Below, in pieces: positions 1 to 64,000 of a stretch of DNA of 64,000 nucleotides. Positions within the stretch are counted from its first letter, which is position 1. Each line of letters starts with the position of its first letter. The stretch comes from Kiloniellaceae bacterium. Lineage in GTDB: Bacteria > Pseudomonadota > Alphaproteobacteria > Kiloniellales > J153. The notes under the pieces were generated by a model that saw only the letters and a list, made by a program, of their open reading frames with translations, ran no database searches and was not told the origin of the DNA. Made by a program: the position numbers and the translations under genes. Where the stretch lies: the NCBI GenBank assembly GCA_021776135.1, contig JAJFGL010000031.1, forward strand, positions 4,703-68,702, in the 5' to 3' direction.

Positions 1-112
1 TAATCACTTTTCTGGACGGTGCGGCCATGATGGGTTCCTCTCCGGGTGCGGGTTCCAGGCAAGTGTGCCTTGCCGCCGCCGCCGCGTAAACAAACCCATG
101 AGAGAAAATGTT

Positions 113-1699
113 CTAAGACGCGATCGGCAGGCCCATGACGATGGCCAAGCCGCCGGCCGGGCGGTTTTCGGCCCAGACCCGGCCGCCTATGGACTGTAAA
201 TTCCGCCGTACGATCCACAGGCCGATACCGTAGTGGCGCGCGTTCGCCGTCTTGGGGCCGTCCTTTTGGCGGCCGCGCAGCGAAACATAGCGATCGAAGA
301 TCCGTTCCAGATTCTCCGGCGCGATACCGGGGCCCCGGTCGCGCACGATCAAAACGGCGCCGCCCTTGGCGCGCCGCAAATCTATCCTGATCTCGGACCC
401 GGGTGGAGAAATCCCAACCGCGTTATCGATGACGTTTTCGATCACGGTTTCCATCAGATCCTGTCCGGCGCGGACAAGGATCTCCGGCTGTATGGCCGTG
501 GACAGGGTCAATTCCCGGCTCGCCAAGCTATCCGCGTAGGCGCCGAGCATGCGTTCGACCAACTGCGAGACATCGATCTTTTCGCGTGTCGCATCCAGCA
601 ACTCCGCCGTCGCCTGGTCGAGCCGGCGGGCGCTGGCGACCAGGTAGTCCAGGCGGTCGACGGATTCCTCGATAACCTCCAACGCCCTTTTACCGCGCGG
701 GTTGTCGCCCGGAATAAACCGGTGCAAGGGCGCCAGGGACTGGCGCATGATGGCGATCGGGGTTTTGAAGGCGTGGGCGTTATCTTCCGCCGCGCGGCGC
801 AGGGAATCCGCCGAATCGTGCAGGGCGCCGGTCATGCGGTCGAATTCCTCCGCGACCTCGGATAATTCCGGCACTTCGTTCTGGGCGGCGAAGCCCTGGC
901 CGGGAACCCGGCCCTCGCCGATGCCGCGCGCCATGTCGCGAAACCGCATGATGCTGCGCCAGATCGAATAGAACAGGCCGAATGTGAAGATCGCCATGCC
1001 CAGATAAATGGCCGAGGCGACCCGCACCTCGATGGTCTTCCAGTAGGGCTGGTCGATGGCCGTGCCCAGCATTTCGGTCGAGCGGTGGGTCGTGATCACG
1101 GCCCAGCACCCGGCCTTGGTGGTGACCGGCGTGATCGAGGTCAAGAGCTCCCCGGTGCCGCTGTCTTGCAGGTGGCGCAGGGCGATAGGCACTTGGACCT
1201 GGCAGGATTCGGCTAGCTTATCCAGAACGCCGCGTTCGATCAGGCGGTCGCGCTCCGCCTTCAGGGTCGCGGCGGGAACCGGGGGTTCCGAGGCGACGAA
1301 GAAAAAGTCTTCCAGACCGTGGGCGCTGGCAGGGCGGAACAGAACCTTGATCCCGGCGAAGTTGGCCGCCAGGGGCTTGACCGCGTCGTTCAAGCCCGGC
1401 AGCGGCGAGGGCTCCACGCGCGATAGCAAGGGGCGCAAGCCCTCCGCCACCAAGAGTCCCTGGGCGCGGACGCTTTCCAGCAGCAGCCGCCGTTTTTCCG
1501 AATCGGCCTGGCGGAATTCCGAATACAGAATCACCGGCACGCTCATGAAGACGACGAGAAGCAGGACCAGCTTGCCGAGCAGGGACCGGGTCGCGCCGCC
1601 CAAGCGCCAAAGCTTTTTGCCGTGGACGCTTGGCTTTTTACCGCGGGCGGCTTGAATCTTGGCGCGCTTGGCCGTTGGCTCGGCCCGCGCCATGGTCAC
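113..1699 (-). CDS. Sensor histidine kinase (TM, HAMP-like, HisKA, HATPase_c)
   Basis: 528-aa ORF. H-box HAFKTPIAIMRQSL; ATP-lid motifs DRGPGI and GIGLWIV; N-terminal TM segment LLGKLVLLLVVFMSVPVILY. Start overlaps the stop of the upstream response regulator by 4 nt. Confidence 0.85.
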   Translation of the reverse strand: MTMARAEPTAKRAKIQAARGKKPSVHGKKLWRLGGATRSLLGKLVLLLVVFMSVPVILYSEFRQADSEKRRLLLESVRAQGLLVAEGLRPLLSRVEPSPLPGLNDAVKPLAANFAGIKVLFRPASAHGLEDFFFVASEPPVPAATLKAERDRLIERGVLDKLAESCQVQVPIALRHLQDSGTGELLTSITPVTTKAGCWAVITTHRSTEMLGTAIDQPYWKTIEVRVASAIYLGMAIFTFGLFYSIWRSIMRFRDMARGIGEGRVPGQGFAAQNEVPELSEVAEEFDRMTGALHDSADSLRRAAEDNAHAFKTPIAIMRQSLAPLHRFIPGDNPRGKRALEVIEESVDRLDYLVASARRLDQATAELLDATREKIDVSQLVERMLGAYADSLASRELTLSTAIQPEILVRAGQDLMETVIENVIDNAVGISPPGSEIRIDLRRAKGGAVLIVRDRGPGIAPENLERIFDRYVSLRGRQKDGPKTANARHYGIGLWIVRRNLQSIGGRVWAENRPAGGLAIVMGLPIAS

Positions 1700-2550
1700 T
1701 CAGCCTCGTTTCCTGCTCCCGCTTGCCCGGCCGGCGCGCCCGCTGCGCTCTTGGCTTCGGCGCCAAGCTCACCCGCTTCGTCCCGCCAGCGATAGCCGAA
1801 TCCGGGGTAATTCTCGATCCGGTCGAAATCCTCATCGGTATCGCGGAACTTCTTTCGAATCCGCTTGATGAAGGAGCGCACATTGGCCCGGTAGCCATCT
1901 TCGCCGAACCCGGCCACGAAATCCTTGCCGCGGACAATGTCGTATATCTGCCGGTAGGTGACGTCACGGCCCGCTTGGGTGATCATGAAGCGGATGATGG
2001 CGAACTCGCTGAGGGTGAGGTCGACCTGCGCCTCCCGCCATAAGGCCCGGTGAATACCTAGCTTGAGCTCAAGCGGCCCACGGCGCACCTTGCCCGTGGC
2101 ATCGGCTGCGATCTCTCCCTCGCTCAGAGAGCCGGCGCCGGCCAGGGCCTTGGCGCCGTCGGTAATCAGCTTGAGCCGGCCTAAAATGATCTGCAACCGG
2201 CGCGATTTGTCGATAAAATCGACCGCGCCCCATTTCAACGCCGCCTCTTCGTAAATTTCGTCGCTGAGCATGGTCAGGAAGATCACCGGGGTTTCGACCC
2301 GCGTCTCACGCAGACGGCGCAGCACGCCAAGCCCGTCCAAGCCGGGCATGCGCCAATCCAAGAGCACGGCATCGGCCGGATTGCCCTCGTGGAAGAAGGT
2401 CAGAACGCTTTCGCCGTCCGGGAAGTCGACGACATCGTATCCTTCCTCGGCGAGATTTAGGCCTAAGGATTCGCGGAACAGATCGTCATCGTCGACGATG
2501 ACCACGCGCGCCGCTTGCGGTTCTTGAACTCTGGCGGCCAAGGACATCAT
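1696..2550 (-). CDS. OmpR/PhoB-type response regulator (receiver plus winged-helix DNA-binding domain, long linker)
   Basis: Receiver motifs VVIVDDDD, LLDWRMPGLDG, IFLT; C-terminal wHTH-like LTLSEFAIIRFM...GYRW. Translationally coupled to the kinase. Confidence 0.85.
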   Translation of the reverse strand: MMSLAARVQEPQAARVVIVDDDDLFRESLGLNLAEEGYDVVDFPDGESVLTFFHEGNPADAVLLDWRMPGLDGLGVLRRLRETRVETPVIFLTMLSDEIYEEAALKWGAVDFIDKSRRLQIILGRLKLITDGAKALAGAGSLSEGEIAADATGKVRRGPLELKLGIHRALWREAQVDLTLSEFAIIRFMITQAGRDVTYRQIYDIVRGKDFVAGFGEDGYRANVRSFIKRIRKKFRDTDEDFDRIENYPGFGYRWRDEAGELGAEAKSAAGAPAGQAGAGNEAE

Positions 2551-2553
2551 CGA

Positions 2554-3135
2554 TCACCCCGCATCTTCCATATCCCTTACTTGCAGCAAATGGGCGAAAC
2601 AGCGGCGCAGGATCGGGCTTGCCGGATCGCTGATTTTCTCCGCGCCGGTATCGCTGGATTTGCTGGCTGTCTGCAACTGTAATTCCGGCGCATTGCCGGT
2701 CATTTCGTATGTCAGTACCCGGAACACACTGTCATCCATGCTCGGATAGAAAAACACGCTGAACATGCACGCCCCGCCATTATAGGCCCAAACCTTGGCC
2801 GGCGGCTGCTCCATTTTTAAGACCGGATCGCCAAGCAGCGCCTTGGTGGCCTCGAAATCCAAACCGACCAGCAAATCCGGGTCGGGTTCGGCCAGGGCCG
2901 CCGTTTCGCTTCGATCCGGCTTTCGCCGCGGCTTGGGCGGGCGCTCTTGGGCGGCTAGGGATTTCGCCGTTTCACCGTCGATCAGCCCCCAGTTTATCTC
3001 ATCGCTGGCGGGAAACATCTCGACCGAAACCGCCGCGCCCGCATCGGCGGGCGCGCCGGGGCGCTGGGGCGCCAGCTCGGCGCAAGCGCTCAATCCAAGC
3101 ACCAGTAGCGCCGTTGTCCAAAGGCGGCATATCAT
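2554..3135 (-). CDS. Hypothetical lipoprotein
   Basis: Start moved to the internal ATG at 3135 (MICRLWTTALLVLGLSAC...), which gives a signal peptide with a lipobox (LSAC). The track ORF's upstream extension is Arg-rich and atypical. No recognisable family. Confidence 0.5.
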   Translation of the reverse strand: MICRLWTTALLVLGLSACAELAPQRPGAPADAGAAVSVEMFPASDEINWGLIDGETAKSLAAQERPPKPRRKPDRSETAALAEPDPDLLVGLDFEATKALLGDPVLKMEQPPAKVWAYNGGACMFSVFFYPSMDDSVFRVLTYEMTGNAPELQLQTASKSSDTGAEKISDPASPILRRCFAHLLQVRDMEDAG

Positions 3136-3473
3136 CGCACGTATCCCGGTAATCGCACTTTCCGGCCTCTTCCGGGCCCTGGCGCCAATTCTGCGCGCAG
3201 ACGGTTTAGACAATGTTAACAAATTCCCGCGCGAGCGACTAGACGGATTCACCCGGACCCGCCTTCCCAGCCTGAGACCTGCGGCCAAAAGGCTAATTTA
3301 TCAAGTCATTTCACCGTCTCGACGGCCATATACCGGGACTGAGGCATTTTTATGTTCTGGCGGCATGGGGGCCGGGGCGGCTCAACCAAGCGTTAACCGC
3401 CGCTTAGACCGGCAGTCGTATTATGCCGTAACTCCTTGTCCTTCTTGTCCTCCGGCGGGTTTTACGAGACGTA

Positions 3474-5474
<2,001 letters not shown>

Positions 5475-5648
5475 GCCATTCCCCACCTAGTGGGCACCAT
5501 CTGTTAGATTCTATCCACTAGGGCCGGAACGCGGTTCATTGTTTCTCATATTAGCCTATTCGGCTACAATCGGGGCCGAATTAGGGAATCGTCCGGCGTA
5601 TGCCGGCTGAAAAGACACGAAAAAAACCGAACTGAAGGGAGCAATCGC

Positions 5649-6737
5649 ATGAAAAAGTTACTATCGATGACCGCGCTTTTGGCGCTCGCGATATCGCCGG
5701 TCCTGGCGGCGGAGAAAGTTCTGCACGTCTATAACTGGTCGGACTATATCGCCGAAGATACCATCGAAAAGTTCACCGCCGAAACCGGTATCGAGGTGAC
5801 CTACGACGTTTACGATTCCAACGAAGTCCTTGAAGCCAAGATGCTGGCCGGCTCTTCGGGTTACGATGTCGTGACCCCCAGCGCCGACTTCATGAATCGC
5901 CAGATCGCGGCCGGGGTTTATGTCAAGCTCGATAAATCCAAACTGCCGAACCTGAAGAACATGGACGCCGGTCTTATGAAGCAGGCCGCCGTCTTCGATC
6001 CGGACAACGCTCATGCGGTGGTCTATATGTGGGGTACCACCGGCATAGGCTATAACACTAAGGCCATCGCGGAACGTCTGGGCGATTCCGCGCCCACGGA
6101 TTCTTGGGATCTAGTTTTCGATCCCGCCATCGCGGCGAAGCTGGCGGATTGCGGCATCTCTTTTCTCGACGCCCCGACGGAGTTGCTGGCGGCGGCCATG
6201 AATTATGTGGGCCTCGACCCGCGCTCAACCAAGAAGGCAGACCTGGAAAAAGGCGCCGAACTGTTGACCGCCGTCCGGCCGCATATCCGCTATTTCCATT
6301 CGTCCCAATACATCTCCGATCTGGCCAATGGCGATATCTGCGTGTCGGTCGGCTGGTCCGGCGATATATTCCAGGCCCGGGACCGGGCCGGCGAAGCCGA
6401 TAAAGGGGTCGAGGTTTCCTATGTCATCCCCAAGGAAGGCGCCACCCAATGGTTCGATATGTTGGCCATCCCCGTGGATTCGAAAAACAAGGACGCCGCC
6501 CATGCCTACATCAACTTCATGATGGACGCGCAGATCACGGCCAATAATACCAATTACGTCTGGTATGCGAACGCCAACCGGGCCTCCATGCCCATGGTCG
6601 AAGAGGAAATCAAGGAAGATCCCGGCATTTTCCCACCCCTAGACGTGCAGGCGAAGTTGTGGTCCGCCCAGGTCTATAACAAGCGCACGGACCGGGTCAT
6701 GACCCGGCTATGGACAAAAATACAAACCGGGAAGTAA
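5649..6737 (+). CDS. potF: Putrescine ABC transporter periplasmic binding protein
   Basis: Signal peptide, then KVLHVYNWSDYIAEDTIEKFTAETGIEVTYDVYDSNEVLEAK, closely matching my recollection of E. coli PotF. Heads a potFGHI-ordered operon. Confidence 0.85.
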   Translation: MKKLLSMTALLALAISPVLAAEKVLHVYNWSDYIAEDTIEKFTAETGIEVTYDVYDSNEVLEAKMLAGSSGYDVVTPSADFMNRQIAAGVYVKLDKSKLPNLKNMDAGLMKQAAVFDPDNAHAVVYMWGTTGIGYNTKAIAERLGDSAPTDSWDLVFDPAIAAKLADCGISFLDAPTELLAAAMNYVGLDPRSTKKADLEKGAELLTAVRPHIRYFHSSQYISDLANGDICVSVGWSGDIFQARDRAGEADKGVEVSYVIPKEGATQWFDMLAIPVDSKNKDAAHAYINFMMDAQITANNTNYVWYANANRASMPMVEEEIKEDPGIFPPLDVQAKLWSAQVYNKRTDRVMTRLWTKIQTGK

Positions 6738-6790
6738 CCGGCGGCAAGGCCCGTCATGCCATTTGAACGGCATGACGGGCTTGGCCTTTC

Positions 6791-7951
6791 ATGGGGGTGG
6801 ATAGAATAGAAACCAAGCAAACCATAGCCACCGGCGCCAAACCCTGGGTCGATCAGGCCGAGGCGCCCTTCATCCGTATCTCCAACTTGACGAAGAACTT
6901 CGGCGACTTTATCGCGGTGGACAACGTGTCGCTCGATATTTACCGCCAGGAGCTGTTCTGCCTGCTCGGTGGGTCCGGGTGCGGGAAGTCGACCTTGCTG
7001 CGTATGTTGGCGGGATTCGAGACGCCCAGCAGCGGGCGCATCGAGATCGACGGGCAGGACATGGCCAGCATCCCTGCTTATGAGCGCCCGACGAACATGA
7101 TGTTTCAGTCTTACGCGCTGTTCCCGCACATGAGCGTCGAGAAAAACGTGGCCTACGGCTTGGTGCGGGACGGGGTGGCGAAGGCCGAGATCGCCGAGCG
7201 CGTCGCCGAGATGCTCACGCTGGTGCAACTGGACGGTTTCGCGAAGCGTAAGCCGGGCCAATTATCGGGCGGCCAGAGGCAGCGCGTGGCCCTCGCCCGC
7301 TCGCTCATCAAGCGCCCGAAGTTGTTGTTGCTGGACGAGCCCCTTGGCGCGCTCGATAAAAAGTTGCGCGAGGAAACCCAATTCGAGCTGGTGAATATTC
7401 AGGAAAGCCTGGGCGTCACCTTCATCGTGGTCACCCACGATCAGGAAGAAGCCATGACCCTGTCTTCGCGCATCGGCGTGATGGACCGGGGCGAGATCGT
7501 TCAGGTGGGCGAACCGCACGCTATTTACGAATACCCACAGTCGCGTTTCGTCGCCGACTTTATCGGCTCGGTCAATATTTTCGAGGGCCGGGTAACCGAG
7601 GACGCGGAAAATTTCGTCCGCCTGCATTCCCAGGAGGGAGGCTGCGACATCCACGTCGCCCATGGCGTAAGCTGTACGGAAAACCAAAAAATGTGGCTGG
7701 CGGTGCGGCCCGAAAAATTTTCCCTCTCCAAGGAACAGCCGGCCGGCAAGTACAATTTTGTCACGGGCACGGTGGATGAAATCGCCTATCTGGGGAATCT
7801 CTCGGTCTATCGCATTTTACTGGCCAGCGGTAAGAACGTGCGGGCGACGAGGTCGAACCGGGACAGACATGATGCCGAGGCCGCGCCGGGCTGGGGGGAC
7901 ACTGTCTATCTCGCCTGGGACGATACAGCCGGCGTGGTGCTGACCCAATGA
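6791..7951 (+). CDS. potG: Polyamine ABC transporter ATP-binding protein
   Basis: Walker A GGSGCGKST, ABC signature LSGGQRQR, Walker B LLLDEP, C-terminal TOBE-like region. Stop overlaps the potH start. Confidence 0.85.
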   Translation: MGVDRIETKQTIATGAKPWVDQAEAPFIRISNLTKNFGDFIAVDNVSLDIYRQELFCLLGGSGCGKSTLLRMLAGFETPSSGRIEIDGQDMASIPAYERPTNMMFQSYALFPHMSVEKNVAYGLVRDGVAKAEIAERVAEMLTLVQLDGFAKRKPGQLSGGQRQRVALARSLIKRPKLLLLDEPLGALDKKLREETQFELVNIQESLGVTFIVVTHDQEEAMTLSSRIGVMDRGEIVQVGEPHAIYEYPQSRFVADFIGSVNIFEGRVTEDAENFVRLHSQEGGCDIHVAHGVSCTENQKMWLAVRPEKFSLSKEQPAGKYNFVTGTVDEIAYLGNLSVYRILLASGKNVRATRSNRDRHDAEAAPGWGDTVYLAWDDTAGVVLTQ

Positions 7952-8883
7952 CCGGCGCTCAGGCGGCCCCGCCCCTGACGAAGACCCTAAAGTTCATCGG
8001 CGCCCACGGCCGCGCTTTGGTCATTGGCGTGCCCATGTGGTGGCTCATCGTCTTCTTTCTGATCCCCTTCGCCGTGGTGGCGAAGATTTCCTTTTCCGAA
8101 GCGGTCATCGCCAGGCCCCCCTACACATCCTTGATCGAGTGGACCGGCGAAGGGGCCATGCTGCTCAAACTGAATTTTTCCAATTATGCGTATTTGATCG
8201 AAGACAGCCTTTATATCCTGGCCTACTGGTCGTCGATCAAGGTGGCGTTCTTCTCCACCGTCGCGACGCTGATCGTGGCCTATCCCATGGCCTATTATAT
8301 TGCCCGGGCGCCGGAGCGGCGGCGCAACGTGTTACTGATGTTGATCATCCTGCCGTTCTGGACCTCGTTCCTGTTGCGGGTTTACGCCTGGATCGGAATC
8401 CTGAAAGGCAATGGCATCGTCAACAATATCCTGCTGTCCCTGGGGATCACCTCCGAACCGATCGTGATGTTGCAGACGAACTTCGCCGTCTATGTGGGCA
8501 TTGTCTACACCTACCTGCCGTTCATGATCTTGCCGCTGTTCACAAATCTGGTGAAGCTCGACAACGATTTGCTCGAAGCCTCGTCCGACCTCGGCGCCAG
8601 GCCCATGGCGACGTTTTTCAAGATCACCCTGCCGCTGTCGATTCCCGGCATGATCGCCGGGTCCATGCTGGTATTCATTCCTGTTATCGGCGAGTTCGTT
8701 ATCCCGGCCCTGTTGGGCGGGCCGGACACGCTGATGATCGGTAAGGTTTTGTGGAGCGAATTTTTCTCGAACCGCGATTGGCCGGTGGCTTCGGCCGTGG
8801 CGATTGTCATGCTGGTCCTGCTGGTCATTCCCATCATGCTGCTGCGCAATGCCCAGGCCGCGAGCGCGGAAGGCTCGTCATGA
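7948..8883 (+). CDS. potH: Polyamine ABC transporter permease
   Basis: Multi-TM protein with an EAA-type loop (LEASSDLGARPMATFFKITLP). Operon position after potG. Confidence 0.8.
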   Translation: MTGAQAAPPLTKTLKFIGAHGRALVIGVPMWWLIVFFLIPFAVVAKISFSEAVIARPPYTSLIEWTGEGAMLLKLNFSNYAYLIEDSLYILAYWSSIKVAFFSTVATLIVAYPMAYYIARAPERRRNVLLMLIILPFWTSFLLRVYAWIGILKGNGIVNNILLSLGITSEPIVMLQTNFAVYVGIVYTYLPFMILPLFTNLVKLDNDLLEASSDLGARPMATFFKITLPLSIPGMIAGSMLVFIPVIGEFVIPALLGGPDTLMIGKVLWSEFFSNRDWPVASAVAIVMLVLLVIPIMLLRNAQAASAEGSS

Positions 8884-9680
8884 AGAAAAAACCCTGGTTC
8901 CTGTCCATTGCCGCCGTCCTGGGCTTTACCTTTCTTTACGCCCCGATCGTGTCGCTGATCGTTTTCAGTTTCAACGAGTCCAAACTGGTGACCGTATGGT
9001 CCGGTTTTTCCACCAAGTGGTACGGCAAGCTTCTGGAAGATCCGCAGATCCTCGGCGCCGCCTGGATCAGCTTGAAAATAGCCTTCGTCAGCGCGTCCCT
9101 GGCGCTGGTTTTCGGAACCTTGGCAGCCTTGGTGCTGACCCGCTTCGGGCGTTTTTTCGGCAAGAACCTGCTCGGCGGCATGGTGACGGCCCCCCTGGTC
9201 ATGCCGGAGGTGATTACCGGCTTGTCGCTGTTGTTGTTGTTCGTCGCCATGGAATCCGCCTTCGGTTGGCCCGCCGGGCGCGGCCTGCTGACGATCATTA
9301 TCGCCCACACGACTTTTTGCATGGCCTATGTGGCGATTGTCGTTCAATCCCGGCTGGTCGATATGGACGAGAGCCTCGAGGAGGCCGCCCTAGATCTCGG
9401 CGCCAAGCCGGCGCGGGTCTTTTTCGATGTCACCTTGCCGGTGATCGCGCCGGCGCTGATCTCGGGCTGGTTGCTGTCTTTCACCTTGTCCCTGGACGAT
9501 CTGGTCATCGCCAGCTTCGTATCGGGGCCGGGGGCCTCGACCCTGCCCATGGTCATCTTTTCCAAGGTCCGCCTTGGGGTCAGCCCGGACATCAATGCCC
9601 TGGCGACCATCATAATCGTTATTGTCGCCCTGGGTGTCGCCATCGCTTCCACCCAGATGAAGCCGGCACGGGATTCCTGA
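8880..9680 (+). CDS. potI: Polyamine ABC transporter permease
   Basis: Start set at ATG 8880 (MKKKPWFLSIAAV...), an ATGA overlap with the potH stop. EAA loop LEEAALDLGAKPARVFFDVTLP. Confidence 0.8.
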   Translation: MKKKPWFLSIAAVLGFTFLYAPIVSLIVFSFNESKLVTVWSGFSTKWYGKLLEDPQILGAAWISLKIAFVSASLALVFGTLAALVLTRFGRFFGKNLLGGMVTAPLVMPEVITGLSLLLLFVAMESAFGWPAGRGLLTIIIAHTTFCMAYVAIVVQSRLVDMDESLEEAALDLGAKPARVFFDVTLPVIAPALISGWLLSFTLSLDDLVIASFVSGPGASTLPMVIFSKVRLGVSPDINALATIIIVIVALGVAIASTQMKPARDS

Positions 9681-9825
9681 ACCCGCGGGACGCCAAGAGG
9701 CCTTGAGCTTTATCCCCGGCTCCAGGCCTTAAATTTCATGGCATTAAGCCGCCTGAGTTGTTATCCATCGCGGGATCGGCGGCCCTAGGGATTGTTTTGG
9801 ACCCGGCGCCGGGTGTGAGGGGCGA

Positions 9826-11094
9826 ATGACCAGCGATGCCGGCACCCAGGCGGGAAGCGCCGACCCGGATCTGGAGTTTTCCGGGGCTCCAGTGGCCGCC
9901 ACGGATAGGTGCTGGGGCCTTATTTTCCGCGCTTTTTTCTTCCTAGCCCCGGTCTTCGGCGTCCTGGCGCCGCCAGGCATCGTGCCGCTGCTTCTGGCCG
10001 CGGCGGCGCTCTTGGCGGCCGCGGTCTGGCGCGCCAGGGGGAAAACCTCCTGGCCGCTACCGGACCGGCGCCTGAGCGCCACCCTGGGCGGCTTGACTGT
10101 ATATTGCGCCCTGGCCTCTATTTGGGGCTTCGACCCGCCGGGCGCGTTCCTGCTGGCCGGGCGTATCGCGGTCCTCTTCGCCGCCGGCCTGTTCCTGCAC
10201 GCGGCCCTCCGCCGCCTGGACCAGAGGGCGAGAACCCAGGCCGGTAACTGGTTTTTGGCCGGTCTAGGCTTGGCCCTGGCCCTGCTTTACCTGGAACCAG
10301 CCCTCGGCTTCCCGGTCCTGGGTTTGCTGCGCGCGCCGGAGACCCTGGACAGATACGGGCTGAACCTCTTGAGCCGGGGCGCCGTCATGGCCGCCATATT
10401 GTGCTGGCCGGCCTGTGCCTTGCTGTGGCGCCGCACCGGCGCCCTGACCGCCCTTTGCCTGCCGGCCGCGGTCCTCGCGGCGCTGGCGTTTCTGAGCAGT
10501 CAGTCGGCGGGTTTCGGTCTGCTGGCCGGCGCCGCGACGCTGGCGCTTGCCGCCTCTCACCGCCGGGCCGGCCGGATCGTTTTGATCGCCGCGACCCTGG
10601 GCGCCATGCTCATTAGTCCGCTCGCCGGGCACAAGTTTTACGAGGCCCAGCTTCAGGACGCCGGCTGGCTTCCCTTGTCGGCCAAGCACCGGATTGAGAT
10701 ATGGCACTTCACGGTCCAGCGCATCGCCGAAAAGCCGGTCCTGGGCTGGGGCTTCGACGCGGCGCGCCACATGAATGAGCTGGCCGCCAAGGAGGAGGCG
10801 AGTGGGCGGAATCCGATCGCCCTGCATCCCCATAACGCGCCCCTGCAAATCCTGATGGAGCTTGGTATTATGGGGGCGATCCTGGCCCTGGCCCTGGCCT
10901 GGCTCCTGATTCAACGCCTGGAAACTCTGCCCAGGCGGGACCGGCTCTTGGGCCAAGCCACCTATATGGCCGGCTTGGCGATCTCCACCACGGCCTTCGG
11001 GTTCTGGCAGAATCAGTGGCTGGCGCTCTTGATGACGGCGGCCTTGGCGGTTGCCCTGACCGCCTCGGCGCGCGCGCGGCCTGGCAGCAATTGA
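9826..11094 (+). CDS. O-antigen ligase / Wzy_C family polytopic membrane protein
   Basis: About 10 TM segments. Periplasmic loop with HPHNAPLQILMELGIMG, typical of the WaaL/O-antigen-polymerase family. Start codon uncertain. Confidence 0.6.
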   Translation: MTSDAGTQAGSADPDLEFSGAPVAATDRCWGLIFRAFFFLAPVFGVLAPPGIVPLLLAAAALLAAAVWRARGKTSWPLPDRRLSATLGGLTVYCALASIWGFDPPGAFLLAGRIAVLFAAGLFLHAALRRLDQRARTQAGNWFLAGLGLALALLYLEPALGFPVLGLLRAPETLDRYGLNLLSRGAVMAAILCWPACALLWRRTGALTALCLPAAVLAALAFLSSQSAGFGLLAGAATLALAASHRRAGRIVLIAATLGAMLISPLAGHKFYEAQLQDAGWLPLSAKHRIEIWHFTVQRIAEKPVLGWGFDAARHMNELAAKEEASGRNPIALHPHNAPLQILMELGIMGAILALALAWLLIQRLETLPRRDRLLGQATYMAGLAISTTAFGFWQNQWLALLMTAALAVALTASARARPGSN

Positions 11095-11149
11095 CAAAAA
11101 CACCGGGCTGGCGGACCTTGCGCGGCACGTTTCAATATTTGGTAGTTTC

Positions 11150-12436
11150 ATGAAAACCAACCCCAAAATCGCGGTCATCGGGCTCGGCTATGTCGGCCTG
11201 CCTCTCGCGGTCGCCCTGTCGCGCCGCTATGGGGTTACGGGGTTCGACATCGATCCCCGGCGTATCGAGGAAATCGGAGCCGGCCACGACCGTACCGGGG
11301 AGGTCGAGGACGGGATTCTGCGTTCGGTCACGGCCTCCTTTACCACCAAGCCCAAGGATCTCGCCGGCGCCGATATCTACATGGTCACGGTTCCGACGCC
11401 GGTCACCGCGGATAATCTTCCCGATTTAAGCCCGGTCCGGGCCGCCTGCCGGACTGTCGGGGAAGTCATGGCCAAGGGCGCGGTCGTCGTCTTCGAAAGC
11501 ACGGTCTATCCCGGCGTGACCGAGGATATCTGCGGCCCGCTATTGGCCGAAGCCTCGGGCCTGGTCTGCGGCCGGGATTTCTTCTTGGGTTATTCGCCAG
11601 AACGCATCAATCCGGGCGACCGGGAACACACCGTCGAGCGCATTACCAAGGTGGTCGCCGGGCAAACGCCGGAGGTCGCCAAGATGCTGGCCGGAGTCTA
11701 TGGCAGCATAACAACCGGCGGCGCCTTTATCGCCCGCGATATCAAGACCGCCGAGGCCTCGAAGGTGATCGAGAACGCCCAGCGCGACATCAACATCGCC
11801 TTCATCAACGAGATCGCGACGATATTTTCCGGGCTCGGCCTCTCGGTCCACGACGTGCTCGAAGCTTCGGCAACCAAGTGGAACTTTCTGAACTTCAAGC
11901 CCGGCCTGGTCGGCGGCCACTGTATCGGCGTCGATCCCTTCTACCTGGCCCACTGCGCGAAGCAACTGGGCTTGAACCCCAAGGTTATCCTGGCCGGGCG
12001 CGAGATCAACGATCTCATGGCCGGTTTCGTGGCCGAGGAAATCCTGCGCCAGCTTGGCAAGGGCGATGCCCCCCGATCCGATCTTCGCTTCCTAATTCTG
12101 GGCCTGACCTTCAAGGAGGACGTTCCGGACCTGCGTAACACCAAGGTTGTCGATCTGGCCGCGCGTTTGCGCCAGGATGGCCATGAGGTCGATATTCACG
12201 ATCCCATGGCCGATCCGCTAGAAGCGCGCGCCTTATACGGCCTCGACCTTCTGACGAGCTTGTCGGATCGCGGCGGTTACGACTGCGTCATCGGCGCGGT
12301 TCCCCATTCGGCTTACGCCAGCTTGACCGGCGATGCCTTGACGCACCTACTCAAACCGAACGGGCTCCTGGCCGACATAAAGGGCTTGTGGCGGGGCCGG
12401 GAGCGCCCGGCGCACCTGCGTTACTGGCAGCTTTAA
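11150..12436 (+). CDS. Nucleotide-sugar 6-dehydrogenase (TviB/WbpO/CapL-type UDP-N-acetylhexosamine dehydrogenase)
   Basis: N-terminal Rossmann IAVIGLGYVGLPLA; catalytic region GLVGGHCIGVDPFYL; family-typical FESTVYPG and KVIENAQRDINIAFINE. Confidence 0.8.
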   Translation: MKTNPKIAVIGLGYVGLPLAVALSRRYGVTGFDIDPRRIEEIGAGHDRTGEVEDGILRSVTASFTTKPKDLAGADIYMVTVPTPVTADNLPDLSPVRAACRTVGEVMAKGAVVVFESTVYPGVTEDICGPLLAEASGLVCGRDFFLGYSPERINPGDREHTVERITKVVAGQTPEVAKMLAGVYGSITTGGAFIARDIKTAEASKVIENAQRDINIAFINEIATIFSGLGLSVHDVLEASATKWNFLNFKPGLVGGHCIGVDPFYLAHCAKQLGLNPKVILAGREINDLMAGFVAEEILRQLGKGDAPRSDLRFLILGLTFKEDVPDLRNTKVVDLAARLRQDGHEVDIHDPMADPLEARALYGLDLLTSLSDRGGYDCVIGAVPHSAYASLTGDALTHLLKPNGLLADIKGLWRGRERPAHLRYWQL

Positions 12437-12455
12437 GAATCTTTGGAATCGCGCC

Positions 12456-14486
12456 ATGTGCGGCATCGCGGGCCTGATCGATTTAGAACGGCGGCTTGAC
12501 GGCGCCGGCTTGCGCGCCACGGCATTGGCCATGTCGGATACCTTGCGCCACCGCGGCCCCGACGGCGGCGGCGCCTGGATCGACGCGGACCACGGCGTCG
12601 CCCTCGGCCACCGGCGGCTGTCGATCATCGACCTCTCGCCCGCCGGCAATCAGCCCATGGCGTCCCAGAGCGGCCGCTATATCCTGAGCTACAACGGCGA
12701 GATTTATAATTTCGCGGAGTTGCGCCGCGAGTTGGAAGCCAAGGGCGCGGCGTTTCGCGGCCATTCGGATACCGAGGTTCTGCTGGCCGCGATCGATGCC
12801 TGGGGCGTGTCCGGGGCGCTGAAGCGCTGCAACGGCATGTTCGCCTTCGCCCTCTGGGACCGCGCCGGGCGGAGCTTGATCCTGGCCCGCGACCGCCTGG
12901 GGGAAAAGCCGCTTTATTTCGGCTGGGCCGGCGGCGCTTTCCTCTTCGCCTCGGAGCTGCGCGCCTTCGCCGCCTGGCCGGGCTTCGCGCCCGAAATCGA
13001 TCGCGGCGCCCTCGCCCTGTCCCTGCGCCACAACTATATTCCCGCCCCTTATTCCATCTACCAAGGTATCTATAAGCTGCCGCCGGCGGCGATCCTGACG
13101 CTAACCCCGGACTTGCAAGCCCGGGATCCGGGTTTGGAAACCCTGGCGCGCAACTTCGAAGCCTACTGGTCGGCGCGCGAGGCCGCCGAACGGGGCAGCG
13201 CCGAGCCCTTCTCCGGCAGCGACGAGGCGGCGGTTGAGGCCCTGGACACCTGTCTGCGGGCCGCCGTGCAAAGCCGCACGGTCGCCGACGTGCCGCTTGG
13301 CGCTTTCCTGTCGGGCGGTATCGATTCCTCCTGCGTCGTGGCCTTGATGCAGGCGCAAGCGGCCCGGCCGGTGAAGACCTTCAGCATCGGCTTCCACGAG
13401 ACCGGATACAACGAGGCCGAACACGCCAAGGCCGTCGCGGCGCACCTGGGCACGGACCATACGGAACTCTACGTGACGCCGCGCGAAGCCCAGGACACGA
13501 TACCGAAGCTACCTGAAATCTATGACGAGCCCTTTTCCGATTCCTCGCAAATCCCAACCTTCCTGGTGTCCCAACTAGCCCGCCGCCATGTCACGGTCAG
13601 CCTGTCGGGCGACGGCGGCGACGAGCTATTCGGCGGCTATAACCGCTACGCCTGGGCCGAGACTATCTGGCGCAAGCTCGGGCGCTTGCCGGCGCCGGGG
13701 CGCCGGGCGCTGGCGAAAATCCTGACCGGCGCCGCGCCGCGAACCTGGCAGCGTTTATTCGACCTCGCGAATCCGGTCCTGCCCGCGCGCTGGCGTCAGC
13801 AACACGGCGGCGAGAAGCTGCACAAGCTGGCGCGGATTTTGGACGCCGAGGGGCAAGAGGCGCTCTACCTGCAGCTTGTGTCCCACTGGAGCGATCCCGC
13901 CGGTGTGGTTCTGGGCTCCAAGGAACCGGCGACGATCCTGAGCGATCCCGGGCGCTGGGCGCGGCTGGATTCCTTCACCGCGCGCATGATGTATCTGGAT
14001 ACGGTCACCTACCTGCCGGACGACATCCTGACCAAGCTCGACCGGGCCAGCATGGCGGTCGGCCTGGAGGCGCGGGTGCCCCTGCTCGACCACCGGGCGG
14101 TCGAATTCGCCTGGCACCTGCCTATGCACATGAAGCTGCGCCATGGACAAGGCAAGTGGGCGTTGCGTCAGGTCTTGGCGCGCTATGTCCCGCGCGAGTT
14201 GTTCGAGCGGCCGAAGATGGGCTTCGGGGTGCCCCTGGACCTTTGGTTGCGCGGCCCCTTGCGCGACTGGGCCGAGGCGCTGCTTGACGAATCGCGGCTG
14301 CGCCGCGAAGGTTTCTTCGATCCCGCGCCGATCCGCCGGCTATGGGCGGACCATCTTTCCGGCCGCGCGAACTGGCAATACGACTTATGGGACGTTCTGG
14401 TATTTCAGGCCTGGCACGAGGCCCAGAAACAAAAGCATGACAAGGCAAGCGGCACCGCATCGTCCCAAGCTGTTGTTCACGGTTAA
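12456..14486 (+). CDS. Asparagine-synthase-type glutamine amidotransferase (WbpS-like candidate uronic-acid amidase)
   Basis: N-terminal nucleophile MCGIAG; PP-loop SGGIDSS. 676 aa. Located inside the polysaccharide cluster next to the 6-dehydrogenase. Confidence 0.8.
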   Translation: MCGIAGLIDLERRLDGAGLRATALAMSDTLRHRGPDGGGAWIDADHGVALGHRRLSIIDLSPAGNQPMASQSGRYILSYNGEIYNFAELRRELEAKGAAFRGHSDTEVLLAAIDAWGVSGALKRCNGMFAFALWDRAGRSLILARDRLGEKPLYFGWAGGAFLFASELRAFAAWPGFAPEIDRGALALSLRHNYIPAPYSIYQGIYKLPPAAILTLTPDLQARDPGLETLARNFEAYWSAREAAERGSAEPFSGSDEAAVEALDTCLRAAVQSRTVADVPLGAFLSGGIDSSCVVALMQAQAARPVKTFSIGFHETGYNEAEHAKAVAAHLGTDHTELYVTPREAQDTIPKLPEIYDEPFSDSSQIPTFLVSQLARRHVTVSLSGDGGDELFGGYNRYAWAETIWRKLGRLPAPGRRALAKILTGAAPRTWQRLFDLANPVLPARWRQQHGGEKLHKLARILDAEGQEALYLQLVSHWSDPAGVVLGSKEPATILSDPGRWARLDSFTARMMYLDTVTYLPDDILTKLDRASMAVGLEARVPLLDHRAVEFAWHLPMHMKLRHGQGKWALRQVLARYVPRELFERPKMGFGVPLDLWLRGPLRDWAEALLDESRLRREGFFDPAPIRRLWADHLSGRANWQYDLWDVLVFQAWHEAQKQKHDKASGTASSQAVVHG

Positions 14487-15615
14487 CGACGCCGGATTTT
14501 TTCTCTCCCATCGCCTGCCGGTCGCTTTGGCGGCGCGGGACGCGGGTTACGAGGTTCACGCCGCGACCGCGCCGGGCGCCGCCGTGGCGCGTATCCGCGA
14601 TCTTGGATTCACCCACCATGCGGTTCCGCTCAGCCGCCGGGGCCTCAACCCCTTGGCCGAGCTAGGGACGCTGTGGTCGTTGTTGCGGCTTTACCGCCGC
14701 CTGCGGCCGGATTTGATTCACAATGTGACCGTCAAGCCGGTGCTGCTTGGCGGGATCGCGGCGCGCCTGGCCGGGGCGCCCGCCGTGGTCAGCGCGGTTT
14801 CCGGCCTGGGCTATGTTTTCATCCGGCAAGGCTGGAAGGGGAGCGTGCTGCGTTTCGCGATCCAAACAGGCTACCGCTGGGCGTTGCGGCGGCGCGGCGT
14901 GCGGGTGATCTTTCAGAACCCGGACGACCGGGAGATCTTCTTGACCCAAGGCCTGGCGACCGCGAAAGACTGCGTCCTGATCAAGGGCTCGGGTGTCGAT
15001 GTGACGCGCTTCACCCCGGCGCCGGAACCGGAAGGCCTTCCCGTCGTGGTCTTGCCGGCGCGTATGTTGCGGGACAAGGGCGTCGGTGAATTCGTCGAGG
15101 CCGCGCGGCGCTTACGCGCTCAAGGCGTGGCGGCCCGCTTCGTCCTGGCCGGCGGCGCCGGCGACGGCAACCCAACGGCCATCCCGGCGACCGAGCTGCG
15201 ATCCTGGCAAGACGAAGACGCGGTCGAGTGGTGGGGCTTTCGCAGCGACATGGCGGCGGTTCTGCGCCAAGCCCACATCGTGTGCCTGCCGTCCTACCGC
15301 GAGGGCTTGCCCAAGTCCCTGATCGAGGCCGCGGCCTGCGCCCGGCCCATCGTCTCCTGCGACGTGCCCGGCTGCCGGGAGATCGCCCGTGACGGCGTAA
15401 ACGCCCTGCTGGTGCCGCCGCGCGATCCAAGCGCCCTCGCGGAGGCCTTGGGGCGGCTCATCGGCGATGGCGAGCTGCGCCGCCGTTTCGGCGCGCGTGG
15501 GCGCGAGATCGTCGAGGCGGAGTTCTCGCTGGACCGTGTGGTCGGCGAGACCTTGGAGCTTTACACCGCGCTGATGCGCGAAACCGGCGCCGGGGCCCCA
15601 TGTGCCCCCACATGA
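14437..15615 (+). CDS. Glycosyltransferase family 4 (GT-B)
   Basis: Start set at ATG 14437 (MTRQAAPHRPKLLFTVNDAGFFLSHR). C-terminal EGLPKSLIEAAACARPIVSCDVPG motif (E-x7-E type). Overlaps the preceding gene's 3' end by 50 nt. Confidence 0.75.
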   Translation: MTRQAAPHRPKLLFTVNDAGFFLSHRLPVALAARDAGYEVHAATAPGAAVARIRDLGFTHHAVPLSRRGLNPLAELGTLWSLLRLYRRLRPDLIHNVTVKPVLLGGIAARLAGAPAVVSAVSGLGYVFIRQGWKGSVLRFAIQTGYRWALRRRGVRVIFQNPDDREIFLTQGLATAKDCVLIKGSGVDVTRFTPAPEPEGLPVVVLPARMLRDKGVGEFVEAARRLRAQGVAARFVLAGGAGDGNPTAIPATELRSWQDEDAVEWWGFRSDMAAVLRQAHIVCLPSYREGLPKSLIEAAACARPIVSCDVPGCREIARDGVNALLVPPRDPSALAEALGRLIGDGELRRRFGARGREIVEAEFSLDRVVGETLELYTALMRETGAGAPCAPT

Positions 15616-15622
15616 GAACCCC

Positions 15623-16573
15623 ATGTCCGCCCGCTTGATCCTGGTGACCGGGGCGCGCGGTTTCGTGGGAAGGCGCCTGTGCCGTCGTCTCCTCGACGCC
15701 GGATACCGCGTGCGCGGAAGCGTGCGAAGCGGCCCGGCGGAGACCGAAGCGGGCATCGACTACCGGGTCAGCGGCGATATCGGTGTCATGCCGGACTGGC
15801 GGCCGCTTCTGGACGGCGTCGAGGCGGTGGTTCACTTGGCGGCGCGGGTCCATCTTCAGGGCGCCGGGACCGGCAATTCCGGGGCCGCCTATGGCCGGGT
15901 CAACGCCGCGGCCAGCGATCACCTGGCCCGCCAGGCCGCCGGGGCCGGCGTTAAACGGCTGGTGTTCTTGAGCTCCATCAAGGCCGGCGCGGCCGCGCGC
16001 CAGGACTCCAGCGGCGAGGCCGGGGGCCACGATCCCTACGGCGCCAGCAAGCTGGAGGCCGAGCGTGCCCTGAGCATCGTCGCCCGCGACACCGGGTTGG
16101 AGGTCGCCGTCCTGCGCCCGCCCCTGGTCTATGGACCCGGCGCCGGGGCCAACTTCGCCCTGCTGGCCCGCGCCGTGGCCAGGGGTATCCCCCTGCCTCT
16201 GGCCAGCATCCGCAACCGGCGCAGCTTCATTTACATAGACAATCTGTGCACCGCCATCGCGCTCTGCCTGGAACACCCTCAAGCCCCCGGCGGGGTGTTC
16301 GAGTTGAGCGACGGCCCGCCCGTGTCCACGCCCGATTTCGTGCGCGCCCTGGGCCAGGCCATGGGCAAACCGGCGCGGCTATTCCCTTGCCCGCCGGGTC
16401 TCTTGCTTGCCCTGGGCGCCATGCTCGGCCGGCGCCAAGCCATGGAGAGTTTGACCGGCGACCTGGTGGCCGATGGCCGGGCTATAGGCGCGCGCTTGGG
16501 ATGGGAGGCCCCGTTGAACTTGGAAGAAGCCATGAGGGCGACCTTCGCCGCGCCAGGGCAGGGGGCGGGATGA
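15623..16573 (+). CDS. NAD-dependent nucleotide-sugar epimerase/dehydratase (SDR-extended)
   Basis: LILVTGARGFVG Rossmann motif; catalytic YGASK. Start chosen at the Met preceding the Rossmann motif. Confidence 0.75.
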   Translation: MSARLILVTGARGFVGRRLCRRLLDAGYRVRGSVRSGPAETEAGIDYRVSGDIGVMPDWRPLLDGVEAVVHLAARVHLQGAGTGNSGAAYGRVNAAASDHLARQAAGAGVKRLVFLSSIKAGAAARQDSSGEAGGHDPYGASKLEAERALSIVARDTGLEVAVLRPPLVYGPGAGANFALLARAVARGIPLPLASIRNRRSFIYIDNLCTAIALCLEHPQAPGGVFELSDGPPVSTPDFVRALGQAMGKPARLFPCPPGLLLALGAMLGRRQAMESLTGDLVADGRAIGARLGWEAPLNLEEAMRATFAAPGQGAG

Positions 16574-17883
16574 TGGGCGGCATGATCGCGGCCGGCGTTT
16601 TCGGCCTTTATCGCGGCGCGGCTTGGCTATCGGCGCCCCTGGTCCGGCGGCTGCTGCGCCAACGCCTGGCGCGCGGGCGCGAGGATCCGGCGCGTTTCGG
16701 CGAACGCCTGGGCCATGCCGGAATCGCGCGTCCCGAGGGGCCGCTAGTCTGGATTCACGGCGCCAGCGTCGGCGAATCCCTCTCCGCCCTGCCCCTGATC
16801 GGCGCGATTCAGGCGCGCTGGCCCGGCCTCGCTATTCTCGTGACCACGGGCACCGTTACTTCGGCCAAGCTCATGGCCGAACGCTTGCCGCCCGGCGCCG
16901 TGCATCAATACGTGCCGGTCGACCTGCCGGCGGCGGTCAGCCGCTTCATGGCCCATTGGCGTCCCGATTTTGGCATTGTGATCGAATCCGAATTCTGGCC
17001 GAACCTCCTGCACGCGGCGCGGGCGCGAGGGATCGAGCTTGCCCTGGTCAATGGCCGCATGTCCGCCAGAAGCTTCGCCCGCTGGCGCCGGTTCCGCCCC
17101 GCCATCGGGCATATTCTGGGGCTGTTTTCGATTATTCTGGCGCAATCGCGCGAAGACCTGCGGCACCTGCGGGCGCTCGGCGCCGGTCATGCCCAGCGTC
17201 TGGGCAATCTGAAATTCGCCGCCCCGCCGCTGACCGCCGATCCGGCGGAACTGGCCAAGCTGCAAGCCGCGCTTGGCGGCCGGCCACGCTGGCTGGCGGC
17301 CTCGACCCATCCGGGCGAGGAAGTCTTGGTTGCGGCGGCCCACGTTGCCCTGGCCAAGACCCATCCGGGCCTCTTGACCCTGCTGGTGCCGCGCCATCCT
17401 GGCCGGGGCGCGGTCATCGCCGAAGAGCTCGCCGCGCGCGGCCTTAACGTGGCTCGGCGTGCCCTGGGCCAGGCGCCCACGGGCGATACGGATATATATC
17501 TTGCCGATACCCTGGGCGAGCTCGGTCTCGCTTACCGGCTCGCCGAGGTGGTTTTCGTCGGCGGATCCCTGGTGCCCAAGGGCGGACAGAACCTCCTGGA
17601 ACCGGCCAAGCTGGAGAGCGCCATTCTATGCGGCCCCCATACCGCGAACTTTTTGCGCGTCAGCCAGGACATGGCCGCCGCCGGCGCCCTGCGCCGGGTC
17701 GAGGATGCCGCCGGACTGGCCGAAGCTGCCGCCATGCTGCTGGACGACGGGGCGGCGCGCCGCGCCATGATCGCCGCCGCCGCCAGCTTCGCCCAAAGCG
17801 AATCCGGGGTCTTGGACGCCATCGCCGAGGCCCTGGCCCCGGCCTTGGACCGGGCGGCCAAGGGCACGATCACCGGCATTTGA
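16570..17883 (+). CDS. waaA: 3-deoxy-D-manno-octulosonic acid (Kdo) transferase
   Basis: Start set at ATG 16570 (ATGA overlap with the epimerase stop). N-terminal anchor, then LVWIHGASVGESLSALPLI, which is typical of KdtA/WaaA. C-terminal GGSLVPKGGQNLLEPA. Confidence 0.8.
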   Translation: MMGGMIAAGVFGLYRGAAWLSAPLVRRLLRQRLARGREDPARFGERLGHAGIARPEGPLVWIHGASVGESLSALPLIGAIQARWPGLAILVTTGTVTSAKLMAERLPPGAVHQYVPVDLPAAVSRFMAHWRPDFGIVIESEFWPNLLHAARARGIELALVNGRMSARSFARWRRFRPAIGHILGLFSIILAQSREDLRHLRALGAGHAQRLGNLKFAAPPLTADPAELAKLQAALGGRPRWLAASTHPGEEVLVAAAHVALAKTHPGLLTLLVPRHPGRGAVIAEELAARGLNVARRALGQAPTGDTDIYLADTLGELGLAYRLAEVVFVGGSLVPKGGQNLLEPAKLESAILCGPHTANFLRVSQDMAAAGALRRVEDAAGLAEAAAMLLDDGAARRAMIAAAASFAQSESGVLDAIAEALAPALDRAAKGTITGI

Positions 17884-17919
17884 TTGGCCGAAACCGGGCT
17901 TTGTCGGGATACTGCCGGG

Positions 17920-18903
<984 letters not shown>

Positions 18904-19911
18904 CTAGGCGGCGCGCCGCGCCGCACTGGCGCGCGTTATTATCGCCAAGGCTTCCTCGATTTCCTCCAGGCCCGCGCCGGGCAGGTGGGCCGTCTCGCTT
19001 AAGTGGCGGCGCCAGGCGCGCGCGCCGGGCAGGCCGTTGAAAAGGCCCAGCATGTGCCGGGTCATGTTTTTTAGTGGCACGCCGGCGGCGATTTGGGCCG
19101 CCACGTAGGGCAGCATGGCGCGCACGATATCCTCGCGGCTGAGCAGGGAACCGGAAGCGCCGAAGAAGCGCCGGTCAACCTCGGCCAGGATATAGGGGTT
19201 TTGGTAGGCGGCGCGCCCCAGCATGACCCCATCGACCCGCGCCAAGTGGTCCGCCGCCGCTTCCAGGCTTTGAATGCCGCCGTTGATGACCATGGTCAGA
19301 TCGGGAAAATCATCCTTGAGGCGGTACACCATGTCATATCGCAGAGGCGGCACCTCGCGGTTCTGCTTCGGGCTGAGGCCGCTTAACCAGGCCTTGCGCG
19401 CGTGCACGATCAGGGTTTTCAAGCCGGCGTTCCGCAGGCGCGCGGTGAAATCGTGCAACTCGCCATAGGAATCCCGCTCGTCGATCCCGATCCGGGTCTT
19501 GACCGTGACCGGAATACCGGCGGCCTTGGTCATGGCCTCGACGCAGGCGGCGACCAGGGCCGGCGCGGCCATGAGGCAGGCCCCGAAGCGGCCCTTTTTC
19601 ACCCGGTCGCTGGGGCACCCCACGTTGAGGTTGATCTCGTCGTAGCCGGCGGCCTCGGCAATGCCCGCGCACTCGGCCAAGTCCCCCGGGTCCGCCCCGC
19701 CGACCTGAAGCGCCAGGGGATGCTCGCAAGAATCGAAATCCAGAAACCGCGCCCGCGGCCCATGCAGGATGGCGCCCACGGGCACCATCTCGGTGTACAG
19801 CCGCGCGTGGCGGCTGATAGTGCGCAAAAACACCCGGTCGTGCCGGTCCGTCCAATCCATCATCGGTGCGACGGAAAAACGGTGTCCGGGTTTTTGCGAT
19901 TCCGCAGTCAT
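18904..19911 (-). CDS. dusA: tRNA-dihydrouridine synthase A
   Basis: FSVAPMMDWTDRH...YTEMV N-terminus, NLNVGCP, and a TIM-barrel FMN protein length of 335 aa. Confidence 0.85.
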   Translation of the reverse strand: MTAESQKPGHRFSVAPMMDWTDRHDRVFLRTISRHARLYTEMVPVGAILHGPRARFLDFDSCEHPLALQVGGADPGDLAECAGIAEAAGYDEINLNVGCPSDRVKKGRFGACLMAAPALVAACVEAMTKAAGIPVTVKTRIGIDERDSYGELHDFTARLRNAGLKTLIVHARKAWLSGLSPKQNREVPPLRYDMVYRLKDDFPDLTMVINGGIQSLEAAADHLARVDGVMLGRAAYQNPYILAEVDRRFFGASGSLLSREDIVRAMLPYVAAQIAAGVPLKNMTRHMLGLFNGLPGARAWRRHLSETAHLPGAGLEEIEEALAIITRASAARRAA

Positions 19912-20138
19912 TCAAGCTCTGTATTTTCTTGCCCCGGATCATGTCGCCATGGCGCACGAAACAGAGAATTTCATCCGGCGAGGATATCAGCCATGACAGA
20001 CACTTGCCAACATCTTGCCGCCGCCGCGATCCAACCAAACCCACTGACAGACGCCGGTGGGTTTGGCTTTATTCGGGATTTCTACCAATTCCTTCGATAT
20101 CGATTTCAAAGTTGCGGCCAAATGGTTCCATCGCGGCC

Positions 20139-21308
20139 TCACGCGCTGCGATAGAGCTTGGTCATGACGTACTCGCGGTGCTTCAGGGCCTCTGCCGCAG
20201 TCAGGCGGCCGTTGCAGGTCCGCATGGTTATGTCAATCAGGGCATCGCCGGCCTGGTCCAGGTTCATCTCGCCGCGCAGGATGTCGGAAACGTCCAGGTC
20301 GACATGTTCGCCCATCTCACGGACCGTTTTGGGGTTGGCGGTCAGCTTGATCACCGGCTCGATTGGATTGCCGATGATGTTGCCTTGGCCGGTCGGGAAG
20401 AGGTGTACGACGAAGCCGGCCGCCGCCTGCAGGGTGACGCACTCCGCCGCCGCCGACGAGGTGTCCATGAAGTAAAGACCAGGGCCTTTGCCCGGCGCCT
20501 CGGCGGGCTCCAGCACGTCGATGAACCTCGTCTTCTTGCCGATCTTCGCAAGGTTGCCGAAGGCCTTTTCCTCAATCGTGGTCAGGCCGCCGGCGATGTT
20601 GCCCTTGGTGGGTTGGGAATCGGAGAGGTCTGAGGTTTTGTGGGGCTCAATCACCTCGTCCATATAGGCCTGCCAGGTGCGCATGAATTTTTCGCCCACC
20701 TCCGGTGTGGCGGCACGGGTCGCACAGACCGCTTCCGCGCCGGTCAGCTCGGAGGTCTCGCCAAAGCAGGTGGTGGCGCCCAGGTCGTCAAACTTGTCGA
20801 TGAAGTTGCCGACCGTGGGGCAGGACCCGAGGCCCGAAGTGGTGTCCGACTCGCCGCATTTGGTTGAGATCCAGAGCTCATTCAGATCGCAGGGCTCGCG
20901 CTGCAATTCGCTCGCCCACTGCGCGAATTCCTTGGCTGTGCGCGAGGCGCTGGCAACGCAGTTGATCTCGCCATTGCCTTCGATGGCAAAACCCTCCACC
21001 GGCTTACCGGTTTTGGCGATGCCGTAGACCACGCGGCCGGTCCAGCCAGGCTCGATGCCGATGACGATCACCGCCGCCACATTGGGATTGCTGCCGGTGC
21101 CGATCAGCGTCCGGAAATGCAAGTCGAGATCCGCACCAAACTGCAGCCGCCCATAGTGGTGCGGCAAGGCCAGGCAGCCGTCAATATTGTTGGCGACCTT
21201 CTCGCAAGCCGCGTTGGAAAGGTCGTCCAGAGGCAGGATGATAACGTGATTTCGAACGCCGACGCGGCCGTTCTCCCGCCGATAGCCGTTGTAGGTTTTA
21301 GAAGCCAT
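20139..21308 (-). CDS. suyB: UxaA-family dehydratase/lyase large subunit; candidate (2R)-sulfolactate sulfo-lyase subunit beta
   Basis: UxaA/GarD C-terminal domain homology ([10 protein letters not shown]..., [10 protein letters not shown]). Start placed at ATG 21308, 8 nt after a GAGG RBS. Split small/large subunit layout and hps-like neighbours suggest SuyAB. Confidence 0.6.
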
Positions 21309-21310
21309 TT

Positions 21311-21598
21311 TTACCACCTCTTGGTCTTGATATTTTGCGTGTGGGCGTGACCGCCCTTGGCGATGGCCGCGACCGCCTTACCGATATCGTGGCCGTACTT
21401 GATGATCGTATCGCCTTCGGCGATGACACCCAGCGCGACCTTGTGGCCCAGTGGAATATCGTCGCCGGCCTCCAGAGCAATCCGCGAATCGTCGGCCATG
21501 ACCCAGCCGGACAGGGCCGCCCCGGCGGTGATGCCCTCCTTAACGATCACACCGACCGTGTCGGTGTCGTCATGTACAATAAAGTCGGGCGCACTCAT
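21311..21598 (-). CDS. suyA: SAF-domain small subunit of split UxaA-type enzyme; candidate sulfolactate sulfo-lyase subunit alpha
   Basis: 95 aa from the internal Met ([19 protein letters not shown]...IPLGHKVAL...GHAHTQN). SAF/UxaA N-terminal domain pattern. Immediately precedes the large subunit. Confidence 0.6.
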
Positions 21599-21636
21599 GC
21601 CTCTATCCTCCAAAACATCTTGCTTCCTTTCTTGCG

Positions 21637-22665
21637 TCAGGGTGTGAGAATGACCTTTGCAGCCGCTGTTCGGCCCGCGTTTAGATCGTCGAAGGCTTGC
21701 GCGCCTTCGGCCAATGGCCGTTTTTCGATCCATTCGAGCGACCCCAATCGACCGTCATGGAGGGCCGTGAGTGAGGCGCGCAGGTCGGCGTCAGTGTAGG
21801 TATAGATCCCAATCAGAGTGATCTCGGAAAGGGTGAGGGTTCGGGCGTCGAATTCACCGGCCCAATTCTGCAGACCGACATGGGCGATGACGCCGCCGGG
21901 CCGCACCGAACTGATGGCGCTCGCCCGGGTAGCGGTGGAACCGACCGCGTCGAGCACCAAGTCAAACCCACCGGCGGAATCGCTGGCTTTGGCCTCTCGA
22001 TCGGCTAGCGGGTCAAAGGTTTCAAGGCCCGCGGCATCGGCGGTCCTCCGGCGCAAGCGGTTGGTTTCCGCCAGCAACACATGGCGGGCACCCCAGGCTT
22101 GCAGGATCAACCCACCGAGCAGACCGACCGAGCCACCACCGATCACCAGCGCGCGGCATTCCGGCACCGGGCGCCAGCAGGCCCGCGCCGCCAGCACCAA
22201 GGCATGCCAAGCGGTCGCACAGGGCTCGGTCAGGGCGGCCTCGGCGGGCGCCAAGCCCTCGGGAACCGGGATGAGATTGCGTTCCGGAACCGCGATCCGC
22301 TCGGCAAAGGCACCCGGCCGGCCCATACCGATCAGTTCGCGCGAGGGGCAAAGATTAGATCGCCCCCCTTGGCAGTAACCGCAGACACCGCAGGTGATGA
22401 GCGGATTGAGCACGACCCGCTCGCCGCGCTTGAACTGCAGGGCACTCGAGCCCTCCAACACCGTGCCACAAGCCTCGTGCCCCAGGATCATCGGCGGCAC
22501 TCGGCGTGGGTCATGCCCGTGCCAGGCATGCATGTCGGATCCACAAATGCCCACGGCCTCGATCCCGACCAGCGCTTCGCCGGAGCCGGGCTCAGGCGCC
22601 GGCTCATCGCGGAATTGGGTCTGTTGGGTGCCGGTATAAACCAGCGCTTTCATGGTGCTTGTCAT
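21637..22665 (-). CDS. Zinc-dependent medium-chain alcohol dehydrogenase (HpsP-like position)
   Basis: GICGSDMH zinc motif, second structural Zn cysteine cluster CGVCGYCQGG, Rossmann VIGGGSVG. Confidence 0.75.
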   Translation of the reverse strand: MTSTMKALVYTGTQQTQFRDEPAPEPGSGEALVGIEAVGICGSDMHAWHGHDPRRVPPMILGHEACGTVLEGSSALQFKRGERVVLNPLITCGVCGYCQGGRSNLCPSRELIGMGRPGAFAERIAVPERNLIPVPEGLAPAEAALTEPCATAWHALVLAARACWRPVPECRALVIGGGSVGLLGGLILQAWGARHVLLAETNRLRRRTADAAGLETFDPLADREAKASDSAGGFDLVLDAVGSTATRASAISSVRPGGVIAHVGLQNWAGEFDARTLTLSEITLIGIYTYTDADLRASLTALHDGRLGSLEWIEKRPLAEGAQAFDDLNAGRTAAAKVILTP

Positions 22666-23426
22666 TTGGCGGTATAGCCCCCGTCAACGAAGAGGACTTG
22701 CCCGGTCACGTAGTCCGAGGCTGACGAGGCGAGAAAAATCGCTGGCCCGTCTAAATCCGTCAAGACGCCGTTGCGCCCGATGCAGGTCCGCGCGGCGTTT
22801 GCTTGCGCGGCCTCGTGATCGGCGAAAACCGGTGCCGTCAGTTCGGTTGGAAAGAAGCCGGGGGCAATTGCGTTACAGGTGATCCCCTGATCCGACCAAG
22901 CCTCCGCCATCGCACGGGTGAGCTGAGCGACACCACCCTTGGAGGCGCCGTAGGCGATGCTCTTTGGAAAAGCTCTGGCCGACTGTAGCGAAGCGATGTT
23001 GATGATCCGTCCCCTGCCCTTCTCGCCCATGGCTGGCACCATTGCTTGGGCCAGAAAGAATGGCGTGGTGAGATTGACCCCGATGGTGGTCCGCCAGCTT
23101 TCCGGCGTGACCTCACCCGCCGGCTCACGCAGATTGACGCCGGCTGCATTGACCAGGATATCAGGCGCACCGAAGGCCGCACCTATCCGCTTCACCAGGC
23201 TTGGCAGCGCCACCGAATCCGCCAGATCGGCTGCGCAGGCGACGGCGCGGCCTCCCGCCGCCTCGACCTCATTTCGCCAATCGGCCAGTTGGGCCTCGCG
23301 CCGCGCAACGCCCACCACGGCCGCGCCGGCGCCGGCAAAAACGCTGGCTATGCGACGGCCGATGCCCGCGCTGGCCCCGGTCACGCAGGCGATGCGGCCG
23401 GCCAAACTAAACAATGTGGGAGTCAT
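22662..23426 (-). CDS. Short-chain dehydrogenase/reductase (HpsO-like position)
   Basis: TGASAGIG cofactor motif, catalytic YGASK, 254 aa. 4-nt overlaps on both sides. Confidence 0.75.
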   Translation of the reverse strand: MTPTLFSLAGRIACVTGASAGIGRRIASVFAGAGAAVVGVARREAQLADWRNEVEAAGGRAVACAADLADSVALPSLVKRIGAAFGAPDILVNAAGVNLREPAGEVTPESWRTTIGVNLTTPFFLAQAMVPAMGEKGRGRIINIASLQSARAFPKSIAYGASKGGVAQLTRAMAEAWSDQGITCNAIAPGFFPTELTAPVFADHEAAQANAARTCIGRNGVLTDLDGPAIFLASSASDYVTGQVLFVDGGYTAK

Positions 23427-24730
23427 TCATTAATGGCCAAGTCGAAAGCCTCGCCGGGGAACCATTTCGCGAGCCGAACATCGGCGGACCTGGCATGGCC
23501 CTCCATGCCTTCGAGACGCGATATGCGCGCGGTCACCTGGGCGATATCGCGATTGGCCTCCCGGGTCATGCGCTGCCATGTGACAATCTTCATGTACTTG
23601 TGGACGGATAAACCACCCGTATAGCGGGCCGCGCCGGACGTCGGCAGCACGTGGTTTGTGCCCGAGGCCTTGTCTCCGAATGCGACAGTGGTCTGCTCGC
23701 CGAGGAACAGGGATCCATAACATTGCAGGCGGCCAAGCCACCAATCGAGGTCTTCGGCCTGAACACTCAGGTGTTCGGGCGCGTAGTCGTCGGCGGTCGC
23801 GGCCATTTCCTCCCGGTTGTCGCCAAGGATCACCTCGGCAAAGTCGCGCCATGCGGCGTCGGCATTCTCGCGGTTGAGATCGGGAAGCGACGCGATCAGC
23901 CGCGGAACGAGCGCGATCACCTGTTCGGCGATGGGGCGGTTGTCCGTGACAAGCCAAACCGGTGAATTGTAGCCATGCTCGGCCTGACCGACGAGGTCGG
24001 CGGCGACAATTTCCGGATCCGCCGTGCTATCGGCCAGGATCAAACTATCCGTCGGACCGGCAAACATATCGATACCGACCCGGCCGAAAAGGATCCTCTT
24101 GGCTTCCGCGACGAATTGGTTTCCAGGCCCAACAAGTATATCGGCTTTGGGCAAACCAAATAGCCCGAAAGCCATGGCGGCGACGCCTTGCACACCCCCA
24201 AGCGCCAGAATCGAATCGGCACCACAGATGTCGGCGGCGTAGATAATCGCCGGGTTGATACCACTATTGGGACGGGGCGGCGAACTAACCACGACTTTTT
24301 GGCAACCAGCCACTTTGGCGGTGGTCACGGTCATGATGGCGGAGGCCACATGGCTGTAACGCCCGCCCGGCACATAGCAACCGGCCGTACGCACGGGGAT
24401 GCTGCGCTGACCGGCTATCAGCCCTGGGACAACCTCGGTCTCGATGTCGCGCAGCGTTTCTTTTTGAGCCTCGGCAAAGCGGCGCACGTTCTGGTGTGAA
24501 TACTGAATATCATCCTTCAGTTTCCCGGGCACGGCCGCATGGGCGGCGTCGATTTCATCTTGCGTCACCAAGACATTGCCACTGTATTTGTCGAACTTTT
24601 CGGCGAATTTCAGCGCCGCCGCATCGCCACCGGCCTCGATTTCGTCCAATATGGCCTGAACCGTCGCACTGACATCATCAGCGCCGCTGGTTGAGGTAAG
24701 GATCGCCTTTTTCAGGTACTCAATTGTCAT
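23423..24730 (-). CDS. hpsN: Histidinol-dehydrogenase-family enzyme; candidate sulfopropanediol 3-dehydrogenase
   Basis: HisD-fold signatures (GPGNQFVAEAK, QAEHG, NHVLPT). Sits in a sugar/sulfonate catabolic operon, not a his operon. Order TRAP-HisD-SDR-ZnADH matches my recollection of hpsKLMNOP. Confidence 0.55.
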   Translation of the reverse strand: MTIEYLKKAILTSTSGADDVSATVQAILDEIEAGGDAAALKFAEKFDKYSGNVLVTQDEIDAAHAAVPGKLKDDIQYSHQNVRRFAEAQKETLRDIETEVVPGLIAGQRSIPVRTAGCYVPGGRYSHVASAIMTVTTAKVAGCQKVVVSSPPRPNSGINPAIIYAADICGADSILALGGVQGVAAMAFGLFGLPKADILVGPGNQFVAEAKRILFGRVGIDMFAGPTDSLILADSTADPEIVAADLVGQAEHGYNSPVWLVTDNRPIAEQVIALVPRLIASLPDLNRENADAAWRDFAEVILGDNREEMAATADDYAPEHLSVQAEDLDWWLGRLQCYGSLFLGEQTTVAFGDKASGTNHVLPTSGAARYTGGLSVHKYMKIVTWQRMTREANRDIAQVTARISRLEGMEGHARSADVRLAKWFPGEAFDLAINE

Positions 24731-24741
24731 TTGCGTGGTGC

Positions 24742-26073
24742 CTATTTTAATATGTCGGGAAGCATGTAAGTGGAGACTTCGGGCACGTAGGCAATCAACA
24801 GCACAACGATCAACATGCAGATGACATAGGGCCCGACACGCGCCGCGATCTTGAGGATGGACTCGCCTGATATCCCGGCGACCACGAACAGGTTCAGGCC
24901 AAGCGGCGGAGTAATGAAACCGACGCCCAGCGCCGTGATCATCATGATGCAGAACTGGATCTCGTTCATGCCGATATTGTCGGCCAATGGTTTGAGGATC
25001 GGCGCAAGGATGACAATGTTCGGGGTTGTCTCCATGACGCAGCCCGCGGCAATCAGGATGCCGATCATGAGCAGGATCAGAATATAGGGGTTGTCCGTCA
25101 TCGAGGTGATGGTGAAGACAAAGCCCTGCGGAATACCCATTGCAGCAAGGGACTGGGCCAGCGGTAAAGAAAACGCGATGATCGGCAAGATCACCCCGTT
25201 CACCTTAGCCGAGCTGATCAGCATGGCCGGGAAGTCCGAAAGCTTGAGCGTTTTCAGGATGAAGCCAATGATGATGGTCACGATCACGGCGGTTGCGCCG
25301 GCCTCTGTCGGCGTCAGCCGGCCGGAGAAGATGCCGTAGAATATGATGCCCGGCACCAAAAACGCGTACCAACCCGACTTGACCGACAGCGCCAGACGCC
25401 CGCCCCATTCCGCAAAGGACATATCACCGCCGCCTTCGTAATTATAAAAGCGATTCACAATGATGTTGGTGATCAGGATAGAGACGAGGATGGCAAGGCC
25501 GGGAATGAGTGCGGCCAAAAACAATGTCGAGGCGGAGATACCGAGAACGAGGCCGATGATGATGTAGGCGATCGAAGGCGGAATCAGGACGCCGGTACAG
25601 GCGCCCGCTGCAACCAGGGCGCAGGCGTAAGGGCGCGGGTAGCCACTTTCAACCAGACGCGAAATCGTCATGCGGCCCACGGCCGCTGCGCCCGCGGCAT
25701 CGGAGCCCGAGATCGCGGCAAACATGCCGCACACCAGGACGGTCGCAGACCCAAACCCACCCTTGGTAAAACAGGTCAGGGCCTCTGCAACGTCCAGGAA
25801 CTTCCGGCTGAGACCGGTTCGAACCAACACGTCGCCAGTCAAAATGAACAGCGGCACCGCGGTCAGCGCAAAGGCATCGATGCCGTCGAACAGCGACTCG
25901 CCCAGCAGTGACAAAGGCAACACACCGGACATCAAGAGTATCACGATGACCGACGCGCCAATGGCCGCCCAGATGGGAATGGCCAACGCGATAAAGGAAA
26001 CGAAAATCAAAACCGGAATATAGAAATCCCAGCCCAGTTCGACGGCTTGCAGCTGTTGTTGAAGACCTAGCAT
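24742..26073 (-). CDS. TRAP transporter large permease (DctM family)
   Basis: 443-aa polytopic protein with DctM-typical segments (FILTGD, GSDAAGAAAVG, ITPPLGLNLF). Confidence 0.85.
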   Translation of the reverse strand: MLGLQQQLQAVELGWDFYIPVLIFVSFIALAIPIWAAIGASVIVILLMSGVLPLSLLGESLFDGIDAFALTAVPLFILTGDVLVRTGLSRKFLDVAEALTCFTKGGFGSATVLVCGMFAAISGSDAAGAAAVGRMTISRLVESGYPRPYACALVAAGACTGVLIPPSIAYIIIGLVLGISASTLFLAALIPGLAILVSILITNIIVNRFYNYEGGGDMSFAEWGGRLALSVKSGWYAFLVPGIIFYGIFSGRLTPTEAGATAVIVTIIIGFILKTLKLSDFPAMLISSAKVNGVILPIIAFSLPLAQSLAAMGIPQGFVFTITSMTDNPYILILLMIGILIAAGCVMETTPNIVILAPILKPLADNIGMNEIQFCIMMITALGVGFITPPLGLNLFVVAGISGESILKIAARVGPYVICMLIVVLLIAYVPEVSTYMLPDILK

Positions 26074-26082
26074 ACCGACACC

Positions 26083-26598
26083 TCAATCAAACATCTTGTT
26101 GCCCTCGAAGACCGCGCGGCCTGTAAACAAATCGCGCACGTCCCGGAGAAACGACTGAATTAGACGGAAAATCATTAGCGAGAAGCCGATGGGAACGGCC
26201 ATCAAAAACCAGACCATCTGCACGCGAAGCCCATGGCTGACAGCGCCGAACTTCCAAGCCACGGCGACGGTCTCGTAGACCCAGAACAGGGCCACGGCAG
26301 CGACCACGAACATGACCAGATCCCCAAGGATGTAGATCAGCGCCTTCACCACATTGGGCACGTAGTGAAGCAAAACGTCGATCCGAATATGCGCGCGTTC
26401 TTTCACCGCGGACGCGGCGCCGATCCATACAAGGTAGATGAAGGAGTAGCGGACAATCTCCTCGCCCCAGATGGAGGAGTAGGCAAAGACCTCGCGGCGG
26501 ATGACTTCGGTCGCCATCGTCACAACCAAAAGCACGTAAAAAACCAGAAGCGCCCATCGCTCGAGATTGGCGTCGATTTTCTTGAGGGCGTGATTCAT
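26083..26598 (-). CDS. TRAP transporter small permease (DctQ family)
   Basis: 171 aa, four TM segments, located between the DctP and DctM genes. Confidence 0.8.
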   Translation of the reverse strand: MNHALKKIDANLERWALLVFYVLLVVTMATEVIRREVFAYSSIWGEEIVRYSFIYLVWIGAASAVKERAHIRIDVLLHYVPNVVKALIYILGDLVMFVVAAVALFWVYETVAVAWKFGAVSHGLRVQMVWFLMAVPIGFSLMIFRLIQSFLRDVRDLFTGRAVFEGNKMFD

Positions 26599-26686
26599 CG
26601 TGACCTCCCTTCAGTAAGGTCGGTTGAATTTGGGAGAATCCGGTAGTGGGGCGGCCCCGGTTCTGGGCCGCCCCAGGCAAACGGGA

Positions 26687-27832
26687 TCAGGCGTCGTGGA
26701 CGTAGTACTTGCTTCGTGTCCCGGCGGCTTCCTCGAGCTTGGCGAATGTTTCCATCGTCCCGCCAAGTTCGGACTTGAAGCTGTCCCATTCCTTCAATTG
26801 GTATCCGCCGGCCGCTTTCCACTCGCCCAGTTGGGCATCGGACAGGGAATGGAACTCGACACCGGATTTACGCAACTCGGCCATCGCGAAGTTCCGAGCC
26901 GATGGCACCTTGGCGAGGTTCTGATGCGCGGTGATCTCCGACGCGATCTCGATCCCTTCCTGCACATCGGCAGGCAGCCCCTGGAACCACTCAAGATTAC
27001 ATGAGAAGATCTGACTGTCGGGAACCGCCTGCGTGAAGGTCACGTGGCTAAGAATGTCCTTAAAGCCGAATACGTAGAGAGCGCCAACCGACGGATCAAG
27101 CGCATCGGCAACACCCTGCTTGATGGCCGAAGGCGTTTCGCCCCACGCCACTGGCGTCGGGTTGGCGCCGACCATGCGATAGTACTGCTGGAGCATTTGC
27201 GAACCCGGGACGCGGAATTTTATGCCACTCATGTCGCTTGGGGAGATGATAGGCCCTGCCCCGCCCTTGCGAACCGCCACGACGCGCGGATCGATCACCA
27301 CATAAAAAAGCGGCTTGAAACCTTTGGCGGCAATCTTGCCGTGAACTTCGCTCTTCCAAACCTCGGAATTAACAAGATTCACGAACCTTTGGTTCGCCCC
27401 GCAGAAGTACGGCAGGTTGATCAGGTCAACGATGGGCGCAAAGGGCGCGAAATTCGAGATCGAGTGCTGGGCCGCCTGAATGGTGCCACCCTGTACCTTC
27501 TGTACCAACGCGCCGCCGGCACCCAACTGACCGCCTGGCGAAAGCTTTACATAGACCTTGCCGTTGGTTGCGTTTTGGATGTTTTCCTTCAAATCCAGCT
27601 GAAGAATCGGATAGCTGCGCGAAGCGCCAATGACATAGGCCGTTGCGACATTCATCGTGAATTCCGCGGTGGATTTGCGCTCTTTTTCCTCTTTGAAGGT
27701 TTGCGCGGCAGCTTCGGACGACCCCAGAGTCCCCGCGGTGCCGGCCACGACCGCCGCGGTAAATGCCCCACTTCCCGAGAGCTTCAGGAAATTGCGACGC
27801 TCCGCCGACTTCAGTTCAGTTTTGTCACTCAT
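26687..27832 (-). CDS. TRAP transporter substrate-binding protein (DctP family) with Tat-type signal
   Basis: Twin-arginine leader ERRNFLKLSGSG...AAAQ. DctP-family length and position. Confidence 0.85.
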   Translation of the reverse strand: MSDKTELKSAERRNFLKLSGSGAFTAAVVAGTAGTLGSSEAAAQTFKEEKERKSTAEFTMNVATAYVIGASRSYPILQLDLKENIQNATNGKVYVKLSPGGQLGAGGALVQKVQGGTIQAAQHSISNFAPFAPIVDLINLPYFCGANQRFVNLVNSEVWKSEVHGKIAAKGFKPLFYVVIDPRVVAVRKGGAGPIISPSDMSGIKFRVPGSQMLQQYYRMVGANPTPVAWGETPSAIKQGVADALDPSVGALYVFGFKDILSHVTFTQAVPDSQIFSCNLEWFQGLPADVQEGIEIASEITAHQNLAKVPSARNFAMAELRKSGVEFHSLSDAQLGEWKAAGGYQLKEWDSFKSELGGTMETFAKLEEAAGTRSKYYVHDA

Positions 27833-27842
27833 CTCGTTCCTC

Positions 27843-27878
27843 CCTGTTTAGGAAATCAGTCCTGTTTAGAAAATCAGT
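27843..27878. repeat. Tandem 18-bp direct repeat (cctgtttaggaaatcagt / cctgtttagaaaatcagt) abutting the dctP RBS
   Basis: Two adjacent copies read directly, with 1 mismatch. They lie between the small membrane ORF stop and the dctP ATG. Confidence 0.7.
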
Positions 27879-27885
27879 CCTCGTA

Positions 27886-28101
27886 TTAGCCTTCGGCGGC
27901 CATATTTTCGTTGTTTTCCATTTTCGTTTTACGTTCCTCTTGAAGGATCGCGACTACGAAGAAGACGGTCGACAAGATCACCATCCAAAGTTCGCCCAGA
28001 TCTCCCAAGAACTGCCGCACCCCCATCGATCCTAGGACAACATTCAGTCCAAAGATCATAAACAGGGCAGCGGCTACGATCAGCGCCTTTCGTCCGGACA
28101 T
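27886..28101 (-). CDS. Small two-TM membrane protein (71 aa), first gene of the TRAP operon
   Basis: Start at ATG 28101 (MSGRKALIVAAALFMIFGLNVVLG...). Two hydrophobic helices. Lower GC than neighbours. No family recognised. Confidence 0.35.
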   Translation of the reverse strand: MSGRKALIVAAALFMIFGLNVVLGSMGVRQFLGDLGELWMVILSTVFFVVAILQEERKTKMENNENMAAEG

Positions 28102-28123
28102 CGCAATAACTCCCTCTTTCGAA

Positions 28124-28137
28124 TGTAAGCGCTTGCA
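28124..28137. promoter_or_regulatory. LacI/GalR-family operator (TGTAAGCGCTTGCA)
   Basis: 14-bp near-perfect palindrome (6 of 7 pairs) matching the TGNAANCGNTTNCA family consensus. Lies in the divergent region between the LacI-type regulator and the TRAP operon. Confidence 0.55.
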
Positions 28138-28252
28138 ATTTTTTAACGATATGCCCGAATGAGACTTCATGTCAACCCCTTTAGTCGAAGGCGGAATTGT
28201 CATATACTGGCCTAGCTTACCATTAGGTGAGGCTTTGGAGTGCTATGGTGTC

Positions 28253-29308
28253 ATGGAGACTGAGAAAAAGCGTAAGAGCAAGCGCTTGCAAAAACCGAGT
28301 GGAAACCTTCCGACCTTAGCGGATGTGGCGACGCGCGCGGCGGTTTCGACGGCGACTGTATCGCGCTTTTTCAGTGCCCCGGAGAAGATAAAACCGGCGC
28401 TGTTTCAGCGGGTTCAGGAGGCGATCAACGAGCTTGGCTACACCCCGCACGGCGCGGCTCGGGCTTTGGCGTCTCAGCGCAGCAACACCATCGGCGCGGT
28501 GATACCGACGCTCGACAACGCGATTTTCGCGACCGTGATCCAGACCTTCCAAAAGGAGCTTGCCGCGAGGGGAAAAACCTTACTGCTCGCCGCGACGGAC
28601 TACGAGCCAGGGCGCGAACGCGGCCAAATAGAGAACCTCATCGTGCGCGGATTGGACGGGCTCATGTTGACCGGCGAGGATCGAGACCCGGCAATTTACG
28701 CGCTGCTCGATCGGCGCGGAATCCGTTATGCAAATACCTATGTTCACCACCCGACTTCGCCCTATCCCACGATTGGGTTCGACAATCGGCGCGCCATGCG
28801 AAAACTCGTAGATTATCTCCTCGACCTCGGCCACCAATCCTTCGCCATGATCGCCGGCATAACCAAAGGCAACGATCGAGCACGAGAACGCATTTTGGGC
28901 GTGCAAGATGCCCTTGAACGTAAAAATCTGCGCCTCGATCCGGCCTCTGTCCTGGAACGGCCCTACAGTCTTGCGGCTGGGCGCGACGCTTTGCGCCAAC
29001 TCATGACGCGGTCAGAACGACCCACGGCGGTCGTTTGCGGCAACGATGTTCTGGCCCTTGGCGCCCTCCTGGAGGCATCGGCCATGAAAATCAAGGTGCC
29101 GGCCGACATTTCCATCACCGGCTTCGACGATCTCGACCTGGCCAGAGAAATTCCGCCGGGCTTGACGACCATCCACGCCCCACTGGAGGAAATGGGCCGC
29201 CAAACCGCCGCCTATCTCCTGGATGCGGTTTCTCTTGGCGTTAGCGTGCCACACATAGATTTGCCAACGGAGCTGGTCGTACGCGGTTCCACGGGCCCAC
29301 GGCGATAG
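28253..29308 (+). CDS. LacI-family transcriptional regulator
   Basis: N-terminal HTH TLADVATRAAVSTATVSRF followed by a periplasmic-binding-protein-like effector domain. Start chosen at Met 28253. Confidence 0.85.
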   Translation: METEKKRKSKRLQKPSGNLPTLADVATRAAVSTATVSRFFSAPEKIKPALFQRVQEAINELGYTPHGAARALASQRSNTIGAVIPTLDNAIFATVIQTFQKELAARGKTLLLAATDYEPGRERGQIENLIVRGLDGLMLTGEDRDPAIYALLDRRGIRYANTYVHHPTSPYPTIGFDNRRAMRKLVDYLLDLGHQSFAMIAGITKGNDRARERILGVQDALERKNLRLDPASVLERPYSLAAGRDALRQLMTRSERPTAVVCGNDVLALGALLEASAMKIKVPADISITGFDDLDLAREIPPGLTTIHAPLEEMGRQTAAYLLDAVSLGVSVPHIDLPTELVVRGSTGPRR

Positions 29309-29460
29309 GACTAATTTGGCTCTGTCAGCGCCGTGGGAAATCCAGGACCAGTTCCGCTAGGCCACGGAGCCTTAGTTAGGCGCGGCCGACGCTTCCACAG
29401 CCGGCCGGGCCCGGACATCCTCGCGGTGACGCTTCCAAACTGGCTTGAAAGGACAAGTCG

Positions 29461-29898
29461 CTAAACGGGAAACCCCTGCCAGAGATCATCCAATACCCGC
29501 TCGTTGTCTGTACTCTCCTCGACCACAGAGCGCAAAAGATCGCGGACCGAAACGATGGCGAGTACTTCGCCGCGATCCTTGACTAGGAGGTGCCGGCTAC
29601 GCTGCTTCTTCATTGCGAAGATCGCCGAACGAACGGAATCGTTCGGACCGATGAAGGCGGGATCGGGGGTCATGACGTCCTTAAGCTTGGTTTCATCGGG
29701 CGACCGGCCGCCAGCGACAATCCGGTCCAGCATGTCGCGTTCGGTGAAAATCCCACTTGTCTCGCCTCCATCGCGGACCAGGATCGCCCCGATATGCCGC
29801 GCCGACATTTGCCGGGCCGCCTCGCGTACCATGGTCTCGCCCGGAAGGAGCAAAAGTTCCTGTCCTTGGATCAACCCGGCAATCTTCCGGTCTAACAT
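29461..29898 (-). CDS. CBS-pair domain protein
   Basis: Two CBS-like repeats (VREAARQMSARHIGAILV..., SVRSAIFAMKKQRSRHLLV...). Start set at the internal Met (MLDRK). Confidence 0.7.
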   Translation of the reverse strand: MLDRKIAGLIQGQELLLLPGETMVREAARQMSARHIGAILVRDGGETSGIFTERDMLDRIVAGGRSPDETKLKDVMTPDPAFIGPNDSVRSAIFAMKKQRSRHLLVKDRGEVLAIVSVRDLLRSVVEESTDNERVLDDLWQGFPV

Positions 29899-30077
29899 GC
29901 TCGGTTTCCTCTTCGAATGATCTTCCGGCCGCCACGCGCTATACAGACTACACATTCCGTATCGAGGTTTATTGACCTCGATCAACTTCGGCCAACCCTG
30001 TTTCCTGCTAATTTTGGTTAAATAATGAGAAATGGGCCTTCGGGCGGCGATCTTGTCGCCGGCCCCGAAACGGGGAG

Positions 30078-31616
30078 GTGATCGTGTCTCTTGAAGCGAA
30101 GCTTGCCGCGGAGCTGCGCAGTCGGCGCGAAGCGATTAGGCACGGCGGTGGCCTGGGTAAACTGGCGGCACGGCGCGAGAAAGGTCTTATGAGCGCGCGG
30201 GAGCGGCTCGAAACACTGTGCCAACCGCATACCTTTCAGGAATCCGGCGCTCATGTTCGCGCCGGCGAGAAGGGGCTGCCCGCCGACGGCGTAGTGGTAG
30301 GCACCGGGTTTATCGATGGCCGTCTGGTCGCCGTTCTCAGCCAGGATTTTACCGTCGCCGCGGGGACGTTGGGCAAGGCCCACGCCATGAAAATCGTCGA
30401 GATCATGCGCCAGGCCAAGAAAATTGGCGCCCCGCTGATCGCCTTTCAGGACTCCGGCGGCGCGCGGATTCAAGAAGGGGTCGATGCCTTATCCGGCTAT
30501 GGCCGGGTGTTCTATAATAACGTCCTTCTGTCGGGCGTCGTGCCCCAGATCGCGATCATCGCCGGCCCTTGCGCCGGTGGCGCCGCATATTCACCGGCCT
30601 TGATGGATTTCATCATCATGACCGAAGACAACGCCCGCATGTTCATTACTGGACCGGAGGTCATCAAGGCGGTCACCGGCCGCGACACCACCATGGATGA
30701 GATAGGCAGCGCGGCCATGCATTCGCAGATTAGCGGCAACGTGCATCTGGTCGCGCGTGACGACAACCACGCGATCCATCTGGCGCGCGAATTATTGAGC
30801 TATCTGCCGTCCAATAATACCGAGGACCCGCCGCATCGCCCGAACGTCGATTTGGCGCAAATCGACGACGAGGGCATGAACGACCTGATCCCCGAGGATC
30901 CCGGTGAAGCTATGGATGTGCGCCCGATCATCGAACGGCTGCTGGACCGTGGCGATTTCATGGAAATTCACGGCGGTTGGGCACAGAACCTGATGGTCGG
31001 ATTTGGCCGTATCGAGGGCGTCGTGGTGGGCATCGTCGCCAACCAGCCAACGGTCCGCGCGGGAGCGCTGGACATCGACGCCTCCGACAAGGCTTCGCGC
31101 TTCGTGCGCTTTTGCAACATCTTCAATATCCCCCTGGTCACCTTGGTCGACGTGCCCGGATTTCTGCCTGGCGTGGAGCAAGAACGCGGCGGCATCATCC
31201 GCCACGGCGCCAAGATGCTTTACGCCTATGCCGCCGCGACGGTACCCAAGCTGACGATCATCATGCGCAAGGCCTACGGTGGATCGTACCTGGCCATGTG
31301 CGCCCAGGAGATGGGCGCGGATTGCGTCTACGCCTGGCCCAGCGCGCAGATCGCGGTCATGGGCGCGGAGGGCGCGGTCAAGATACTCTATCGCAAGGAA
31401 ATCGCGGCGGCAGAGGATCCCGGCGCCAAGTCGGCCGAGCTTGCCGCGCACTACCGCGCCGAATTCGCCTCGCCTTATCTATCCGCCGCCCACGGCTATG
31501 TCACCGACGTGATAGATCCGGCCGAGACCCGCTGGATGGTCGCCCTGTCCCTACGCAAGCTTCTTGCCAAACGCGAACTGCGGCCACCCAAGAAGCATGG
31601 CAACAACCCCATGTAA
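30078..31616 (+). CDS. mmdA: Acyl-CoA carboxyltransferase subunit (methylmalonyl-CoA decarboxylase alpha / PccB family)
   Basis: 512 aa with PccB/MmdA-typical segments (FQDSGGARIQEGV, GPCAGGAAYSPAL, VDVPGFLPG, RKAYGGSYLAM). GTG start at 30078 or 30084. Followed by delta, biotin-carrier and beta subunits. Confidence 0.75.
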   Translation: MIVSLEAKLAAELRSRREAIRHGGGLGKLAARREKGLMSARERLETLCQPHTFQESGAHVRAGEKGLPADGVVVGTGFIDGRLVAVLSQDFTVAAGTLGKAHAMKIVEIMRQAKKIGAPLIAFQDSGGARIQEGVDALSGYGRVFYNNVLLSGVVPQIAIIAGPCAGGAAYSPALMDFIIMTEDNARMFITGPEVIKAVTGRDTTMDEIGSAAMHSQISGNVHLVARDDNHAIHLARELLSYLPSNNTEDPPHRPNVDLAQIDDEGMNDLIPEDPGEAMDVRPIIERLLDRGDFMEIHGGWAQNLMVGFGRIEGVVVGIVANQPTVRAGALDIDASDKASRFVRFCNIFNIPLVTLVDVPGFLPGVEQERGGIIRHGAKMLYAYAAATVPKLTIIMRKAYGGSYLAMCAQEMGADCVYAWPSAQIAVMGAEGAVKILYRKEIAAAEDPGAKSAELAAHYRAEFASPYLSAAHGYVTDVIDPAETRWMVALSLRKLLAKRELRPPKKHGNNPM

Positions 31617-31656
31617 GACCGCGCGGCGTCATGACCACGATTGAAAGCGTGACTGA

Positions 31657-31986
31657 ATGAGCGACTTGATAAGCCTCTCGCTCGGCATCTATGCCCTGGC
31701 AATTGCGATCTCGTTCGTCATAGCGGCGACGATCAAAGGCATCGTCTGGGCGCTGCCCTTGTTGAGCCGGCCGCAACAGGCGGATCCGGTATCGGTACCG
31801 GCCGCACCCATGGTCACCGCCGTCCCGGCGGAGCATGTCGCGGCCATTGGCGCGGTGCTGGCGGCCATGCTCGGCGACCGGCACATCGTTCATATCGAAG
31901 ATCGTGGCCGGGGCGCGATCTGGACCGCCGAGGGCCGTATGCTGCACCAAACTTCGCACGGCGTATCGCACAAGCCGAAATACTAA
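31657..31986 (+). CDS. mmdD: Small membrane-anchored subunit of Na+-translocating decarboxylase (OadG/MmdD-like)
   Basis: N-terminal TM helix, Ala/Pro linker and conserved C-terminal block (HVAAIGAVLAAMLG...W...GR). Position between alpha and biotin carrier. Confidence 0.5.
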   Translation: MSDLISLSLGIYALAIAISFVIAATIKGIVWALPLLSRPQQADPVSVPAAPMVTAVPAEHVAAIGAVLAAMLGDRHIVHIEDRGRGAIWTAEGRMLHQTSHGVSHKPKY

Positions 31987-32009
31987 GCGGACGGCAAAAG
32001 GAAACCGCC

Positions 32010-32405
32010 ATGCAGAGACGATTCAAGATTAATGTCGACGGTCACGAATACGACGTGGCCGTCACCGAGATCACCGAGGGACCGGGAAATCTCTATCCCG
32101 ACCGCGGCACCATGGATACGGCCCATCCCCCCGCACCGGAAAAAACCGCGCAGGGTGTCACCCGGCCGGTGCCGCCGAAGCTTCAAGCTAAGCCGGGCGA
32201 TGTCGTCAGCCCGATCGCCGGGGTCGTGGTCTCGATCGACGTCGCCCAAGATGCCCAAGTCGGAATCACGACACGCGTCGCAACCTTGGAGGCGATGAAA
32301 ACCAAAACCTACGTCAACGCCGGCCGGGCCGGTACGGTCAGCGGCATCGCCGTTAGCGCGGGCGACCCGGTTGAGCCCGATCAAACCCTTCTGACCATCG
32401 CCTAG
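32010..32405 (+). CDS. mmdC: Biotin carboxyl carrier subunit
   Basis: C-terminal biotinyl domain with the EAMKT biotinylation motif (ATLEAMKTKTYV). Pro/Ala-rich linker. Confidence 0.75.
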   Translation: MQRRFKINVDGHEYDVAVTEITEGPGNLYPDRGTMDTAHPPAPEKTAQGVTRPVPPKLQAKPGDVVSPIAGVVVSIDVAQDAQVGITTRVATLEAMKTKTYVNAGRAGTVSGIAVSAGDPVEPDQTLLTIA

Positions 32406-32409
32406 GGCG

Positions 32410-33615
32410 ATGGAACACCTGGACCTGCTCGACGTCTTTCAAGGCCTGGCGACCCTTTGGGCGTCGGAGCCCCGGCTTGCCTTCATGCGGTTGTTCTTGA
32501 TTGCGCTGGGCATGGGGCTGATCTATTTGGGCCGCAAGGGGGTCCTGGAAGGCCTGCTGATGATCCCCATGGGCCTAGGCATGGCAACGGTCAACGCCGG
32601 CGTGTTGTTCCTGGACGACGGCCGCCAAGGCACCTTGTTTGTCGATCCCCTGATCGACGACGTCGACGCCTTGATGGCCGCTCTGCAAATCAATTGGCTG
32701 CAGCCGGTCTATACCTTGGCCTTCTCCAACGGTTTGATCGCCTGTTTGGTTTTCATGGGTATCGGCGCGCTGCTCGACGTCGGCTATATGATGGCGCGGC
32801 CCTTCCAAAGCATGTTCATCGCGCTCTGCGCCGAATTGGGCACCCTGGTCGTTTTCCCGCTAGCCCATGCCCTGGGTCTATCGATCCAGGATTCCGCCGC
32901 GGTCGCAACCATCGGCGGCGCCGACGGCCCGATGATCCTCTTTACCTCGCTTATTCTCTCCAAGGATCTGTTCGTGCCGATCACCGTCGTCGCCTATCTC
33001 TATCTGGGGCTGACTTACGGCGGTTATCCCTACATGATCAAGCTGCTGGTGCCGCGCCACATTCGCGGCATGAAAATGCCGGCGGAGAAAGTTCGCAAGG
33101 TGACGCCGGGACAGAAGATCACCTTCTGCGTCACCGCCTGCACGATCCTGTCCTTGCTGTTCCCGGTTGCGGCGCCGCTGTTCCTGTCGCTCTTTATCGG
33201 TGTGATCGTGCGCGAGAGCGGCTTGACCAAGTACACCGATCTATTCAGCAATCAGCTCCTCTATGGCGCGACCTTCTTCCTTGGCCTGATGCTGGGGGTT
33301 CTGTGCGAGGCCAACACCATCCTCAACCCGGATGTCTTGATTCTGCTGGTGCTCGGCATCGTGGCGCTCACCATATCGGGTTTGGGCGGCCTCATGGGCG
33401 GTTATATTCTATATTTCGCCAGCGGCCGGCGGTTCAATCCTGTGATCGGGATCGCCGGCGTAAGCTGCCTGCCGACAACCGCCAAGGTGGCGCAGAAATG
33501 CGTTGCCGAGGTCACGCCCGACGCGGTTATTCTACCCCATGCCCTGGGCGCCAGTATCAGCGGCGTGATTACCTCCGCCGTGCTGGCCGGGATCCTGATC
33601 GCGACCGTGCAGTAG
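32410..33615 (+). CDS. mmdB: Na+-translocating decarboxylase beta subunit (OadB/MmdB/GcdB family)
   Basis: 401-aa polytopic protein with family-typical segments (LLMIPMGLGMATVNAG, IGGADGP, GVSCLPTTAKVAQ). Confidence 0.85.
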   Translation: MEHLDLLDVFQGLATLWASEPRLAFMRLFLIALGMGLIYLGRKGVLEGLLMIPMGLGMATVNAGVLFLDDGRQGTLFVDPLIDDVDALMAALQINWLQPVYTLAFSNGLIACLVFMGIGALLDVGYMMARPFQSMFIALCAELGTLVVFPLAHALGLSIQDSAAVATIGGADGPMILFTSLILSKDLFVPITVVAYLYLGLTYGGYPYMIKLLVPRHIRGMKMPAEKVRKVTPGQKITFCVTACTILSLLFPVAAPLFLSLFIGVIVRESGLTKYTDLFSNQLLYGATFFLGLMLGVLCEANTILNPDVLILLVLGIVALTISGLGGLMGGYILYFASGRRFNPVIGIAGVSCLPTTAKVAQKCVAEVTPDAVILPHALGASISGVITSAVLAGILIATVQ

Positions 33616-33851
33616 CCATCCGGGGGGAAGCGCTGCGCCTTATTGGGAAGCGCTGCGCCGGGGGCATTTTTTTCAAAGGGTTGACGTCTGAGTCCATAAC
33701 GGAACGATACAGGGATATCGTTTTTTCACGCCGCTTGTGTGGTCCAACTATTTCTACCTAGCTTGATGTCGATCAGATCATCCCTTGCCAGGCATATGGA
33801 ATCTGGCCCCCTTGTCCCTTCGCGGTTCGATTTCGATTGGAGCCTTAGCCT

Positions 33852-35303
33852 GTGAAACCGCCGGTCATACTTTGGTTCCAACAGGACTTGCGAATTCAGG
33901 ACCATCCGGCTCTTTCGGCCGCGGTCGCCAGCGGCCGGCCGGTCGTTCCGGTCTATATCCTCGACGAGGGAGGCTCCGGCCGCTGGGCGCCCGGCGGCGC
34001 GTCGCGCTGGTGGCTCCATAACAGCCTTACCTCGCTACGGTCGTCTTTGGAAAAGCTGGGAAGCGGCCTGGTTCTGCGGCGCGGTCCGGCGAGGAAGGTC
34101 TTGGCAACGCTGATCGCCGAAACCGGGGCGGAGTCGATTTTCGTCACGCGACGCTATGAGTCCTATGCCGCCGGCCTCGAATGCGCCTTGGCGGGGGCTC
34201 TTAGGAAGGACGGCATAGAATTTCGCCGCTTCGGCGGCACGCTACTCTTCGAGCCCGAAGCGTTAGCAACCAAGGACGGCAGGCCCTACAAGGTTTTCAC
34301 CCCCTTCTATAAGGCCTGCCTTGCCAAGTTCCCCGCCGCGTCCCCGGCCAAGGCCCCGAGTTCCGTCGCCGCGCTGCCTCAACTTCCGAAGAGCGACCGG
34401 CTGGCCGATTGGGCTCTCCTGCCGACAAGCCCGGACTGGGCCGGCGGTTTACGCACGACATGGGCGCCGGGGGAGCAAGGCGCCGGGGCGCGGCTCGATA
34501 CCTTTGTGACGAATGCAATGACTGACTATGAGAGATGCCGGGACCGGCCCGACAAACGCGGCACCTCGCAGATATCGCCCCATCTGCATTTCGGCGAAAT
34601 CAGCCCCCGGCTATGCTGGCAAAAGATACGGTTTGCGATCGAGATGAACGATCACCGCGGCGAAAGCGGCGGCACCGCTTTTCTGCGCGAATTGATATGG
34701 CGCGAGTTCTCCTATCACCTGCTGCACCATTGGCCGAACCTGCCGGAGGCGCCGTTCCGGGCGGGTTTCAAGGATTTTCCCTGGAAAGAGAACGCCGCCA
34801 ACCTTCAGGCATGGCAGCACGGTCGAACCGGTTATCCCCTGGTCGATGCCGGCATGCGCCAGCTATGGTACACGGGCTGGATGCACAATCGCGTCCGCAT
34901 GGTTGTCGCTTCTTTCCTGGTTAAACACCTTCTGATCCCATGGCAGGTGGGCGCGGCGTGGTTCTGGGAAACCCTGGTCGATGCCGACCTGGCCAACAAT
35001 TCGGCCAGCTGGCAATGGGTCGCCGGATGCGGCGCGGACGCCGCCCCCTACTTCCGCATCTTCAATCCAACGATCCAGGGCAAGAAGTTCGATCCGGATG
35101 GCGCCTATGTGCGGCAATGGGTGCCGGAGCTGGCCGCGCTTCCCAAGGCGTTTATACATCAGCCCTGGACCGCTCCACCCCATGTCCTATCGGACGCTGG
35201 GGTGGTGCTGGGGAAAGAGTATCCCGGCCCGATCGTGGATCACGCCATGGCGCGCAGGCGCGCGCTCGATGCCTTCCAGCAGATGAAACAACGAACGATC
35301 TGA
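33852..35303 (+). CDS. phrB: Deoxyribodipyrimidine photolyase (class I CPD photolyase/cryptochrome family)
   Basis: GTG start. ILWFQQDLRIQDHPAL N-terminus; FAD-binding C-terminal motifs (TSQISPHLHFGEIS, WREFSYHLL, GWMHNRVRM, DADLANNSASWQW). Confidence 0.85.
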   Translation: MKPPVILWFQQDLRIQDHPALSAAVASGRPVVPVYILDEGGSGRWAPGGASRWWLHNSLTSLRSSLEKLGSGLVLRRGPARKVLATLIAETGAESIFVTRRYESYAAGLECALAGALRKDGIEFRRFGGTLLFEPEALATKDGRPYKVFTPFYKACLAKFPAASPAKAPSSVAALPQLPKSDRLADWALLPTSPDWAGGLRTTWAPGEQGAGARLDTFVTNAMTDYERCRDRPDKRGTSQISPHLHFGEISPRLCWQKIRFAIEMNDHRGESGGTAFLRELIWREFSYHLLHHWPNLPEAPFRAGFKDFPWKENAANLQAWQHGRTGYPLVDAGMRQLWYTGWMHNRVRMVVASFLVKHLLIPWQVGAAWFWETLVDADLANNSASWQWVAGCGADAAPYFRIFNPTIQGKKFDPDGAYVRQWVPELAALPKAFIHQPWTAPPHVLSDAGVVLGKEYPGPIVDHAMARRRALDAFQQMKQRTI

Positions 35304-35699
35304 GCAAGGCCTTGTCGCATTTTCACCGCCGGCGCGCCGCGGCCACGGATCACCGGAAAACCGTCTGGGCGGTACTGTGATCCGCTGGGCACGGCGCCTC
35401 GTATTGAATTAGGTTAGGTCAAATAGCCTGGAGAGATCGGACCGATGCTACGGTGGCGAACTGCACGCTCGCAGGATACGGCGGCTCTGGGCCAAAACTT
35501 GCGGCAATGGGTGAGCGGTTGCTCAGTGTCGGCCTCATAGCGGTGATTGTGGCCACCGTCGCCGCGCCCTTGATGGCGGCTTTGCCGCCTGACCGGAAGC
35601 CTATCGCGCTTCCTCAATCCTTTCATCCGGATCTGAGGCCCGCGCCCGGTGATTGACTTGGGTTGCGCGGGCGGGACGCCCGTGGCGGCGGACAGCGGG

Positions 35700-35918
35700 T
35701 CAGCGCTCTCCCCTCGGGGCGCCGTTACCGGCTGGATCTGGCTGACGGTTGGCGCGGACATTGACGAAGACCTCCAGGTCCTTCTGCGCCACCCGCCAGT
35801 CGCGACCGAACTTCACTGCGCGTAGGCTCTCGTCGTGAATCCACGACCTGATGGTGCTCTCCTTGACCTTCAGCAGATCGGCGACCTCGTGCACCGTGAG
35901 CATTGGACGGCTGAGCAT
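35700..35918 (-). CDS. Excisionase/MerR-superfamily HTH DNA-binding protein (orphan)
   Basis: 72 aa. MLTVHEVADLLKVKESTIRSWI...AVKFGRDWRV matches the HTH_17 excisionase-type pattern. Flanked upstream by an AT-rich segment. Confidence 0.6.
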   Translation of the reverse strand: MLSRPMLTVHEVADLLKVKESTIRSWIHDESLRAVKFGRDWRVAQKDLEVFVNVRANRQPDPAGNGAPRGER

Positions 35919-36053
35919 GCCTCATTCTCCCAACTTATAGCCTTCCTTATATATAATTTTGACGCTGCTTGTTGAAGTTTTATTAGGTATTCCTATCTTT
36001 ATCGTAGTTCTAGCACCTTAGCGCACGCACACATACGGGGAAAGGGACCGCGC

Positions 36054-37271
36054 ATGCCAGCTGTCGGACAGCGGATTTCGGCTTTGCTGCATCACGATGC
36101 CGCCGGTGGCGTGTTGCTGATGCTAGCGGCCGCCGCGGCCCTGCTCCTCGACAACTCGCCGCTCGACTGGCTCTACGACGCCATACTGGCGACCCAGGTG
36201 GTGGTCCAAGTTGGCACCCAGTCCATCGACAAGCCGCTGCTTCTGTGGATCAACGACGGCCTGATGGTGGTGTTCTTTTTCCTGATCGGGCTGGAGATAA
36301 AGCGGGAACTGCTGGAAGGCCGCCTTTCGAGCTGGAACCACGCCGCCCTGCCCGTCGTCGCGGCGTTGGGCGGAATGGTCGTTCCGGCGCTGATCTACAT
36401 TGCGTTCAATGCCGGCGATCCGACGGCACTGAACGGCTGGGCTATTCCTGCCGCGACGGACATCGCCTTCGCGCTCGGCGTACTTGCCCTTCTAGGCCGC
36501 CGGGTGCCGCGTGCGCTAAAGGTATTCCTCCTTGCGCTCGCCATTCTCGACGACCTCGGCGCCATCATCATCATCGCGGTGTTCTATACCGCAGACCTCT
36601 CGCTAACCTCATTGGCCGTTGGTGGAGTCAGCGCTGCCGTGCTAATCGGACTCAACCTCGCCGGAGTGCGCCGCATTGCGCCCTATGTGCTGGTCGGGCT
36701 GGTGATGTGGGTCTTCGTGCTGAAATCCGGCGTCCACGCCACGCTCGCCGGCGTCATCATCGCCCTGACAATTCCCCTGCGCGTGCCATATAGCTCGAGA
36801 CCGTCGCCGCTGCACCAACTCGAACGCGGCCTGCACCCCTGGGTCGCCTTTTTCGTCATGCCGGTCTTCGCCTTCGCCAACGCCGGCGTCGCCCTGGGCG
36901 GCCTCTCGATGGCCGATCTTCTGGCGCCGATTCCGCTCGGCATCGCGCTCGGCCTTTTCGTCGGCAAGCAGATCGGCGTATTCGGGTTTGCCTGGCTGGC
37001 GGCGCGCGCCGGCATCTGCCGCCTGCCGGAAGGCGTCACCTGGAGGCAGATATACGGCGCGGCCCTGCTCGCGGGCATTGGCTTTACCATGAGCCTGTTT
37101 ATCGGCACGCTGGCGTTCCCCGACCCCGGCCATGCCACCGCCGTGCGTCTGGGCGTGCTGTCGGGATCGATCCTCTCCGCCGTCGCCGGATACGCTGTCC
37201 TGCGGCTCTCCACGGAGTCCGCCGCCAGCGCCCGCGCGGCGGCGCGGCAACCGGCTAAGACAGCCGCCTAG
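36054..37271 (+). CDS. nhaA: Na+/H+ antiporter NhaA
   Basis: NhaA hallmarks: [21 protein letters not shown], and the [11 protein letters not shown] and [12 protein letters not shown] motifs (the DD pair). Confidence 0.9.
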
Positions 37272-37285
37272 CAACGGAGATAGGC

Positions 37286-37924
37286 ATGCGCGACGTACCT
37301 GAACTGGTCGACGGCTATCGCCGATTCCTCGCAATCCGGTATCCGCAGGAGGCGGCGCTTTACCGCTCGTTGGCCCAAGCGGGTCAGGCGCCGAAAACCA
37401 TGGTGATCGCCTGTTGCGATAGCCGCGTCGATCCGGCGGCGATCTTCAGCGCCGGTCCGGGGCAGCTGTTCATCGTGCGCAACGTGGCCAATCTGGTGCC
37501 GCCCTTCGAACCCCACGGCGACTATCACGGCACCAGCGCGGCACTCGAATTCGCGGTCACGGGGCTCGAGGTCGACACCATCCTGGTGATGGGTCATGCC
37601 CGGTGCGGCGGCGTGCGCGCGTTCTTGGATGGCCTCGACCAGCGGCCGGCGAAGCGTGGGTTCATCGACAGCTGGCTGTCATTGTTGAACGCGGCGCGAA
37701 CCGAGGCGTTGCGGGACGCCGCCGGGGGGCCGATCGAGAAACAGCAGCAAGCACTCGAGCATGCTTCTGTCCGCCATTCGATTGAAAACCTGTGGACATT
37801 TCCATTCATCAAGGAACGATTGAACGACGGCCGCCTGCGTGTGCGCGGCGCTTATTTCGACATCGCCAACGGCAAGCTGCTTACCCTTGACCCCGCGAGC
37901 GGCCGGTTCGGACCGCTGGACTGA
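37286..37924 (+). CDS. can: Beta-class carbonic anhydrase
   Basis: Zinc ligand motifs CCDSR and HARCGG. 212 aa. Confidence 0.85.
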   Translation: MRDVPELVDGYRRFLAIRYPQEAALYRSLAQAGQAPKTMVIACCDSRVDPAAIFSAGPGQLFIVRNVANLVPPFEPHGDYHGTSAALEFAVTGLEVDTILVMGHARCGGVRAFLDGLDQRPAKRGFIDSWLSLLNAARTEALRDAAGGPIEKQQQALEHASVRHSIENLWTFPFIKERLNDGRLRVRGAYFDIANGKLLTLDPASGRFGPLD

Positions 37925-38838
37925 TGCCGGACAAACCGACCGTGGAGGATAGCGGCAAGCCGCCGTTCACAATGACCGGGCACCTGCGCAGCTTCATCGA
38001 GGCCAACGCGACGCGACAAACCATCATTGCTGTCATCATAATCAATGCCGCCGTGATCGGGCTCGAAATCTCGCCCACCGCCATGACGGCGGCCGGAACG
38101 ATCCTCCTCGCCATCGACACCATCGCCTTGGCGATTTTCGTCGCCGAAATTGGCATCAAGTTGTTCGTCTATCGGGCCGCCTTCTTCCGCGATCCCTGGA
38201 ACCTGTTCGACTTCACCATCGTCGCTGTGTCCTTGGCCCCGGTGGGCGACGGCTTTTCGGTTCTGCGATCGCTGCGCATTCTGCGCGCCCTGCGGCTGAT
38301 ATCGCTGGTCCCGCGTATGCGCATCGTAGTACAGGCGTTTTTACGGGCGATCCCGGGCATGGGCTCAGTGCTGGCGCTGCTATGCTTGGTTTTCTATGTT
38401 GCGGCGGTTATGGCGACCAAACTGTTCGGGCCCGAATTCGATGCCTGGTTCGGCACTCTCGGTCGCTCGGCCTTCTCGTTGTTTCAGATCATGACCCTAG
38501 AAGCCTGGTCGATGGGCATCGTGCGCCCGGTGATGGAGGTCCATCCCTACGCCTGGGCGTTCTTCGTGCCGTTTATCCTGATCGCGACCTTCGCGGTGTT
38601 GAACCTATTTATCGCCATCATGGTCAACTCAATGCACGATGCCGCCGTGACCGACGCCGAGCAGCAGGCCAAGGCGCACGACTCGGTATTGCAGTCCCTT
38701 GTGGAAGAGATCGGCCAGCTAAGGCGGGAGATCGCGGCCCTGAGTCCAATCCAGGTCGCGTTTAGCCCGAAGCCGGCGGCCGAGCGATCCACCCGCCAAG
38801 ACACGGCCCTGCTAGACCGCCGCACTCGGCCGGACTAA
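37924..38838 (+). CDS. Voltage-gated Na+ channel, NaChBac/BacNav family (single 6-TM domain)
   Basis: S4 with Arg every third residue (VLRSLRILRALRLISLVPRMR). Pore FSLFQIMTLEAWSMGIVRPVM. Start overlaps the can stop (TGATG). Confidence 0.85.
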   Translation: MPDKPTVEDSGKPPFTMTGHLRSFIEANATRQTIIAVIIINAAVIGLEISPTAMTAAGTILLAIDTIALAIFVAEIGIKLFVYRAAFFRDPWNLFDFTIVAVSLAPVGDGFSVLRSLRILRALRLISLVPRMRIVVQAFLRAIPGMGSVLALLCLVFYVAAVMATKLFGPEFDAWFGTLGRSAFSLFQIMTLEAWSMGIVRPVMEVHPYAWAFFVPFILIATFAVLNLFIAIMVNSMHDAAVTDAEQQAKAHDSVLQSLVEEIGQLRREIAALSPIQVAFSPKPAAERSTRQDTALLDRRTRPD

Positions 38839-38870
38839 AGCGAGCAACGCGGAGAACCCGGGCAGGATTT

Positions 38871-39809
38871 CTATGTCACAGACTTATCCGAGTTGAAGGA
38901 CTCCGGACGCGAGACACGCGTCTCCTCGAGCAGCCAGTCGCGGAAGGCCTCCACCTTGGGCTGCTCGGCGCCGTCTTTCGCGCTCAGCAGATAGTAGGAG
39001 AAACTGAGCGGTGTGCTGAGGCTTGGGTCGAAGGGGCGCACGAGGCGGCCGGCTGCGAGGTCGTCGGCCACCAGGATGTCGCCGATCAAAGCCACGCCGT
39101 GGCCGTCGAGCGCGGCCTGCACCGCCATGGTCTCCATGGTGAAGCGCGGCCCACGGGTCGGGTCGATGTCGTGCAAGCCGGCTGCCAGCAGCCACATACG
39201 CCAGCTCGCCTCGGCGTCTTTCCATTCGACGTGCAGCAGAGTGTGGTGGCGCAGATCGTCGGGCTGGCCCAAGGGGTGCTCGCCGCTCAAGAGTGCCGGG
39301 CTGCAGACCGGCGTGTTGACCTGGTTGAACAGCCAGTCGAGCCGCACCCCATTGTAGCCGCCGGGGCCGTAGCGCACCGCCACGTCAGCGTCGTCGCGCG
39401 CCAGGTCGACCAAACGGTCGGTGCCGTCGATGCGGATCTCGATGTCCGGGTGCCGAATGCGGAAATGCTCGAGTCGGGGCACCAGCCACATGGCGCCGAA
39501 CGAGGGGCTGACGCTGATGGTCAGCATCCCGCTCTCGCAGTGAGCGCGCATTTGCTCGACCCCTTGGGCCAGCTTGCCGAAGCCCTGGCTGAGCGTCGGC
39601 AGGGCCGCTTGGCCGGCATCGGTTAGGCGCAACGCCCGGGTCAGGCGGCGGAACAGGGGCACCTCGAGCAGCTCCTCGAGCGCCTTGACCTGGTGGCCGA
39701 TCGCGGCCGGCGTGACGTTCAACTCGGCCGCCGCTTTGGTGAAGCTGAGGTGGCGGCCGGCCGATTCGAAGGCCCTGAGAGCGTTCAGGGGCGGGAGCGG
39801 TCGAGCCAT
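38871..39809 (-). CDS. LysR-family transcriptional regulator (GcvA/AmpR-like)
   Basis: N-terminal HTH LNALRAFESAGRHLSFTKAAAELNVTPAAIGHQVKALEE. 312 aa. Confidence 0.85.
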   Translation of the reverse strand: MARPLPPLNALRAFESAGRHLSFTKAAAELNVTPAAIGHQVKALEELLEVPLFRRLTRALRLTDAGQAALPTLSQGFGKLAQGVEQMRAHCESGMLTISVSPSFGAMWLVPRLEHFRIRHPDIEIRIDGTDRLVDLARDDADVAVRYGPGGYNGVRLDWLFNQVNTPVCSPALLSGEHPLGQPDDLRHHTLLHVEWKDAEASWRMWLLAAGLHDIDPTRGPRFTMETMAVQAALDGHGVALIGDILVADDLAAGRLVRPFDPSLSTPLSFSYYLLSAKDGAEQPKVEAFRDWLLEETRVSRPESFNSDKSVT

Positions 39810-39828
39810 TATCTATATCCTAGTTTTT

Positions 39829-39863
39829 CTAACAAATCAGCCGAGACCTTCTCGTTTGTTGAG
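39829..39863. promoter_or_regulatory. Nested inverted repeat in the LysR divergent promoter region (ctAACAAA-N18-TTTGTTgag with internal GAGA-cct-TCTC)
   Basis: Read directly. Located 20 nt upstream of the lysR start, in an AT-rich divergent intergenic region. Candidate LysR-type binding site. Confidence 0.3.
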
Positions 39864-40005
39864 GGTCCTAGATATGCATACATTTTTATTATTCAAGGCC
39901 GAATCGCACCGATACCGGTGCGGCGTAGGCAGCCTCATAGGTCAAATAAATCTAGACCATGGGAGTGTCGGCGAGCGGTCAGACCGAAACCCGATGGAGG
40001 GCTCC

Positions 40006-40407
40006 ATGAACCCCTATTACGAGCTTCCCAATCTCGGCAGAAGTTTCCAGCAGGCTCACGCCGACCGGGCCAAGCGGCCAGACCGCCAGATCGGCGGAAT
40101 CACAAGCATCGTCGCCTTGTGGCTTGTCAATGTCCTGGAATCGGCGGCTCTCCGGACTGTCGGCGGGATCTCCCGCTGGCGCCGGCGGCGCACCGCGATC
40201 CGCGAGCTCCAGGCCTTAAGCGACTACTACCTGACGGACATCGGGTTGGACCGCTCCCAGATTGTCGCGACGGTCGAGAAAAACATCGAGACCGGCAGTC
40301 AGCCGGCTTGGTGCCACGCCCGCTTCTGGTGCGGTGACGGCATCGGCCCGGACTCTCGTGAAATTCACGGAGAATCCCTAGGCTCGACCGAGGAAAAGCC
40401 AGCATGA
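40006..40407 (+). CDS. DUF1127-domain protein with unusual extensions
   Basis: Core RWRRRRTAIRELQALSDYYLTDIGLDRSQI matches the DUF1127 pattern. Start uncertain. Stop overlaps the start of the downstream EamA gene (ATGA). Confidence 0.5.
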   Translation: MNPYYELPNLGRSFQQAHADRAKRPDRQIGGITSIVALWLVNVLESAALRTVGGISRWRRRRTAIRELQALSDYYLTDIGLDRSQIVATVEKNIETGSQPAWCHARFWCGDGIGPDSREIHGESLGSTEEKPA

Positions 40408-41252
40408 ATCAAAATACTCTGTCTGAATATAACATCGGTGCCGTTCTTGTTGTGATTTCGGCCATAACATTCAGCACGGCAGGTTTGTTCACCAAGGGAG
40501 TTGAAGCCGGGTCGTGGGAAGTTATTTTTTGGAGAGGCCTTTTTGCCGCTGCTATCACAACGGTCTGGACAATAAACAGAGGAACATTACGACAGAATTT
40601 TCTTGGCATGGGTTACAGTGGATTGGCGGTAGCAGTGGTAGGCGCATTGGGTATGGCGGCATTTATCACGTCATTTAAATTCACAACCATTGCCAATGTT
40701 TCACTTATCTATGCGGTTTCTCCACTTGTCGCTGCGCTACTCGCTTGGTTTGTCATTGGAGAGAAAGTATCGCCAAGGACGATGGCGGGATGTGTTGGCG
40801 CGTTTTTGGGTGTTGCGATAATTGTTTCGGGTTCTCTTGGTCAAATTGGTCTCTATGGCGATTTGTTGGCCTTGTGGATGGCCATCGTTATGGCCCTGAT
40901 AATGGTCATTTATCGAAAGTACCCAGATACTCCTGGGGCGGGTCCCGCAGTGCTATCATCAGTTCTTTTGCTGCCTTTTGCCGCGATATTTGGTGACCCA
41001 TTTGATGTTGAACGCACTGAAGTCTATGTTCTTTCTGCATTTGGACTGTTATTCGCCATTGCATCAGTCACCTTAGCAGAAGGGGCTAAACGGGTTCCGT
41101 CTGGCCAGACCGCTCTTTTAAGTATCTTGGAAACCCCTCTTGCTCCGGTTTTCGCCTTCATAGTGCTTTCGGAAATTCCAAACATCCCAACATTTCTTGG
41201 CGGTTCTGTCGTGCTCTTTGCGGTGCTTTTCTCGATGAGAAACGCTACTTAA
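40404..41252 (+). CDS. EamA/DMT-superfamily transporter
   Basis: 10 predicted TM helices in two EamA-like halves. Visibly lower GC and different codon usage from flanking genes. Confidence 0.8.
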   Translation: MNQNTLSEYNIGAVLVVISAITFSTAGLFTKGVEAGSWEVIFWRGLFAAAITTVWTINRGTLRQNFLGMGYSGLAVAVVGALGMAAFITSFKFTTIANVSLIYAVSPLVAALLAWFVIGEKVSPRTMAGCVGAFLGVAIIVSGSLGQIGLYGDLLALWMAIVMALIMVIYRKYPDTPGAGPAVLSSVLLLPFAAIFGDPFDVERTEVYVLSAFGLLFAIASVTLAEGAKRVPSGQTALLSILETPLAPVFAFIVLSEIPNIPTFLGGSVVLFAVLFSMRNAT

Positions 41253-41477
41253 TTACCTAGCTCACCTCAGCGGATGTTGTGAGACATTTATATTGCCAAG
41301 GATTTTCCCTGGTACATCCATTTGTCCGAAACCGGGACAAGGCAGCAGCGCTCATTGAATGAGGATTTCCAAAACGGACTGTCAGAGATTTTTTTCGAGG
41401 ACGCCGGTGACGCCCATGGCGGCCCAGCGCGGCCTTGGTTCAGGAATCCGGCGGGTTCAAGTCCGCCCATATACGGC

Positions 41478-42866
41478 TTAACGGGCGGCGCTTCGCCGGA
41501 ATTGAATGTCGTTTCGTCCCTCGAGATACCCATGAACCGCCAGGGCCGTTTCCTGGGCCAGGTGCAGGCAGTTCGCGACCGAGGGGCCGGCGAGGTAATT
41601 TCCGGTCAGGAACAGGCCTTCGTGCCGCCTAGCGGTGGTTCGTAGAACCTCGGCCAGGCCTTGGTGGCCGATTTCGTACTGCGGCAGGCCGAGCGGCCAA
41701 TGGCGCACCCGGGCGATGCTGGGTTCGCCTTCGGCGCCAATCAGATCGCGAAACTCCGACCTCGCCAGGCGGATCAATTCAGGCCCCGGAAGGCGGGCCA
41801 TATGAGGCGCCCGGGCGCCCCCTATATAGGCGGATACGGCGACATGCCCCGCGGGCGCGCGGCCCGGGAACATGGTCGAACAGAACTGAGCGCCGATAAG
41901 CTTGCGGTTTTCCGCTTCGGCGGTGAGGAAGCCGAGGCCGTCCAGGGAATGGGCGACCTGGCGGCGGGGATAGCCCAGGAACACCACTGCCATGGGCGGC
42001 GCATGTATGCGCCCTGCCGCCGTGGCGGCTTGCGGATCGAGGCCGGCAAGCAGTTGCGCCGCCACATGGGCCTGGGTGGCGACGATGACGGATTTCGCCT
42101 GCAAACGCCCCTGCGGGCCAAGATCGATCGTGAAGCCGCCATGACAGGGCGATATCCGCCGCACCGTGGCGCCGGTTCGGATCCTGTTCCCCAAGCCTAG
42201 GGCCAGCGCCCTGGGCAGGGCCGCGATACCGTCGCGCCAGGAAAACAGCCGGCTGCCCGGCATTTTCCCGCCTTCGCGCCGGGCGTGCATGGCGCCCAGG
42301 GAAACGGAGCCGTATTTTTCCTCCAGGGCCACCAGCTTGGGAAAGATAGCCGAGACCGACAGCGCCGAGGCGCGGCCGCCGTAAATACCGGCGACCATGG
42401 GATCGATAATGCGTTCCGCGAATTCCTTGCCGAAGCGGCGCGAACAAAAGTCCATCACCGTCTCGTCCTTGCCGCCGCTTCTTTGCGGCAAAAGAAAATC
42501 CGCCAAGATGCGCAGCTTAGCCATGGGCGACAGATAGGACGCCGTTAGCATCCCAAGCGGCCCCGTGGAGATCGCGGAAAGTTTCCCCGCCGATACGAGA
42601 TAGCGGTTGCGAACCCCCACGCCGAGGTCGCAGCGCTGAGCGTCGAGACCGAGTTCGCTCGAGATTTGCCCGGCAGCAGGAATGTGCGCGTTCATGGTGC
42701 TGGGCCCATGTTCCATGAGGAAACCGCCGAGACGCTCGGTGATGGCGCTGCCGCCGGTGTGGGTTTGACGTTCGAGAAGGGTGACCTTGTGTCCACGGCT
42801 GGCGAGGCCGTGGGCCGCGGCCAGGCCGGAAACCCCGCCGCCGATGACGACGGCATCGCGGGTCAT
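41478..42866 (-). CDS. FAD-dependent protoporphyrinogen/coproporphyrinogen oxidase (HemY/CgoX family)
   Basis: Start set at Met 42866 (ATGA overlap with the radical SAM stop). Dinucleotide fold VVIGGGVSGLAAAHGLA...LLERQTHTGG...EHGPST. C-terminal LFLTGNYLAGPSVANC is typical of HemY. Confidence 0.7.
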   Translation of the reverse strand: MTRDAVVIGGGVSGLAAAHGLASRGHKVTLLERQTHTGGSAITERLGGFLMEHGPSTMNAHIPAAGQISSELGLDAQRCDLGVGVRNRYLVSAGKLSAISTGPLGMLTASYLSPMAKLRILADFLLPQRSGGKDETVMDFCSRRFGKEFAERIIDPMVAGIYGGRASALSVSAIFPKLVALEEKYGSVSLGAMHARREGGKMPGSRLFSWRDGIAALPRALALGLGNRIRTGATVRRISPCHGGFTIDLGPQGRLQAKSVIVATQAHVAAQLLAGLDPQAATAAGRIHAPPMAVVFLGYPRRQVAHSLDGLGFLTAEAENRKLIGAQFCSTMFPGRAPAGHVAVSAYIGGARAPHMARLPGPELIRLARSEFRDLIGAEGEPSIARVRHWPLGLPQYEIGHQGLAEVLRTTARRHEGLFLTGNYLAGPSVANCLHLAQETALAVHGYLEGRNDIQFRRSAAR

Positions 42867-44140
42867 TGTTCCGGCGTCCCGATACCGGGCGGCCGCCCGC
42901 CGAAGCGGGCGCGGGCTGTTTTCGCCAAGAGCGCCATCACCTCGGCCGTGACCTCGCACCCCTGTTCAGCCAGAACATGGCCTTCGGCTCTTTGGCGAAC
43001 GAATTGGCGGACGAAAGAGGGTATCCGCGCCAGCCATTCCTCCGCTTCCGGGGTCCAACGCAGACTGCCGGCATCCTTGTTCAGGGGCTCGATAACCGGA
43101 CCGCCTTGCGGCTCGTAGGCGCAGAGGAAATCCTCACCCATGAGCTGGCCGTCGCGGGCCAGGGGCCGGGCCCGGCAGCCACCGCAAATCTTTGAGTACT
43201 CGCAAGACCCGCAGCGTCCCTCCAGGACCGGCTTTCGCAACGCCTGGAACTGCGGCGCATCGCGCCAAATTTCGGCGATGCCCTGCGCGCGGATGGAGCC
43301 CACCTCCTGTTCCATGTAAGGGCAGGCCGTGACTCCGCCCAAGGGCGTGATCCGGCAATAGCGGGTCCCGGCCAGGCAGCCGCCGGCTTCGTAGCCGTGA
43401 GCGGCGGTGATCGGCCAGTCCGGGTCCAATTCCCAGGCCATGCGCTTGAAGTGCGGCGCGCACTTGGCCCGGATCATGATGTCCGTCTCCTGCTTGGCCG
43501 CTAGCGTCAGCTTGCGCATGACCCGGTCGTAGGATTGCGCGGAGATGTTGGTCATCTGTTCGCCGCGGCCGGTGCAAACCAGGAAGAAGACGTTGAGAAC
43601 GAAGGCCCCGGCGTCGCGCGCGAAAGCGATCATATCGTCGAGTTCGTGGGCGTTGTCGTCGGTGACCGAGAAATGAAGCTGAAAGCGTAAATCGTTGCGG
43701 CGGCAGGAATCAATGCCGGCCATGGCCAGTTCCCAGGAACCGGGCAGCCCGCGAAAGGCGTCGTGGGCTGCGGCGTCGAGGGAATCCAGGCTGATCCCCA
43801 CGCCTTGCGCCCCGGCCTCCTTCAAGGCCAGGACCCGCCGGTCGTTGAGGCCCATGCCGTTGGTGCCGATCACCGCCATGAGCCCCAAGCCCGTGGCATG
43901 GGCGACAAGTTCCGCGAGGTCGGCCCGCAACAGCGGCTCGCCGCCGGTAAAGACGACCATGATCTCATCGCTAAGCGCGGCGATGTCGTCCAGCAGCGCC
44001 GTCACTTCCGCCGTGGACAGTTCACCTGAGGCGTCGCTTTCCCGGGTGCCGGCGTCGAGATAGCAGTGCGCGCAGTTCAGGTTGCACCGGCGGGTCAGGT
44101 TCAGGGCGATCAGGAAAGGCGGGGGGAGTGTATCTGCCAT
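42863..44140 (-). CDS. Radical SAM/SPASM-domain enzyme (AhbD/NirJ-like) with C-terminal PCP_red-like domain
   Basis: CNLNCAHCY (CX3CX2C). C-terminal Cys clusters (GGCLAGTRYC, ACPYM, CGSCEYSKICGGCRA). Tail LRWTPEAEEWLARIPSFVRQFVRQRAEGHV resembles the ChlB/BchB C-terminal domain. Start set at MADTLPPPF. Confidence 0.8.
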   Translation of the reverse strand: MADTLPPPFLIALNLTRRCNLNCAHCYLDAGTRESDASGELSTAEVTALLDDIAALSDEIMVVFTGGEPLLRADLAELVAHATGLGLMAVIGTNGMGLNDRRVLALKEAGAQGVGISLDSLDAAAHDAFRGLPGSWELAMAGIDSCRRNDLRFQLHFSVTDDNAHELDDMIAFARDAGAFVLNVFFLVCTGRGEQMTNISAQSYDRVMRKLTLAAKQETDIMIRAKCAPHFKRMAWELDPDWPITAAHGYEAGGCLAGTRYCRITPLGGVTACPYMEQEVGSIRAQGIAEIWRDAPQFQALRKPVLEGRCGSCEYSKICGGCRARPLARDGQLMGEDFLCAYEPQGGPVIEPLNKDAGSLRWTPEAEEWLARIPSFVRQFVRQRAEGHVLAEQGCEVTAEVMALLAKTARARFGGRPPGIGTPEQ

Positions 44141-44153
44141 GGATTGCCCCCGG

Positions 44154-45803
44154 TCATTCCTTGTCCGCTTCGGGGGGCACCGGGCACATGGCCTTGCGTG
44201 CCTCGGCCACGGCTTCTTCCGCCAACTCCAGAGAAATTTCCTTGAGGCCGCGTTCAAGCGCCAAGTCCTCGACGCTCGCCTTCACCGGCTCGCGGACCAT
44301 GGCCGGCACCTTGGCGACCCGGGCCAGGGCCGCCGCCGTCCAGACCGGCCGGTCGTCGGCGTCCAGGTCGAGAAACGGCGTCACATGCTTCGGCAAGACC
44401 TCGCCGCTGTGATCGCGCCGGGCGCGCTTGATGGCGCGCAGCCGGATGTTATCGGCGACCGCCGGGTCGGGAAGCTTGGCGAGCAGCTTCAGGGCCGCTT
44501 TGCTCCAGGTCAGCTGTGCCCCGCCGCCCGGCTTGTTGGCGGCGAAACCCGGCATGGCCTTGCCCATGACCTCGTCCACGAGATCGGAGGTGACGAAGGT
44601 GTGGCCCAGTTTCTGGACGTGGCGCAGGACCATGCGCCGGGCCATGTCGCGGACGAATTCCGGCGCCCGGGAAATCTTCTTCTCGGCCTCGAGGCTCCAG
44701 GCCACGGTTTCCTCGGCCACCACGTCGAGAGGCGGGGTATAGACGCTCTGGGTCAGCCACATATGACAGGGCGCCAGACGCAGCAGGTTTTCCGCGTTGC
44801 CGCCGATGTCCAATTCGCCGTCGGCGTGAACCCCGGTCTTGCCGACCACCAGCAAACTGGCGCCGACTTCTTCCAGGTAGGTCAGGATGGCCTTGTAGGG
44901 CTTGCCGTCCAAAAGCTTGGTCGCGATCTTGACCCCCAGGCCCTCGGCCAGGGTCTCGGCCACCTCCAGGTGCGACTGGTAGATCTTGGCGATGCCGTCG
45001 TCGATGAGCTCCTCGTGCAGGGCTTCCTGTTCCTTGAAGCGGAAGACCTTGCCGGCTTCCTCGCTGAGCACGTCCGCGATCTTGTTGAAGGCGACGTAGT
45101 GGTAATAAGGATCGTAGGCGGCGATCGCATGAACCTCCGCCCCGGTCCGGGCCGCCAGGTCGAGGGCGGTCATGAGGGCGCCGTAGGATAGCGGCGAGCC
45201 GTCGATACCGGCGACGATGGGACCGTCGCCTATCGCCTTCTTGGGGTCGCGGACGACGAAGGTATCGATGGGCGAGCGGCGCACGACGCGCTCCGCGACG
45301 GTGCCGATGAGGCTACCCGGCACCGCGCCCAGGCCCAAGGCCCCCAGGGCCAGCACGTCGTAGTCGCCGCTACGCGCCGCCTCCACCACCTTGGTGTAGT
45401 TCTTACCTTCGGGGCTGAGCCGCTTGAAGGTCACGCCGCCCTCGTCGCAGGCCGCCCTGCCGGCATCGTGGTAAGAATCGGAGATGATGCTGAGGCCGCG
45501 CGTTATCAGGTCGTCGTGAACCTCGCGCTGATGACCCATCTCCTGCTCGTCCAGATACCTCTCCGGCAGTCCGCCTTCCATCATCTTGAAACGGCGGTCG
45601 TGGAGCAGGGCCGCATAGGCGTGAATGCCGGTGATCGTGCCGGCGGCGGACTTGGTCAGGCGGATCGCCTCTTCGAGCGCCTTGTTGGCGTGCTCGGAAG
45701 CATCCAGGGCCACCAGAATACGCGCCAAGGGCACGGGCGCCGTGTCCGCCGGGCGGGAATCGGCCGCCGTCTCGGCGGTTTGCGGGGATAAAGAAGGTGT
45801 CAT
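44154..45803 (-). CDS. Tandem universal-stress-protein domains fused to three PCP_red-like repeats
   Basis: Two USP units (ILVALDASEHANKAL...; IVAGIDGSPLSYGAL...). Three W-x-x-(E/A)A...(I/L/V)P motifs follow (VAWSLEAEKKISRAPEFVRDMARR; LTWSKAALKLLAKLPDP; PVWTAAALARVAKVPAMVRE). Confidence 0.7.
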   Translation of the reverse strand: MTPSLSPQTAETAADSRPADTAPVPLARILVALDASEHANKALEEAIRLTKSAAGTITGIHAYAALLHDRRFKMMEGGLPERYLDEQEMGHQREVHDDLITRGLSIISDSYHDAGRAACDEGGVTFKRLSPEGKNYTKVVEAARSGDYDVLALGALGLGAVPGSLIGTVAERVVRRSPIDTFVVRDPKKAIGDGPIVAGIDGSPLSYGALMTALDLAARTGAEVHAIAAYDPYYHYVAFNKIADVLSEEAGKVFRFKEQEALHEELIDDGIAKIYQSHLEVAETLAEGLGVKIATKLLDGKPYKAILTYLEEVGASLLVVGKTGVHADGELDIGGNAENLLRLAPCHMWLTQSVYTPPLDVVAEETVAWSLEAEKKISRAPEFVRDMARRMVLRHVQKLGHTFVTSDLVDEVMGKAMPGFAANKPGGGAQLTWSKAALKLLAKLPDPAVADNIRLRAIKRARRDHSGEVLPKHVTPFLDLDADDRPVWTAAALARVAKVPAMVREPVKASVEDLALERGLKEISLELAEEAVAEARKAMCPVPPEADKE

Positions 45804-45873
45804 TTCAAGGCTTTCATTCTATTTGCCCCCCTATGGGGCCTTAGTATGGGGCCCTAGAAGCGGCGGCGGCGCC

Positions 45874-45887
45874 TTGATCTCCCTCAA
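45874..45887. promoter_or_regulatory. FNR/FixK-type box, one mismatch (TTGATCTCCCTCAA)
   Basis: Fits TTGA-N6-TCAA. Centre lies about 77 nt upstream of the USP gene ATG (45803) and overlaps the stop of the small membrane ORF. Confidence 0.4.
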
Positions 45888-46090
45888 GCGCGGTTGCGCC
45901 GGATCGCCCCGATCATGCAAAGCAACAGCCCGGCCGCGATGAGCATGGCGTGAAAGGGGACGATCTCGAGACCGCCGCGCCACGACAGCATGGTGTTGAG
46001 CCACCCCAGGATAATCAGGATAACGCCGAAGATACGAAAGACGGCGCCCCGGCTTCTATCAGGTAACGATTCCTGTGCCTCATCCCTCAT
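45884..46090 (-). CDS. Small two-TM membrane protein (68 aa) coupled to the cytochrome c/EB_dh gene
   Basis: ATGA start/stop overlap with the upstream gene. Two hydrophobic helices (VFRIFGVILIILGWL; AMLIAAGLLLCMIGAI). Confidence 0.5.
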   Translation of the reverse strand: MRDEAQESLPDRSRGAVFRIFGVILIILGWLNTMLSWRGGLEIVPFHAMLIAAGLLLCMIGAIRRNRA

Positions 46091-47622
46091 GGTGCCCGAG
46101 TCCTCGCGCTACGTCCCCACCAAATCAGAATCGCGCCGAGCAAAAGCGTAACGGCGATGGCGGCTATGATGGGCCGGGCACTAGCCGAGGGTTTCAGCAG
46201 CAGCCAGTACCAGGTGGTCATGGCGTGATGCGATCCGGCTTCGCCGTTGGAGCCGTCCCAGGCGAAAAAGGCGATGGGAATGAAACGCCCTTCCTCGAAC
46301 TGCAAGTCCTGGTCCGCGGCCCCGGTTATCAGTGGCCGGGTCATGACCACGCGCCAGGTGCCGGCCTTGTAGCTGCTCTTGGCCGTGAGGCCGCCGGCAT
46401 CGCGCATTTGTTGCTCGGCTATTCCCATGGCGTCGATCATGGCGACGCTTTCCGCTTCCTCCGTGGTGCCGCCGGACCAGCGCCAGAGATTGACCGGCTT
46501 GGCCGCGTCGCCCATGAGGAAATAGGGTTTCTCCATGCCGGCGGGGAGCGTCACCGGGAACTGCACGGCGACGGCGTCTTCGGTCAGGTCTTCGTCGGCG
46601 ATACTCAGGGCCTTAGGGTCGCCGGGGATGCTCTTCGTCCGGTCGTCCCATTCCAGATGCAGGCCGATTTTATCGCCGTTATAAAGGGCGCGGACGCTGA
46701 GCGTGTCGTTGGCGGCGGTGAAGAACCGCGTTTCGCCGACGATCTGCGGAACCATGAAAAAGGTTGAGGGCGGCGCCGCATCCCAGGCGGGATCTTCGGG
46801 CGAGGAGGGAATCTCCCCCTCCAGGCGCGCCGCCTGAATGACCGTGTTCGCGGGCCGCACGACCTTTTCCGTCTTGGCCAGGGAGGTCACGTAGTTGGCG
46901 ACGTGCCAGCGTTCCTCGATGCTCAACTTCTTCTTGCTCTTGGGGTCGGCGAAGGAGGGCATCTGTGTGGTCGGGATGCCCGCGGTGATTCGGTTGAAGA
47001 CGTCCTTGGGGTCGTTGCTGGCGCGGAAGGTCCAGGGCTTGGTTAGGTTCCGGGGCCAGGTTCGGTCGCCGTTGTCGTTTTTCAGCTTCTTGATGGCGTC
47101 GCCCTTGCCCTCGGCGCCATGGCATTCCGAACAGCGGTCGTCGGCGTGAAAGAGCGTCTTGCCGGCGGCGATGCTTTCCGCCGAGGTCGCGACCTGGGCA
47201 CCGTAATCCACCTGAGTTTCAGGTTCGCCCTCCAATTCCGCGAAGGTTTTGATATAGGCGATGACGTCCCACATGTCCTGTTCGTTCAGCAGGCCGCTCC
47301 AGCCCGGCATGGCGGTGCCGGGCATGCCGTCGCGGACCATGCGGAGCAGGTCGCCGTCGTTGGGCAAGTCCTCGTCGAAGGGCGTGGACTTGAACTTGTA
47401 GAGGCCGAAGGTGAAATCGCGCGGCGGCGGGTTCAGGCGCTCGGCGGCCGGGCCGAGGCCGTCGCCGTCCTCGCCGTGGCACTGCAGGCAGCGCTTCGCG
47501 TAGATGGCCTCGCCATTTTCCTCGTCGCCCGGTGCGGCCATGGCCGGGCCCAGATAAAGCGCCAGAAATCCGGCGGCAAAGACCGGCGGGAGGTATTTTT
47601 TCAGCCCGCCGCCCGCCATCAT
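46087..47622 (-). CDS. Diheme cytochrome c fused to EB_dh (DMSO-reductase type II heme-b subunit-like) domain with C-terminal TM anchor (module 1)
   Basis: Signal peptide. CLQCH and CSECH. C-terminal half has the EB_dh pattern (VRALYNGDKIGLHLEWDD..., AVQFPV..., FFAWDGSNGE). Terminal helix IIAAIAVTLLLGAILIWW. Confidence 0.8.
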   Translation of the reverse strand: MMAGGGLKKYLPPVFAAGFLALYLGPAMAAPGDEENGEAIYAKRCLQCHGEDGDGLGPAAERLNPPPRDFTFGLYKFKSTPFDEDLPNDGDLLRMVRDGMPGTAMPGWSGLLNEQDMWDVIAYIKTFAELEGEPETQVDYGAQVATSAESIAAGKTLFHADDRCSECHGAEGKGDAIKKLKNDNGDRTWPRNLTKPWTFRASNDPKDVFNRITAGIPTTQMPSFADPKSKKKLSIEERWHVANYVTSLAKTEKVVRPANTVIQAARLEGEIPSSPEDPAWDAAPPSTFFMVPQIVGETRFFTAANDTLSVRALYNGDKIGLHLEWDDRTKSIPGDPKALSIADEDLTEDAVAVQFPVTLPAGMEKPYFLMGDAAKPVNLWRWSGGTTEEAESVAMIDAMGIAEQQMRDAGGLTAKSSYKAGTWRVVMTRPLITGAADQDLQFEEGRFIPIAFFAWDGSNGEAGSHHAMTTWYWLLLKPSASARPIIAAIAVTLLLGAILIWWGRSARTRAP

Positions 47623-48386
47623 TCGTTCCCCCAGGTTCGCGGCGAATGGCCCGTGTAATCATAGAGGAACAGGATCGTTTTCCAGATCTCGTCTTCCTTA
47701 AGGAAATTCTGCCAGACCGGCATGGAGGAAATCCAAGGCGCCGCCTCCTTCGGCAAGCCTGGGCCGCCGGTGGCAATGCGCCAGAACAAATAGGATTCCT
47801 GAAGCTGGGCGATGGTGCCCACGTCCTGGAAATTGAGCGGCGTCGGGTTCAGGCCGGCCGCATAGGGGCCGTTGCCGTCGAGCTTGTCGCCGTGGCAGTA
47901 CTGGCAGTTCTGGATATAGACGGCGGCGCCTTCCTCAACCAATTCGCGGAATTGCTCCGGGTCTTCCTTCTCCAGCTTCCTGAAGGGGTTTTCCAGCTTC
48001 AGGAGATTGACCCGCTTACCGTAAATCTTGGCCGTGGTCGGCGGCGCCGGGTGGATGGTGCGCAACTCCAACGGCGCTTCGAAGCTGGGCTGCATCTGCA
48101 CGTAGGTGCCGGCCCCCGCCGCCAGCGGGACGATAACGAAAACGATGTTGCGCCACACGCGCTTGCTCGGATCCTCGACCAGGGCCTTGATGGGGGCGAC
48201 CAACTCGCGCGTCCCTTCCTCGTCGTAGGTAAAGACCATGAACACCCCGGCGGTGACGAAAAACATGTACATGACCAGCAGGCTGGACGGGATCACCGCC
48301 TCGAGGATCACGTCGAAGACGACGATAAAACCGAAATAGACCCCGGCCAGGACCAGCACGGCCTGCAGCAACTTGGGAATTCTCAT
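47619..48386 (-). CDS. Membrane-anchored monoheme cytochrome c (module 1)
   Basis: Hydrophobic N-terminal helices, one CQYCH motif. C-terminal WRIATGGPGLPKEAAPWISSMPVW is shared with its module-2 paralog. Confidence 0.8.
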   Translation of the reverse strand: MRIPKLLQAVLVLAGVYFGFIVVFDVILEAVIPSSLLVMYMFFVTAGVFMVFTYDEEGTRELVAPIKALVEDPSKRVWRNIVFVIVPLAAGAGTYVQMQPSFEAPLELRTIHPAPPTTAKIYGKRVNLLKLENPFRKLEKEDPEQFRELVEEGAAVYIQNCQYCHGDKLDGNGPYAAGLNPTPLNFQDVGTIAQLQESYLFWRIATGGPGLPKEAAPWISSMPVWQNFLKEDEIWKTILFLYDYTGHSPRTWGNE

Positions 48387-48396
48387 TGCCGCCTCC

Positions 48397-49218
48397 TCAC
48401 TTCAAACCGGCCAGGTAATCCAGCAGGATTTCCAGTTCCGCGACGTACATGGCCTCGCCCATATCCTCCGGCATCATGTCTTCTTCGAAGCCCTCGGCGA
48501 TATCGGCGTTGGGGTCCAGGATCGCGCGGCGGAGGTAGTCCCGGTCGCGGCTGGCGCCGATCCGGGTCAGGTCGGGCCCGACCTCGCCGCCTTCGCCGCC
48601 GATCGCGTGACAGGCGTCGCAGGTGAAAAGGGCCATGAGTTCCTGGGGGTCGGCGATGGCTTCGCGCGCTTCGCTCTCGTCTTCTTCGTCTTCTTCGTCT
48701 TCTTGCGCGCCTATGTCCTGAGGTACCTCGACCGTGACCTCGGCGCCGCTGGAATCCTGGAGATAGGCGACAACGGCCGCGACCTCGGCCTCGGACATGC
48801 CGATACCGCCGCTGGCGACATTCGGCATGGGGCTTTCGGTATCGTTGGTGCCTTTCTTGCCGAAACCGATGACCACGAAGGCCGAAGGATCGATCAGCGA
48901 CTCGGTCAGGTATTCCTCGACAGTTGCGGCCTCGCCCTCGTAGCGGGGATCTTCCAGGCGCCCTGCCGCGACCTCGCCGATCGCCGCCAACTCGGGCGCC
49001 CGGCCCAGGGAATTATGACAAAGGGTGCAGGTGCCCTTGCCGTTGAAGAGCCTCTCGCCCAGGGCGATAAAGCCGTCCAGGGTCATGGACCCGAGGTCGA
49101 GCTTTTCTTCCTTGGGCGGCGGCGCCGGTTCGATCTGCGGTATGCCGTAATTGGAATAGCCGGCGAAAAAGCCGATGGTCAGCAGGGTAAAGACAACCAC
49201 GGTGAGGAACTGGCGCAT
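48397..49218 (-). CDS. Membrane-anchored diheme cytochrome c (module 1)
   Basis: N-terminal TM helix, CTLCH and CDACH motifs. Acidic linker QEDEEDEEDESEA. Start shares 1 nt with the bd-like gene stop. Confidence 0.8.
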   Translation of the reverse strand: MRQFLTVVVFTLLTIGFFAGYSNYGIPQIEPAPPPKEEKLDLGSMTLDGFIALGERLFNGKGTCTLCHNSLGRAPELAAIGEVAAGRLEDPRYEGEAATVEEYLTESLIDPSAFVVIGFGKKGTNDTESPMPNVASGGIGMSEAEVAAVVAYLQDSSGAEVTVEVPQDIGAQEDEEDEEDESEAREAIADPQELMALFTCDACHAIGGEGGEVGPDLTRIGASRDRDYLRRAILDPNADIAEGFEEDMMPEDMGEAMYVAELEILLDYLAGLK

Positions 49219-51011
49219 TAGTCCTTCCAGTACCCGGCCGGCAGCGTCTTATCGCTACTGACCTGGGCGATCCAGAAGACGAAAATCACCATGGCCATGA
49301 AAATGATCGCGGCCACGGAGACCACATTGGCGGCATAGCCCAGGGTCGGCGTGAAGGCGTCCGGCGAGGCGTCGCGCATGATGTCGAGAACGTGCCAATG
49401 CTGGCGGATGCCGGAGCGGATGTAGCCCATCAGCCCCATGAGCCAGGTGAAGGCGACGGCGAGCAGGAACAAGGCGTACTGGGCCCGCTCCGGTATCCGC
49501 CCCCAATGCAGCGGCCCGACCTCCTTGCCGCCCCGGTAGATAAAGGAATCCAGGGCGATGCTGCCGGCGATGACAACCAAGGTGGTCAAGACCTGCGGGA
49601 TCGAGGCCGCGACCTTGTAAACCGTGTTGGTGAAGTAGCCGTGATAGATGCCCAGGAATAGGATGTTGGCGATGCCGGCCGCATAAAGCGCCACCTGTAT
49701 GGCGTTGCCGGCCTTGACCCAGGGCACGGTGGCGACCTTGTTGGCGCGCCGGTAGAACATGAAACTCAGCGCCGTGAAAATAATCATCACGTTCACCGCC
49801 GTGTTCTTGGCCGGCATGATGCCCAGGGGCCCGAGAATCTTGTGGTGCGGCCCGCCCAGGGCCTTCAACTCCTCGTTGGTCAGCACCAGGGTATGGGGCG
49901 TGAACCAGACCAGGAAGGCGCCGACCAGGACGATGGCGATGTATTTGATGTACTTGGTGTAGCGCTTGGCGCCGTCGCTGCGCCCCATGCCGCACCAGAG
50001 GTAATAGTTGGCCGAGAGGAACAGGGTGCCGATCAGCACCGCCTGGATGATGAACAGCCAGGCGAAGATGCCGCCCATGAGGGTGATCCCCATCTGCTGG
50101 CTGTAGGCGTAAATCTCGGCCGCCAGGTAGTACCCGGCGAAGGGCAGGGGCAACAGCGCGCAAATGGCGATGAAGTTGGCGTTGTACCCCATCCAGTCGT
50201 AGTGCGCGCGTTCCCGCGGCCCCGAGGCGGTCAGGAACTTGAAGGCCGCGTAGGCGCCGACGATGGAGCCGCCATAAGCGATGTTGGCGACGAAACGATG
50301 GATGTTGATGGGGTTCCAGAGGAAATTATGGATGGCGGCCCAGGCGTCGCCGCTGAAAACCCCGGCGCCATCGACACCCGCCGGGCTCATCATGAAGGTC
50401 AGCCAGGCATTGGCCAGCAACATGATCGTCGTGCCAACGGCATTGAGCACCAGGCCCAAGGTCAGATGCACCCACTTCCTGAAACCGCCCTGCAGCCAGT
50501 GCCAGCCGTAGTAATAAATGTATAGCGCCGCGCTCTCGGCGAAGAACAGCAGCGCGTAGTAGAACATGCTCTCGCGGAAAATGGTCGAGAGATAGGAAAA
50601 CAGGTGCGGATAAAACAGGATCAAGGAGAACAACAACATCCCACCCAGAATCGCGGTTAGGGAATAGGCGGTGATGGAAACCTTGATGAACTCGTAGGCC
50701 ATGTCGTCGTAGCGCTTGTCGCGGGTGCGCATGCCGATGGCTTCGATGATGAAAACGAAAATCGGCACGGCCAGGACGAAGGCCGCGAACCAGAGGTGAA
50801 GCTGGGCGAATATCCAGACCGCGACCCGGCTGTTGACGCCGGCGATGCTCGGGTAATCGGCGGCGCTGAGCTTGGGCGCCGGGGGATAAAGCCTGGCCGC
50901 CGCCTCCCCGTGCTCGGCGGCGAGGGCGCCCAACTGCTCGACGCCGGTAAAAGTAAGCGCCGCCGCGGCAAGGGCGAGCCCGATCCCGAATTTAGGGAGA
51001 GGCCGGTTCAT
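49218..51011 (-). CDS. Cytochrome bd ubiquinol oxidase subunit-I-like polytopic membrane protein (bd-like, module 1)
   Basis: 597 aa, many TM helices. CydA-like N-terminal helix with conserved His (FAQLHLWFAAFVLAVPIF). Segments YYYGW, MMSPAGVD, AHYDWMGY, LPLPFAGYY. No CydB gene adjacent. Confidence 0.75.
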   Translation of the reverse strand: MNRPLPKFGIGLALAAAALTFTGVEQLGALAAEHGEAAARLYPPAPKLSAADYPSIAGVNSRVAVWIFAQLHLWFAAFVLAVPIFVFIIEAIGMRTRDKRYDDMAYEFIKVSITAYSLTAILGGMLLFSLILFYPHLFSYLSTIFRESMFYYALLFFAESAALYIYYYGWHWLQGGFRKWVHLTLGLVLNAVGTTIMLLANAWLTFMMSPAGVDGAGVFSGDAWAAIHNFLWNPINIHRFVANIAYGGSIVGAYAAFKFLTASGPRERAHYDWMGYNANFIAICALLPLPFAGYYLAAEIYAYSQQMGITLMGGIFAWLFIIQAVLIGTLFLSANYYLWCGMGRSDGAKRYTKYIKYIAIVLVGAFLVWFTPHTLVLTNEELKALGGPHHKILGPLGIMPAKNTAVNVMIIFTALSFMFYRRANKVATVPWVKAGNAIQVALYAAGIANILFLGIYHGYFTNTVYKVAASIPQVLTTLVVIAGSIALDSFIYRGGKEVGPLHWGRIPERAQYALFLLAVAFTWLMGLMGYIRSGIRQHWHVLDIMRDASPDAFTPTLGYAANVVSVAAIIFMAMVIFVFWIAQVSSDKTLPAGYWKD

Positions 51012-51033
51012 GTTTTTCTCAAGGCCTCATCCA

Positions 51034-51150
51034 TCACTTATGAAATATCAGGCTCAGGCCCTGCATGTTCATGACCGCCACGTCGAGCAGCAGGAAGATC
51101 GCGGCGAAGGCGATCAGGGCCGCCGCGAAGGGAACTAAATAGCCATTCAT
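51034..51150 (-). CDS. Unannotated 38-aa single-TM peptide upstream of bd-like gene 1
   Basis: Hand translation: MNGYLVPFAAALIAFAAIFLLLDVAVMNMQGLSLIFHK. GGAGAA-like RBS upstream. Ends 22 nt before the bd-like ATG. Below the ORF-track size cutoff. Confidence 0.4.
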   Translation of the reverse strand: MNGYLVPFAAALIAFAAIFLLLDVAVMNMQGLSLIFHK

Positions 51151-51174
51151 GCCCGTTCTTCTCCCCCGCGTCCC

Positions 51175-51285
51175 TTAGGCCCGCACGAACCACCAGAAGA
51201 AAATCGCCAGCAGGGCCAGCACAACCATGAACAAAGCCGGCCCGGCCCAGCCAGCGCGTTCCTCTTCACCTTTTTGTTCAGTCAT
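51175..51285 (-). CDS. Unannotated 36-aa single-TM peptide
   Basis: Hand translation: MTEQKGEEERAGWAGPALFMVVLALLAIFFWWFVRA. AGGTG 7 nt upstream. The ATG may lie upstream of the start site of the putative FNR-dependent promoter. Confidence 0.3.
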   Translation of the reverse strand: MTEQKGEEERAGWAGPALFMVVLALLAIFFWWFVRA

Positions 51286-51313
51286 ATTTCAACACCTGGG
51301 AAACCCATCCAAC

Positions 51314-51327
51314 TTGATCGGGATCAA
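51314..51327. promoter_or_regulatory. Perfect FNR/CRP-family box TTGATCGGGATCAA
   Basis: Exact match to TTGAT-N4-ATCAA, in the only sizeable gap (185 nt) inside the cytochrome cluster. Minus-strand -10-like TGAAAT sits 22 nt away; plus-strand TAAGAT sits 23 nt away. Confidence 0.55.
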
Positions 51328-51362
51328 TGGACGGAGAGATTGCCTTGGGATAAGATTTGACC

Positions 51363-51464
51363 ATGCCGTCGCCCAAAAAACGCTTCGCCGACGCCGTTAT
51401 CCTCTCCGGCATGGCCGTGAACGCCGTGGTCATCGTCTTGATCCTCTATTTCTACGTCTTCTAG
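51363..51464 (+). CDS. Possible leaderless 33-aa TM peptide on the opposite strand (speculative)
   Basis: Hand translation: MPSPKKRFADAVILSGMAVNAVVIVLILYFYVF. The ATG sits about 42 nt from the FNR-box centre, where a class II promoter would start transcription. No RBS. Confidence 0.2.
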   Translation: MPSPKKRFADAVILSGMAVNAVVIVLILYFYVF

Positions 51465-51470
51465 GCAGCC

Positions 51471-51839
51471 CTATCCCTGTTTACCCTCGCACTGGCAGAG
51501 TGTGCGCAGGTGCCTGATCAGGCCATCGACCTGCTCGGCGGTCAGGGTTTTGCCCCAGGGCGGCATCATGGGCGATTTACTGACCGAGGGGCCGCCGTCC
51601 AGGATGACATTCTTCAAATCCGCGTCGGAAAGCTTGTTCATTTCCGCCGCGTTGGTGAAGTTACGCGGGCTGACGGGGAAATCCTTGGTCACGTTGGGAC
51701 CGTCGCCCTTGCCGGTCAGGCCGTGGCACTGGGCGCAATAGAACTTGAACACCTTTTCGGTCTCCGACGCCGTGGCCGGTGCCAGGGTCAGGAGAAAAAC
51801 GAACGCCGCGAAGGTTGCGATTGTCATTAGCTTTTTCAT
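51471..51839 (-). CDS. Soluble periplasmic monoheme cytochrome c
   Basis: Signal peptide MKKLMTIATFAAFVFLLTLAPATA, one CAQCH motif and a distal Met region (SPMMPPWG). Confidence 0.8.
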   Translation of the reverse strand: MKKLMTIATFAAFVFLLTLAPATASETEKVFKFYCAQCHGLTGKGDGPNVTKDFPVSPRNFTNAAEMNKLSDADLKNVILDGGPSVSKSPMMPPWGKTLTAEQVDGLIRHLRTLCQCEGKQG

Positions 51840-51853
51840 GGTCGGTCTCCCCC

Positions 51854-52516
51854 CTATTTCTTCGGCTTGAAGCTGGCCACATGGCGGGCGACGTTGGTCA
51901 TGTCCTTGTCGCTAAGAAGACCGGTGAAAACCGGCATCATCTTCACCGGCTTGAAGACCTTGGGTTTTTGCAGGTAGGCGAGAATCCAATCCGGGTTGAG
52001 GCGCAGGCCGGCCTCGACCAGGGAGGGGCCGCTGCGTCCACCGGAGATTTTCTTCTTGCGTCCCACGTACTGGTGGCAACCGCTGCACGGCATCTTCTTG
52101 ATGAAGATCTGGCGGCCCTTGGGGTTCTTCTTGGGCTTGACCTTGCCGGCTTCCACCTCATCGGTCGTGAGGGTCATGAGAAAGTCCGTGACCGCGGCCA
52201 CATCGGCGCCGTCCAGCTTCGGATGATCGCCGGGGTTTTCTTCCGTGAGGCTGTTGAACTTCATGGGCCGGATGGGTTTGGGATCGGCCAGCCAGCCAGC
52301 CAACCAGTCCTTCTGGAATTTCGATCCGGCGTACCAGAGTTCCGGCCCCTTCTTGGCCAACTGGTCGTCGATGGTCTTTTCCCTGGCCGGCCCGTCGGTG
52401 TAATGGCAGGCGACGCACCCCTTGGCCTCGAAGACATCCCCGCCGGCGGCCGAACCCGGTGACGCCGCGGCGGCCAGGAAGGCCGCGCTCAAAACCGCTG
52501 TCAGCATGTGTTTCAT
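51854..52516 (-). CDS. Soluble periplasmic diheme cytochrome c
   Basis: Signal peptide. CVACH and CSGCH motifs. Confidence 0.8.
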   Translation of the reverse strand: MKHMLTAVLSAAFLAAAASPGSAAGGDVFEAKGCVACHYTDGPAREKTIDDQLAKKGPELWYAGSKFQKDWLAGWLADPKPIRPMKFNSLTEENPGDHPKLDGADVAAVTDFLMTLTTDEVEAGKVKPKKNPKGRQIFIKKMPCSGCHQYVGRKKKISGGRSGPSLVEAGLRLNPDWILAYLQKPKVFKPVKMMPVFTGLLSDKDMTNVARHVASFKPKK

Positions 52517-52551
52517 GACTTTCTCTCCTCCAATTTCTTTTACCGGCGGCT

Positions 52552-54207
52552 TCAGGCGTCCACCTCCGCCGGCGTTTCTTCTTTTTCCGCCTTACGCATC
52601 AGCCAAATCCCCAGGCCGCCCGCGACCAGGAAGGCCAGGACGCTGTAGACATAAACGCTGACCGGCGTCGGCGCCTCGATGAAGACGTAGTGCCAGGTGC
52701 TGAGGCCCATGATCAGGCCGTGTTCGCCGTTGGAGCCGTCCCAGGCATTGACGGACATGGGGGTGAACAGGCCTTTCGCGAACTGCACGTCGTTCTTGTC
52801 GCCGGTATTCAGCGGCCGCTTCATGACCACGCTCCAGCGGCCCTGGTCCCACTTCGCCTGGCCGGCGATTTGCTGGCCGCCTTCGGCTTGGCGCTTGATC
52901 GGCTGTTTCCAGCCGCGCGCGTTGCCTTCCTCCGTGCCCCGCTCCCCGGCCGCGTCCAGGTCCGCCTTCCAGACCCAGAGGTGAACCTGGTCGGAGGAGG
53001 AGCCACGGTAGAAGTGCGGTTTTTTGGTGCCCTGTGTCGGCTTCACCGCGAATTGAAGCGCGATGGAATCGCGGAAGGTTTCCAGGGCCCGCGGCATCAT
53101 GCCGTTGGCTTCCACGTAGGAACTGAAGGATCCCACCTTGGCGATCTCTATGGGGTCGAACTCCCGCGCCTCGTCGTGCACGATGTCCTTGAAGGGATCG
53201 TCCCAGGTCAGGCGGAAGGAGATGTCCGTGTCGTTGGACAAGGCTTGCACGGTCACCATCTCGATGCTCGGGTTTTGCCAGCGCGGGGCCGCGATCACCT
53301 GCCCGGCCAAGCGCATGTCCATGGGTTCGGCCGCGTCCCAGGCGTCGTCGTCCGGGCTTTCCGGCAGGTCCGCCGTGACCGCCTTGACCTGCAAGGCCTG
53401 GTGGCTGGTCAGTTCATGCTGCAAGGATTTGATGTAACCGGCCAGATACCAGCGGTCTTCCTCGTTCAGGGACTTGATGAAGGACGGCATGGGCGTGCCG
53501 CTGATGCCGCTGGTGAAGCGCATGTAGATGTCTTCGACCTCGCCCCCCGCCTTGATCTTCCAGGGGTGGGTGACGTTGCGGATGCGGATCGGGAAACCCC
53601 AGTCGTCCTTGCGGAACTCCTTGTTGCCGTCGCCGCGGCCGAGCTTGCCGTGGCAACTCCAGCATTTGGCCTTTTCGAACACCTCCTTGCCCTTGGCGAT
53701 GGTTTCGGGCGTGACGGGCGGGCGATTGGCGGGCAGGGCGATGACCTTGCCGGTAGCCACGGGATCGAGGTCCGGGTCGTCGAATTCCTGGGCGAAGGTC
53801 TTGATGTAGCCGATGACCGCCCAGCGTTCGTCCTCGCTCAGGCCGCTCTTGATCAGGTCGTTGTCGAAGGCTTGCATGGCGGTGCCCGGTAAGCCCCGGC
53901 TGACGGTGCGGAACAGATCCTCGTTGGTGGGCAGCTCACCGCTTTGGGTGGTGCGGAACTTGAAGGTGCCGAGGGTGAAGTCGCGGGGCCTGGGGTCCAG
54001 GTACTTGGCCGCCGGTCCCTCGCCATCGCCCAGAAGCCCGTGGCAAAAACTGCAACGCCGGAAATAAACGCCGCGGCCCTGCTCCAGATGATCGTCCGTG
54101 GCCTCGGGCATGGGCTTGCTCGGAACGTTGGCGGCCAGGGCCGGGGCCGGGGCCGACACCCAGGCGGCGGCGATAACGGCGGCGAGTAGTTTACATGGCG
54201 CGCGCAT
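52552..54207 (-). CDS. Diheme cytochrome c fused to EB_dh heme-b domain with C-terminal TM anchor (module 2)
   Basis: Start set at Met 54207 (ATGA overlap). Signal peptide. CSFCH and CWSCH. EB_dh pattern (ISFRLTWDD..., ALQFAV..., VNAWDGSNGE). Terminal helix VYSVLAFLVAGGLGIWL. Paralog of 46087-47622. Confidence 0.8.
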   Translation of the reverse strand: MRAPCKLLAAVIAAAWVSAPAPALAANVPSKPMPEATDDHLEQGRGVYFRRCSFCHGLLGDGEGPAAKYLDPRPRDFTLGTFKFRTTQSGELPTNEDLFRTVSRGLPGTAMQAFDNDLIKSGLSEDERWAVIGYIKTFAQEFDDPDLDPVATGKVIALPANRPPVTPETIAKGKEVFEKAKCWSCHGKLGRGDGNKEFRKDDWGFPIRIRNVTHPWKIKAGGEVEDIYMRFTSGISGTPMPSFIKSLNEEDRWYLAGYIKSLQHELTSHQALQVKAVTADLPESPDDDAWDAAEPMDMRLAGQVIAAPRWQNPSIEMVTVQALSNDTDISFRLTWDDPFKDIVHDEAREFDPIEIAKVGSFSSYVEANGMMPRALETFRDSIALQFAVKPTQGTKKPHFYRGSSSDQVHLWVWKADLDAAGERGTEEGNARGWKQPIKRQAEGGQQIAGQAKWDQGRWSVVMKRPLNTGDKNDVQFAKGLFTPMSVNAWDGSNGEHGLIMGLSTWHYVFIEAPTPVSVYVYSVLAFLVAGGLGIWLMRKAEKEETPAEVDA

Positions 54208-55172
54208 CAGTGGCTCTCCGGAATACGCGGGGTTTTCTGGGCCAGGTCGTACTCGGCCAGAATGATCTTCCAGCGCTCTTCCTCGGTCAGGCTGAGCTTC
54301 CATTCGGGCATGGCCGAATCCCAGGGCGTCGCTTCCGTGGGCAGGCCGGGGCCGCCATTGGTAACCCGCCAGAAGGTATAGCCCTCGACGATGGTCTCGA
54401 TGGTGCCGTTGTCGGTGAAATTGATCGGCCTGAGCTTGAAGCCGTCGGCCATGGGGCCGTCGCCGGCGACGCTGTCGCCGTGGCAGGCCCGGCAGTTCAT
54501 GGCGTAGAGGGCCCGGCCCTCGAACAGATTTTTCTCCAGCAGCGCCGCGCGCGCGGTTTCCCTATCCACCGAGCCGGATTCCAGCTGCGCCAGAAACTTC
54601 TTCACCGGCTCCACGGCGAAGAACTCCAGCACATGGTCCGGCTCCACTTCATTCATCCAGTTCTCCACGTCCTCTTGCACCTGGGGAATAAACTCGATCT
54701 CGTTGGCTTCGGCCTGCTCGATGAAGGCCGTGACCTGGGCCTCGCCCGGATTGGCGATGGGGTTTTTCTTGTCCTCGAAGCTCTTGGGGAAGTTCGACGA
54801 GGGATGCTGGATGCGCAGCGAGGAGGGCACCTCCACCTTGGGCACCACCACCTCGTAAACCTGCCAGGAGACCACTACCGGCACCGCCAAGAGAACGGCG
54901 GCGCGCGCAATCTTGCTATAGCCGCCACGCAGAAGCTTCTTGACCGGGCGGAGGAAGTCGTCGAGCCCCTCCTCGGAGAAGGTCACGAACAGGAACAGCG
55001 CCACGACCGTCAACACCATGTAGAAGAACATCAAGGTGCCGGGCACCGGCAGCGGGAAGGGCAGCGTCGTCACTTCCCGGGAAACCGCGGGGATGCCCCA
55101 CTTCACCAGGGCATAGACAACCAGCAGTATCAGAACCACCGTGAAGAAGCTGCCAAGCCGCAATTTTTTCAT
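54207..55172 (-). CDS. Membrane-anchored monoheme cytochrome c (module 2)
   Basis: N-terminal TM helices, one CRACH motif. WRVTNGGPGLPTEATPWDSAMPEW is paralogous to module 1. Confidence 0.8.
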   Translation of the reverse strand: MKKLRLGSFFTVVLILLVVYALVKWGIPAVSREVTTLPFPLPVPGTLMFFYMVLTVVALFLFVTFSEEGLDDFLRPVKKLLRGGYSKIARAAVLLAVPVVVSWQVYEVVVPKVEVPSSLRIQHPSSNFPKSFEDKKNPIANPGEAQVTAFIEQAEANEIEFIPQVQEDVENWMNEVEPDHVLEFFAVEPVKKFLAQLESGSVDRETARAALLEKNLFEGRALYAMNCRACHGDSVAGDGPMADGFKLRPINFTDNGTIETIVEGYTFWRVTNGGPGLPTEATPWDSAMPEWKLSLTEEERWKIILAEYDLAQKTPRIPESH

Positions 55173-55185
55173 GATCGCCCGCCCA

Positions 55186-56172
55186 TCACTGCGCCTCTGG
55201 TTTCGGCTTTTGCAACATCAGGTAAGACAGGATGTCCTGGTAGTCCTTGACCGTCATGGCCTCGGACAGGTCGTCGGGCATGACGCTCTTGGTGTCGTCG
55301 ATCCTGATTTCCTTGATGTCCGCCTTCTCCAGGGTGACCACGTCGCCGGTGGCCGTGGTGATATCGATCTCCCCGGCCTCGTCGCGGGTTTTCAGGCCGA
55401 TAGTCTGGCGGCCTTCCTGGTTGACGGCGACGTAAGTCTCGAAGCCCTTGGTCAGGGCTTTCGCCGGTTGCAAAATGGCTTCAGAGATGAACTTCAGCCC
55501 CTTGCCGGCGATGCCGGAAAGTTCCGGGCCGATCTCACCGCCCTCGCCGTTCAGGATGTGACATTCCGAGCAGTTGTCCTCGTAGACGATGGCGCCTTCG
55601 CCCGGATCGCCGCCGCCGGCGGCGGCCGCCGCGGAAATCTTGGCATAGAAGGCTTCCGTCAATTCGCCCGGCGCGGTGTCGATGGCTTCCATGTCCAGAT
55701 CGCCGCCCAGGGACATGAGATAGGCGGCCACCGCCTTGATCTCCGTGAGGCTCAAGGAAATCGGCGGCGCGTAGACCACGGCCATCTCGTTCTTGTAGCC
55801 CTTGACCACATAGGCGCCGGGGCTGGCCAGGCTTTCGACGAGGTAATCGACGGCGGTGAACTCGGTTCCTTCCTTTTCCGAACGCTCCTTGGCCCGTTCC
55901 TCGGCCCGCGCGCCCATGGCCAGGGGAAACTTTTCCCCGAATTGGCCGTGGTTCGGGCCGCGCACGGCGCTGCCTTGACCGCCGACGCTATGACAGGTGA
56001 AGCAACGCCCCTTGCCCCAGTAGATGGTCTCGCCGCCTTCCGGGCTGACATCGACGGCGGCGCTGGTTCTTTGTCCGCCCCCGGTAAGTTCGGTAATGGA
56101 ATATCCGATCCAGAGGTAGGTGCCCAAGACGATCAGCAGAAAAGCAAACAGGCGGGCAAGGGTCGCGGCCAT
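55186..56172 (-). CDS. Membrane-anchored diheme cytochrome c (module 2)
   Basis: N-terminal TM helix. CFTCH and CSECH motifs. Paralog of 48397-49218. Confidence 0.8.
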   Translation of the reverse strand: MAATLARLFAFLLIVLGTYLWIGYSITELTGGGQRTSAAVDVSPEGGETIYWGKGRCFTCHSVGGQGSAVRGPNHGQFGEKFPLAMGARAEERAKERSEKEGTEFTAVDYLVESLASPGAYVVKGYKNEMAVVYAPPISLSLTEIKAVAAYLMSLGGDLDMEAIDTAPGELTEAFYAKISAAAAAGGGDPGEGAIVYEDNCSECHILNGEGGEIGPELSGIAGKGLKFISEAILQPAKALTKGFETYVAVNQEGRQTIGLKTRDEAGEIDITTATGDVVTLEKADIKEIRIDDTKSVMPDDLSEAMTVKDYQDILSYLMLQKPKPEAQ

Positions 56173-56176
56173 GCCC

Positions 56177-58327
56177 TCAGTCCTCCTTCTTGCCCGTAGC
56201 GGCGCCGCCGAGCCAGAACATGAAGGCGCACCCGATCATGAACAGAAGAACGGCGGCGCCGACCTGCTGGGTCATGACGAAATTACTTGGCGTGTAGGCC
56301 CATTCCGAGGTGTCGCGCATGATCCCGAAGATGTGCCAATCGCCGCGCAGGCCGGAACGGATAAAGCCCATGAGGCCCATGTTCATGGTGATGATGAAGG
56401 TCAGCAGCAACAACGCGTACTGAGACCGCACGGTCATCTTGCCCCATTGCAGCGGGCCCAGGGACTTGGCGCGCTTGAACAGGAAGACGTCGATGACCGA
56501 AACCAGAATCAGACAGCTTATGAGTTGCAGGAATTGCGCGACCGCCACGTTGCGCAGCACCGGCGAGGCCTTCTCCATGACCACGAAGCCCCAGACGCCC
56601 AGGAACAGGGTCACGTTGAAGGCGGTGACGGCCAGATAGAGCACCTGCCCCAGCTTGCCCCGGTCCATGAGCGCCAGGACGATGGCGGCGGCGCCGGCCA
56701 GGCACTCGAAGACCAGCACATAGCCGATCATATGGATGAATTCGGCCCGGTCCGCCGGCAGGTCGAGCGCGGCCGGATCCAGGGTCAGCATGGTCACCGC
56801 GTACTGCGCCACCAGGGCGATGGCGGCGGCGCCGATGACTATGATGGTAATGCGCGCGCCCTTGCCCTGATCGCGGATCGAGACCGCGTCCATCATGTTG
56901 CCCCGGCGATACAGCAGGAAGCTGAAGAAGGTCGCCAGGATGATCAAATTCACGACCGCGTTCTTGGCCGGCATCAGGCCCAGGAACTTGAGCATGGGAT
57001 GATACTGGCTGCCGCCCATTTCACCGACCTCCAGGCTGCTCAGGGGCAGGTTATGGGGGGTCAGCCAAATGGCGAAGGAGACGATCAGCGCCAGCAGGAT
57101 GTACTTGATGAACTTGTAATACCGCTGGGCGCCGGGGATGCGGGTCATGCCGCTCCACAGGTAGTAGTTGGAGATAACGAACAGAGAGCCCACCAGCATG
57201 GCCTGGATGATGAAGGTCCAGGAAAAGTCGCCGCCCATCATGTTGTTGCCCATGACCGCGCTGGTCGAATAAACCTCGCGCCCCAGGTAATAGCCGGCGA
57301 AGGGCAGCGGGATCAGCGCCGCGATGGCGACGAAGTTGGCGATATAGCCCATCCAGTCGTAATGAGCCTTTTCCTGCGGCGTCTTGGCGGCGATGAATTT
57401 GACGGCGGCGTAGGAACCGGCGACCAGGCCGCCGAAGGCCAGATTGCCGAGCATGCGGTGAATGGCGATCGGCGTGGCCAGGACGTTTTCGAAAGCCTGC
57501 CAGACGGTGCCGACAAGAACGCCGTCCGCGTCGACGCCGGCCGGGCTCATCATGTAACCGGCCCAGGAGTTGGCCAGTTGCATGATCGCGGTGCCGAAGA
57601 CGTTGAGAGTAATGCCGATGAAGATGTGGGTCGATTTCAGATCGCGGATCATCCAGAACCCGATGGCCGTGGGCGTGATGTAAAGAAGCAGGATGAACCA
57701 GCGGGTATCGACCCGCATGTCGGGACCGATGAAGCCGAGGCCGAAGGCCAGGCCGAAGCCGGCCATGAGCACGGCGAGCGCCTTGAACAGCCATTGCAGT
57801 TTGACCGGGAATTTGCGTTCGCTCTTCAGCCAATTCCAGCCGTAATAATACATATACAGCGCGAAGGTCTCGCCGAAGAACAGCAGTGCGTACATGAACA
57901 TGACATCTTTGAAGATGCCGGCCATGTGGCCCATGAAGGTCGGGTAGAGGGTAAACAGCGCGAAGGCCAGAAGCCCGCCCAGAGCGGCGGTGGTCGCGTA
58001 GGCGATGCTCAAAAGACTGGTGAACTCATAGGCCAGTTTGTCGAACTTGGGGTCTTTGTTGTTCCAGCCGACGATCTCGATAATCACCGCGAAGAGCGGC
58101 ACGCCGAGAACGAAGGCGGCGAAGAACAAGTGCATCTGGGCGATGAACCAGATCAGGCGCCGGGAATCGATGCCCAGGAACTGGCGGTAGACGTTCTCCT
58201 CCAGCGCCAGGGCCGGGGTCGCGGCAAGGACCAGCCCGACCGCGACCAGAACCGCCAAGCCCAGGCTTGCGGTTCGGGAGATTCCCCACCCGGCGCTAAG
58301 GTTGTTCGTCGTTCGACCCTGCGTCAT
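56177..58327 (-). CDS. Cytochrome bd subunit-I-like polytopic membrane protein (bd-like, module 2; about 70-aa extra two-helix insertion)
   Basis: 716 aa. Same conserved blocks as module 1 (IAQMHLFFAAFVLGVPLF, YYYGW, MMSPAGVD, AHYDWMGY, LPLPFAGYY), plus an inserted hydrophobic segment FPVKLQWLFKAL...GFWMIRDLKS. Confidence 0.75.
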   Translation of the reverse strand: MTQGRTTNNLSAGWGISRTASLGLAVLVAVGLVLAATPALALEENVYRQFLGIDSRRLIWFIAQMHLFFAAFVLGVPLFAVIIEIVGWNNKDPKFDKLAYEFTSLLSIAYATTAALGGLLAFALFTLYPTFMGHMAGIFKDVMFMYALLFFGETFALYMYYYGWNWLKSERKFPVKLQWLFKALAVLMAGFGLAFGLGFIGPDMRVDTRWFILLLYITPTAIGFWMIRDLKSTHIFIGITLNVFGTAIMQLANSWAGYMMSPAGVDADGVLVGTVWQAFENVLATPIAIHRMLGNLAFGGLVAGSYAAVKFIAAKTPQEKAHYDWMGYIANFVAIAALIPLPFAGYYLGREVYSTSAVMGNNMMGGDFSWTFIIQAMLVGSLFVISNYYLWSGMTRIPGAQRYYKFIKYILLALIVSFAIWLTPHNLPLSSLEVGEMGGSQYHPMLKFLGLMPAKNAVVNLIILATFFSFLLYRRGNMMDAVSIRDQGKGARITIIVIGAAAIALVAQYAVTMLTLDPAALDLPADRAEFIHMIGYVLVFECLAGAAAIVLALMDRGKLGQVLYLAVTAFNVTLFLGVWGFVVMEKASPVLRNVAVAQFLQLISCLILVSVIDVFLFKRAKSLGPLQWGKMTVRSQYALLLLTFIITMNMGLMGFIRSGLRGDWHIFGIMRDTSEWAYTPSNFVMTQQVGAAVLLFMIGCAFMFWLGGAATGKKED

Positions 58328-58344
58328 CGCCCTCTTGCCTGCCG

Positions 58345-59130
58345 CTACTCGCTATCGGAGAAGGTAAAGTCGATCTCCTGCGCGCCCTTGGCGGCGACCG
58401 TGATCTTGGTTTTCTTGACCCCGTAGCGCGGATGCCAGGCCTTCAGCGTGTACTTGCCCGGCGGCAGGTTATCGATGGCATAGGAGCCGTCGTCGCCGAC
58501 CACCACGGCATAGGGATGAACCGGCGCCATGATGAAGCCGAACATGAAGTTGTGGGCCTCGCAGTTGATGCCGATGTAGGACGAGCGGCGCGGCTTGATC
58601 TTGTCGGTGATGTCGCCGGGATCCGGCTGCCCGAAGTTGAAGAGCGTCTTCTTGACCACGCGGCCCTTCTCGACCCCGATCAGCTCACGGGCGTTGATGT
58701 TGTGCAGCACCCCGGCGTCGCTGTTGCGGATGACGAAGGGGCCGGGCCTGACGACCTGGGCCCAGGGCCGGAAACGGCAACCCTTCTGATTGACCAGATA
58801 GGTGCCCATCTCGGGCTTCGGCCAGGCTTTGCCTTCCTCAATCTTGGAAATGAAAACGAAAACGCCGCGCAAGGCGCCGTCCTTGACGTCAACCCAGGCG
58901 ACTTCGCGCTCGCCCTCGCCGCAAACATCGACGTTTTTGGTAATCAGGATTTTCTCGATTGCGTCGGCGGGAACCGCGCCCTCGAAACTAATCTTGCCGG
59001 TGACCGTGCCGCCATCGGCGACGTCCATTTCTTTGTACTTGTCCTTTTTGGCCGCCTCTACCGGCGCCGCTAGCGCCAGGGAGGCAAAAGCAGCCAGCAC
59101 AAGGCTGACGATAGGTAATTTCGATGTCAT
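58345..59130 (-). CDS. Periplasmic cupredoxin-like protein (putative type 1 Cu site) with beta-sandwich (CarboxypepD_reg-like) C-terminal domain
   Basis: Signal peptide. Candidate ligands H in GVLHNI and C-x2-H-x2-M in INCEAHNFM (amicyanin-like spacing). C-terminal DDGSYAIDNLPPGKYTLKAWHP. Confidence 0.55.
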   Translation of the reverse strand: MTSKLPIVSLVLAAFASLALAAPVEAAKKDKYKEMDVADGGTVTGKISFEGAVPADAIEKILITKNVDVCGEGEREVAWVDVKDGALRGVFVFISKIEEGKAWPKPEMGTYLVNQKGCRFRPWAQVVRPGPFVIRNSDAGVLHNINARELIGVEKGRVVKKTLFNFGQPDPGDITDKIKPRRSSYIGINCEAHNFMFGFIMAPVHPYAVVVGDDGSYAIDNLPPGKYTLKAWHPRYGVKKTKITVAAKGAQEIDFTFSDSE

Positions 59131-59145
59131 GGAAAGTATCCTCCT

Positions 59146-61419
59146 TTATCCGTGCCGCATGCGGCCGCTAGCCTCGGCGGCTGAAGCGTTCAGTTCTTCC
59201 AAGGCCTCGATGGCGACGGACCAGATCCGCTTGCGCGCCGGGTCGCTAAGCACATCGATAAAGAGCGCGCTGGCGCGCGCCGCATCCAGGCCGCGCATGA
59301 GACGGGCGGCCTGGCGGCCGTGATAACCCTCGAAGGAAACGGCGAAATCGGCCAGCAGTTCGAGCGTCCCTTCGCCACCGCCGCGCGCGACCGCTTCCGC
59401 GGCGTGCAGGCGCACGGCAGGATCGGGATCGTCGAGCAGCGCCTCGGCCAGCGAAACGGCGTGGCCCGAGATCGAGAGCGCACGCACCGCCGCCGCGCGC
59501 ACGAAGCTGTCTTCATCGCCGGTATGTTCAACCAACAGCGCGCTCGCTGCTTCGCTGCCGGCGGCGGCCAAGGCGCGTATCAGGAATAGTTTCATATCCC
59601 GGTCAGCCGTCGCCATGGCGGTCAAGAGCGTTTCGGCGACGTCGGGGGGGAGCGGACTTAGATGCGCGCCGATGCGGGCCAAGGAATCGGCCGCCGTCAG
59701 GCGCAGCTCGGCATCTTCGCCGTCAAGGACGGCGGCCAAGGCCCTCGCCACCTCGGCTTGCGCGATATCGCCCAGCACCCGGGCCGCGAAGCGGCGGATA
59801 TCCTCATGCAAGACCACCTTGGGCGCCAAGGATATGCGCTTCTTGCCCTTGATGCGCTTGGCCATGGCCAAGCGCTCCATGTCGGTCGGGGTCAATTCGA
59901 TGCCCTGTGCGGGCAAGTCCAGAACCTTCCCGGCCTCCGGTTCGTCGGCAAGAATCGCGTTCAGGGTGGAGGTTGGGAAGGCCTCAGCCTCAGCCTCAGC
60001 CTCAGCTTCCGCCTCGGCCTCAGTCTCGGCCTCAGTCTCGGCTTCCGCTTCGGGCGCCGCCTCGATTTCGCGCGGATTTTCCGTGGCGGCGTTTTGCGCG
60101 CCGGGTTCGCCATCGGTTTCGGGCGCGTAGCCGCCCCCCAGGGCCGACAGCAAGGCCGCCCCGGCATTGTTGGGCCAGGCGGCATCGGCCTTGGCCAGCC
60201 GCGCCAGCGCCGACATGGTTTCCAGGCGAATGGCGCGCTCGGAATCGTCGATGGCATCCACCAGCGCCGACACCGCCCCCGCGCCGCCGGCCATCGCCAA
60301 GCCTTGGAGCGCCCCGAGGCGGACATCGACCGGCCGCCCGGTATCGCCGAGCAAGGGGATCAAGGATTCCACCGCCGCTTTCGGGGCGGCGGCGGCGAGA
60401 GCGCGGGCGGCGGCCGCCGCGATCTCGGCGGAGGAATCCGCGAGCTTCGCGCGCAAGGCCGCGGTCAGGGTCTCGTTAGCGGGAAAATCACGCACGTCCG
60501 CGAGGACCTTCAATGCCGCCACCTGCACGCAAGCCGCGGCGTCCGCGATCATGGCTGGAAGACGCTCGACATGGCGCCCGCCGCAAAGCCGCACGGCCTC
60601 GGCGCGAAGCGCGTCATCGGGATCCTCGAACAAGGCCGCCAAACGACCGTCCGCGGGAGCCCGCGCCGCCAGCGTCCGCAGGGCCGCGCCGCGCACCTCG
60701 GCGGCGGGGTCGGCGAAAGCCCGCGCCAGCGGGACCGTTGCTTCCTCGTCATCCGTGGATGCCAGGGCCGCCGCCGCGCGCCGGCGCAAACGCGCCGAGT
60801 CTTCGTCAAGGAAAGCATTCAGCGCCTCAATACCCGGCCTGCCCATGCGCGCCAGCGCCTTGAAGGCCGTCTCGGTCATATCCTGGGCGTTTTCTTCGCC
60901 CATGGCGGCGACGATATCGGGCACCGCCTCGCCCACGTTAAGGTCCGCCAGGGCGTCGACCGCTTTGATCTGAATATCGACCCAGTCGTCCCAGCCGCTG
61001 GAATAGAACTCTTCTTCGTCCCAGGCGATCTCTTCGTCGCGGCCCTTGAGCATGCGCCGGAGCCAGGGCACGACCCGCCGGTCCTGTAATTTCGCCAGGG
61101 CCTCAATGGCCGCCAGCTTGACCCCTGTACAAGGATCGCCGAGCAGATTCTCAAGGAGCTGTTTGCCGGCCTGCGGATCGGCAAGCGCCGAAAGCGCCTC
61201 GGCGGCGTCGGTGCGGACATCTTCGTCCTCGTCCAGCAGGGCCGCGATCAAGGGCTCGACGGCCGCCGGCGCGCCGATACGCCCCGAAGCCTGCGCCGCC
61301 AAACAGCGGTGCACGTCGATCCCATCGCTGAGAACGCCGCCCAGTACCCGGCACACCTCGTCCGATACCGGAGGGCGGAACGCTGTCCGGTCCTGCGGCT
61401 CAGATCCTTTGGACGTCAT
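59146..61419 (-). CDS. Cytoplasmic HEAT-repeat (PBS-lyase-type) protein, 757 aa, with central acidic (EA/ET)n linker
   Basis: Many repeats of the form D-x-D/E-x-x-V-R-x-x-A-A-x-A-L (e.g. DEDVRTDAAEALSAL, DPAVRLHAAEAVARGG). No signal peptide. Confidence 0.75.
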   Translation of the reverse strand: MTSKGSEPQDRTAFRPPVSDEVCRVLGGVLSDGIDVHRCLAAQASGRIGAPAAVEPLIAALLDEDEDVRTDAAEALSALADPQAGKQLLENLLGDPCTGVKLAAIEALAKLQDRRVVPWLRRMLKGRDEEIAWDEEEFYSSGWDDWVDIQIKAVDALADLNVGEAVPDIVAAMGEENAQDMTETAFKALARMGRPGIEALNAFLDEDSARLRRRAAAALASTDDEEATVPLARAFADPAAEVRGAALRTLAARAPADGRLAALFEDPDDALRAEAVRLCGGRHVERLPAMIADAAACVQVAALKVLADVRDFPANETLTAALRAKLADSSAEIAAAAARALAAAAPKAAVESLIPLLGDTGRPVDVRLGALQGLAMAGGAGAVSALVDAIDDSERAIRLETMSALARLAKADAAWPNNAGAALLSALGGGYAPETDGEPGAQNAATENPREIEAAPEAEAETEAETEAEAEAEAEAEAEAFPTSTLNAILADEPEAGKVLDLPAQGIELTPTDMERLAMAKRIKGKKRISLAPKVVLHEDIRRFAARVLGDIAQAEVARALAAVLDGEDAELRLTAADSLARIGAHLSPLPPDVAETLLTAMATADRDMKLFLIRALAAAGSEAASALLVEHTGDEDSFVRAAAVRALSISGHAVSLAEALLDDPDPAVRLHAAEAVARGGGEGTLELLADFAVSFEGYHGRQAARLMRGLDAARASALFIDVLSDPARKRIWSVAIEALEELNASAAEASGRMRHG
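59981..60052. repeat. Imperfect hexanucleotide tandem repeat (gcctca/gcctcg/gcttcc units) encoding EAEAETEAETEAEAEAEAEAEA
   Basis: Read directly. About 12 units, in frame within the HEAT-repeat gene. Confidence 0.8.
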
Positions 61420-61461
61420 GGTTTTGTCATCGCATCGGCTATCCTCAACTCAAACGCACTT

Positions 61462-61499
61462 GCGGGCCCGGCTGACCGCTAGGGTTCAGCCGGGCCCGC
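61462..61499 (-). other. Intercistronic stem-loop (14-bp perfect stem GCGGGCCCGGCTGA/TCAGCCGGGCCCGC, 10-nt loop)
   Basis: Read directly. Starts 9 nt after the molybdoenzyme stop codon. Followed on the minus strand by AAGTGCGTTTGAGTT (only weakly U-rich). Possible partial terminator or mRNA-stability element. Confidence 0.5.
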
Positions 61500-61507
61500 T
61501 TTAAAGT

Positions 61508-64000
61508 CTACGTGATATCCCTCGGTGCGAAGGACATGGAGCGGAAAGATTTCTTGTAGGGCGACTCGCCGATCTTCTTCACCTCGGCGACACCCATCTT
61601 GTAGTTATAGTTGCCGCTGATCCAATCGACGATCCGGCCTTCCAGCGCATTCGCGGGCTGCGAGGTGTGCAGGAAGTCCATGTAGAGGATGCCCTTCTTG
61701 ATGTGGCGCGTGACCATGGCGACGCCGGTGACGGCGGCCCGGGTCAGCTCCACGTTTCCGGCCTTCATCTGGCCGCTGAAGGAATAATCGCTACCCTCCA
61801 CGCCGAGAATCGTTTCTTTCAGGCTTGGCACCCGGTCGGAAAAGACCATCAGCATGTCGCCGCTCTCGATGCCGCGCGCCTTGGCGTCTTCGGGATGGAT
61901 TTCGACGTAGTTGTCGGGCCAGCGCTGAACGATGTAAGGACGGCGCCGGTCGTCGAAACCCGACTGCCAACGCTCGTTTGTGCGCCCCGAGGTGCACCAG
62001 AGCTCGTCGCCCTTGGGTTTCATCCATTCCCAATAGTCCGAGAACAGCGACCAGGGCGATTTCTGGATGTTGCAGCGCCCGGTCTGACTATTGAAATGGG
62101 TCAGTTTCTTGTTGAACATATTAGCGCCCTGCGGCCCATCGGGATCGAGTTTCCGGGTCGTGTCGTGCAAGCGCTTGGTTCCCATCAGGGACCCGTCTTC
62201 GCGCATGAACACCGGGCCTTGGATGCCGTTGGTGCCGAACTCGCCAAGTTTTTGATGCAGGGTCTTGCCCTCGCGGTGGGCGGCGACCTTGATCATGTTG
62301 AAGTCCTTGCGGCTGCCGCGTGAGAAGCGGGCCGATTCCTCGGCGACATCGTTGGAATTCTTCCAATCGAAACCGTCGAAGCCCATGCGCTTGCCCAATT
62401 CGGCGATGATCCACCAATCGGGCTTGGCCTCGCCGGGCGGGTCGTAGAAGCGGTTGTATAGCCGTAGGCGCCTTTCGCCGTTGGCCCGCATGAAGGTGTC
62501 TTCGCCCCAGGTGGCGGCCGGGAAAACAATGTCGGCGTAGCGGTTGCCGATGGGATCGACCAAATAGATGTCCTGGTTGATGACCACCATGCCGCCGGAG
62601 TCGGCGCGCCGCTTCAGGGTATCGATGATGTCCTGCTTGTCGTAGGCCCGCACCTGATGGGGGTTGGCCACGGTCAATTCCTCGAACCGCTTGGCCAGTT
62701 GCTGCGATCCGCACATGGATTGGATCCAAGTGGTGCCGATGACATGGGCGAAGCGGGTATGCCCCGACATGGTCCAGGTATCCGTGTCGAGCGCCCGGCG
62801 CCTGCGCCCCGGCAGTTTCATGGGCGACTTGTTACGCGGATACTTGCCGCCGCGCTGTCCGCCGCGCTGATGGCCGCCGGCCCTGCCGATAACCTGACCG
62901 GGCCTGCCGCCGGCGCCGACGATAATGCCCAAGGCGCTGATCGCCTGGGTATTGCCGGTGTTGTTGGACCAGTAGAAACCCTTTTCGATCATGAGCGAGG
63001 TCTTGGGATGCTTGCCATTCCTCGGCTTGGCCATCATTTCCGCCGCCGTGTAGATTTTCTTGATGTCGATACCGGCGACCTTGGCGGCGTGCTCGGGCTT
63101 GAACTCATCCTGGGCCAGGAGCCATTTTTTCCAATCGTCGAAGCCATCGGTCTGGAACTTGCCCCAGGTCGTGCGCCATTGCCACGGCGTGTTCCGGGTG
63201 CCCTGGCCGAAGCCGGAGTTGGAGCCCCACTTGTTATTGACCCAGTTCTCGATCCACTCGGCATCCTGCCAGTTATTTTCGACGATGATCCGGGCGATGG
63301 CGTTGACCACCAAAAGGTCGGTGCCGAGGTTAACGTCGAGCCACAGCCCGCCGTTGTTTTCGGCATAGGCCACGCCAGCGGTGCGGCGCGGGGTCATCAT
63401 GATGCACTTCTGGCCGTTCTGGATGCCCTTCATGATCCACTGGGTCCAGAGAATGGTCTTGGTCTCGTAAGGATCCGTGCCGCAGATCATCAGGGTCTCG
63501 GCATTCATCCAATCCTCGTAGGCCGGGCCGAAGTTATCGAACCCGGCGTCGCGGAAGCCGGGCGTCGAGGAAACGTCGGAGGGCGTGTCGTGGAAGGTGA
63601 AGTTGGCCGTGTTGATGTGGCGCAGCGCATACTTGGTGATGGCGTAGGTGTTCTCGATGAACTGATAGGAGTAAGTCTTGACGCCGTAGGCATTGGCCCC
63701 GTGCTTGGTGCGCACGTAGTTGCCGACCTCGGCCGCCACATCGAGGGCGAAGTCCCAGGGCACCGGCTGCAGGATGCCGTAAATCCGCATCAGCGGCGCG
63801 CTCAGCCGGTCGCGGGTCGGGGTTTGCGGATTGTAGCATTTCTGCGCGATACAGCCGCCGCGCAGGCTCGAATCGCCGTCGGTGTTGACGAACTCGGTAT
63901 CCTTGTCGGGAACAATCACGACATGGTGCGGCTCGCCCTCGTGCAGCACGACATTGTGCTGGTTGGGCGCCACCCAGGGGCCCAGGACCTCGACCGGGAA
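61508..64000 (-). CDS. Arsenite-oxidase-family (AioA-like) molybdopterin oxidoreductase catalytic subunit; N-terminus (3Fe-4S region) beyond the window edge
   Basis: Reading frame stays open to position 64000. Blocks align with my recollection of AioA: VVIVPDKD...SSLRGG; FHDTPS...ICGTDPYETKT; GGHQRGG; FPAATWGE...ANGERRLRLY..FYDPPGEAKPDWWIIAE; FDWK; C-terminal YKMGVAEVKKIGESPYKKSFRSMSF. Confidence 0.85.
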   Translation of the reverse strand, partial: FPVEVLGPWVAPNQHNVVLHEGEPHHVVIVPDKDTEFVNTDGDSSLRGGCIAQKCYNPQTPTRDRLSAPLMRIYGILQPVPWDFALDVAAEVGNYVRTKHGANAYGVKTYSYQFIENTYAITKYALRHINTANFTFHDTPSDVSSTPGFRDAGFDNFGPAYEDWMNAETLMICGTDPYETKTILWTQWIMKGIQNGQKCIMMTPRRTAGVAYAENNGGLWLDVNLGTDLLVVNAIARIIVENNWQDAEWIENWVNNKWGSNSGFGQGTRNTPWQWRTTWGKFQTDGFDDWKKWLLAQDEFKPEHAAKVAGIDIKKIYTAAEMMAKPRNGKHPKTSLMIEKGFYWSNNTGNTQAISALGIIVGAGGRPGQVIGRAGGHQRGGQRGGKYPRNKSPMKLPGRRRRALDTDTWTMSGHTRFAHVIGTTWIQSMCGSQQLAKRFEELTVANPHQVRAYDKQDIIDTLKRRADSGGMVVINQDIYLVDPIGNRYADIVFPAATWGEDTFMRANGERRLRLYNRFYDPPGEAKPDWWIIAELGKRMGFDGFDWKNSNDVAEESARFSRGSRKDFNMIKVAAHREGKTLHQKLGEFGTNGIQGPVFMREDGSLMGTKRLHDTTRKLDPDGPQGANMFNKKLTHFNSQTGRCNIQKSPWSLFSDYWEWMKPKGDELWCTSGRTNERWQSGFDDRRRPYIVQRWPDNYVEIHPEDAKARGIESGDMLMVFSDRVPSLKETILGVEGSDYSFSGQMKAGNVELTRAAVTGVAMVTRHIKKGILYMDFLHTSQPANALEGRIVDWISGNYNYKMGVAEVKKIGESPYKKSFRSMSFAPRDIT

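Follow-up and report, generated by a model that had tools for sequence, protein, structure and literature searches.

Does a heme protein that carries the domain of molybdoenzyme γ-subunits in fact serve a molybdoenzyme? The question is raised by two genes in a 64-kb stretch of DNA from a marine alphaproteobacterium (the window, meaning the whole stretch that was analysed). Their products, fusion A and fusion B, join two c-type heme domains to an EB_dh domain and a membrane helix, and their neighbours include both a molybdopterin enzyme of the Aio/Idr type and homologs of the cytochrome bd subunit CydA.

Architecture of the two fusion proteins

Fusions A and B share one order of parts: a Sec signal peptide, two CxxCH cytochrome c domains, an EB_dh domain and a C-terminal transmembrane (TM) helix (Table 1). 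Pfam finds two Cytochrom_C stretches in each, and hydropathy a single C-terminal hydrophobic helix per protein. The preliminary description of this DNA had proposed such an architecture, present twice, and had asked for an EB_dh profile search, the lack of a significant hit being what would count against it; this search gives PF09459 at 92.1 bits in A (E = 7e-26, residues 277-466) and 74.1 bits in B (E = 2e-20) against a cut-off of 33.3, and Pfam, hydropathy and the coordinates agree with the limits it had set. The two minus-strand paralogs are 38% identical over their full length. For B, the alternative 583-aa ORF reaching to 54303 is unnecessary, and an AlphaFold2 model (pLDDT 84, pTM 0.82) pairs a helical N-terminal part with a beta-rich domain and ends in a long helix (516-543).

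The N-terminal unit of both proteins matches Kustc0457 (6h5l_B; E = 1e-41 for A and 1e-57 for B), and their c-heme motifs are of the His/Met type and lie within a diheme unit of the Kustc0457 type. Through its EB_dh part A also matches 2ivf_C (E = 1.6e-13) and 7b04_C, the latter being matched by B as well (E = 8e-15), and the profile of A finds EbdC at E = 1e-16 and KsNxrC at E = 6e-13. Nor is the fusion unusual: it is already described and widespread, with 578 clusters (50% identity) matching at E<=1e-30.

Table 1. Features of the locus (all on the minus strand; positions are those of the window)
Feature	Position	Strand	Details and basis
HemY-like flavoprotein	41478-42959	minus	Pfam, NCBIfam
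AhbD/NirJ-like radical SAM-SPASM + PCP_red protein	42863-44257	minus	Pfam, NCBIfam
Usp x2 + PCP_red x2	44154-45803	minus	Pfam
Two-TM ORF, 68 aa	45884..46090	minus	Overlaps fusion A stop by 4 nt
Fusion A	46087..47619	minus	510/511 aa (ORF to 47622; annotated start 47619)
A, C-terminal TM helix	46114-46170	minus	aa 485-503; hydropathy
A, EB_dh domain	46225-46794	minus	Pfam
A, candidate heme-b ligands	Met370 46513-46515; His466 46225-46227	minus	Ligand columns
A, c-heme motifs (class I domains)	CLQCH 47476-47490; CSECH 47119-47133	minus	Coordinates checked
Cassette A monoheme cytochrome c, 255 aa	47619..48386	minus	Pfam Cytochrome_CBB3/Cytochrom_C; one CxxCH; one N-terminal TM helix; syntenic in related loci
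Cassette A diheme cytochrome c, 273 aa	48397..49218	minus	Pfam; two CxxCH; one N-terminal TM helix; synteny
Cassette A CydA-like, bd-like (OR-N type) membrane protein, 597 aa	49218..51011	minus	Pfam Cyt_bd_oxida_I; ~12 hydrophobic segments
Two small single-TM ORFs	51034-51150 (38 aa); 51175-51285 (36 aa)	minus	Upstream of bd-like A
Accessory monoheme cytochrome c, 122 aa	51471-51839	minus	Pfam
Accessory diheme cytochrome c with FixO-like stretch, 220 aa	51854-52516	minus	Pfam
Fusion B	52552..54207	minus	551 aa; length and sequence identical to database protein P0271
B, C-terminal TM helix	52606-52662	minus	aa 516-534; hydropathy
B, EB_dh domain	52717-53349	minus	Pfam; 26-aa insertion relative to A
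B, ligand-column residues	Arg401 53005-53007; Met500 52708-52710	minus	Canonical Met and Lys positions, respectively; ligand columns
B, c-heme motifs	CSFCH 54040-54054; CWSCH 53650-53664	minus	Coordinates checked
Cassette B monoheme cytochrome c, 321 aa	54207..55172	minus	Pfam; N-terminal TM segments
Cassette B diheme cytochrome c, 328 aa	55186..56172	minus	PDB match
Cassette B CydA-like, bd-like (OR-N type) membrane protein, 716 aa	56177..58327	minus	Pfam; BLASTP; hydropathy
Linker: secreted protein, 261 aa, CarboxypepD_reg domain	58345-59130	minus	Pfam; between Mo enzyme and cassette B
Linker: HEAT-repeat protein, 757 aa	59146-61419	minus	Pfam; synteny
Aio/Idr-type molybdopterin catalytic subunit	61508..64000	minus	Pfam Molybdopterin, Molydop_binding, partial Rieske_3

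The cassettes that carry the fusions

Each fusion is the last gene of a tightly spaced cassette of four, in which it follows a CydA-like, bd-like protein, a Kustd1711-like diheme cytochrome c and a monoheme cytochrome c. The association with bd-like proteins seen at the outset holds for both copies, each preceded by a Cyt_bd_oxida_I homolog and two c-type cytochromes. The diheme cytochrome of cassette B is a full-length homolog of Kuenenia Kustd1711 (7zs0_A; E = 4e-53, residues 3-319 against 3-313), whose hemes lie at ~+350 mV, and that of cassette A is its paralog; the monoheme cytochrome of cassette B weakly matches the second domain of 6h5l_B. The two bd-like proteins are 43% identical, with an extra inserted membrane segment in B, and their Cyt_bd_oxida_I matches span only the N-terminal CydA helices (profile positions 2-239 in A and 3-118 in B, of 418). 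Alignments, including that of A with CydA (9r2g_A), place equivalents of His19, Glu99 and His186 in these proteins: they retain the residues that ligate heme in the oxygen-reducing half of cytochrome bd, but have no quinol-binding part.

Several smaller genes accompany the cassettes. The 38-aa and 36-aa ORFs have tblastn matches in 45 and 40 related loci, respectively, at ~58% identity, and are probably small subunits. The 68-aa ORF, called as a gene in loci L001 and L002 and matched by tblastn in 36 loci, is a conserved small membrane protein. The accessory cytochrome pair also flanks single cassettes in Nitrospinota, Mariprofundaceae and Magnetococcales. Downstream, the genes at 41478-45803 travel with the cassette, and HemY-like and/or rSAM-PCP_red genes adjoin single cassettes in L081, L082 and L083.

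The neighbouring molybdoenzyme and the conservation of the array

The Aio/Idr-type gene continues beyond the end of the window, its frame being open to base 64000 and its N-terminus lying outside. An ortholog in locus L025, 86% identical, has a TAT-Rieske gene and two CCP_MauG genes ahead of it and scores 423 bits with TIGR02693 (arsenite-oxidase equivalog cut-off 359); NCBIfam holds no Idr model and the PDB no Idr structure. Across the related loci a Rieske gene stands immediately upstream of the Aio-type gene in 25, and CCP_MauG genes are present in all 5 that have enough sequence. An AioA-like subunit, a TAT-Rieske protein and two cytochrome c peroxidases together form the idrABP1P2 signature, and their standing side by side is the published criterion for calling IdrA. 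Carriers of IdrA in the oxygen minimum zones (OMZ) are reported to be largely Alphaproteobacteria and SAR324. Between this gene and cassette B lie two linker genes; the secreted 261-aa product of one retains a C-x2-H-x2-M motif in 42/42 homolog matches.

Some 25 marine proteobacterial MAGs share a syntenic array made up of idr-type genes, cassette B, cassette A and heme-tailoring genes. Of the 26 loci with enough sequence, 25 have the Aio-type gene upstream of cassette B and no more than 6 kb away, an adjacency that holds down to 56% identity of the Mo enzyme, and idr-type genes stand beside bd-like cassettes in three gene orders (that of most loci and those of L052 and L057). B-type cassettes are seen only in arrays with idr-type genes. 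A cassette with the full-length fusion is also found in Nitrospinota (45% identity), Mariprofundaceae, Magnetococcales and 'Deltaproteobacteria', where no Mo enzyme occurs within 10 kb of it, and the same cassette is present in L080-L083.

Ligand positions of the putative heme b

The axial pair of heme b in canonical EB_dh domains is Met/Lys (Met108/Lys201 in EbdC, Met155/Lys305 in KsNxrC), and the preliminary description had asked for these ligands to be identified in the fusions. The motifs around both ligand loops align gap-free with EbdC and KsNxrC, and in this alignment neither paralog has both residues: the two columns hold Met370 and His466 in A, and Arg401 and Met500 in B, with conservation across 119 orthologs of A and 120 of B. 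Within the A-type clade the Met column alternates between Met and His and the Lys column is His in 98% of sequences, which is how a real axial-ligand site behaves; Met370/His466 are the ligands that we propose for A. Ligation in B is uncertain and may involve Met500 plus perhaps His398. Among 120 B orthologs, 118-120 retain each of these two residues and His496, a level of conservation that 37% of all columns of the domain also reach, and there is no statistical support for His398 as a substitute for the lost Met (Fisher p = 0.09). These non-canonical ligands are one of two less expected points, the other being that in marine low-oxygen bacteria the cassettes adjoin genes of the iodate-reductase type.

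The EB_dh domain, at least that of B, might alternatively be a heme-free docking or structural domain, so that B would be a two-heme cytochrome c anchor and not a three-heme wire; we give this a real but minority chance. Arg occupies the canonical Met position in 120/120 B orthologs, and the ligand loops are among the less confident parts of the model of B. Family-wide, 94 of 137 representatives have no plausible ligand in one or both columns, x/Arg being the commonest class; just 43 could ligate heme at both, and some members of the family may therefore not bind heme b. Against a heme-free domain stand the conservation of Met500, His398 and His496, within the limit just given, and the placement of Met500 exactly in the Lys column of EbdC and NxrC. 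His/Met ligation of heme b is, moreover, known in a related beta-sandwich, the cytochrome domain of cellobiose dehydrogenase.

Which system do the fusions serve?

Taking domain content and gene context together, we think it likely that A and B are heme subunits that face the periplasm and are tethered to the membrane, one in each of two paralogous respiratory cassettes of the bd-like (OR-N family) kind, and not γ-subunits of a molybdoenzyme. The preliminary description had seen an unusual pairing with the Aio-type enzyme. This does not hold as a pairing of subunits. The fusion belongs to the core of the bd-like cassette, and other phyla have that cassette with no Mo enzyme; related loci supply the Aio-type enzyme with a TAT-Rieske subunit of its own, together with two cytochrome c peroxidases. 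Put in terms of electron flow, the pairing would make the fusions the dedicated electron wire of the Aio/Idr-type enzyme, passing membrane electrons by way of the c and b hemes to the Rieske protein for iodate reduction, or in reverse if the enzyme is an oxidase. The close linkage in 25/26 loci, its persistence in three gene orders and the restriction of B-type cassettes to idr-type arrays all speak for such a wire. We nevertheless judge it unlikely: four other lineages have the cassette without any Mo enzyme, the literature ties it to other lithotrophies, and in related loci the Mo enzyme comes with a Rieske subunit of its own. Characterised iodate reducers, further, are modelled with bc1 and soluble cytochrome c, the genes round their idr cluster are poorly conserved, and synteny does not demonstrate physical contact.

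A third reading takes the fusions as γ-subunit membrane anchors for a periplasmic NXR or another member of the type II DMSO reductase family, whose genes would lie elsewhere in the genome. It draws on the EB_dh homology to EbdC and KsNxrC and on an earlier proposal that alt_NxrC anchors NXR in nitrite oxidisers, but appears highly improbable. With the type II γ-subunit model TIGR03477, A scores 112.9 and B 85.3, both under the cut-off of 169.85, and the Met/Lys pair is missing; no genes for a type II Mo-bisPGD alpha and four-cluster FeS beta subunit occur in the 64-kb window or ~40 syntenic loci, and the cassette is found in lineages of Fe and Mn oxidisers.

If the fusions do belong to the bd-like cassettes, then fusion, Kustd1711-like diheme cytochrome, monoheme cytochrome, small TM peptides and CydA homolog would form one membrane complex, possibly as an A/B heterodimer of the CydAA' kind. 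Electrons could pass along its five c hemes and the EB_dh b heme, which would link high-potential carriers of the periplasm with the hemes of the CydA-like subunit, most likely in the direction from cytochrome c to O2. More speculatively, the tandem OR-N1/N2-type cassettes, whose c2-b subunits would differ in heme b ligation, and the IdrP1P2BA-type system might make up one respiratory unit in low-oxygen marine Proteobacteria, with the cassettes as a membrane electron gate feeding IdrAB, or as a sink for O2/peroxide-type by-products and trace O2 during iodate respiration. Were this so, it would be the first physiological context for OR-N enzymes outside nitrite, Mn and Fe oxidisers, and would add a missing membrane component to marine iodate reduction.

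Comparison with known systems

The fusions are not a new invention: they are probably the known alternative-NxrC heme subunits of bd-like (OR-N) cassettes. This subunit goes by 'alternative NxrC' in Nitrospira and Nitrospina and by kustd1709 in Kuenenia, while in Ca. Manganitrophus it is the 'periplasmic cytochrome b' of TO_1. Architecture and gene cluster have been described for alt_nxrC_2 with bd-like_3 of N. moscoviensis (Mundinger 2019) and for TO_1, and the order of kustd1712-1709 is listed as cydA-like / diheme / monoheme / diheme. Like alt_NxrC_2 of Nitrospira moscoviensis (NITMOv2_3640), A and B carry a signal peptide, an NxrC-like domain besides two c-heme motifs, and a single TM helix at the C-terminus. 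As in all three systems, their partner genes, in unchanged order, encode two c cytochromes bound to the membrane and a CydA homolog with 14 TM helices, and a second copy of the bd-like gene lies nearby. The likeness to NITMOv2_3640 and kustd1709 is one of description and gene order, the closest relative compared by sequence being a Nitrospinia protein (45% identity). Unlike these systems, the host of the window is a marine alphaproteobacterium, the whole cassette and not the CydA gene alone is tandemly doubled, and the neighbours are idr-type and not nxr genes.

The component domains, too, have precedents in other settings. EbdC (2IVF_C) and KsNxrC (7B04_C) share the EB_dh domain, but are soluble single-domain proteins with Met/Lys heme b that dock on an FeS beta subunit, whereas the fusions add two c-heme domains and a TM helix. 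The N-terminal diheme unit of ~220 aa is homologous as a whole to Kustc0457, a stand-alone soluble partner of the nitrite-reducing octaheme HAO Kustc0458; in the window this unit is fused to EB_dh and a membrane helix. A stand-alone relative in Arenicellales adjoins heme-copper oxidase genes. OR-N1 and OR-N2, which sometimes share one operon, are thought to form a cytochrome c-oxidising CydAA' (Murali et al. 2021), and O2 reduction by OR-N enzymes stands as a hypothesis in the literature; as in that pair, both bd-like proteins of the window retain the N-terminal helices that bear the heme ligands, have no quinol-binding half and lie in one gene array.

The syntenic loci resemble the iodate reductase locus idrABP1P2 of Pseudomonas sp. 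SCT, Denitromonas IR-12 and OMZ MAGs in having an AioA-like 3Fe-4S subunit, a TAT-Rieske protein and two cytochrome c peroxidases, a likeness that rests on the related loci, the window showing the catalytic gene alone and incomplete. Their order differs from that in the idrABP1P2 papers, being P-P-B-A. After it come genes for a HEAT and a copper-motif protein and then two bd-like cassettes, none of which those papers mention. A link between idr-type genes and bd-like cassettes is likewise unmentioned in the papers searched, and the synteny of idr-type genes with two such cassettes is new here.

Two c-heme and EB_dh fusion proteins and their bd-like cassettes

The segment of the window from 41.5 to 64 kb is one long minus-strand gene array, with intergenic gaps of 0-90 nt and several overlapping start and stop codons. 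A promoter and terminator scan recovered no convincing intrinsic terminators or sigma-70 promoters between its genes, and Rfam and tRNA scans there likewise gave nothing informative. Among its products are two paralogous proteins, A and B (Table), each of which displays two Cytochrom_C stretches followed by an EB_dh domain in Pfam searches. The latter domain is detected with 92.1 bits in A (E = 7e-26) and 74.1 bits in B (E = 2e-20) against a Pfam cut-off of 33.3. Both proteins further possess two CxxCH motifs, a signal-like N-terminal hydrophobic segment and a single C-terminal hydrophobic helix. The AlphaFold2 model of B, built from 76 sequences, is confident (pLDDT 84, pTM 0.82) and comprises an N-terminal half made of helices, a domain rich in beta structure and, at 516-543, a terminal helix; that of A (11 sequences, pLDDT 54) was too poor for use. 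Thus, the Pfam matches, CxxCH motifs, hydropathy and model of B bear out the preliminary description of these proteins as two c-heme domains fused to EB_dh and a C-terminal TM helix, and its observation that the gene is present twice also holds. The two are 38% identical across their whole length, which points to an old duplication rather than a recent copy. Their N-terminal 220 residues match, as one unit, chain B of PDB 6H5L (E = 1e-41 for A; 1e-57 with the B profile), i.e. Kustc0457, which in Kuenenia is the diheme cytochrome c that partners the nitrite-reducing HAO, while the EB_dh part matches the ethylbenzene dehydrogenase gamma subunit (2IVF_C) and the Kuenenia NxrC (7B04_C).

Table. 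Coordinates of the features in the window
Feature	Position	Strand	Remarks
Paralog A	46087-47619/47622	minus	510/511 aa
Paralog B	52552-54207	minus	551 aa; length and start identical to database protein P0271
Small hydrophobic ORF	45884-46090	minus	68 aa
Small hydrophobic ORF	51034-51150	minus	38 aa
Small hydrophobic ORF	51175-51285	minus	36 aa
Acidic (EED)n stretch	48677-48704		in diheme c of cassette A
Double Usp + double PCP_red protein, AhbD/NirJ-like radical SAM-SPASM protein, HemY-like flavoprotein	41478-45803	minus	downstream of cassette A
Secreted protein	58345-59130	minus	261 aa
HEAT-repeat gene	59146-61419		757 aa
GCCTCA-type tandem repeat	59980-60064		in HEAT-repeat gene; encodes (EA/ETEA)n linker
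Aio-type gene	61508 to beyond 64000	minus	runs off the window end

Each fusion gene is the last of a four-gene cassette, in which it is preceded by genes for a Cyt_bd_oxida_I homolog, a TM-anchored diheme cytochrome c and a TM-anchored monoheme cytochrome c; the association with a bd-like protein posited earlier is therefore real. The Cyt_bd_oxida_I homologs of cassettes A and B (597 and 716 aa, respectively; 43% mutual identity) align with the Pfam profile over its N-terminal part only and retain the equivalents of CydA His19, Glu99 and His186. The diheme cytochrome of cassette B is a full-length homolog of Kustd1711 (PDB 7ZS0; E = 4e-53), a +350 mV cytochrome from the Kuenenia nxr cluster, and the short acidic stretch in its counterpart in cassette A recalls the strong negative charge reported for that protein. 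Between and after the cassette genes lie three small hydrophobic ORFs lacking Pfam matches, which are kept in 36-45 related loci with ~58% identity and might represent CydX-like small subunits.

The architecture is widespread. A word-indexed search in which 8000 candidates were scored recovered at least 2339 matching proteins at E<=1e-5, and the best 120 of these 2339 matches all have the three Pfam families and a length of ~510 aa. An exhaustive search of representatives at 50% identity yielded 578 clusters at E<=1e-30 and 3980 at E<=1e-10. The named matches come from Alphaproteobacteria, Nitrospinota, ‘Deltaproteobacteria’, Magnetococcales, Mariprofundaceae and Halieaceae. The four-gene cassette, often accompanied by a pair of 220- and 122-aa cytochromes, likewise recurs in loci from Nitrospinota (L080), Mariprofundaceae (L081), a ‘deltaproteobacterial’ contig (L082) and Magnetococcales (L083), in none of which is there a molybdoenzyme within 10 kb. 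Hence, the fusion protein is a component of the bd-like cassette rather than of a Mo enzyme, and the unusual pairing with the Aio-type enzyme that had been proposed does not reflect a subunit relationship.

We also considered the possibility that A and B are gamma subunits of a type II DMSO-reductase-family enzyme, for which four defining features fail. The NCBIfam profile TIGR03477 scores 112.9 (A) and 85.3 (B), both below its curated cut-off of 169.85; unlike gamma subunits, A and B carry c-heme domains and a TM helix in the same polypeptide; type II alpha and beta genes are found neither in the window nor in the syntenic loci; and the Met/Lys ligand pair is lost (see below). We likewise rejected the idea that another part of the window encodes a type II Mo enzyme, the largest other ORFs being housekeeping genes.

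Variation at the heme-b ligand positions

Chicano et al. identified Met155 and Lys305 as the heme-b ligands of the Kuenenia NxrC, as in EbdC. In HMMER alignments, Met370 of A falls in the column of EbdC Met108 and NxrC Met155, and His466 of A in that of EbdC Lys201 and NxrC Lys305. The alignment of A with B is ungapped in both ligand loops, whose flanks are invariant (KP.F..G...V.LW.W and WDGSNGE.G....TW), and is reproduced by profile-profile alignment. The canonical Met/Lys pair expected from the preliminary description is kept in neither paralog. Among 119 A orthologs the first column is Met in ~97% and the second His in 88%. In 115 A-like relatives, retrieved with a Nitrospinia homolog, the first is His or Met in about half each and the second His in 98%, which is the pattern that a real axial site would show. 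The 120 B orthologs, by contrast, uniformly have Arg in the first column and Met in the second; they also retain His398 (118 of 120) and His496 (all 120), but because 37% of the domain columns are equally conserved, this His/Met invariance is by itself weak evidence.

We surveyed 150 representatives of the family (P0121-P0270), in which the two columns vary widely: Met/Lys (17), His/His (11), Met/His (9-10), Met/Arg (8), x/Arg (31) and x/Met (13). In a set of 137 diverse representatives, Met/Lys (17), His/His (11) and Met/His (9) stand beside many other pairs, and plausible ligands occupy both positions in only 43. A first-column His pairs exclusively with a second-column His (11/11), and the residue five positions ahead of the first column is Lys almost throughout the family (Lys365 in A, Lys396 in B). 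Substitution of His398 for the Met lost in B was not supported by a significant association across the 137 representatives (p = 0.09). Judging from these alignments, heme b is likely bound by Met/His in A, whereas B may bind it via Met500 and a second residue or may bind none. Accordingly, the three-heme wire envisaged earlier is plausible for A, and for B would depend on which of the two states obtains. More generally, the systematic ligand replacement at the EB_dh heme site (Met/Lys, Met/His, His/His, x/Met) could tune its redox potential.

Conserved linkage to idr-type genes

Comparison by tblastn with the window proteins across 77 loci (one genome per species) located the array in MAGs of marine Alpha-, Beta- and Gammaproteobacteria, many from OMZs (Saanich Inlet, ETNP, Arabian Sea). 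Its order is the Aio-type enzyme, the HEAT protein, the 261-aa secreted protein, cassette B, the 220- and 122-aa cytochromes, cassette A, the Usp/PCP_red protein, a radical SAM/PCP_red protein and sometimes the HemY-like protein. Of the 26 loci whose sequence reaches far enough, 25 carry the Aio-type gene upstream of cassette B, and the Aio-type gene is always immediately preceded by a TAT-Rieske gene (25 loci). CCP_MauG-type peroxidase genes occur further upstream in all five loci where the contig continues (L025:85-5312, L052:12270-17731, L032, L034 and L036), with two clearly present in L025 and L052. This combination of Aio-type enzyme, TAT-Rieske protein and two di-heme cytochrome c peroxidases corresponds to the idrABP1P2 signature, the criterion by which Reyes-Umana et al. 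separate iodate reductase from arsenite oxidase. A 2026 study reports that OMZ IdrA carriers are mainly SAR324 and Alphaproteobacteria, and that idrABP1P2 from an alphaproteobacterial MAG confers iodate reduction on E. coli. As the Aio-type ortholog also passes the arsenite-oxidase equivalog cut-off, we infer rather than observe iodate as the substrate.

In all, the idr-type set is syntenic with both bd-like cassettes in ~25 marine/OMZ proteobacterial MAGs, and in two other gene orders (L052, L057) the idr-type genes still adjoin a bd-like cassette. Both iodate papers make no mention of bd-like oxidases, and our literature searches returned none combining ‘iodate’ with ‘bd-like’; the linkage of the OR-N cassette with idr-type genes is thus conserved and apparently unreported. 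A variant architecture adjoining idr-type genes (756-766-aa ORFs; L052:9596-12700, L057, L021) has a TM-anchored monoheme c fused before the diheme-EB_dh-TM unit, giving three CxxCH motifs, and has His at both ligand columns.

Other neighbors provide further functional hints. The 261-aa secreted protein has a CarboxypepD_reg domain and a C-x2-H-x2-M motif with amicyanin-like spacing that is kept in 42/42 homolog matches. A PDB sequence search with it gave nothing useful; in an Arenicellales locus (L061:7233-7946) its homolog sits beside genes for a stand-alone Kustc0457-like diheme c and a COX1/FixO heme-copper oxidase. The protein might correspond to the ‘cupredoxin-like’ partner described for nxr clusters. 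Downstream of cassette A there is also an AhbD/NirJ-like radical SAM-SPASM protein with a C-terminal PCP_red domain. This and/or the HemY-like protein flank single cassettes in other loci (L081:2963-4420, L082:11646-14317, L083:11578-13020), suggesting that a heme-tailoring step is tied to the bd-like enzyme and not to idr.

Functional implications and relationship to OR-N systems

The directly established features are domain composition, topology signals, homologies, and the conservation of cassettes and array. Beyond these, we propose that the fusion proteins are part of a complex with the CydA-like protein and occupy the periplasmic side of that complex. There they would carry electrons between high-potential carriers of the periplasm and the hemes of CydA, and the direction most likely in light of the literature is from cytochrome c to O2. 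As B-type cassettes are seen only together with A-type ones, A and B might be two halves of one CydAA' heterodimer. The link with idr lends itself to three readings. The two systems could serve two high-potential acceptors whose use is co-regulated at the OMZ edge; iodate reduction could yield O2 (invoked in the Yamazaki model) or peroxide-type by-products that need to be removed; or there could be a dedicated membrane electron gate for IdrAB. Correctly filing the fusion protein removes the false lead of an EB_dh gamma subunit for the Aio-type enzyme. Its interest lies less in the fusion itself than in the ligand variation and the conserved linkage of OR-N cassette and idr-type genes, and the idr-type neighbors, heme-tailoring genes and ligand replacement offer handles on both OR-N function and the electron path of marine iodate reduction.

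The fusion itself is an already described, widespread and uncharacterised subunit type. Murali et al. named such CydA homologs OR-N1 and OR-N2, which can share one operon with similarity up to 40%; later genome papers treat OR-N as a putative, never characterised cytochrome c-oxidising CydAA' oxygen reductase, and in Nitrospira, Nitrospina and Manganitrophus the OR-N complexes are presumed to serve as the principal oxidases. In Ca. [quoted passage not shown] The alt_nxrC_2 of N. moscoviensis is listed as ‘1 SP, 1 TMH, diheme cyt. c’ (Mundinger et al. 2019). Lücker et al. (2013) described a set conserved among Kuenenia, Nitrospira and Nitrospina, comprising an alternative NxrC, mono- and diheme cytochromes c, cupredoxin-like proteins and a 14-TM bd-like oxidase from which the quinol-binding residues are absent. 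In Kuenenia, the genes for a CydA-like (kustd1712), a diheme (1711), a monoheme (1710) and a further diheme protein (1709) follow one another in the same order as in both cassettes of the window.

Follow-up and report, generated by a model that had tools for sequence, protein, structure and literature searches.

What supplies electrons to a CydA-like protein that has no CydB beside it, and what does it reduce? The window (the whole stretch of 64,000 nucleotides that was analysed) encodes two such proteins, of 716 and 597 amino acids, each followed by genes for c-type cytochromes. From the sequence it had been predicted that they act as membrane terminals for these cytochromes, either as cytochrome c-oxidising O2 reductases or as cytochrome c:quinone oxidoreductases.

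Two bd-like genes and their cytochromes

Both CydA-like reading frames were confirmed on the minus strand. The two sets of genes, with the small open reading frames (ORFs) among them, are as follows.

56177..58327, minus strand: bd-like protein A of 716 aa, an OR-N2-type homologue of CydA with about 18 hydrophobic segments
55186..56172, minus strand: 328-aa dihaem cytochrome c, anchored in the membrane at its N-terminus (two CxxCH motifs, one N-terminal hydrophobic helix)
54207..55172, minus strand: monohaem cytochrome c, 321 aa, with two to three N-terminal transmembrane helices (one CxxCH, three hydrophobic peaks, Pfam Cytochrome_CBB3)
52552..54207, minus strand: dihaem cytochrome c with an EbdC-like (EB_dh) domain, anchored at its C-terminus (listed ORF 583 aa)
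51854..52516, minus strand: dihaem cytochrome c, 220 aa, with a FixO-like C-terminal half and a signal-peptide-like N-terminus (Pfam Cytochrom_C and FixO, two CxxCH)
51471..51839, minus strand: 122-aa monohaem cytochrome c, its N-terminus resembling a signal peptide (Pfam, one CxxCH; conserved in 54 loci)
51357..51464, plus strand: 35-aa single-helix ORF (tblastn matches in 54 loci)
51175..51285, minus strand: 36-aa single-helix ORF with the motif WAGPALF...FFWWF (tblastn, same position in 51 loci)
51034..51150, minus strand: 38-aa single-helix ORF, separated by 22 nt from the 597-aa gene downstream (tblastn matches in 49 loci)
49218..51011, minus strand: bd-like protein B of 597 aa, an OR-N2-type homologue of CydA with 14 transmembrane helices
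48397..49218, minus strand: 273-aa dihaem cytochrome c, anchored at its N-terminus (two CxxCH, N-terminal helix, Pfam); paralogue of the 328-aa protein
47619..48386, minus strand: 255-aa monohaem cytochrome c that begins with two helices (Pfam, hydropathy); paralogue of the 321-aa protein
46087..47622, minus strand: 511-aa fusion of a dihaem cytochrome c with an EbdC-like haem-b domain, anchored at the C-terminus (Pfam EB_dh, E 7e-26)
45884..46090, minus strand: conserved ORF of 68 aa with two helices; it overlaps the 511-aa gene at the stop of the latter

The original prediction gave each bd-like gene three membrane-tethered cytochromes. Three anchored cytochromes are indeed present in each set, but five cytochrome genes follow the 716-aa gene, the other two having cleavable-looking signal peptides, and the three that follow the 597-aa gene lie at 46087-49218, outside the range of 49218-58327 within which the system had been placed. 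Its inventory also lacked the four small conserved membrane ORFs and the upstream IdrA-like and peroxidase context, which is decisive. The bd-like and cytochrome genes overlap (by 1 nt at the stop of the 597-aa gene and the start of the 273-aa cytochrome gene, and by 4 nt elsewhere) or lie less than about 15 nt apart, and in some relatives cytochrome c domains are fused to the bd-like protein. Gene overlap or abutment and the fused relatives together indicate that the bd-like proteins are physically tied to c-type cytochromes.

The 328-aa cytochrome matches PDB 7zs0_A over its full length (E 4e-53) and is a homologue of Kuenenia Kustd1711, whose haems lie at about +350 mV (PMC11791136). The third cytochrome of each set combines a dihaem c domain with an EB_dh (EbdC-like) domain and a C-terminal anchor. 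In the first set this product (52552..54207) has a Pfam EB_dh match (E 2.2e-20), two Cytochrom_C stretches, an NCBIfam DMSO_red_II_gam match and a C-terminal hydrophobic helix; its homologues are of 551-553 aa, and the true start is likely to be Met33 of the listed 583 aa, giving 551 aa. In the second set the N-terminal half of the 511-aa protein matches PDB 6h5l_B (E 1e-41), and its EB_dh domain aligns with 2ivf_C (E 1.6e-13), where Met370 is paired with Met108 of 2ivf_C, the first residue of the second alignment block. The first-set product has Arg in this EbdC Met108 column. As for the two cytochromes with leaders, the sole hydrophobic segment of the 220-aa dihaem protein, conserved in 57 loci, is an N-terminal leader of the AxA type, and both it and the 122-aa monohaem protein are probably soluble periplasmic carriers.

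The 36-aa and 38-aa ORFs are candidate small subunits, and the latter is called as a gene in two related loci (L087 and L088). The strand of the 35-aa ORF varies by lineage, being opposite to the operon here and the same in many Gamma- and Betaproteobacterial loci. L087, L089, L090 and a JGI contig have homologues of the two-helix ORF, of 68-102 aa, at the corresponding position.

Fold, haem sites and family

Pfam Cyt_bd_oxida_I (PF01654) matches the 597-aa protein at residues 61-302 (E 7.9e-17) and the 716-aa protein at residues 56-170 (E 6.8e-11), both above the gathering score and both confined to the N-terminal part. Solved CydA chains were also matched by sequence, 9r2g_A with E 8e-12 and, by the 716-aa protein, 5doq_A with E 4.8e-7. 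The AlphaFold model of the 597-aa protein is confident (pLDDT 88.7, pTM 0.88), and the top ten PDB folds that it matches are all CydA chains (E 4.6e-8 to 1.7e-5, target-normalised TM 0.51-0.61). It consists of an N-terminal helix and 13 long helices. The 716-aa protein is 46% identical to this paralogue and is a longer variant: extra helices are inserted at two sites, near residues 170-230 and 510-595, and number about four in all from hydropathy.

All the conserved histidines picked out in the original prediction are present, namely that of the CydA-like first helix (H66 in the 716-aa protein, H72 in the 597-aa protein) and those of the IHR (H290, H238), AHYDW (H322, H270) and TPH (H425, H373) motifs. 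In bd oxidases the first-helix His is a ligand of the haem at the active site. HMM alignments, the published mapping and the fold match agree that the haem b558 ligands His186 and Met393 are kept, as H238 and M399 in the 597-aa protein and H290 and M452 in the 716-aa protein. The equivalents of Glu107 and His126 of the bd proton path are likewise kept (E159 and H182; E153 and H234), and H66, E153, H234, H290 and M452 are all conserved positions of the 716-aa protein. Glu445, a ligand of haem b595, is replaced by Ser (Ser533 in the 597-aa protein, Ser658 in the 716-aa protein) and Glu99 by Tyr (Tyr152, Tyr146). Among 35 diverse full-length family members, H182 is conserved in 34, H238 in 33, H72 in 32, M399 in 27 and E159 in 25.

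Strong CydA homology extends over the first five helices only and, in the alignments of both proteins, ends before the Q-loop; no Q-loop is present and no quinol-binding site is recognisable. The corresponding region of the 597-aa model, between helices 6 and 7, is formed by two transmembrane helices and a 28-residue loop. Nor, in agreement with the original prediction, was a subunit II gene found: there were no Cyt_bd_oxida_II (PF02322) matches among the roughly 45 high-confidence ORFs that made up all but a few of those in the window, E. coli CydB gave no match in any of the six window frames by tblastn or phmmer, and no cydB occurs in any conserved 22-kb syntenic locus. The modules thus share with canonical CydAB (E. 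coli, Geobacillus, mycobacteria) the core helix fold and three haem-site or proton-path residues, but differ from it in lacking CydB, the Q-loop, E445 and E99, and in having five extra helices and cytochrome c partners. The expected departure from quinol-fed bd is therefore borne out, and we conclude, from these sequence features, that both proteins are not canonical quinol oxidases.

The public annotation is nevertheless ‘cytochrome ubiquinol oxidase subunit I’, and the 64 kb visible here are only part of a genome in which a CydB partner might be encoded elsewhere. That these are ordinary bd quinol oxidases of this kind is very improbable in view of the missing Q-loop, the replacement of E445 and E99, the 14-18 helices as against 9, the absence of cydB from the window and the syntenic loci, and the relatives with fused cytochrome c domains. 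Loss of all haem-ligand positions had been named as the sign of a non-redox scaffold, merely anchoring the cytochromes; since the ligands are retained, and H72, H238, M399 and many polar intramembrane residues are conserved over relatives of only 30-50% identity, such a role is more improbable still, for all that CydA homology is strong only in the first five helices. Alternative complex III was considered separately and rejected, with no ActC/ActF-type or ActB Pfam matches and only a weak match of the model to 6btm_C (TM 0.20-0.24, probability 0.60).

The architecture, implied to be new in the original prediction, has in fact been described, as bd-like modules of Nitrospira, Nitrospina and anammox bacteria (PMC3578206; PMC6606698). 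It is classed as OR-N2, a subfamily of the cytochrome bd superfamily defined by Murali, Gennis and Hemp in 2021, with 14 helices, no quinol site, and an operon containing several cytochromes c and an EbdC homologue; its signature keeps H19, E107, H126, H186 and W441, replaces E99 by Tyr and E445 by Ser, and has an M/N pair at M393 (bioRxiv 10.1101/2021.01.16.426971). All the signature residues were found in the 597-aa protein (H72, Y152, E159, Y166/Y168, H182, H238, M399/N403, S533 and W539). From Y152 onwards their spacing is that of the OR-N2 reference (Y183, E190, H213, H269, M430/N434, S563, W569), exactly or within one residue, the one-residue shift lying near S533; the H72-Y152 interval is four residues shorter than H99-Y183 of the reference. 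The 597-aa protein has the 14 helices of the subfamily, compared with about 18 hydrophobic segments in the 716-aa protein, and the operons contain several cytochromes c and an EbdC homologue. On the basis of residue spacing, the 14-helix model and operon content, each module is assigned to the OR-N2-type ‘cytochrome bd-like’ complexes. The reference hosts are Nitrospirota, whereas those here are Proteobacteria, and the 716-aa copy with its four or so extra helices and the idr-like, rather than nxr, partner genes are further differences.

Within this subfamily, gene content and order identify the modules with the ‘bd-like_3 / alt_NxrC_2’ module of the nxr clusters of Nitrospira, Nitrospina and anammox bacteria. 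The order of bd-like gene, Kustd1711-like dihaem cytochrome c, monohaem cytochrome c and anchored dihaem EbdC-like protein is matched. In the Nitrospira, Nitrospina and Kuenenia (kustd1706-1712) clusters the bd-like protein is likewise accompanied by two cytochromes c bound to the membrane and by an EbdC-like dihaem protein that has a transmembrane helix, and another bd-like gene (bd-like_4 in Nitrospira) follows a few genes further downstream. The Kuenenia cluster also contains uspA, and a Usp gene is found near the modules here. The published modules flank nitrite oxidoreductase, whereas no NxrA/B-type genes occur in the window or the syntenic loci, where that place is taken by the gene for an IdrA-like enzyme, with two peroxidases. 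The terminal-oxidase complex TO_1 of Candidatus Manganitrophus, likened here by its description, has a bd-like protein with two cytochromes c and a periplasmic cytochrome b; the complex is very highly expressed and proposed to reduce O2. Its host is a manganese-oxidising lithotroph with a single module, rather than the two seen here.

The IdrA-like island

The genes on either side of the modules in the window are listed below.

61508..64000, minus strand: IdrA-like molybdopterin subunit (AioA family), cut by the window end (Pfam Rieske_3, Molybdopterin, Molydop_binding)
59146..61419, minus strand: HEAT-repeat protein, 757 aa, of CpcE/NblB-like lyase type (Pfam HEAT_2, E 3.6e-52)
58345..59130, minus strand: secreted 261-aa protein with a C-terminal CarboxypepD_reg beta-sandwich (Pfam)
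44154..45803, minus strand: tandem Usp universal stress protein with a PCP_red domain (Pfam)
42863..44257, minus strand: radical SAM/SPASM enzyme, AhbD/NirJ2-related, with a C-terminal PCP_red domain (Pfam)
41478..42959, minus strand: HemY-type protoporphyrinogen/coproporphyrinogen oxidase homologue (TIGR00562, 260 bits, cut-off 97.85)

The 261-aa protein has an invariant H143...C190-x2-H193-x2-M196 motif and stands beside the bd-like gene in 64 loci; it is possibly a copper electron carrier, and a profile search of the PDB gave no cupredoxin match. NCBIfam matches of the HEAT-repeat protein to CpcE, CpcF and NblB are all below cut-off. In another contig the HEAT-repeat gene adjoins haem-related genes instead. 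The radical SAM enzyme, conserved adjoining the modules, scores about 308 bits against AhbD/NirJ2, below the cut-offs of 500. The HemY-type homologue is also present in related clusters, and the Usp/PCP_red gene also lies beside modules in Alpha- and Gammaproteobacterial contigs.

Relatives of 67-90% identity with the same gene order were found in 460 species-representative genomes, and because this order is kept the bd-like/cytochrome arrangement is not due to chance. The IdrA-like gene is present in 49 of the 52 related loci with at least 7.5 kb of upstream DNA. The full island runs from two cytochrome c peroxidases through a Rieske subunit and the IdrA-like molybdoenzyme to the module pair. 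The Rieske subunit and peroxidase genes, seen in syntenic loci L001 and L017 and 46-49 others, lie past the window end, and we infer their presence in the source genome from these loci. Hosts are Alpha-, Beta-, Gamma- and Deltaproteobacteria and Nitrospirae, many from oxygen-minimum zones, and gene order is conserved across classes. Two Nitrospirae MAG loci (L078 and L080) hold orthologues of 67-71% identity, and four loci from Deltaproteobacteria and Nitrospirae (L057, L063, L065, L080) have modules and no idr genes.

The IdrA-like subunit, which has the 3Fe-4S domain of the AioA family, is 48% identical to the IdrA homologue of Azonexus hydrophilus NCP973, compared with 30% to AioA (NT-26, Thermus), and falls on the IdrA side of the AioA/IdrA split in a simple neighbour-joining distance tree without support values; its TIGR02693 score of 324.8 bits is below the cut-off of 359. 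The idrABP1P2 clusters of Pseudomonas sp. SCT, Denitromonas sp. IR-12 and A. hydrophilus NCP973 have the same order, peroxidase-peroxidase-Rieske-molybdopterin. Validated idr clusters, however, contain no bd-like modules, the Azonexus cluster has one small cytochrome c only, and a Vibrio relative has no bd-like modules on its replicon. The enzyme here thus shares no more than 48% of its residues with its counterpart from a strain published as reducing iodate, and its own activity on iodate is putative; iodate reduction has been demonstrated for distant relatives only. We did not find the pairing of modules with an IdrA-like enzyme and peroxidases described in the literature, and it is this setting that is new; the module type and both proposed functions, reduction of O2 with electrons from cytochrome c or a connection of cytochrome c to the quinone pool, are already in print (PMC3578206; PMC6606698; bioRxiv 10.1101/2021.01.16.426971).

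Possible functions of the modules

The reading that we favour, tentatively and at slightly less than even chances, is that each module is a cytochrome c-fed terminal reductase with O2 as the most likely oxidant. Quinol would be replaced as donor by the three membrane-anchored periplasmic cytochromes, which would provide each module with five haems c and, probably, one haem b, and the 220-aa and 122-aa soluble cytochromes would serve as shuttles. Electrons would pass from the high-potential periplasmic haems to the b558-like haem and on to the His-ligated haem, where the oxidant, most likely O2 at very low concentration, would be reduced with protons drawn from the cytoplasm, so that energy would be conserved in the manner of bd oxidases. 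Feeding by cytochrome c is favoured by the haems at about +350 mV in the solved homologue of the first cytochrome. OR-N enzymes have been proposed as cytochrome c-oxidising O2 reductases (bioRxiv 10.1101/2021.01.16.426971), and are highly expressed where the haem-copper oxidase is absent or weakly expressed (PMC6606698). Since the module pair is co-inherited with the IdrA-like enzyme, the Rieske subunit and two peroxidases, the island as a whole may be a set of cytochrome c-fed terminal reductases for iodate, peroxide and oxygen in low-oxygen marine and groundwater bacteria. The source and related organisms are probably heterotrophs of low-oxygen water.

Several points weigh against O2 as the oxidant. 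Anammox bacteria, which are strict anaerobes with no obvious need for O2 reduction, have the same module in their nxr cluster; IdrA protein in the oxygen-deficient zone of the Pacific was confined to the samples with the least oxygen; the Nitrospira bd-like_3/4 paralogues have been assigned to reverse electron flow and not to O2 reduction (PMC6606698); the third haem ligand, E445, is Ser, and E99 is Tyr; and the proton-path argument consists of two conserved residues and an analogy.

The main rival, which we consider appreciably less likely, is that a new quinone site has arisen in the bd-like protein, so that the module couples quinol to cytochrome c, or the reverse. In the downhill direction quinol would give electrons to the module, and the soluble cytochromes would take them on to the IdrA-like reductase and to the peroxidases. 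This single function would suit both the NXR settings (Nitrospira, Nitrospina and the anaerobic anammox bacteria) and the Idr-like ones; it has been proposed in print for the bd-like_3 / alt_NxrC_2 cluster of Nitrospira (PMC3578206; PMC6606698), and it agrees with the expression of IdrA under near-anoxia and with the crossing of class boundaries by an intact island, as expected if the island carries its own electron supply. The module also adjoins nap genes in an Arenicellales contig, but that nap cluster already has NapC and NapGH-like genes. Against coupling, moreover, there is no recognisable quinol-binding feature, the Q-loop giving way to two helices and a short periplasmic loop (PMC3578206); the active-site His and proton-path Glu and His, which a simple relay would not need, are kept; and validated iodate reducers manage without the module, Azonexus with just its one small cytochrome c.

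It is considerably less probable that the His-ligated haem reduces some oxidant other than O2, such as hypoiodous acid, hydrogen peroxide or nitric oxide. The tight linkage to the IdrA-like enzyme and two peroxidases would fit, as would models of iodate reduction whose intermediates include HIO, H2O2 and possibly O2 (PMC8692401), and the module occurs in anaerobic anammox bacteria, which handle NO. The sequence, however, points to no particular substrate, H2O2 is already covered by the two peroxidases, and the module-only loci have no idr genes.

There is, finally, a small chance that the modules are the missing membrane limb of iodate respiration, reducing HIO and/or O2 from the IdrA-like enzyme with cytochrome c electrons and cytoplasmic protons. 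If so, the 20-gene island would be a complete, energy-conserving and horizontally mobile pathway from iodate to iodide. The mirror image of this reading may also be considered, by analogy with the proposal for Nitrospira NXR: the molybdoenzyme may oxidise a high-potential substrate and pass electrons through the modules to O2. Under quinol:cytochrome c coupling the island would be a self-sufficient, transferable respiratory unit. The island offers a new and culturable setting in which the function of bd-like complexes can be probed.

Two bd-like modules and their genes

The region's genes are tightly packed on the minus strand (a 35-aa ORF aside); in several cases the start codon lies within about 15 nt of the end of the gene before it, or overlaps the stop codon of that gene by 1 or 4 nt. 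They include two modules, A and B, each built around a CydA homologue and listed below together with the genes that flank them. EB_dh denotes an EbdC-like haem-b domain.

Genes of the region, from upstream to downstream, with the basis of assignment in brackets
61508-64000, minus: AioA-family molybdopterin subunit, the most upstream gene, cut by the window end (domain searches)
59146-61419, minus: HEAT-repeat protein, 757 aa (domain searches)
58345-59130, minus: secreted 261-aa protein, just before module A (domain searches)
56177-58327, minus: 716-aa CydA homologue, core of module A (Pfam)
following the 716-aa gene, minus: 328-aa dihaem cytochrome c (domain searches, CxxCH count)
following the 328-aa gene, minus: 321-aa monohaem cytochrome c (domain searches, CxxCH count)
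52552-54207, minus: module A dihaem cytochrome c fused to an EB_dh domain, listed as a 583-aa ORF
between module A and the small ORFs, minus: 220-aa dihaem and 122-aa monohaem cytochromes c
51357-51464 (plus), 51175-51285 (minus), 51034-51150 (minus): three small membrane ORFs of 35, 36 and 38 aa, between the two extra cytochromes and module B
49218-51011, minus: 597-aa CydA homologue, core of module B (Pfam)
following the 597-aa gene, minus: 273-aa dihaem, then 255-aa monohaem cytochrome c
46087-47622, minus: module B 511-aa dihaem–EB_dh protein
45884-46090, minus: 68-aa membrane ORF, downstream of module B
further downstream, minus: Usp-PCP_red protein, AhbD/NirJ-like radical SAM enzyme and HemY homologue

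As originally predicted, both core proteins are CydA-like: they exceed the Pfam threshold for cytochrome bd subunit I, over their first 120-240 residues only, and align to solved CydA chains. The predicted lack of cydB in the 64-kb window also stands. A scan of about 45 high-confidence ORFs, a few others not being included, gave zero matches to the subunit II family, and E. coli CydB, used as a tblastn and phmmer query against the six frames of the window, found no match. Each CydA-like gene had further been expected to be followed by three membrane-tethered cytochromes c. Each module does encode three, with N-terminal helices that look uncleaved or a helix at the C-terminus, but five cytochromes follow the first gene, of which the two extra ones (220 and 122 aa) look soluble in a hydrophobic-segment scan. 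The third member of each trio is a cytochrome c that also carries a haem-b-type domain. By motif count, the eight cytochromes contain 13 CxxCH motifs. The range first assigned to the finding, 49218-58327, leaves the second trio outside, and the small ORFs had been overlooked.

Structure and kinship of the CydA homologues

The 716- and 597-aa proteins are 46% identical, and differ mainly by two hydrophobic-helix insertions in the longer one. A first AlphaFold run on the 597-aa protein, from a shallow alignment of close relatives, gave a pLDDT of 54 and was set aside; with 33 diverse representatives added, the pLDDT was 88.7 and the pTM 0.88. This model consists of an N-terminal helix and 13 long helices. 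Its ten best matches in the PDB are all CydA chains, CydB chains come next, and nothing else is significant.

Residue equivalences were taken from HMM alignments to E. coli CydA. His19 corresponds to H72 of the 597-aa and H66 of the 716-aa protein, Glu107 to E159 and E153, and His186 to H238 and H290, while the position of Glu99 is occupied by Tyr152 and Tyr146, respectively. The remaining residues of the 597-aa protein were mapped by spacing against a published conserved-residue table. The spacing of H72, Y152, E159, Y166/Y168, H182, H238, M399/N403, S533 and W539 is that of the reference for OR-N2, a published branch of the cytochrome bd superfamily, with a 4-residue shift in the H72-Y152 interval and exact or 1-residue agreement after that. 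Judging from the model and from where Lys and Arg fall under the positive-inside rule, the place of the Q-loop in the 597-aa protein is probably taken by a pair of transmembrane helices plus a short periplasmic loop, in which T371-P372-H373, E381 and H390 are conserved; a second inserted helix pair probably precedes the counterparts of CydA helices 8 and 9.

The haem and proton-path residues are well conserved in a set of 35 full-length family members with 30-52% identity (H72 in 32, H182 in 34, H238 in 33, M399 in 27 and E159 in 25). The extra histidines noted originally are less constant: H270 occurs in 21 of the 35, H373 in 24, and H390 and H540 in 28. The core is a CydA fold with b558-type and His19-type haem sites. 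In three betaproteobacterial loci (L062, L064 and L073) the 716-aa orthologue has a lysine in place of the helix-1 histidine that corresponds to His19 and is invariant elsewhere. In four distant family representatives (P0241, P0242, P0258 and P0296), one or two cytochrome c domains form part of the bd-like protein itself, at either its C- or its N-terminus.

The finding is real, and is a further member of a described family; the novelty first implied for it does not hold, both candidate functions having already been published. The bd superfamily has been divided into qOR, OR-C and OR-N branches, with cytochrome c suggested as donor for OR-N (Murali, Gennis and Hemp, 10.1101/2021.01.16.426971). 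A bd-like protein with 14 helices, conserved haem-b ligands and membrane helices replacing the Q-loop has been discussed as a terminal oxidase or in an alternative-complex-III-like role in reverse electron transport (PMC3578206). Mundinger et al. (PMC6606698) described bd-like_3 together with two cytochromes c bound to the membrane and with alt_NxrC_2, a protein that has two haem motifs and a transmembrane helix. The Kuenenia cluster, with uspA, several cytochromes and a cydA-like gene, has the same order as here, and that of Manganitrophus TO_1 has the same composition as our modules. For anammox bacteria, manganese oxidisers and the main nitrite oxidisers, it has been suggested that an OR-N protein serves as terminal oxidase or provides the link for reverse electron flow; the literature searched reports no structure or activity for an OR-N member, and none is in the PDB.

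Partner cytochromes and accessory proteins

Along its whole length, the 328-aa cytochrome matches Kustd1711, for which a crystal structure exists (E 4e-53). The haems of Kustd1711 titrate at about +350 mV (PMC11791136), a high potential in a homologous subunit. In the 511-aa protein, the dihaem half finds a match in a solved dihaem cytochrome (6h5l_B, E 1e-41) and the EB_dh half in EbdC, Met370 aligning with Met at residue 108 of EbdC (2ivf_C), the first residue of the second alignment block. The module A paralogue probably starts at Met33 of the listed ORF, which would give 551 aa, a length as in its homologues. Since it has Arg in the residue-108 column in place of Met, its binding of haem b is uncertain.

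The unannotated 38-, 36- and 68-aa membrane ORFs are conserved in position across about 50 loci and, by analogy with CydX of bd oxidase, may be small subunits of module B. The conserved 35-aa membrane ORF lies opposite the operon strand here and in most Alphaproteobacteria, and on the operon strand in many gamma- and betaproteobacterial loci.

The 261-aa protein has an invariant H143...C190-x2-H193-x2-M196 motif resembling a type-1 copper site, and it is this motif that raises the idea of copper; Cys70 and Cys118 are also invariant. Pfam, sequence and profile searches of the PDB gave no cupredoxin match, recognising a C-terminal beta-sandwich alone. Cupredoxin-like proteins are reported from nxr clusters that contain the same module. 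In three loci (L089, 9245-9886; L030; L053), a gene for an SCO1/SenC copper chaperone lies in or beside the cluster, a hint that some component binds copper. A haem-copper oxidase was discarded, there being no such domain and SCO1/SenC in those three loci only.

Tetrapyrrole-related genes accompany the modules across lineages (41478-45803 and 59146-61419 in the window, 15214-20088 in L089, and a JGI contig). The set comprises Usp-PCP_red, an AhbD/NirJ-like radical SAM protein with a PCP_red domain, a HemY homologue and a CpcE-like HEAT protein, with a ferrochelatase alongside in Pseudopelagicola, and could provide oxygen-independent haem supply or haem modification for the bd-like complex. Around residues 440-470, the HEAT protein carries a long acidic Glu-Ala/Glu-Thr repeat, EAEAETEAETEAEAEAEAEAEAEA, between two repeat blocks.

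IdrA-like setting and proposed function

Relatives of the 716-aa protein, at 67-90% identity, occur in 460 species-representative genomes. The hosts belong to Alpha-, Beta-, Gamma- and Deltaproteobacteria and Nitrospirae; most are MAGs from marine oxygen-minimum zones (ETNP, Arabian Sea, Saanich Inlet) or from groundwater. A search of a plasmid collection with the bd-like protein gave no true relatives. Gene order is nearly invariant in the 80 loci compared: the second module is present in 46 of the 52 with at least 7.5 kb downstream, and an AioA-like gene in 49 of the 52 with at least 7.5 kb upstream. In L001 (1063-6738) and L017 (1329-6898) a TAT-Rieske subunit, two dihaem cytochrome c peroxidases and a BTAD regulator are encoded upstream of this gene, in the order found in the idr cluster of the published iodate-reducing strain Azonexus hydrophilus NCP973. 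The large subunit in the window is 48% identical to the NCP973 homologue of IdrA, the large subunit of iodate reductase, compared with 30% to the arsenite oxidase subunit AioA of NT-26 and Thermus; a distance tree places it on the IdrA side, and its score lies under the NCBI arsenite oxidase cut-off. Because an IdrA-like gene, with Rieske, peroxidase and regulator genes, precedes the modules in syntenic loci, we assign the bd-like pair to an extended idr-type island.

This linkage is not absolute, since Arenicellales and Acidiferrobacteraceae loci have haem-related genes upstream of the modules, an Arenicellales contig (L090, 15372-21863) has nap-type genes after the pair (NapC-like, dihaem c, NapA-like, ferredoxins) and no idr genes before it, and some Deltaproteobacteria and Nitrospirae loci have module A alone. 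The published IdrA clade of oxygen-minimum-zone Alphaproteobacteria and SAR324 stands apart from cultured strains, and IdrA protein ('formerly AioA-like') was detected only in the most oxygen-poor Pacific samples. The idr studies consulted describe poorly conserved flanking genes or do not mention cytochromes. What is new here is the setting of bd-like modules beside an IdrA-like enzyme; no paper linking iodate or IdrA to bd-like proteins or cytochrome bd was found in the searchable literature.

Electrons would enter on the periplasmic side via the c and b haems and pass to the b558-like haem and then to the His-ligated haem. There, we tentatively propose, O2 or a similarly strong oxidant is reduced by a cytochrome-c-fed enzyme. 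This is favoured by the conservation of the haem ligand and the Glu/His proton-path residues, and because a cytoplasmic proton path is thermodynamically sensible only if the reaction is strongly exergonic. The main rival, a module coupling quinol and cytochrome c, would provide a single function for the NXR and Idr settings, strictly anaerobic anammox bacteria included, and would explain a mobile island carrying the module; however, it needs a quinone site, for which there is zero sequence evidence, and we consider it somewhat less likely. A reductase for HIO, H2O2 or NO is less probable still. An ordinary quinol oxidase is unlikely, the non-canonical reading of the original prediction being correct (no quinol site, no CydB, dedicated membrane-anchored cytochromes), and so is an inert scaffold. 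With O2 reduction, the modules would form a third cytochrome-c-fed sink in the island, beside iodate reductase and the peroxidases, an arrangement that recalls a published model where O2 set free by iodate reduction is then respired (PMC8692401).

The bd-like (OR-N) proteins have long been a puzzle in microbial bioenergetics. To our knowledge, none of the main nitrite oxidisers, anammox bacteria or manganese oxidisers is easy to manipulate genetically. With relatives in 460 species-level genomes, the module is widespread in Proteobacteria. A complete genome labelled Pseudopelagicola sp. nBUS_20 (CP179202.1), with no MAG mark, carries the whole cluster, so deletion, expression and purification are realistic if a culture exists. 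Because the modules are tightly linked to the IdrA-like enzyme, our results suggest that iodate reduction in marine oxygen-minimum zones involves machinery beyond the four idr marker genes. The practical value of the finding is that it places an enigmatic respiratory module in Proteobacteria that are possibly culturable, and ties it to marine iodate reduction.

Follow-up and report, generated by a model that had tools for sequence, protein, structure and literature searches.

The 64,000-nucleotide stretch of DNA analysed here (hereafter the window) ends inside a gene whose product resembles AioA, the large subunit of arsenite oxidase, and the question raised by this locus is which substrate such an enzyme acts upon. 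The original prediction, made from the sequence alone, placed the protein in the Aio clade of molybdoenzymes and, given an altered substrate pocket and the absence of arsenic genes nearby, proposed a substrate other than arsenite, iodate reductase (IdrA) being the only other characterised activity that it could name in the clade. The distinction matters both for iodine chemistry and for annotation. IdrA drives the bacterial reduction of iodate to iodide, shaping iodine speciation in oxygen-poor seawater and, via iodide, influencing how much ozone is deposited on the sea surface (PMC8692401, PMC11445184). The cut-off of the curated AioA model lets IdrA pass, with the result that hundreds of marine genomes carry the label of arsenite oxidiser.

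Molybdenum-dependent iodate reduction and induction by iodate have been shown in published work on Azoarcus sp. DN11, Pseudomonas sp. SCT, Denitromonas IR-12 and Roseovarius azorensis (PMC8692401, PMC11445184, PMC10149662), and the DN11 enzyme was identified through activity staining and mass spectrometry (PMC10149662). The clade of the window protein had been assigned to IdrA earlier by Reyes-Umana et al. 2021 (PMC8692401), and Kine et al. 2024 (PMC11445184) linked the idr clusters of marine Alphaproteobacteria to the reduction of iodate; the protein is an ordinary member of a described family and not a new enzyme, and the possible new substrate implied by the original prediction is not supported. 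The narrower claim of that prediction, namely that the enzyme belongs to the Aio clade but does not oxidise arsenite, with IdrA as the sole known alternative, agrees with the present results. We conclude that the open reading frame is very probably idrA of an uncultured marine alphaproteobacterium, the gene for the large catalytic subunit of IdrAB, a periplasmic iodate reductase. Sequence identity, position in the tree, signature residues and the gene order of relatives all support this assignment.

The gene and its product

The frame is open for 830 codons, from the edge of the window at base 64000 to a TAG stop at 61508-61510 (Table 1), and covers all but the first 60 residues of a molybdoenzyme that resembles AioA and is 890 residues long. 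Codons 1-60, with the C-x2-C-x3-C cluster motif among them, fall past base 64000; this missing N-terminus, whose recovery had been called for at the outset, is supplied by a full-length NCBI protein of 890 residues (P0001), encoded on an 81-kb contig and 100% identical to the window protein. The 3Fe-4S motif, given as C-x2-C-x3-C-x70-S for AioA in PMC3758308 and for IdrA in PMC10149662, is complete in P0001 (C26-x2-C29-x3-C33-x70-S104, of which the serine part alone falls inside the window), and neither a Tat nor a Sec signal was found in this protein. Three Pfam domains, Rieske_3 (3Fe-4S), Molybdopterin and Molydop_binding, are present in the window protein, which also matches the NCBIfam model TIGR02693 (AioA) with an E-value of 2e-97. 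The closest solved structures are the arsenite oxidases of A. faecalis (1G8J/1G8K) and Rhizobium NT-26 (4AAY), at about 30% identity; the likeness to these enzymes extends to the fold, to a 3Fe-4S cluster replacing 4Fe-4S and to a Rieske partner with a Tat signal. The nearest relatives of the protein come from MAGs, several of them with Saanich Inlet-style bin names (SI0xx).

Table 1. Features of the probable idrA gene and of the region downstream of it (window positions).
Feature	Position	Strand	Basis or remark
Probable idrA, iodate reductase catalytic (Mo-bisMGD, 3Fe-4S) subunit	61508..64000	minus	residues 61-890 and stop codon
DSSLRGG, bearing the Ser of the C-x2-C-x3-C-x70-S 3Fe-4S motif	63854..63874	minus	alignment
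Pocket segment 1, TFHDTPSDVSSTPGFRDAG (P0001 195-213)	63542..63598	minus	aligns with AioA 193-211 (A. faecalis numbering)
Pocket segment 2, GRAGGHQRGG (P0001 432-441)	62858..62887	minus	HMMER alignment, PDB numbering
Insertion of about 34 residues, C-terminal domain	61739..61831	minus	in both Idr subclades, absent from AioA (alignment)
GC-rich stem-loop with 14-bp stem, between idrA stop and next gene	61462..61499	minus	folding
HEAT-repeat protein, 757 aa, no signal peptide	59146..61419	minus	directly downstream of idrA
Co-directional, tightly spaced array	51854..59130	minus	secreted 261-aa beta-sandwich protein; 716-aa protein; four c-type cytochrome genes

Relationship to IdrA and AioA

Alignment over 889 residues gives 50% identity with Azoarcus sp. 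DN11 IdrA (AYH44092.1), the characterised anchor, whose sequence was taken from the PMC10149662 supplement as OCR text and contains some errors. Identity to the IdrA of a DN11-like Azonexus plasmid is similar (49%), whereas it amounts to just 28-30% for the AioAs of NT-26, Thermus HB8, Hydrogenophaga and Acidiphilium. In a midpoint-rooted neighbour-joining tree (42 sequences, 789 columns), with that of DN11 as the characterised IdrA, the subclade of the window protein has 100% bootstrap support, and so does the larger group that unites it with the DN11 subclade and one deep representative. The AioA anchors (NT-26, Hydrogenophaga, Thermus, Acidiphilium) form a separate clade with the window protein outside it, and not inside, as it would have to be for the original prediction to fail by its own terms.

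The subclade, which is mainly marine and separate from respiratory IdrA (DN11/SCT/IR-12 type), includes Roseovarius conchicola (76% identical), Aliiroseovarius sp., Thalassovita taeanensis, Ruegeria and Roseibium. The domain architecture, the length (about 880-890 residues), the 3Fe-4S motif and the lack of a signal peptide on the A subunit are the same as in the respiratory enzymes, and the relatives of the window protein have the same peroxidase-peroxidase-Rieske-IdrA gene order.

On TIGR02693 the full-length protein scores 389 bits and a DN11-like IdrA 426, against 1499 for a real AioA and a cut-off of 359, which fails to separate IdrA from AioA; it is because IdrA clears this threshold that homologues are called "arsenate reductase (azurin) large subunit" or "arsenite oxidase large subunit" (NCBI PGAP, JGI).

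The substrate pocket

HMMER pairs AioA IHNRPAYNSEVHGTRDMG with the first pocket segment of the window protein, and AioA RLGGHQEG with RAGGHQRG in the second, gap-free in both cases and with residue numbers verified against PDB 1g8j, which confirms the original motif registration. The first segment includes the equivalents of AioA H195, A199 and E203, and in the second R433, H437 and R439 of P0001 correspond to R419, H423 and E425. Among the residues of the arsenite site (H195, E203, R419 and H423 in A. faecalis numbering; Warelow 2013, PMC3758308), H195, R419 and H423 are unchanged (3 of 4) and E203 is replaced by Ser, the full AioA set being absent in this way; further changes with respect to AioA are N196 to Asp, R197 to Thr, A199 to Ser, Y200 to Asp and E425 to Arg. 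The serines at AioA positions 199 and 203 are Ser201 and Ser205 of P0001; in the literature IdrA is listed among enzymes whose metal has no ligand from the protein (PMC10100899). The first segment therefore reads as had been described, with the histidine kept, serine at the acidic position of NSE and altered flanks (196, 197, 199 and 200). The second segment had been regarded as retained, which is incorrect, since the change of E425 to arginine within the GGHQ segment is the most diagnostic Idr change.

These differences are properties of whole subclades. In the 201 sequences of the window's subclade the consensus of the first segment is FHDTPSDV[TS]STPGFRD, the corresponding motifs being HDK..NTNDATGLDD in DN11-type IdrA and HNRPAYNSE in AioA. 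In an alignment of 344 sequences, H-D instead of the H-N of AioA occurs in 100% of the members of both Idr subclades, and GGHQ-R in 100% of the 201 window-subclade and 99% of the 122 DN11-subclade sequences, whereas all four AioA anchors have GGHQ-E; judged by these alignments, the switch from HQE to HQR is the cleanest marker of Idr versus Aio. The two Idr subclades differ from each other at AioA positions 197 (Thr in the window type, Lys in the DN11 type), 200 (Asp, Asn) and 203 (Ser, Asp). A further difference from AioA lies in extra insertions, located past the GGHQ segment and in the C-terminal domain. An alignment with AioA throughout, including the C-terminal tail, had been proposed; the tail does align, only past the Idr-specific insertion of Table 1. 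H-D, GGHQ-R and the C-terminal insertion, all common to the window protein and the DN11 type, are signatures derived in this analysis and not taken from the literature, and H-D plus GGHQ-R, together with the peroxidase synteny described below, tells IdrA from AioA.

The changes in the pocket (E203S, E425R, N196D, R197T and Y200D) would be in keeping with an oxyanion as substrate in place of neutral As(OH)3, particularly the Glu to Arg replacement two residues past H423, which is common to both Idr subclades.

Partner genes and arsenic context

Synteny was followed in 80 GTDB genome loci (66-92% identity), kept from at least 599 that matched. The Rieske gene idrB lies upstream of idrA in all of the loci with upstream DNA (77/77), and both peroxidase genes do so wherever at least 3 kb of upstream sequence is available (70/70), in the published order: di-haem peroxidase idrP2, di-haem peroxidase idrP1, idrB (a Rieske protein with a Tat signal) and idrA last. 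In the locus L002, with an IdrA 91% identical to ours, IdrB has the Tat motif SRRAFL and the Rieske motif C-x-H-x18-C-x2-H, and each peroxidase has a signal peptide and two CxxCH motifs. A cluster with a Rieske idrB and two di-haem cytochrome c peroxidase genes is the published criterion for the IdrA clade (Reyes-Umana 2021, PMC8692401), and this is the arrangement found in the orthologous loci; the window itself ends inside idrA. Since idrB and the two peroxidase genes precede idrA in the relatives, those of the window's contig probably sit upstream, past base 64000. Unlike the respiratory iodate reducers, the relatives examined have no sigma-54 two-component regulator and no cytochrome c or moaA genes adjoining the cluster, and a HEAT-repeat gene comes after it instead.

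The absence of ars and aioXSR genes nearby, on which the original prediction had partly relied, was borne out: no ars or aio genes occur among the approximately 48 ORFs of at least 150 residues scanned with NCBIfam or Pfam, and tblastn on the 64-kb window (the only search covering small ORFs) found no AioX, AioS, AioR, AioB, ArsC or ArsR. An aioBA operon has no peroxidase genes and usually has aioXSR and/or ars genes close by; the NT-26 and Acidiphilium loci contrast in this respect with the idr cluster, which has peroxidase genes and no aioXSR or ars genes.

Alternative explanations

In favour of a genuine arsenite oxidase large subunit, as NCBI PGAP and JGI name the close homologues, are the shared fold and 3Fe-4S motif, three unchanged residues out of four in the arsenite site, a score nominally above the equivalog cut-off, and the database names of homologues (arsenate reductase (azurin)/arsenite oxidase). 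Against this stand the low identity to the four real AioAs, the far higher score of a real AioA on the same model, the Ser and Arg at positions 203 and 425, the position in the tree, the two peroxidase genes of the relatives, which AioA loci lack (PMC8692401), and a window with no aioXSR, ars or aioB-type context. The Azonexus/DN11 enzyme (81%-related) is labelled AioA too, yet iodate reductase activity has been demonstrated for the DN11 protein, a reductase where AioA is an oxidase. The arsenite oxidase reading is close to refuted, and we consider it extremely unlikely. No more credible is a pseudogene, truncated or decaying, that has lost its partners and sits where a rearranged locus ends. 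It takes its appeal from an ORF that, within the window, has no start codon region and no visible partner genes, but the frame is open as far as base 64000, the truncation is the edge of the window, and hundreds of intact orthologues (76-92% identical) have their conserved motifs intact; we rejected it because the identical full-length protein exists in NCBI, on its 81-kb contig.

Somewhat less remote, although still improbable, is an Idr-type enzyme whose marine alphaproteobacterial subclade has another or broader substrate (e.g., bromate, chlorate, selenate or another oxyanion), or serves mainly as an electron sink and not for respiration. Identity between the subclade and the respiratory DN11/SCT/IR-12 type is just about 50%, several pocket positions differ, and so do the downstream neighbours: a HEAT gene, in some cases accompanied by a bd-like cluster, versus cytochrome c and moaA in the DN11-like Azonexus locus (cytochrome c and Mo-cofactor genes are also reported near the Pseudomonas sp. 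SCT cluster; PMC10149662). Additionally, aerobic marine strains reduce iodate with no anaerobic growth on it, and a sink role has been proposed for them (Kine 2024, PMC11445184). In the same study, however, idr transcription was induced from 0.1 uM iodate, and an iodate-dependent activity band of Roseovarius azorensis contained IdrA (Kine 2024, PMC11445184); the peroxidase-peroxidase-Rieske-IdrA unit, HQ-R and H-D are alike in both subclades, and no data point to any specific alternative substrate. The strains of that work (R. azorensis, with IdrA WP_093034476.1, Aliiroseovarius sediminilitoris and Notoacmeibacter marinus) share habitat and bacterial class with the window, and the predicted size of the window protein agrees with that of the R. 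azorensis protein (99.4 kDa). Judging from genus-level relatives (Roseovarius, Aliiroseovarius) and from the statements of the papers, the IdrA of the tested marine strains probably belongs to the window's subclade. The R. azorensis idr qPCR primers matched none of the relative loci examined, and their translations matched no informative peptide. In contrast to these strains, the window belongs to an uncultured lineage, Rhodospirillaceae-like, with a bd-like/cytochrome c cluster beside idr. We retain iodate reductase as the preferred reading, and infer iodate reduction by the window protein from its relatives.

Proposed mechanism

According to the published models (Reyes-Umana 2021, PMC8692401; Kine 2024, PMC11445184), IdrA, which has no signal peptide, would be exported together with IdrB via the Tat system, and a soluble c-type cytochrome would deliver electrons to IdrAB. 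In these models IO3- would be reduced at the molybdenum, probably to HIO, which would disproportionate into I- and IO3-, with the two peroxidases clearing H2O2 or oxidant by-products; iodate at sub-micromolar levels would induce the system in aerobic marine Alphaproteobacteria when oxygen is low. The iodate reductase models drawn on here reportedly include, through citation, that of Yamazaki 2020.

The region downstream of idrA

The original prediction had the catalytic gene followed by a strong hairpin in place of its usual partners. The hairpin is real (minimum free energy -41.8 kcal/mol, z-score -4.6) and marks the 3' end of idrA; the partners are not missing in the relatives, where they lie upstream, a region past the window edge. 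Most relatives have GC-rich hairpins at the same place, and the homologous stem in one of them (locus L012) shows a compensatory change. A scan for consensus terminators gave no match at the hairpin, as it has no U tract, and the name of intrinsic terminator is not applied to it here; it probably stabilises the 3' end of the idr transcript or terminates it in part, and some transcription may continue past it into the HEAT-repeat gene.

The HEAT-repeat gene follows idrA in 63 of the 70 loci with enough sequence, and its product is a fast-evolving cytoplasmic protein, a conserved neighbour in alphaproteobacterial idr loci. Beyond it, the uncultured marine MAGs that make up the window's lineage have genes for a bd-like (OR-N-type) membrane protein and several c-type and b-type cytochromes: the 716-residue protein of the array has about 14 transmembrane helices and resembles cytochrome bd subunit I (OR-N-like), and one of the four c-type cytochrome genes has an EB_dh haem-b domain. 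Some of the relatives also have the array linked to idr, and it may be part of the idr system.

The known idr cluster has no dedicated quinol oxidoreductase (Reyes-Umana et al. 2021, PMC8692401). It is conceivable, although we think it rather unlikely, that the alphaproteobacterial Idr unit is larger than idrABP1P2, with the HEAT protein as a dedicated maturation, export or scaffold factor and the bd-like module as a dedicated electron route between the membrane and IdrAB, or as a coupling to micro-aerobic respiration. The HEAT gene after idrA and the bd-like/cytochrome c linkage in the window's lineage are modestly new observations, and modest leads for iodate physiology; in other genomes the same bd-like module lies upstream of idr.

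Identity of the molybdoenzyme

The reading frame cut by the window edge contains 3Fe-4S Rieske_3, molybdopterin oxidoreductase and dinucleotide-binding Pfam domains, and among solved structures it comes closest to arsenite oxidase, from Rhizobium NT-26 and Alcaligenes faecalis (about 30% identity). An 890-residue NCBI protein (P0001), encoded on an 81-kb contig, is 100% identical across the fragment, and its 60 additional N-terminal residues include C26-x2-C29-x3-C33, with S104 closing the C-x2-C-x3-C-x70-S motif. Since this identical full-length protein has the complete cluster motif, the idrA gene is intact and its truncation is due solely to the window edge.

The original prediction placed this protein in the Aio clade and named iodate reductase (IdrA) as the other characterised activity there, a hint now supported by identity, tree placement, pocket signatures and the idr synteny of the relatives. 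The protein is 50% identical, over 889 aligned residues, to IdrA of Azoarcus sp. DN11, compared here as OCR text (with small errors) of the sequence given as supplementary material by Sasamura et al. 2023 (PMC10149662), who identified the protein by mass spectrometry of an iodate-dependent activity band. The identity is 49% to the IdrA encoded on an Azonexus plasmid (itself 81% identical to DN11 IdrA), and 28-30% to the AioA proteins of NT-26, Thermus HB8, Hydrogenophaga and Acidiphilium. Protein searches returned more than 1000 relatives, the best 120 being 76-100% identical and the named ones among these mostly marine Alphaproteobacteria. In a neighbour-joining tree (42 sequences, 789 columns, 100 bootstraps, midpoint rooting), the window's subclade has 100% bootstrap support, as does its grouping with the DN11 subclade and one deep representative; the AioA anchors form a clade of their own. 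Members of the window's subclade include Roseovarius conchicola, an Aliiroseovarius sp., Thalassovita, Ruegeria and Roseibium.

In published work, homologues are described that have "between 50 and 80%" identity to IdrA, all those with idr synteny are assigned to IdrA, and "aioA-like" genes of oxygen-minimum zones are reinterpreted as idrA (Reyes-Umana et al., PMC8692401). [quoted passage not shown] 2024, PMC11445184). The window protein is an ordinary IdrA, of a family already described and experimentally supported, with iodate reduction as its predicted activity.

The best NCBIfam model for the fragment is TIGR02693 (the arsenite oxidase large-subunit equivalog), with 327 bits against a cut-off of 359. 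At full length, P0001 scores 389 bits and the DN11-like Azonexus IdrA 426, compared with 1499 for a true AioA, and there was no IdrA-specific model among the NCBIfam matches. The "equivalog" cut-off thus lets IdrA proteins through, which is why idrA genes are so widely labelled "arsenate reductase (azurin) large subunit".

Pocket segments

Both pocket segments align with AioA gap-free and by HMMER and MAFFT, in the register that the original prediction had assigned to them. With numbering fixed on PDB 1G8J (IHNRPAYNSE being I194-E203 and RMGGHQEGY being R419-Y427), the three waters in the arsenite site are held by H195, E203, R419 and H423 (Warelow et al. 2013, PMC3758308). H195, R419 and H423 are conserved in the window protein, in which E203 is replaced by Ser, N196 by Asp, R197 by Thr, A199 by Ser, Y200 by Asp and E425 by Arg. 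The second segment, described earlier as retained, therefore carries a Glu-to-Arg change, and no other difference between the AioA and Idr families is as consistent. The replacement of two residues acidic in AioA (E203 and E425) by Ser and Arg would fit an anionic substrate rather than neutral arsenite.

Pocket signatures of AioA and the two Idr subclades, read from columns of 344 aligned sequences
Group	Segment 1	Segment 2
AioA	IHNRPAYNSE	R.GGHQEGY
Window's subclade (201 sequences)	FHDTPSDV[TS]STPGFRD	RAGGHQRGG
DN11 subclade (122 sequences)	HDK..NTNDATGLDD	RGGGHQRG

Among the same sequences, H-D is present in 100% of both Idr subclades and HQ-R in 100% and 99% of them. An extra stretch of about 34 residues, inserted into the C-terminal domain, is likewise common to both subclades. 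The deep-branching relatives (P0338 and P0342 versus P0331-P0339, 37-44% identity) divide by signature, some having AioA-like HNRP/HQE and others Idr-like HD or HE/HQR, and because of this split the HQ-E/R position may mark functional change over the entire Aio/Idr clade.

At the position of P0001 Ser201, equivalent to AioA Ala199, 99% of the window's subclade have Ser, and the DN11 subclade has mostly Ala or Ser; in other enzymes of the DMSO reductase family the protein ligand to Mo sits here. IdrA is listed as having no protein ligand to Mo (PMC10100899).

Gene neighbourhood and proposed mechanism

Coordinates of idrA and associated features in the window
Feature	Position	Strand	Remarks
idrA reading frame	61508-64000	-	830 codons open, TAG stop; exits window at base 64000
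Ser201 codon (P0001 numbering)	63580-63582		
Hairpin after idrA	61462-61499	- (transcript)	14-bp GC stem
HEAT-repeat gene	59146-61419	-	757 aa; starts 88 bp after idrA
Array beyond HEAT-repeat gene	51854-59130	-	tightly packed, co-directional
Second, paralogous bd-like/cytochrome c set	46087-51011	-	adjoins haem-biosynthesis genes
Paralogous set with following genes	41478-51011	-	

On two orthologous contigs, the large-subunit gene comes after a pair of CCP/MauG-type di-haem peroxidase genes and a Rieske gene, and is followed by a HEAT-repeat gene; the peroxidase-peroxidase-Rieske-large-subunit order is the one published for iodate reductase as idrABP1P2 (PMC8692401). With each GTDB species represented by one genome, at least 599 loci matched, of which the best 80 (66-92% identity) were analysed. 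Within these 80, idrB lies directly upstream of idrA in 77/77 loci with upstream sequence, and both peroxidase genes are present in all 70 whose upstream DNA extends to 3 kb or more. In one locus (L002, IdrA 91% identical), IdrB carries a Tat motif, SRRAFL, together with a C-x-H-x18-C-x2-H Rieske site, and each peroxidase has a signal peptide and two CxxCH motifs. The original prediction had noted that a hairpin, and not the usual partners, follows the gene; since in this family the partners precede idrA, they are not missing, and those of the window gene are expected beyond base 64000. Its remark on the absence of an arsenic context stands: no ars or aio gene was found among about 48 window ORFs of at least 150 aa, and tblastn of the window with AioX, AioS, AioR, AioB, ArsC and ArsR gave no more than general similarity to kinases, receivers and cytochromes c.

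Following published models, IdrA would fold with Mo-bisMGD and the 3Fe-4S cluster and be exported together with the Tat-signal-bearing Rieske subunit IdrB; the periplasmic IdrAB would then take electrons from a c-type cytochrome and reduce iodate, probably to HIO, which would disproportionate to iodide and iodate, with peroxide-type by-products cleared by IdrP1 and IdrP2.

The Azonexus plasmid bears the same idr cluster as the window's relatives. DN11-type idr is found on plasmids of Azonexus hydrophilus (L003, NZ_CP151407.1) and Thiothrix subterranea (L005). Flanking the Azonexus cluster are genes for a sensor kinase and sigma-54 regulator pair and for a cytochrome c, moaA, and Tn7-like and IS21 transposition genes. 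All this agrees with reports that the iodate reduction island is mobile.

Region downstream of idrA

The predicted hairpin is real (96-nt region, MFE -41.8 kcal/mol, z = -4.6); it has no U tract, and a terminator scan makes no call there. Most relatives have a GC-rich hairpin at the same position after the idrA stop codon, and one locus (L012) has a homologous stem with a compensatory G-C to A-U change. The most likely reading of the hairpin is that it forms the 3' end of the idr transcript or attenuates it.

The HEAT-repeat protein has eight HEAT_2 repeats and an acidic, Glu/Ala/Thr-rich low-complexity linker, and lacks a signal peptide. Among the best 80 of the at least 599 loci, a homologue comes after idrA in 63 of the 70 with enough downstream DNA, the seven exceptions being all gammaproteobacterial, and the protein diverges much faster than IdrA (66% versus 91% identity in L002). 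The array beyond it encodes a secreted, CarboxypepD_reg-like protein of 261 aa; a protein of 716 aa and about 14 TM helices, whose match to cytochrome bd subunit I is limited to the first helices and which is similar to the OR-N class of Murali et al.; and four cytochromes c (di-haem, mono-haem and di-haem-plus-EB_dh types, one having the EB_dh haem-b domain). This gene set also follows idr in the closest relatives, and in other genomes a paralogous set lies upstream; overall, 26/80 loci have a bd-like/cytochrome c set within 10 kb of idr, some on its downstream side and others on its upstream side. In the literature searched, neither HEAT repeats nor bd-like oxidases are mentioned in connection with idrA.

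The window's own paralogous set encodes a 597-aa bd-like protein, cytochromes c of 273 and 255 aa, and a third cytochrome c, of 511 aa, that carries a DMSO-reductase-type-II gamma/EB_dh haem-b domain. Next come genes for an unknown protein of 549 aa, a radical SAM haem synthase resembling AhbD/NirJ2 and a protoporphyrinogen oxidase.
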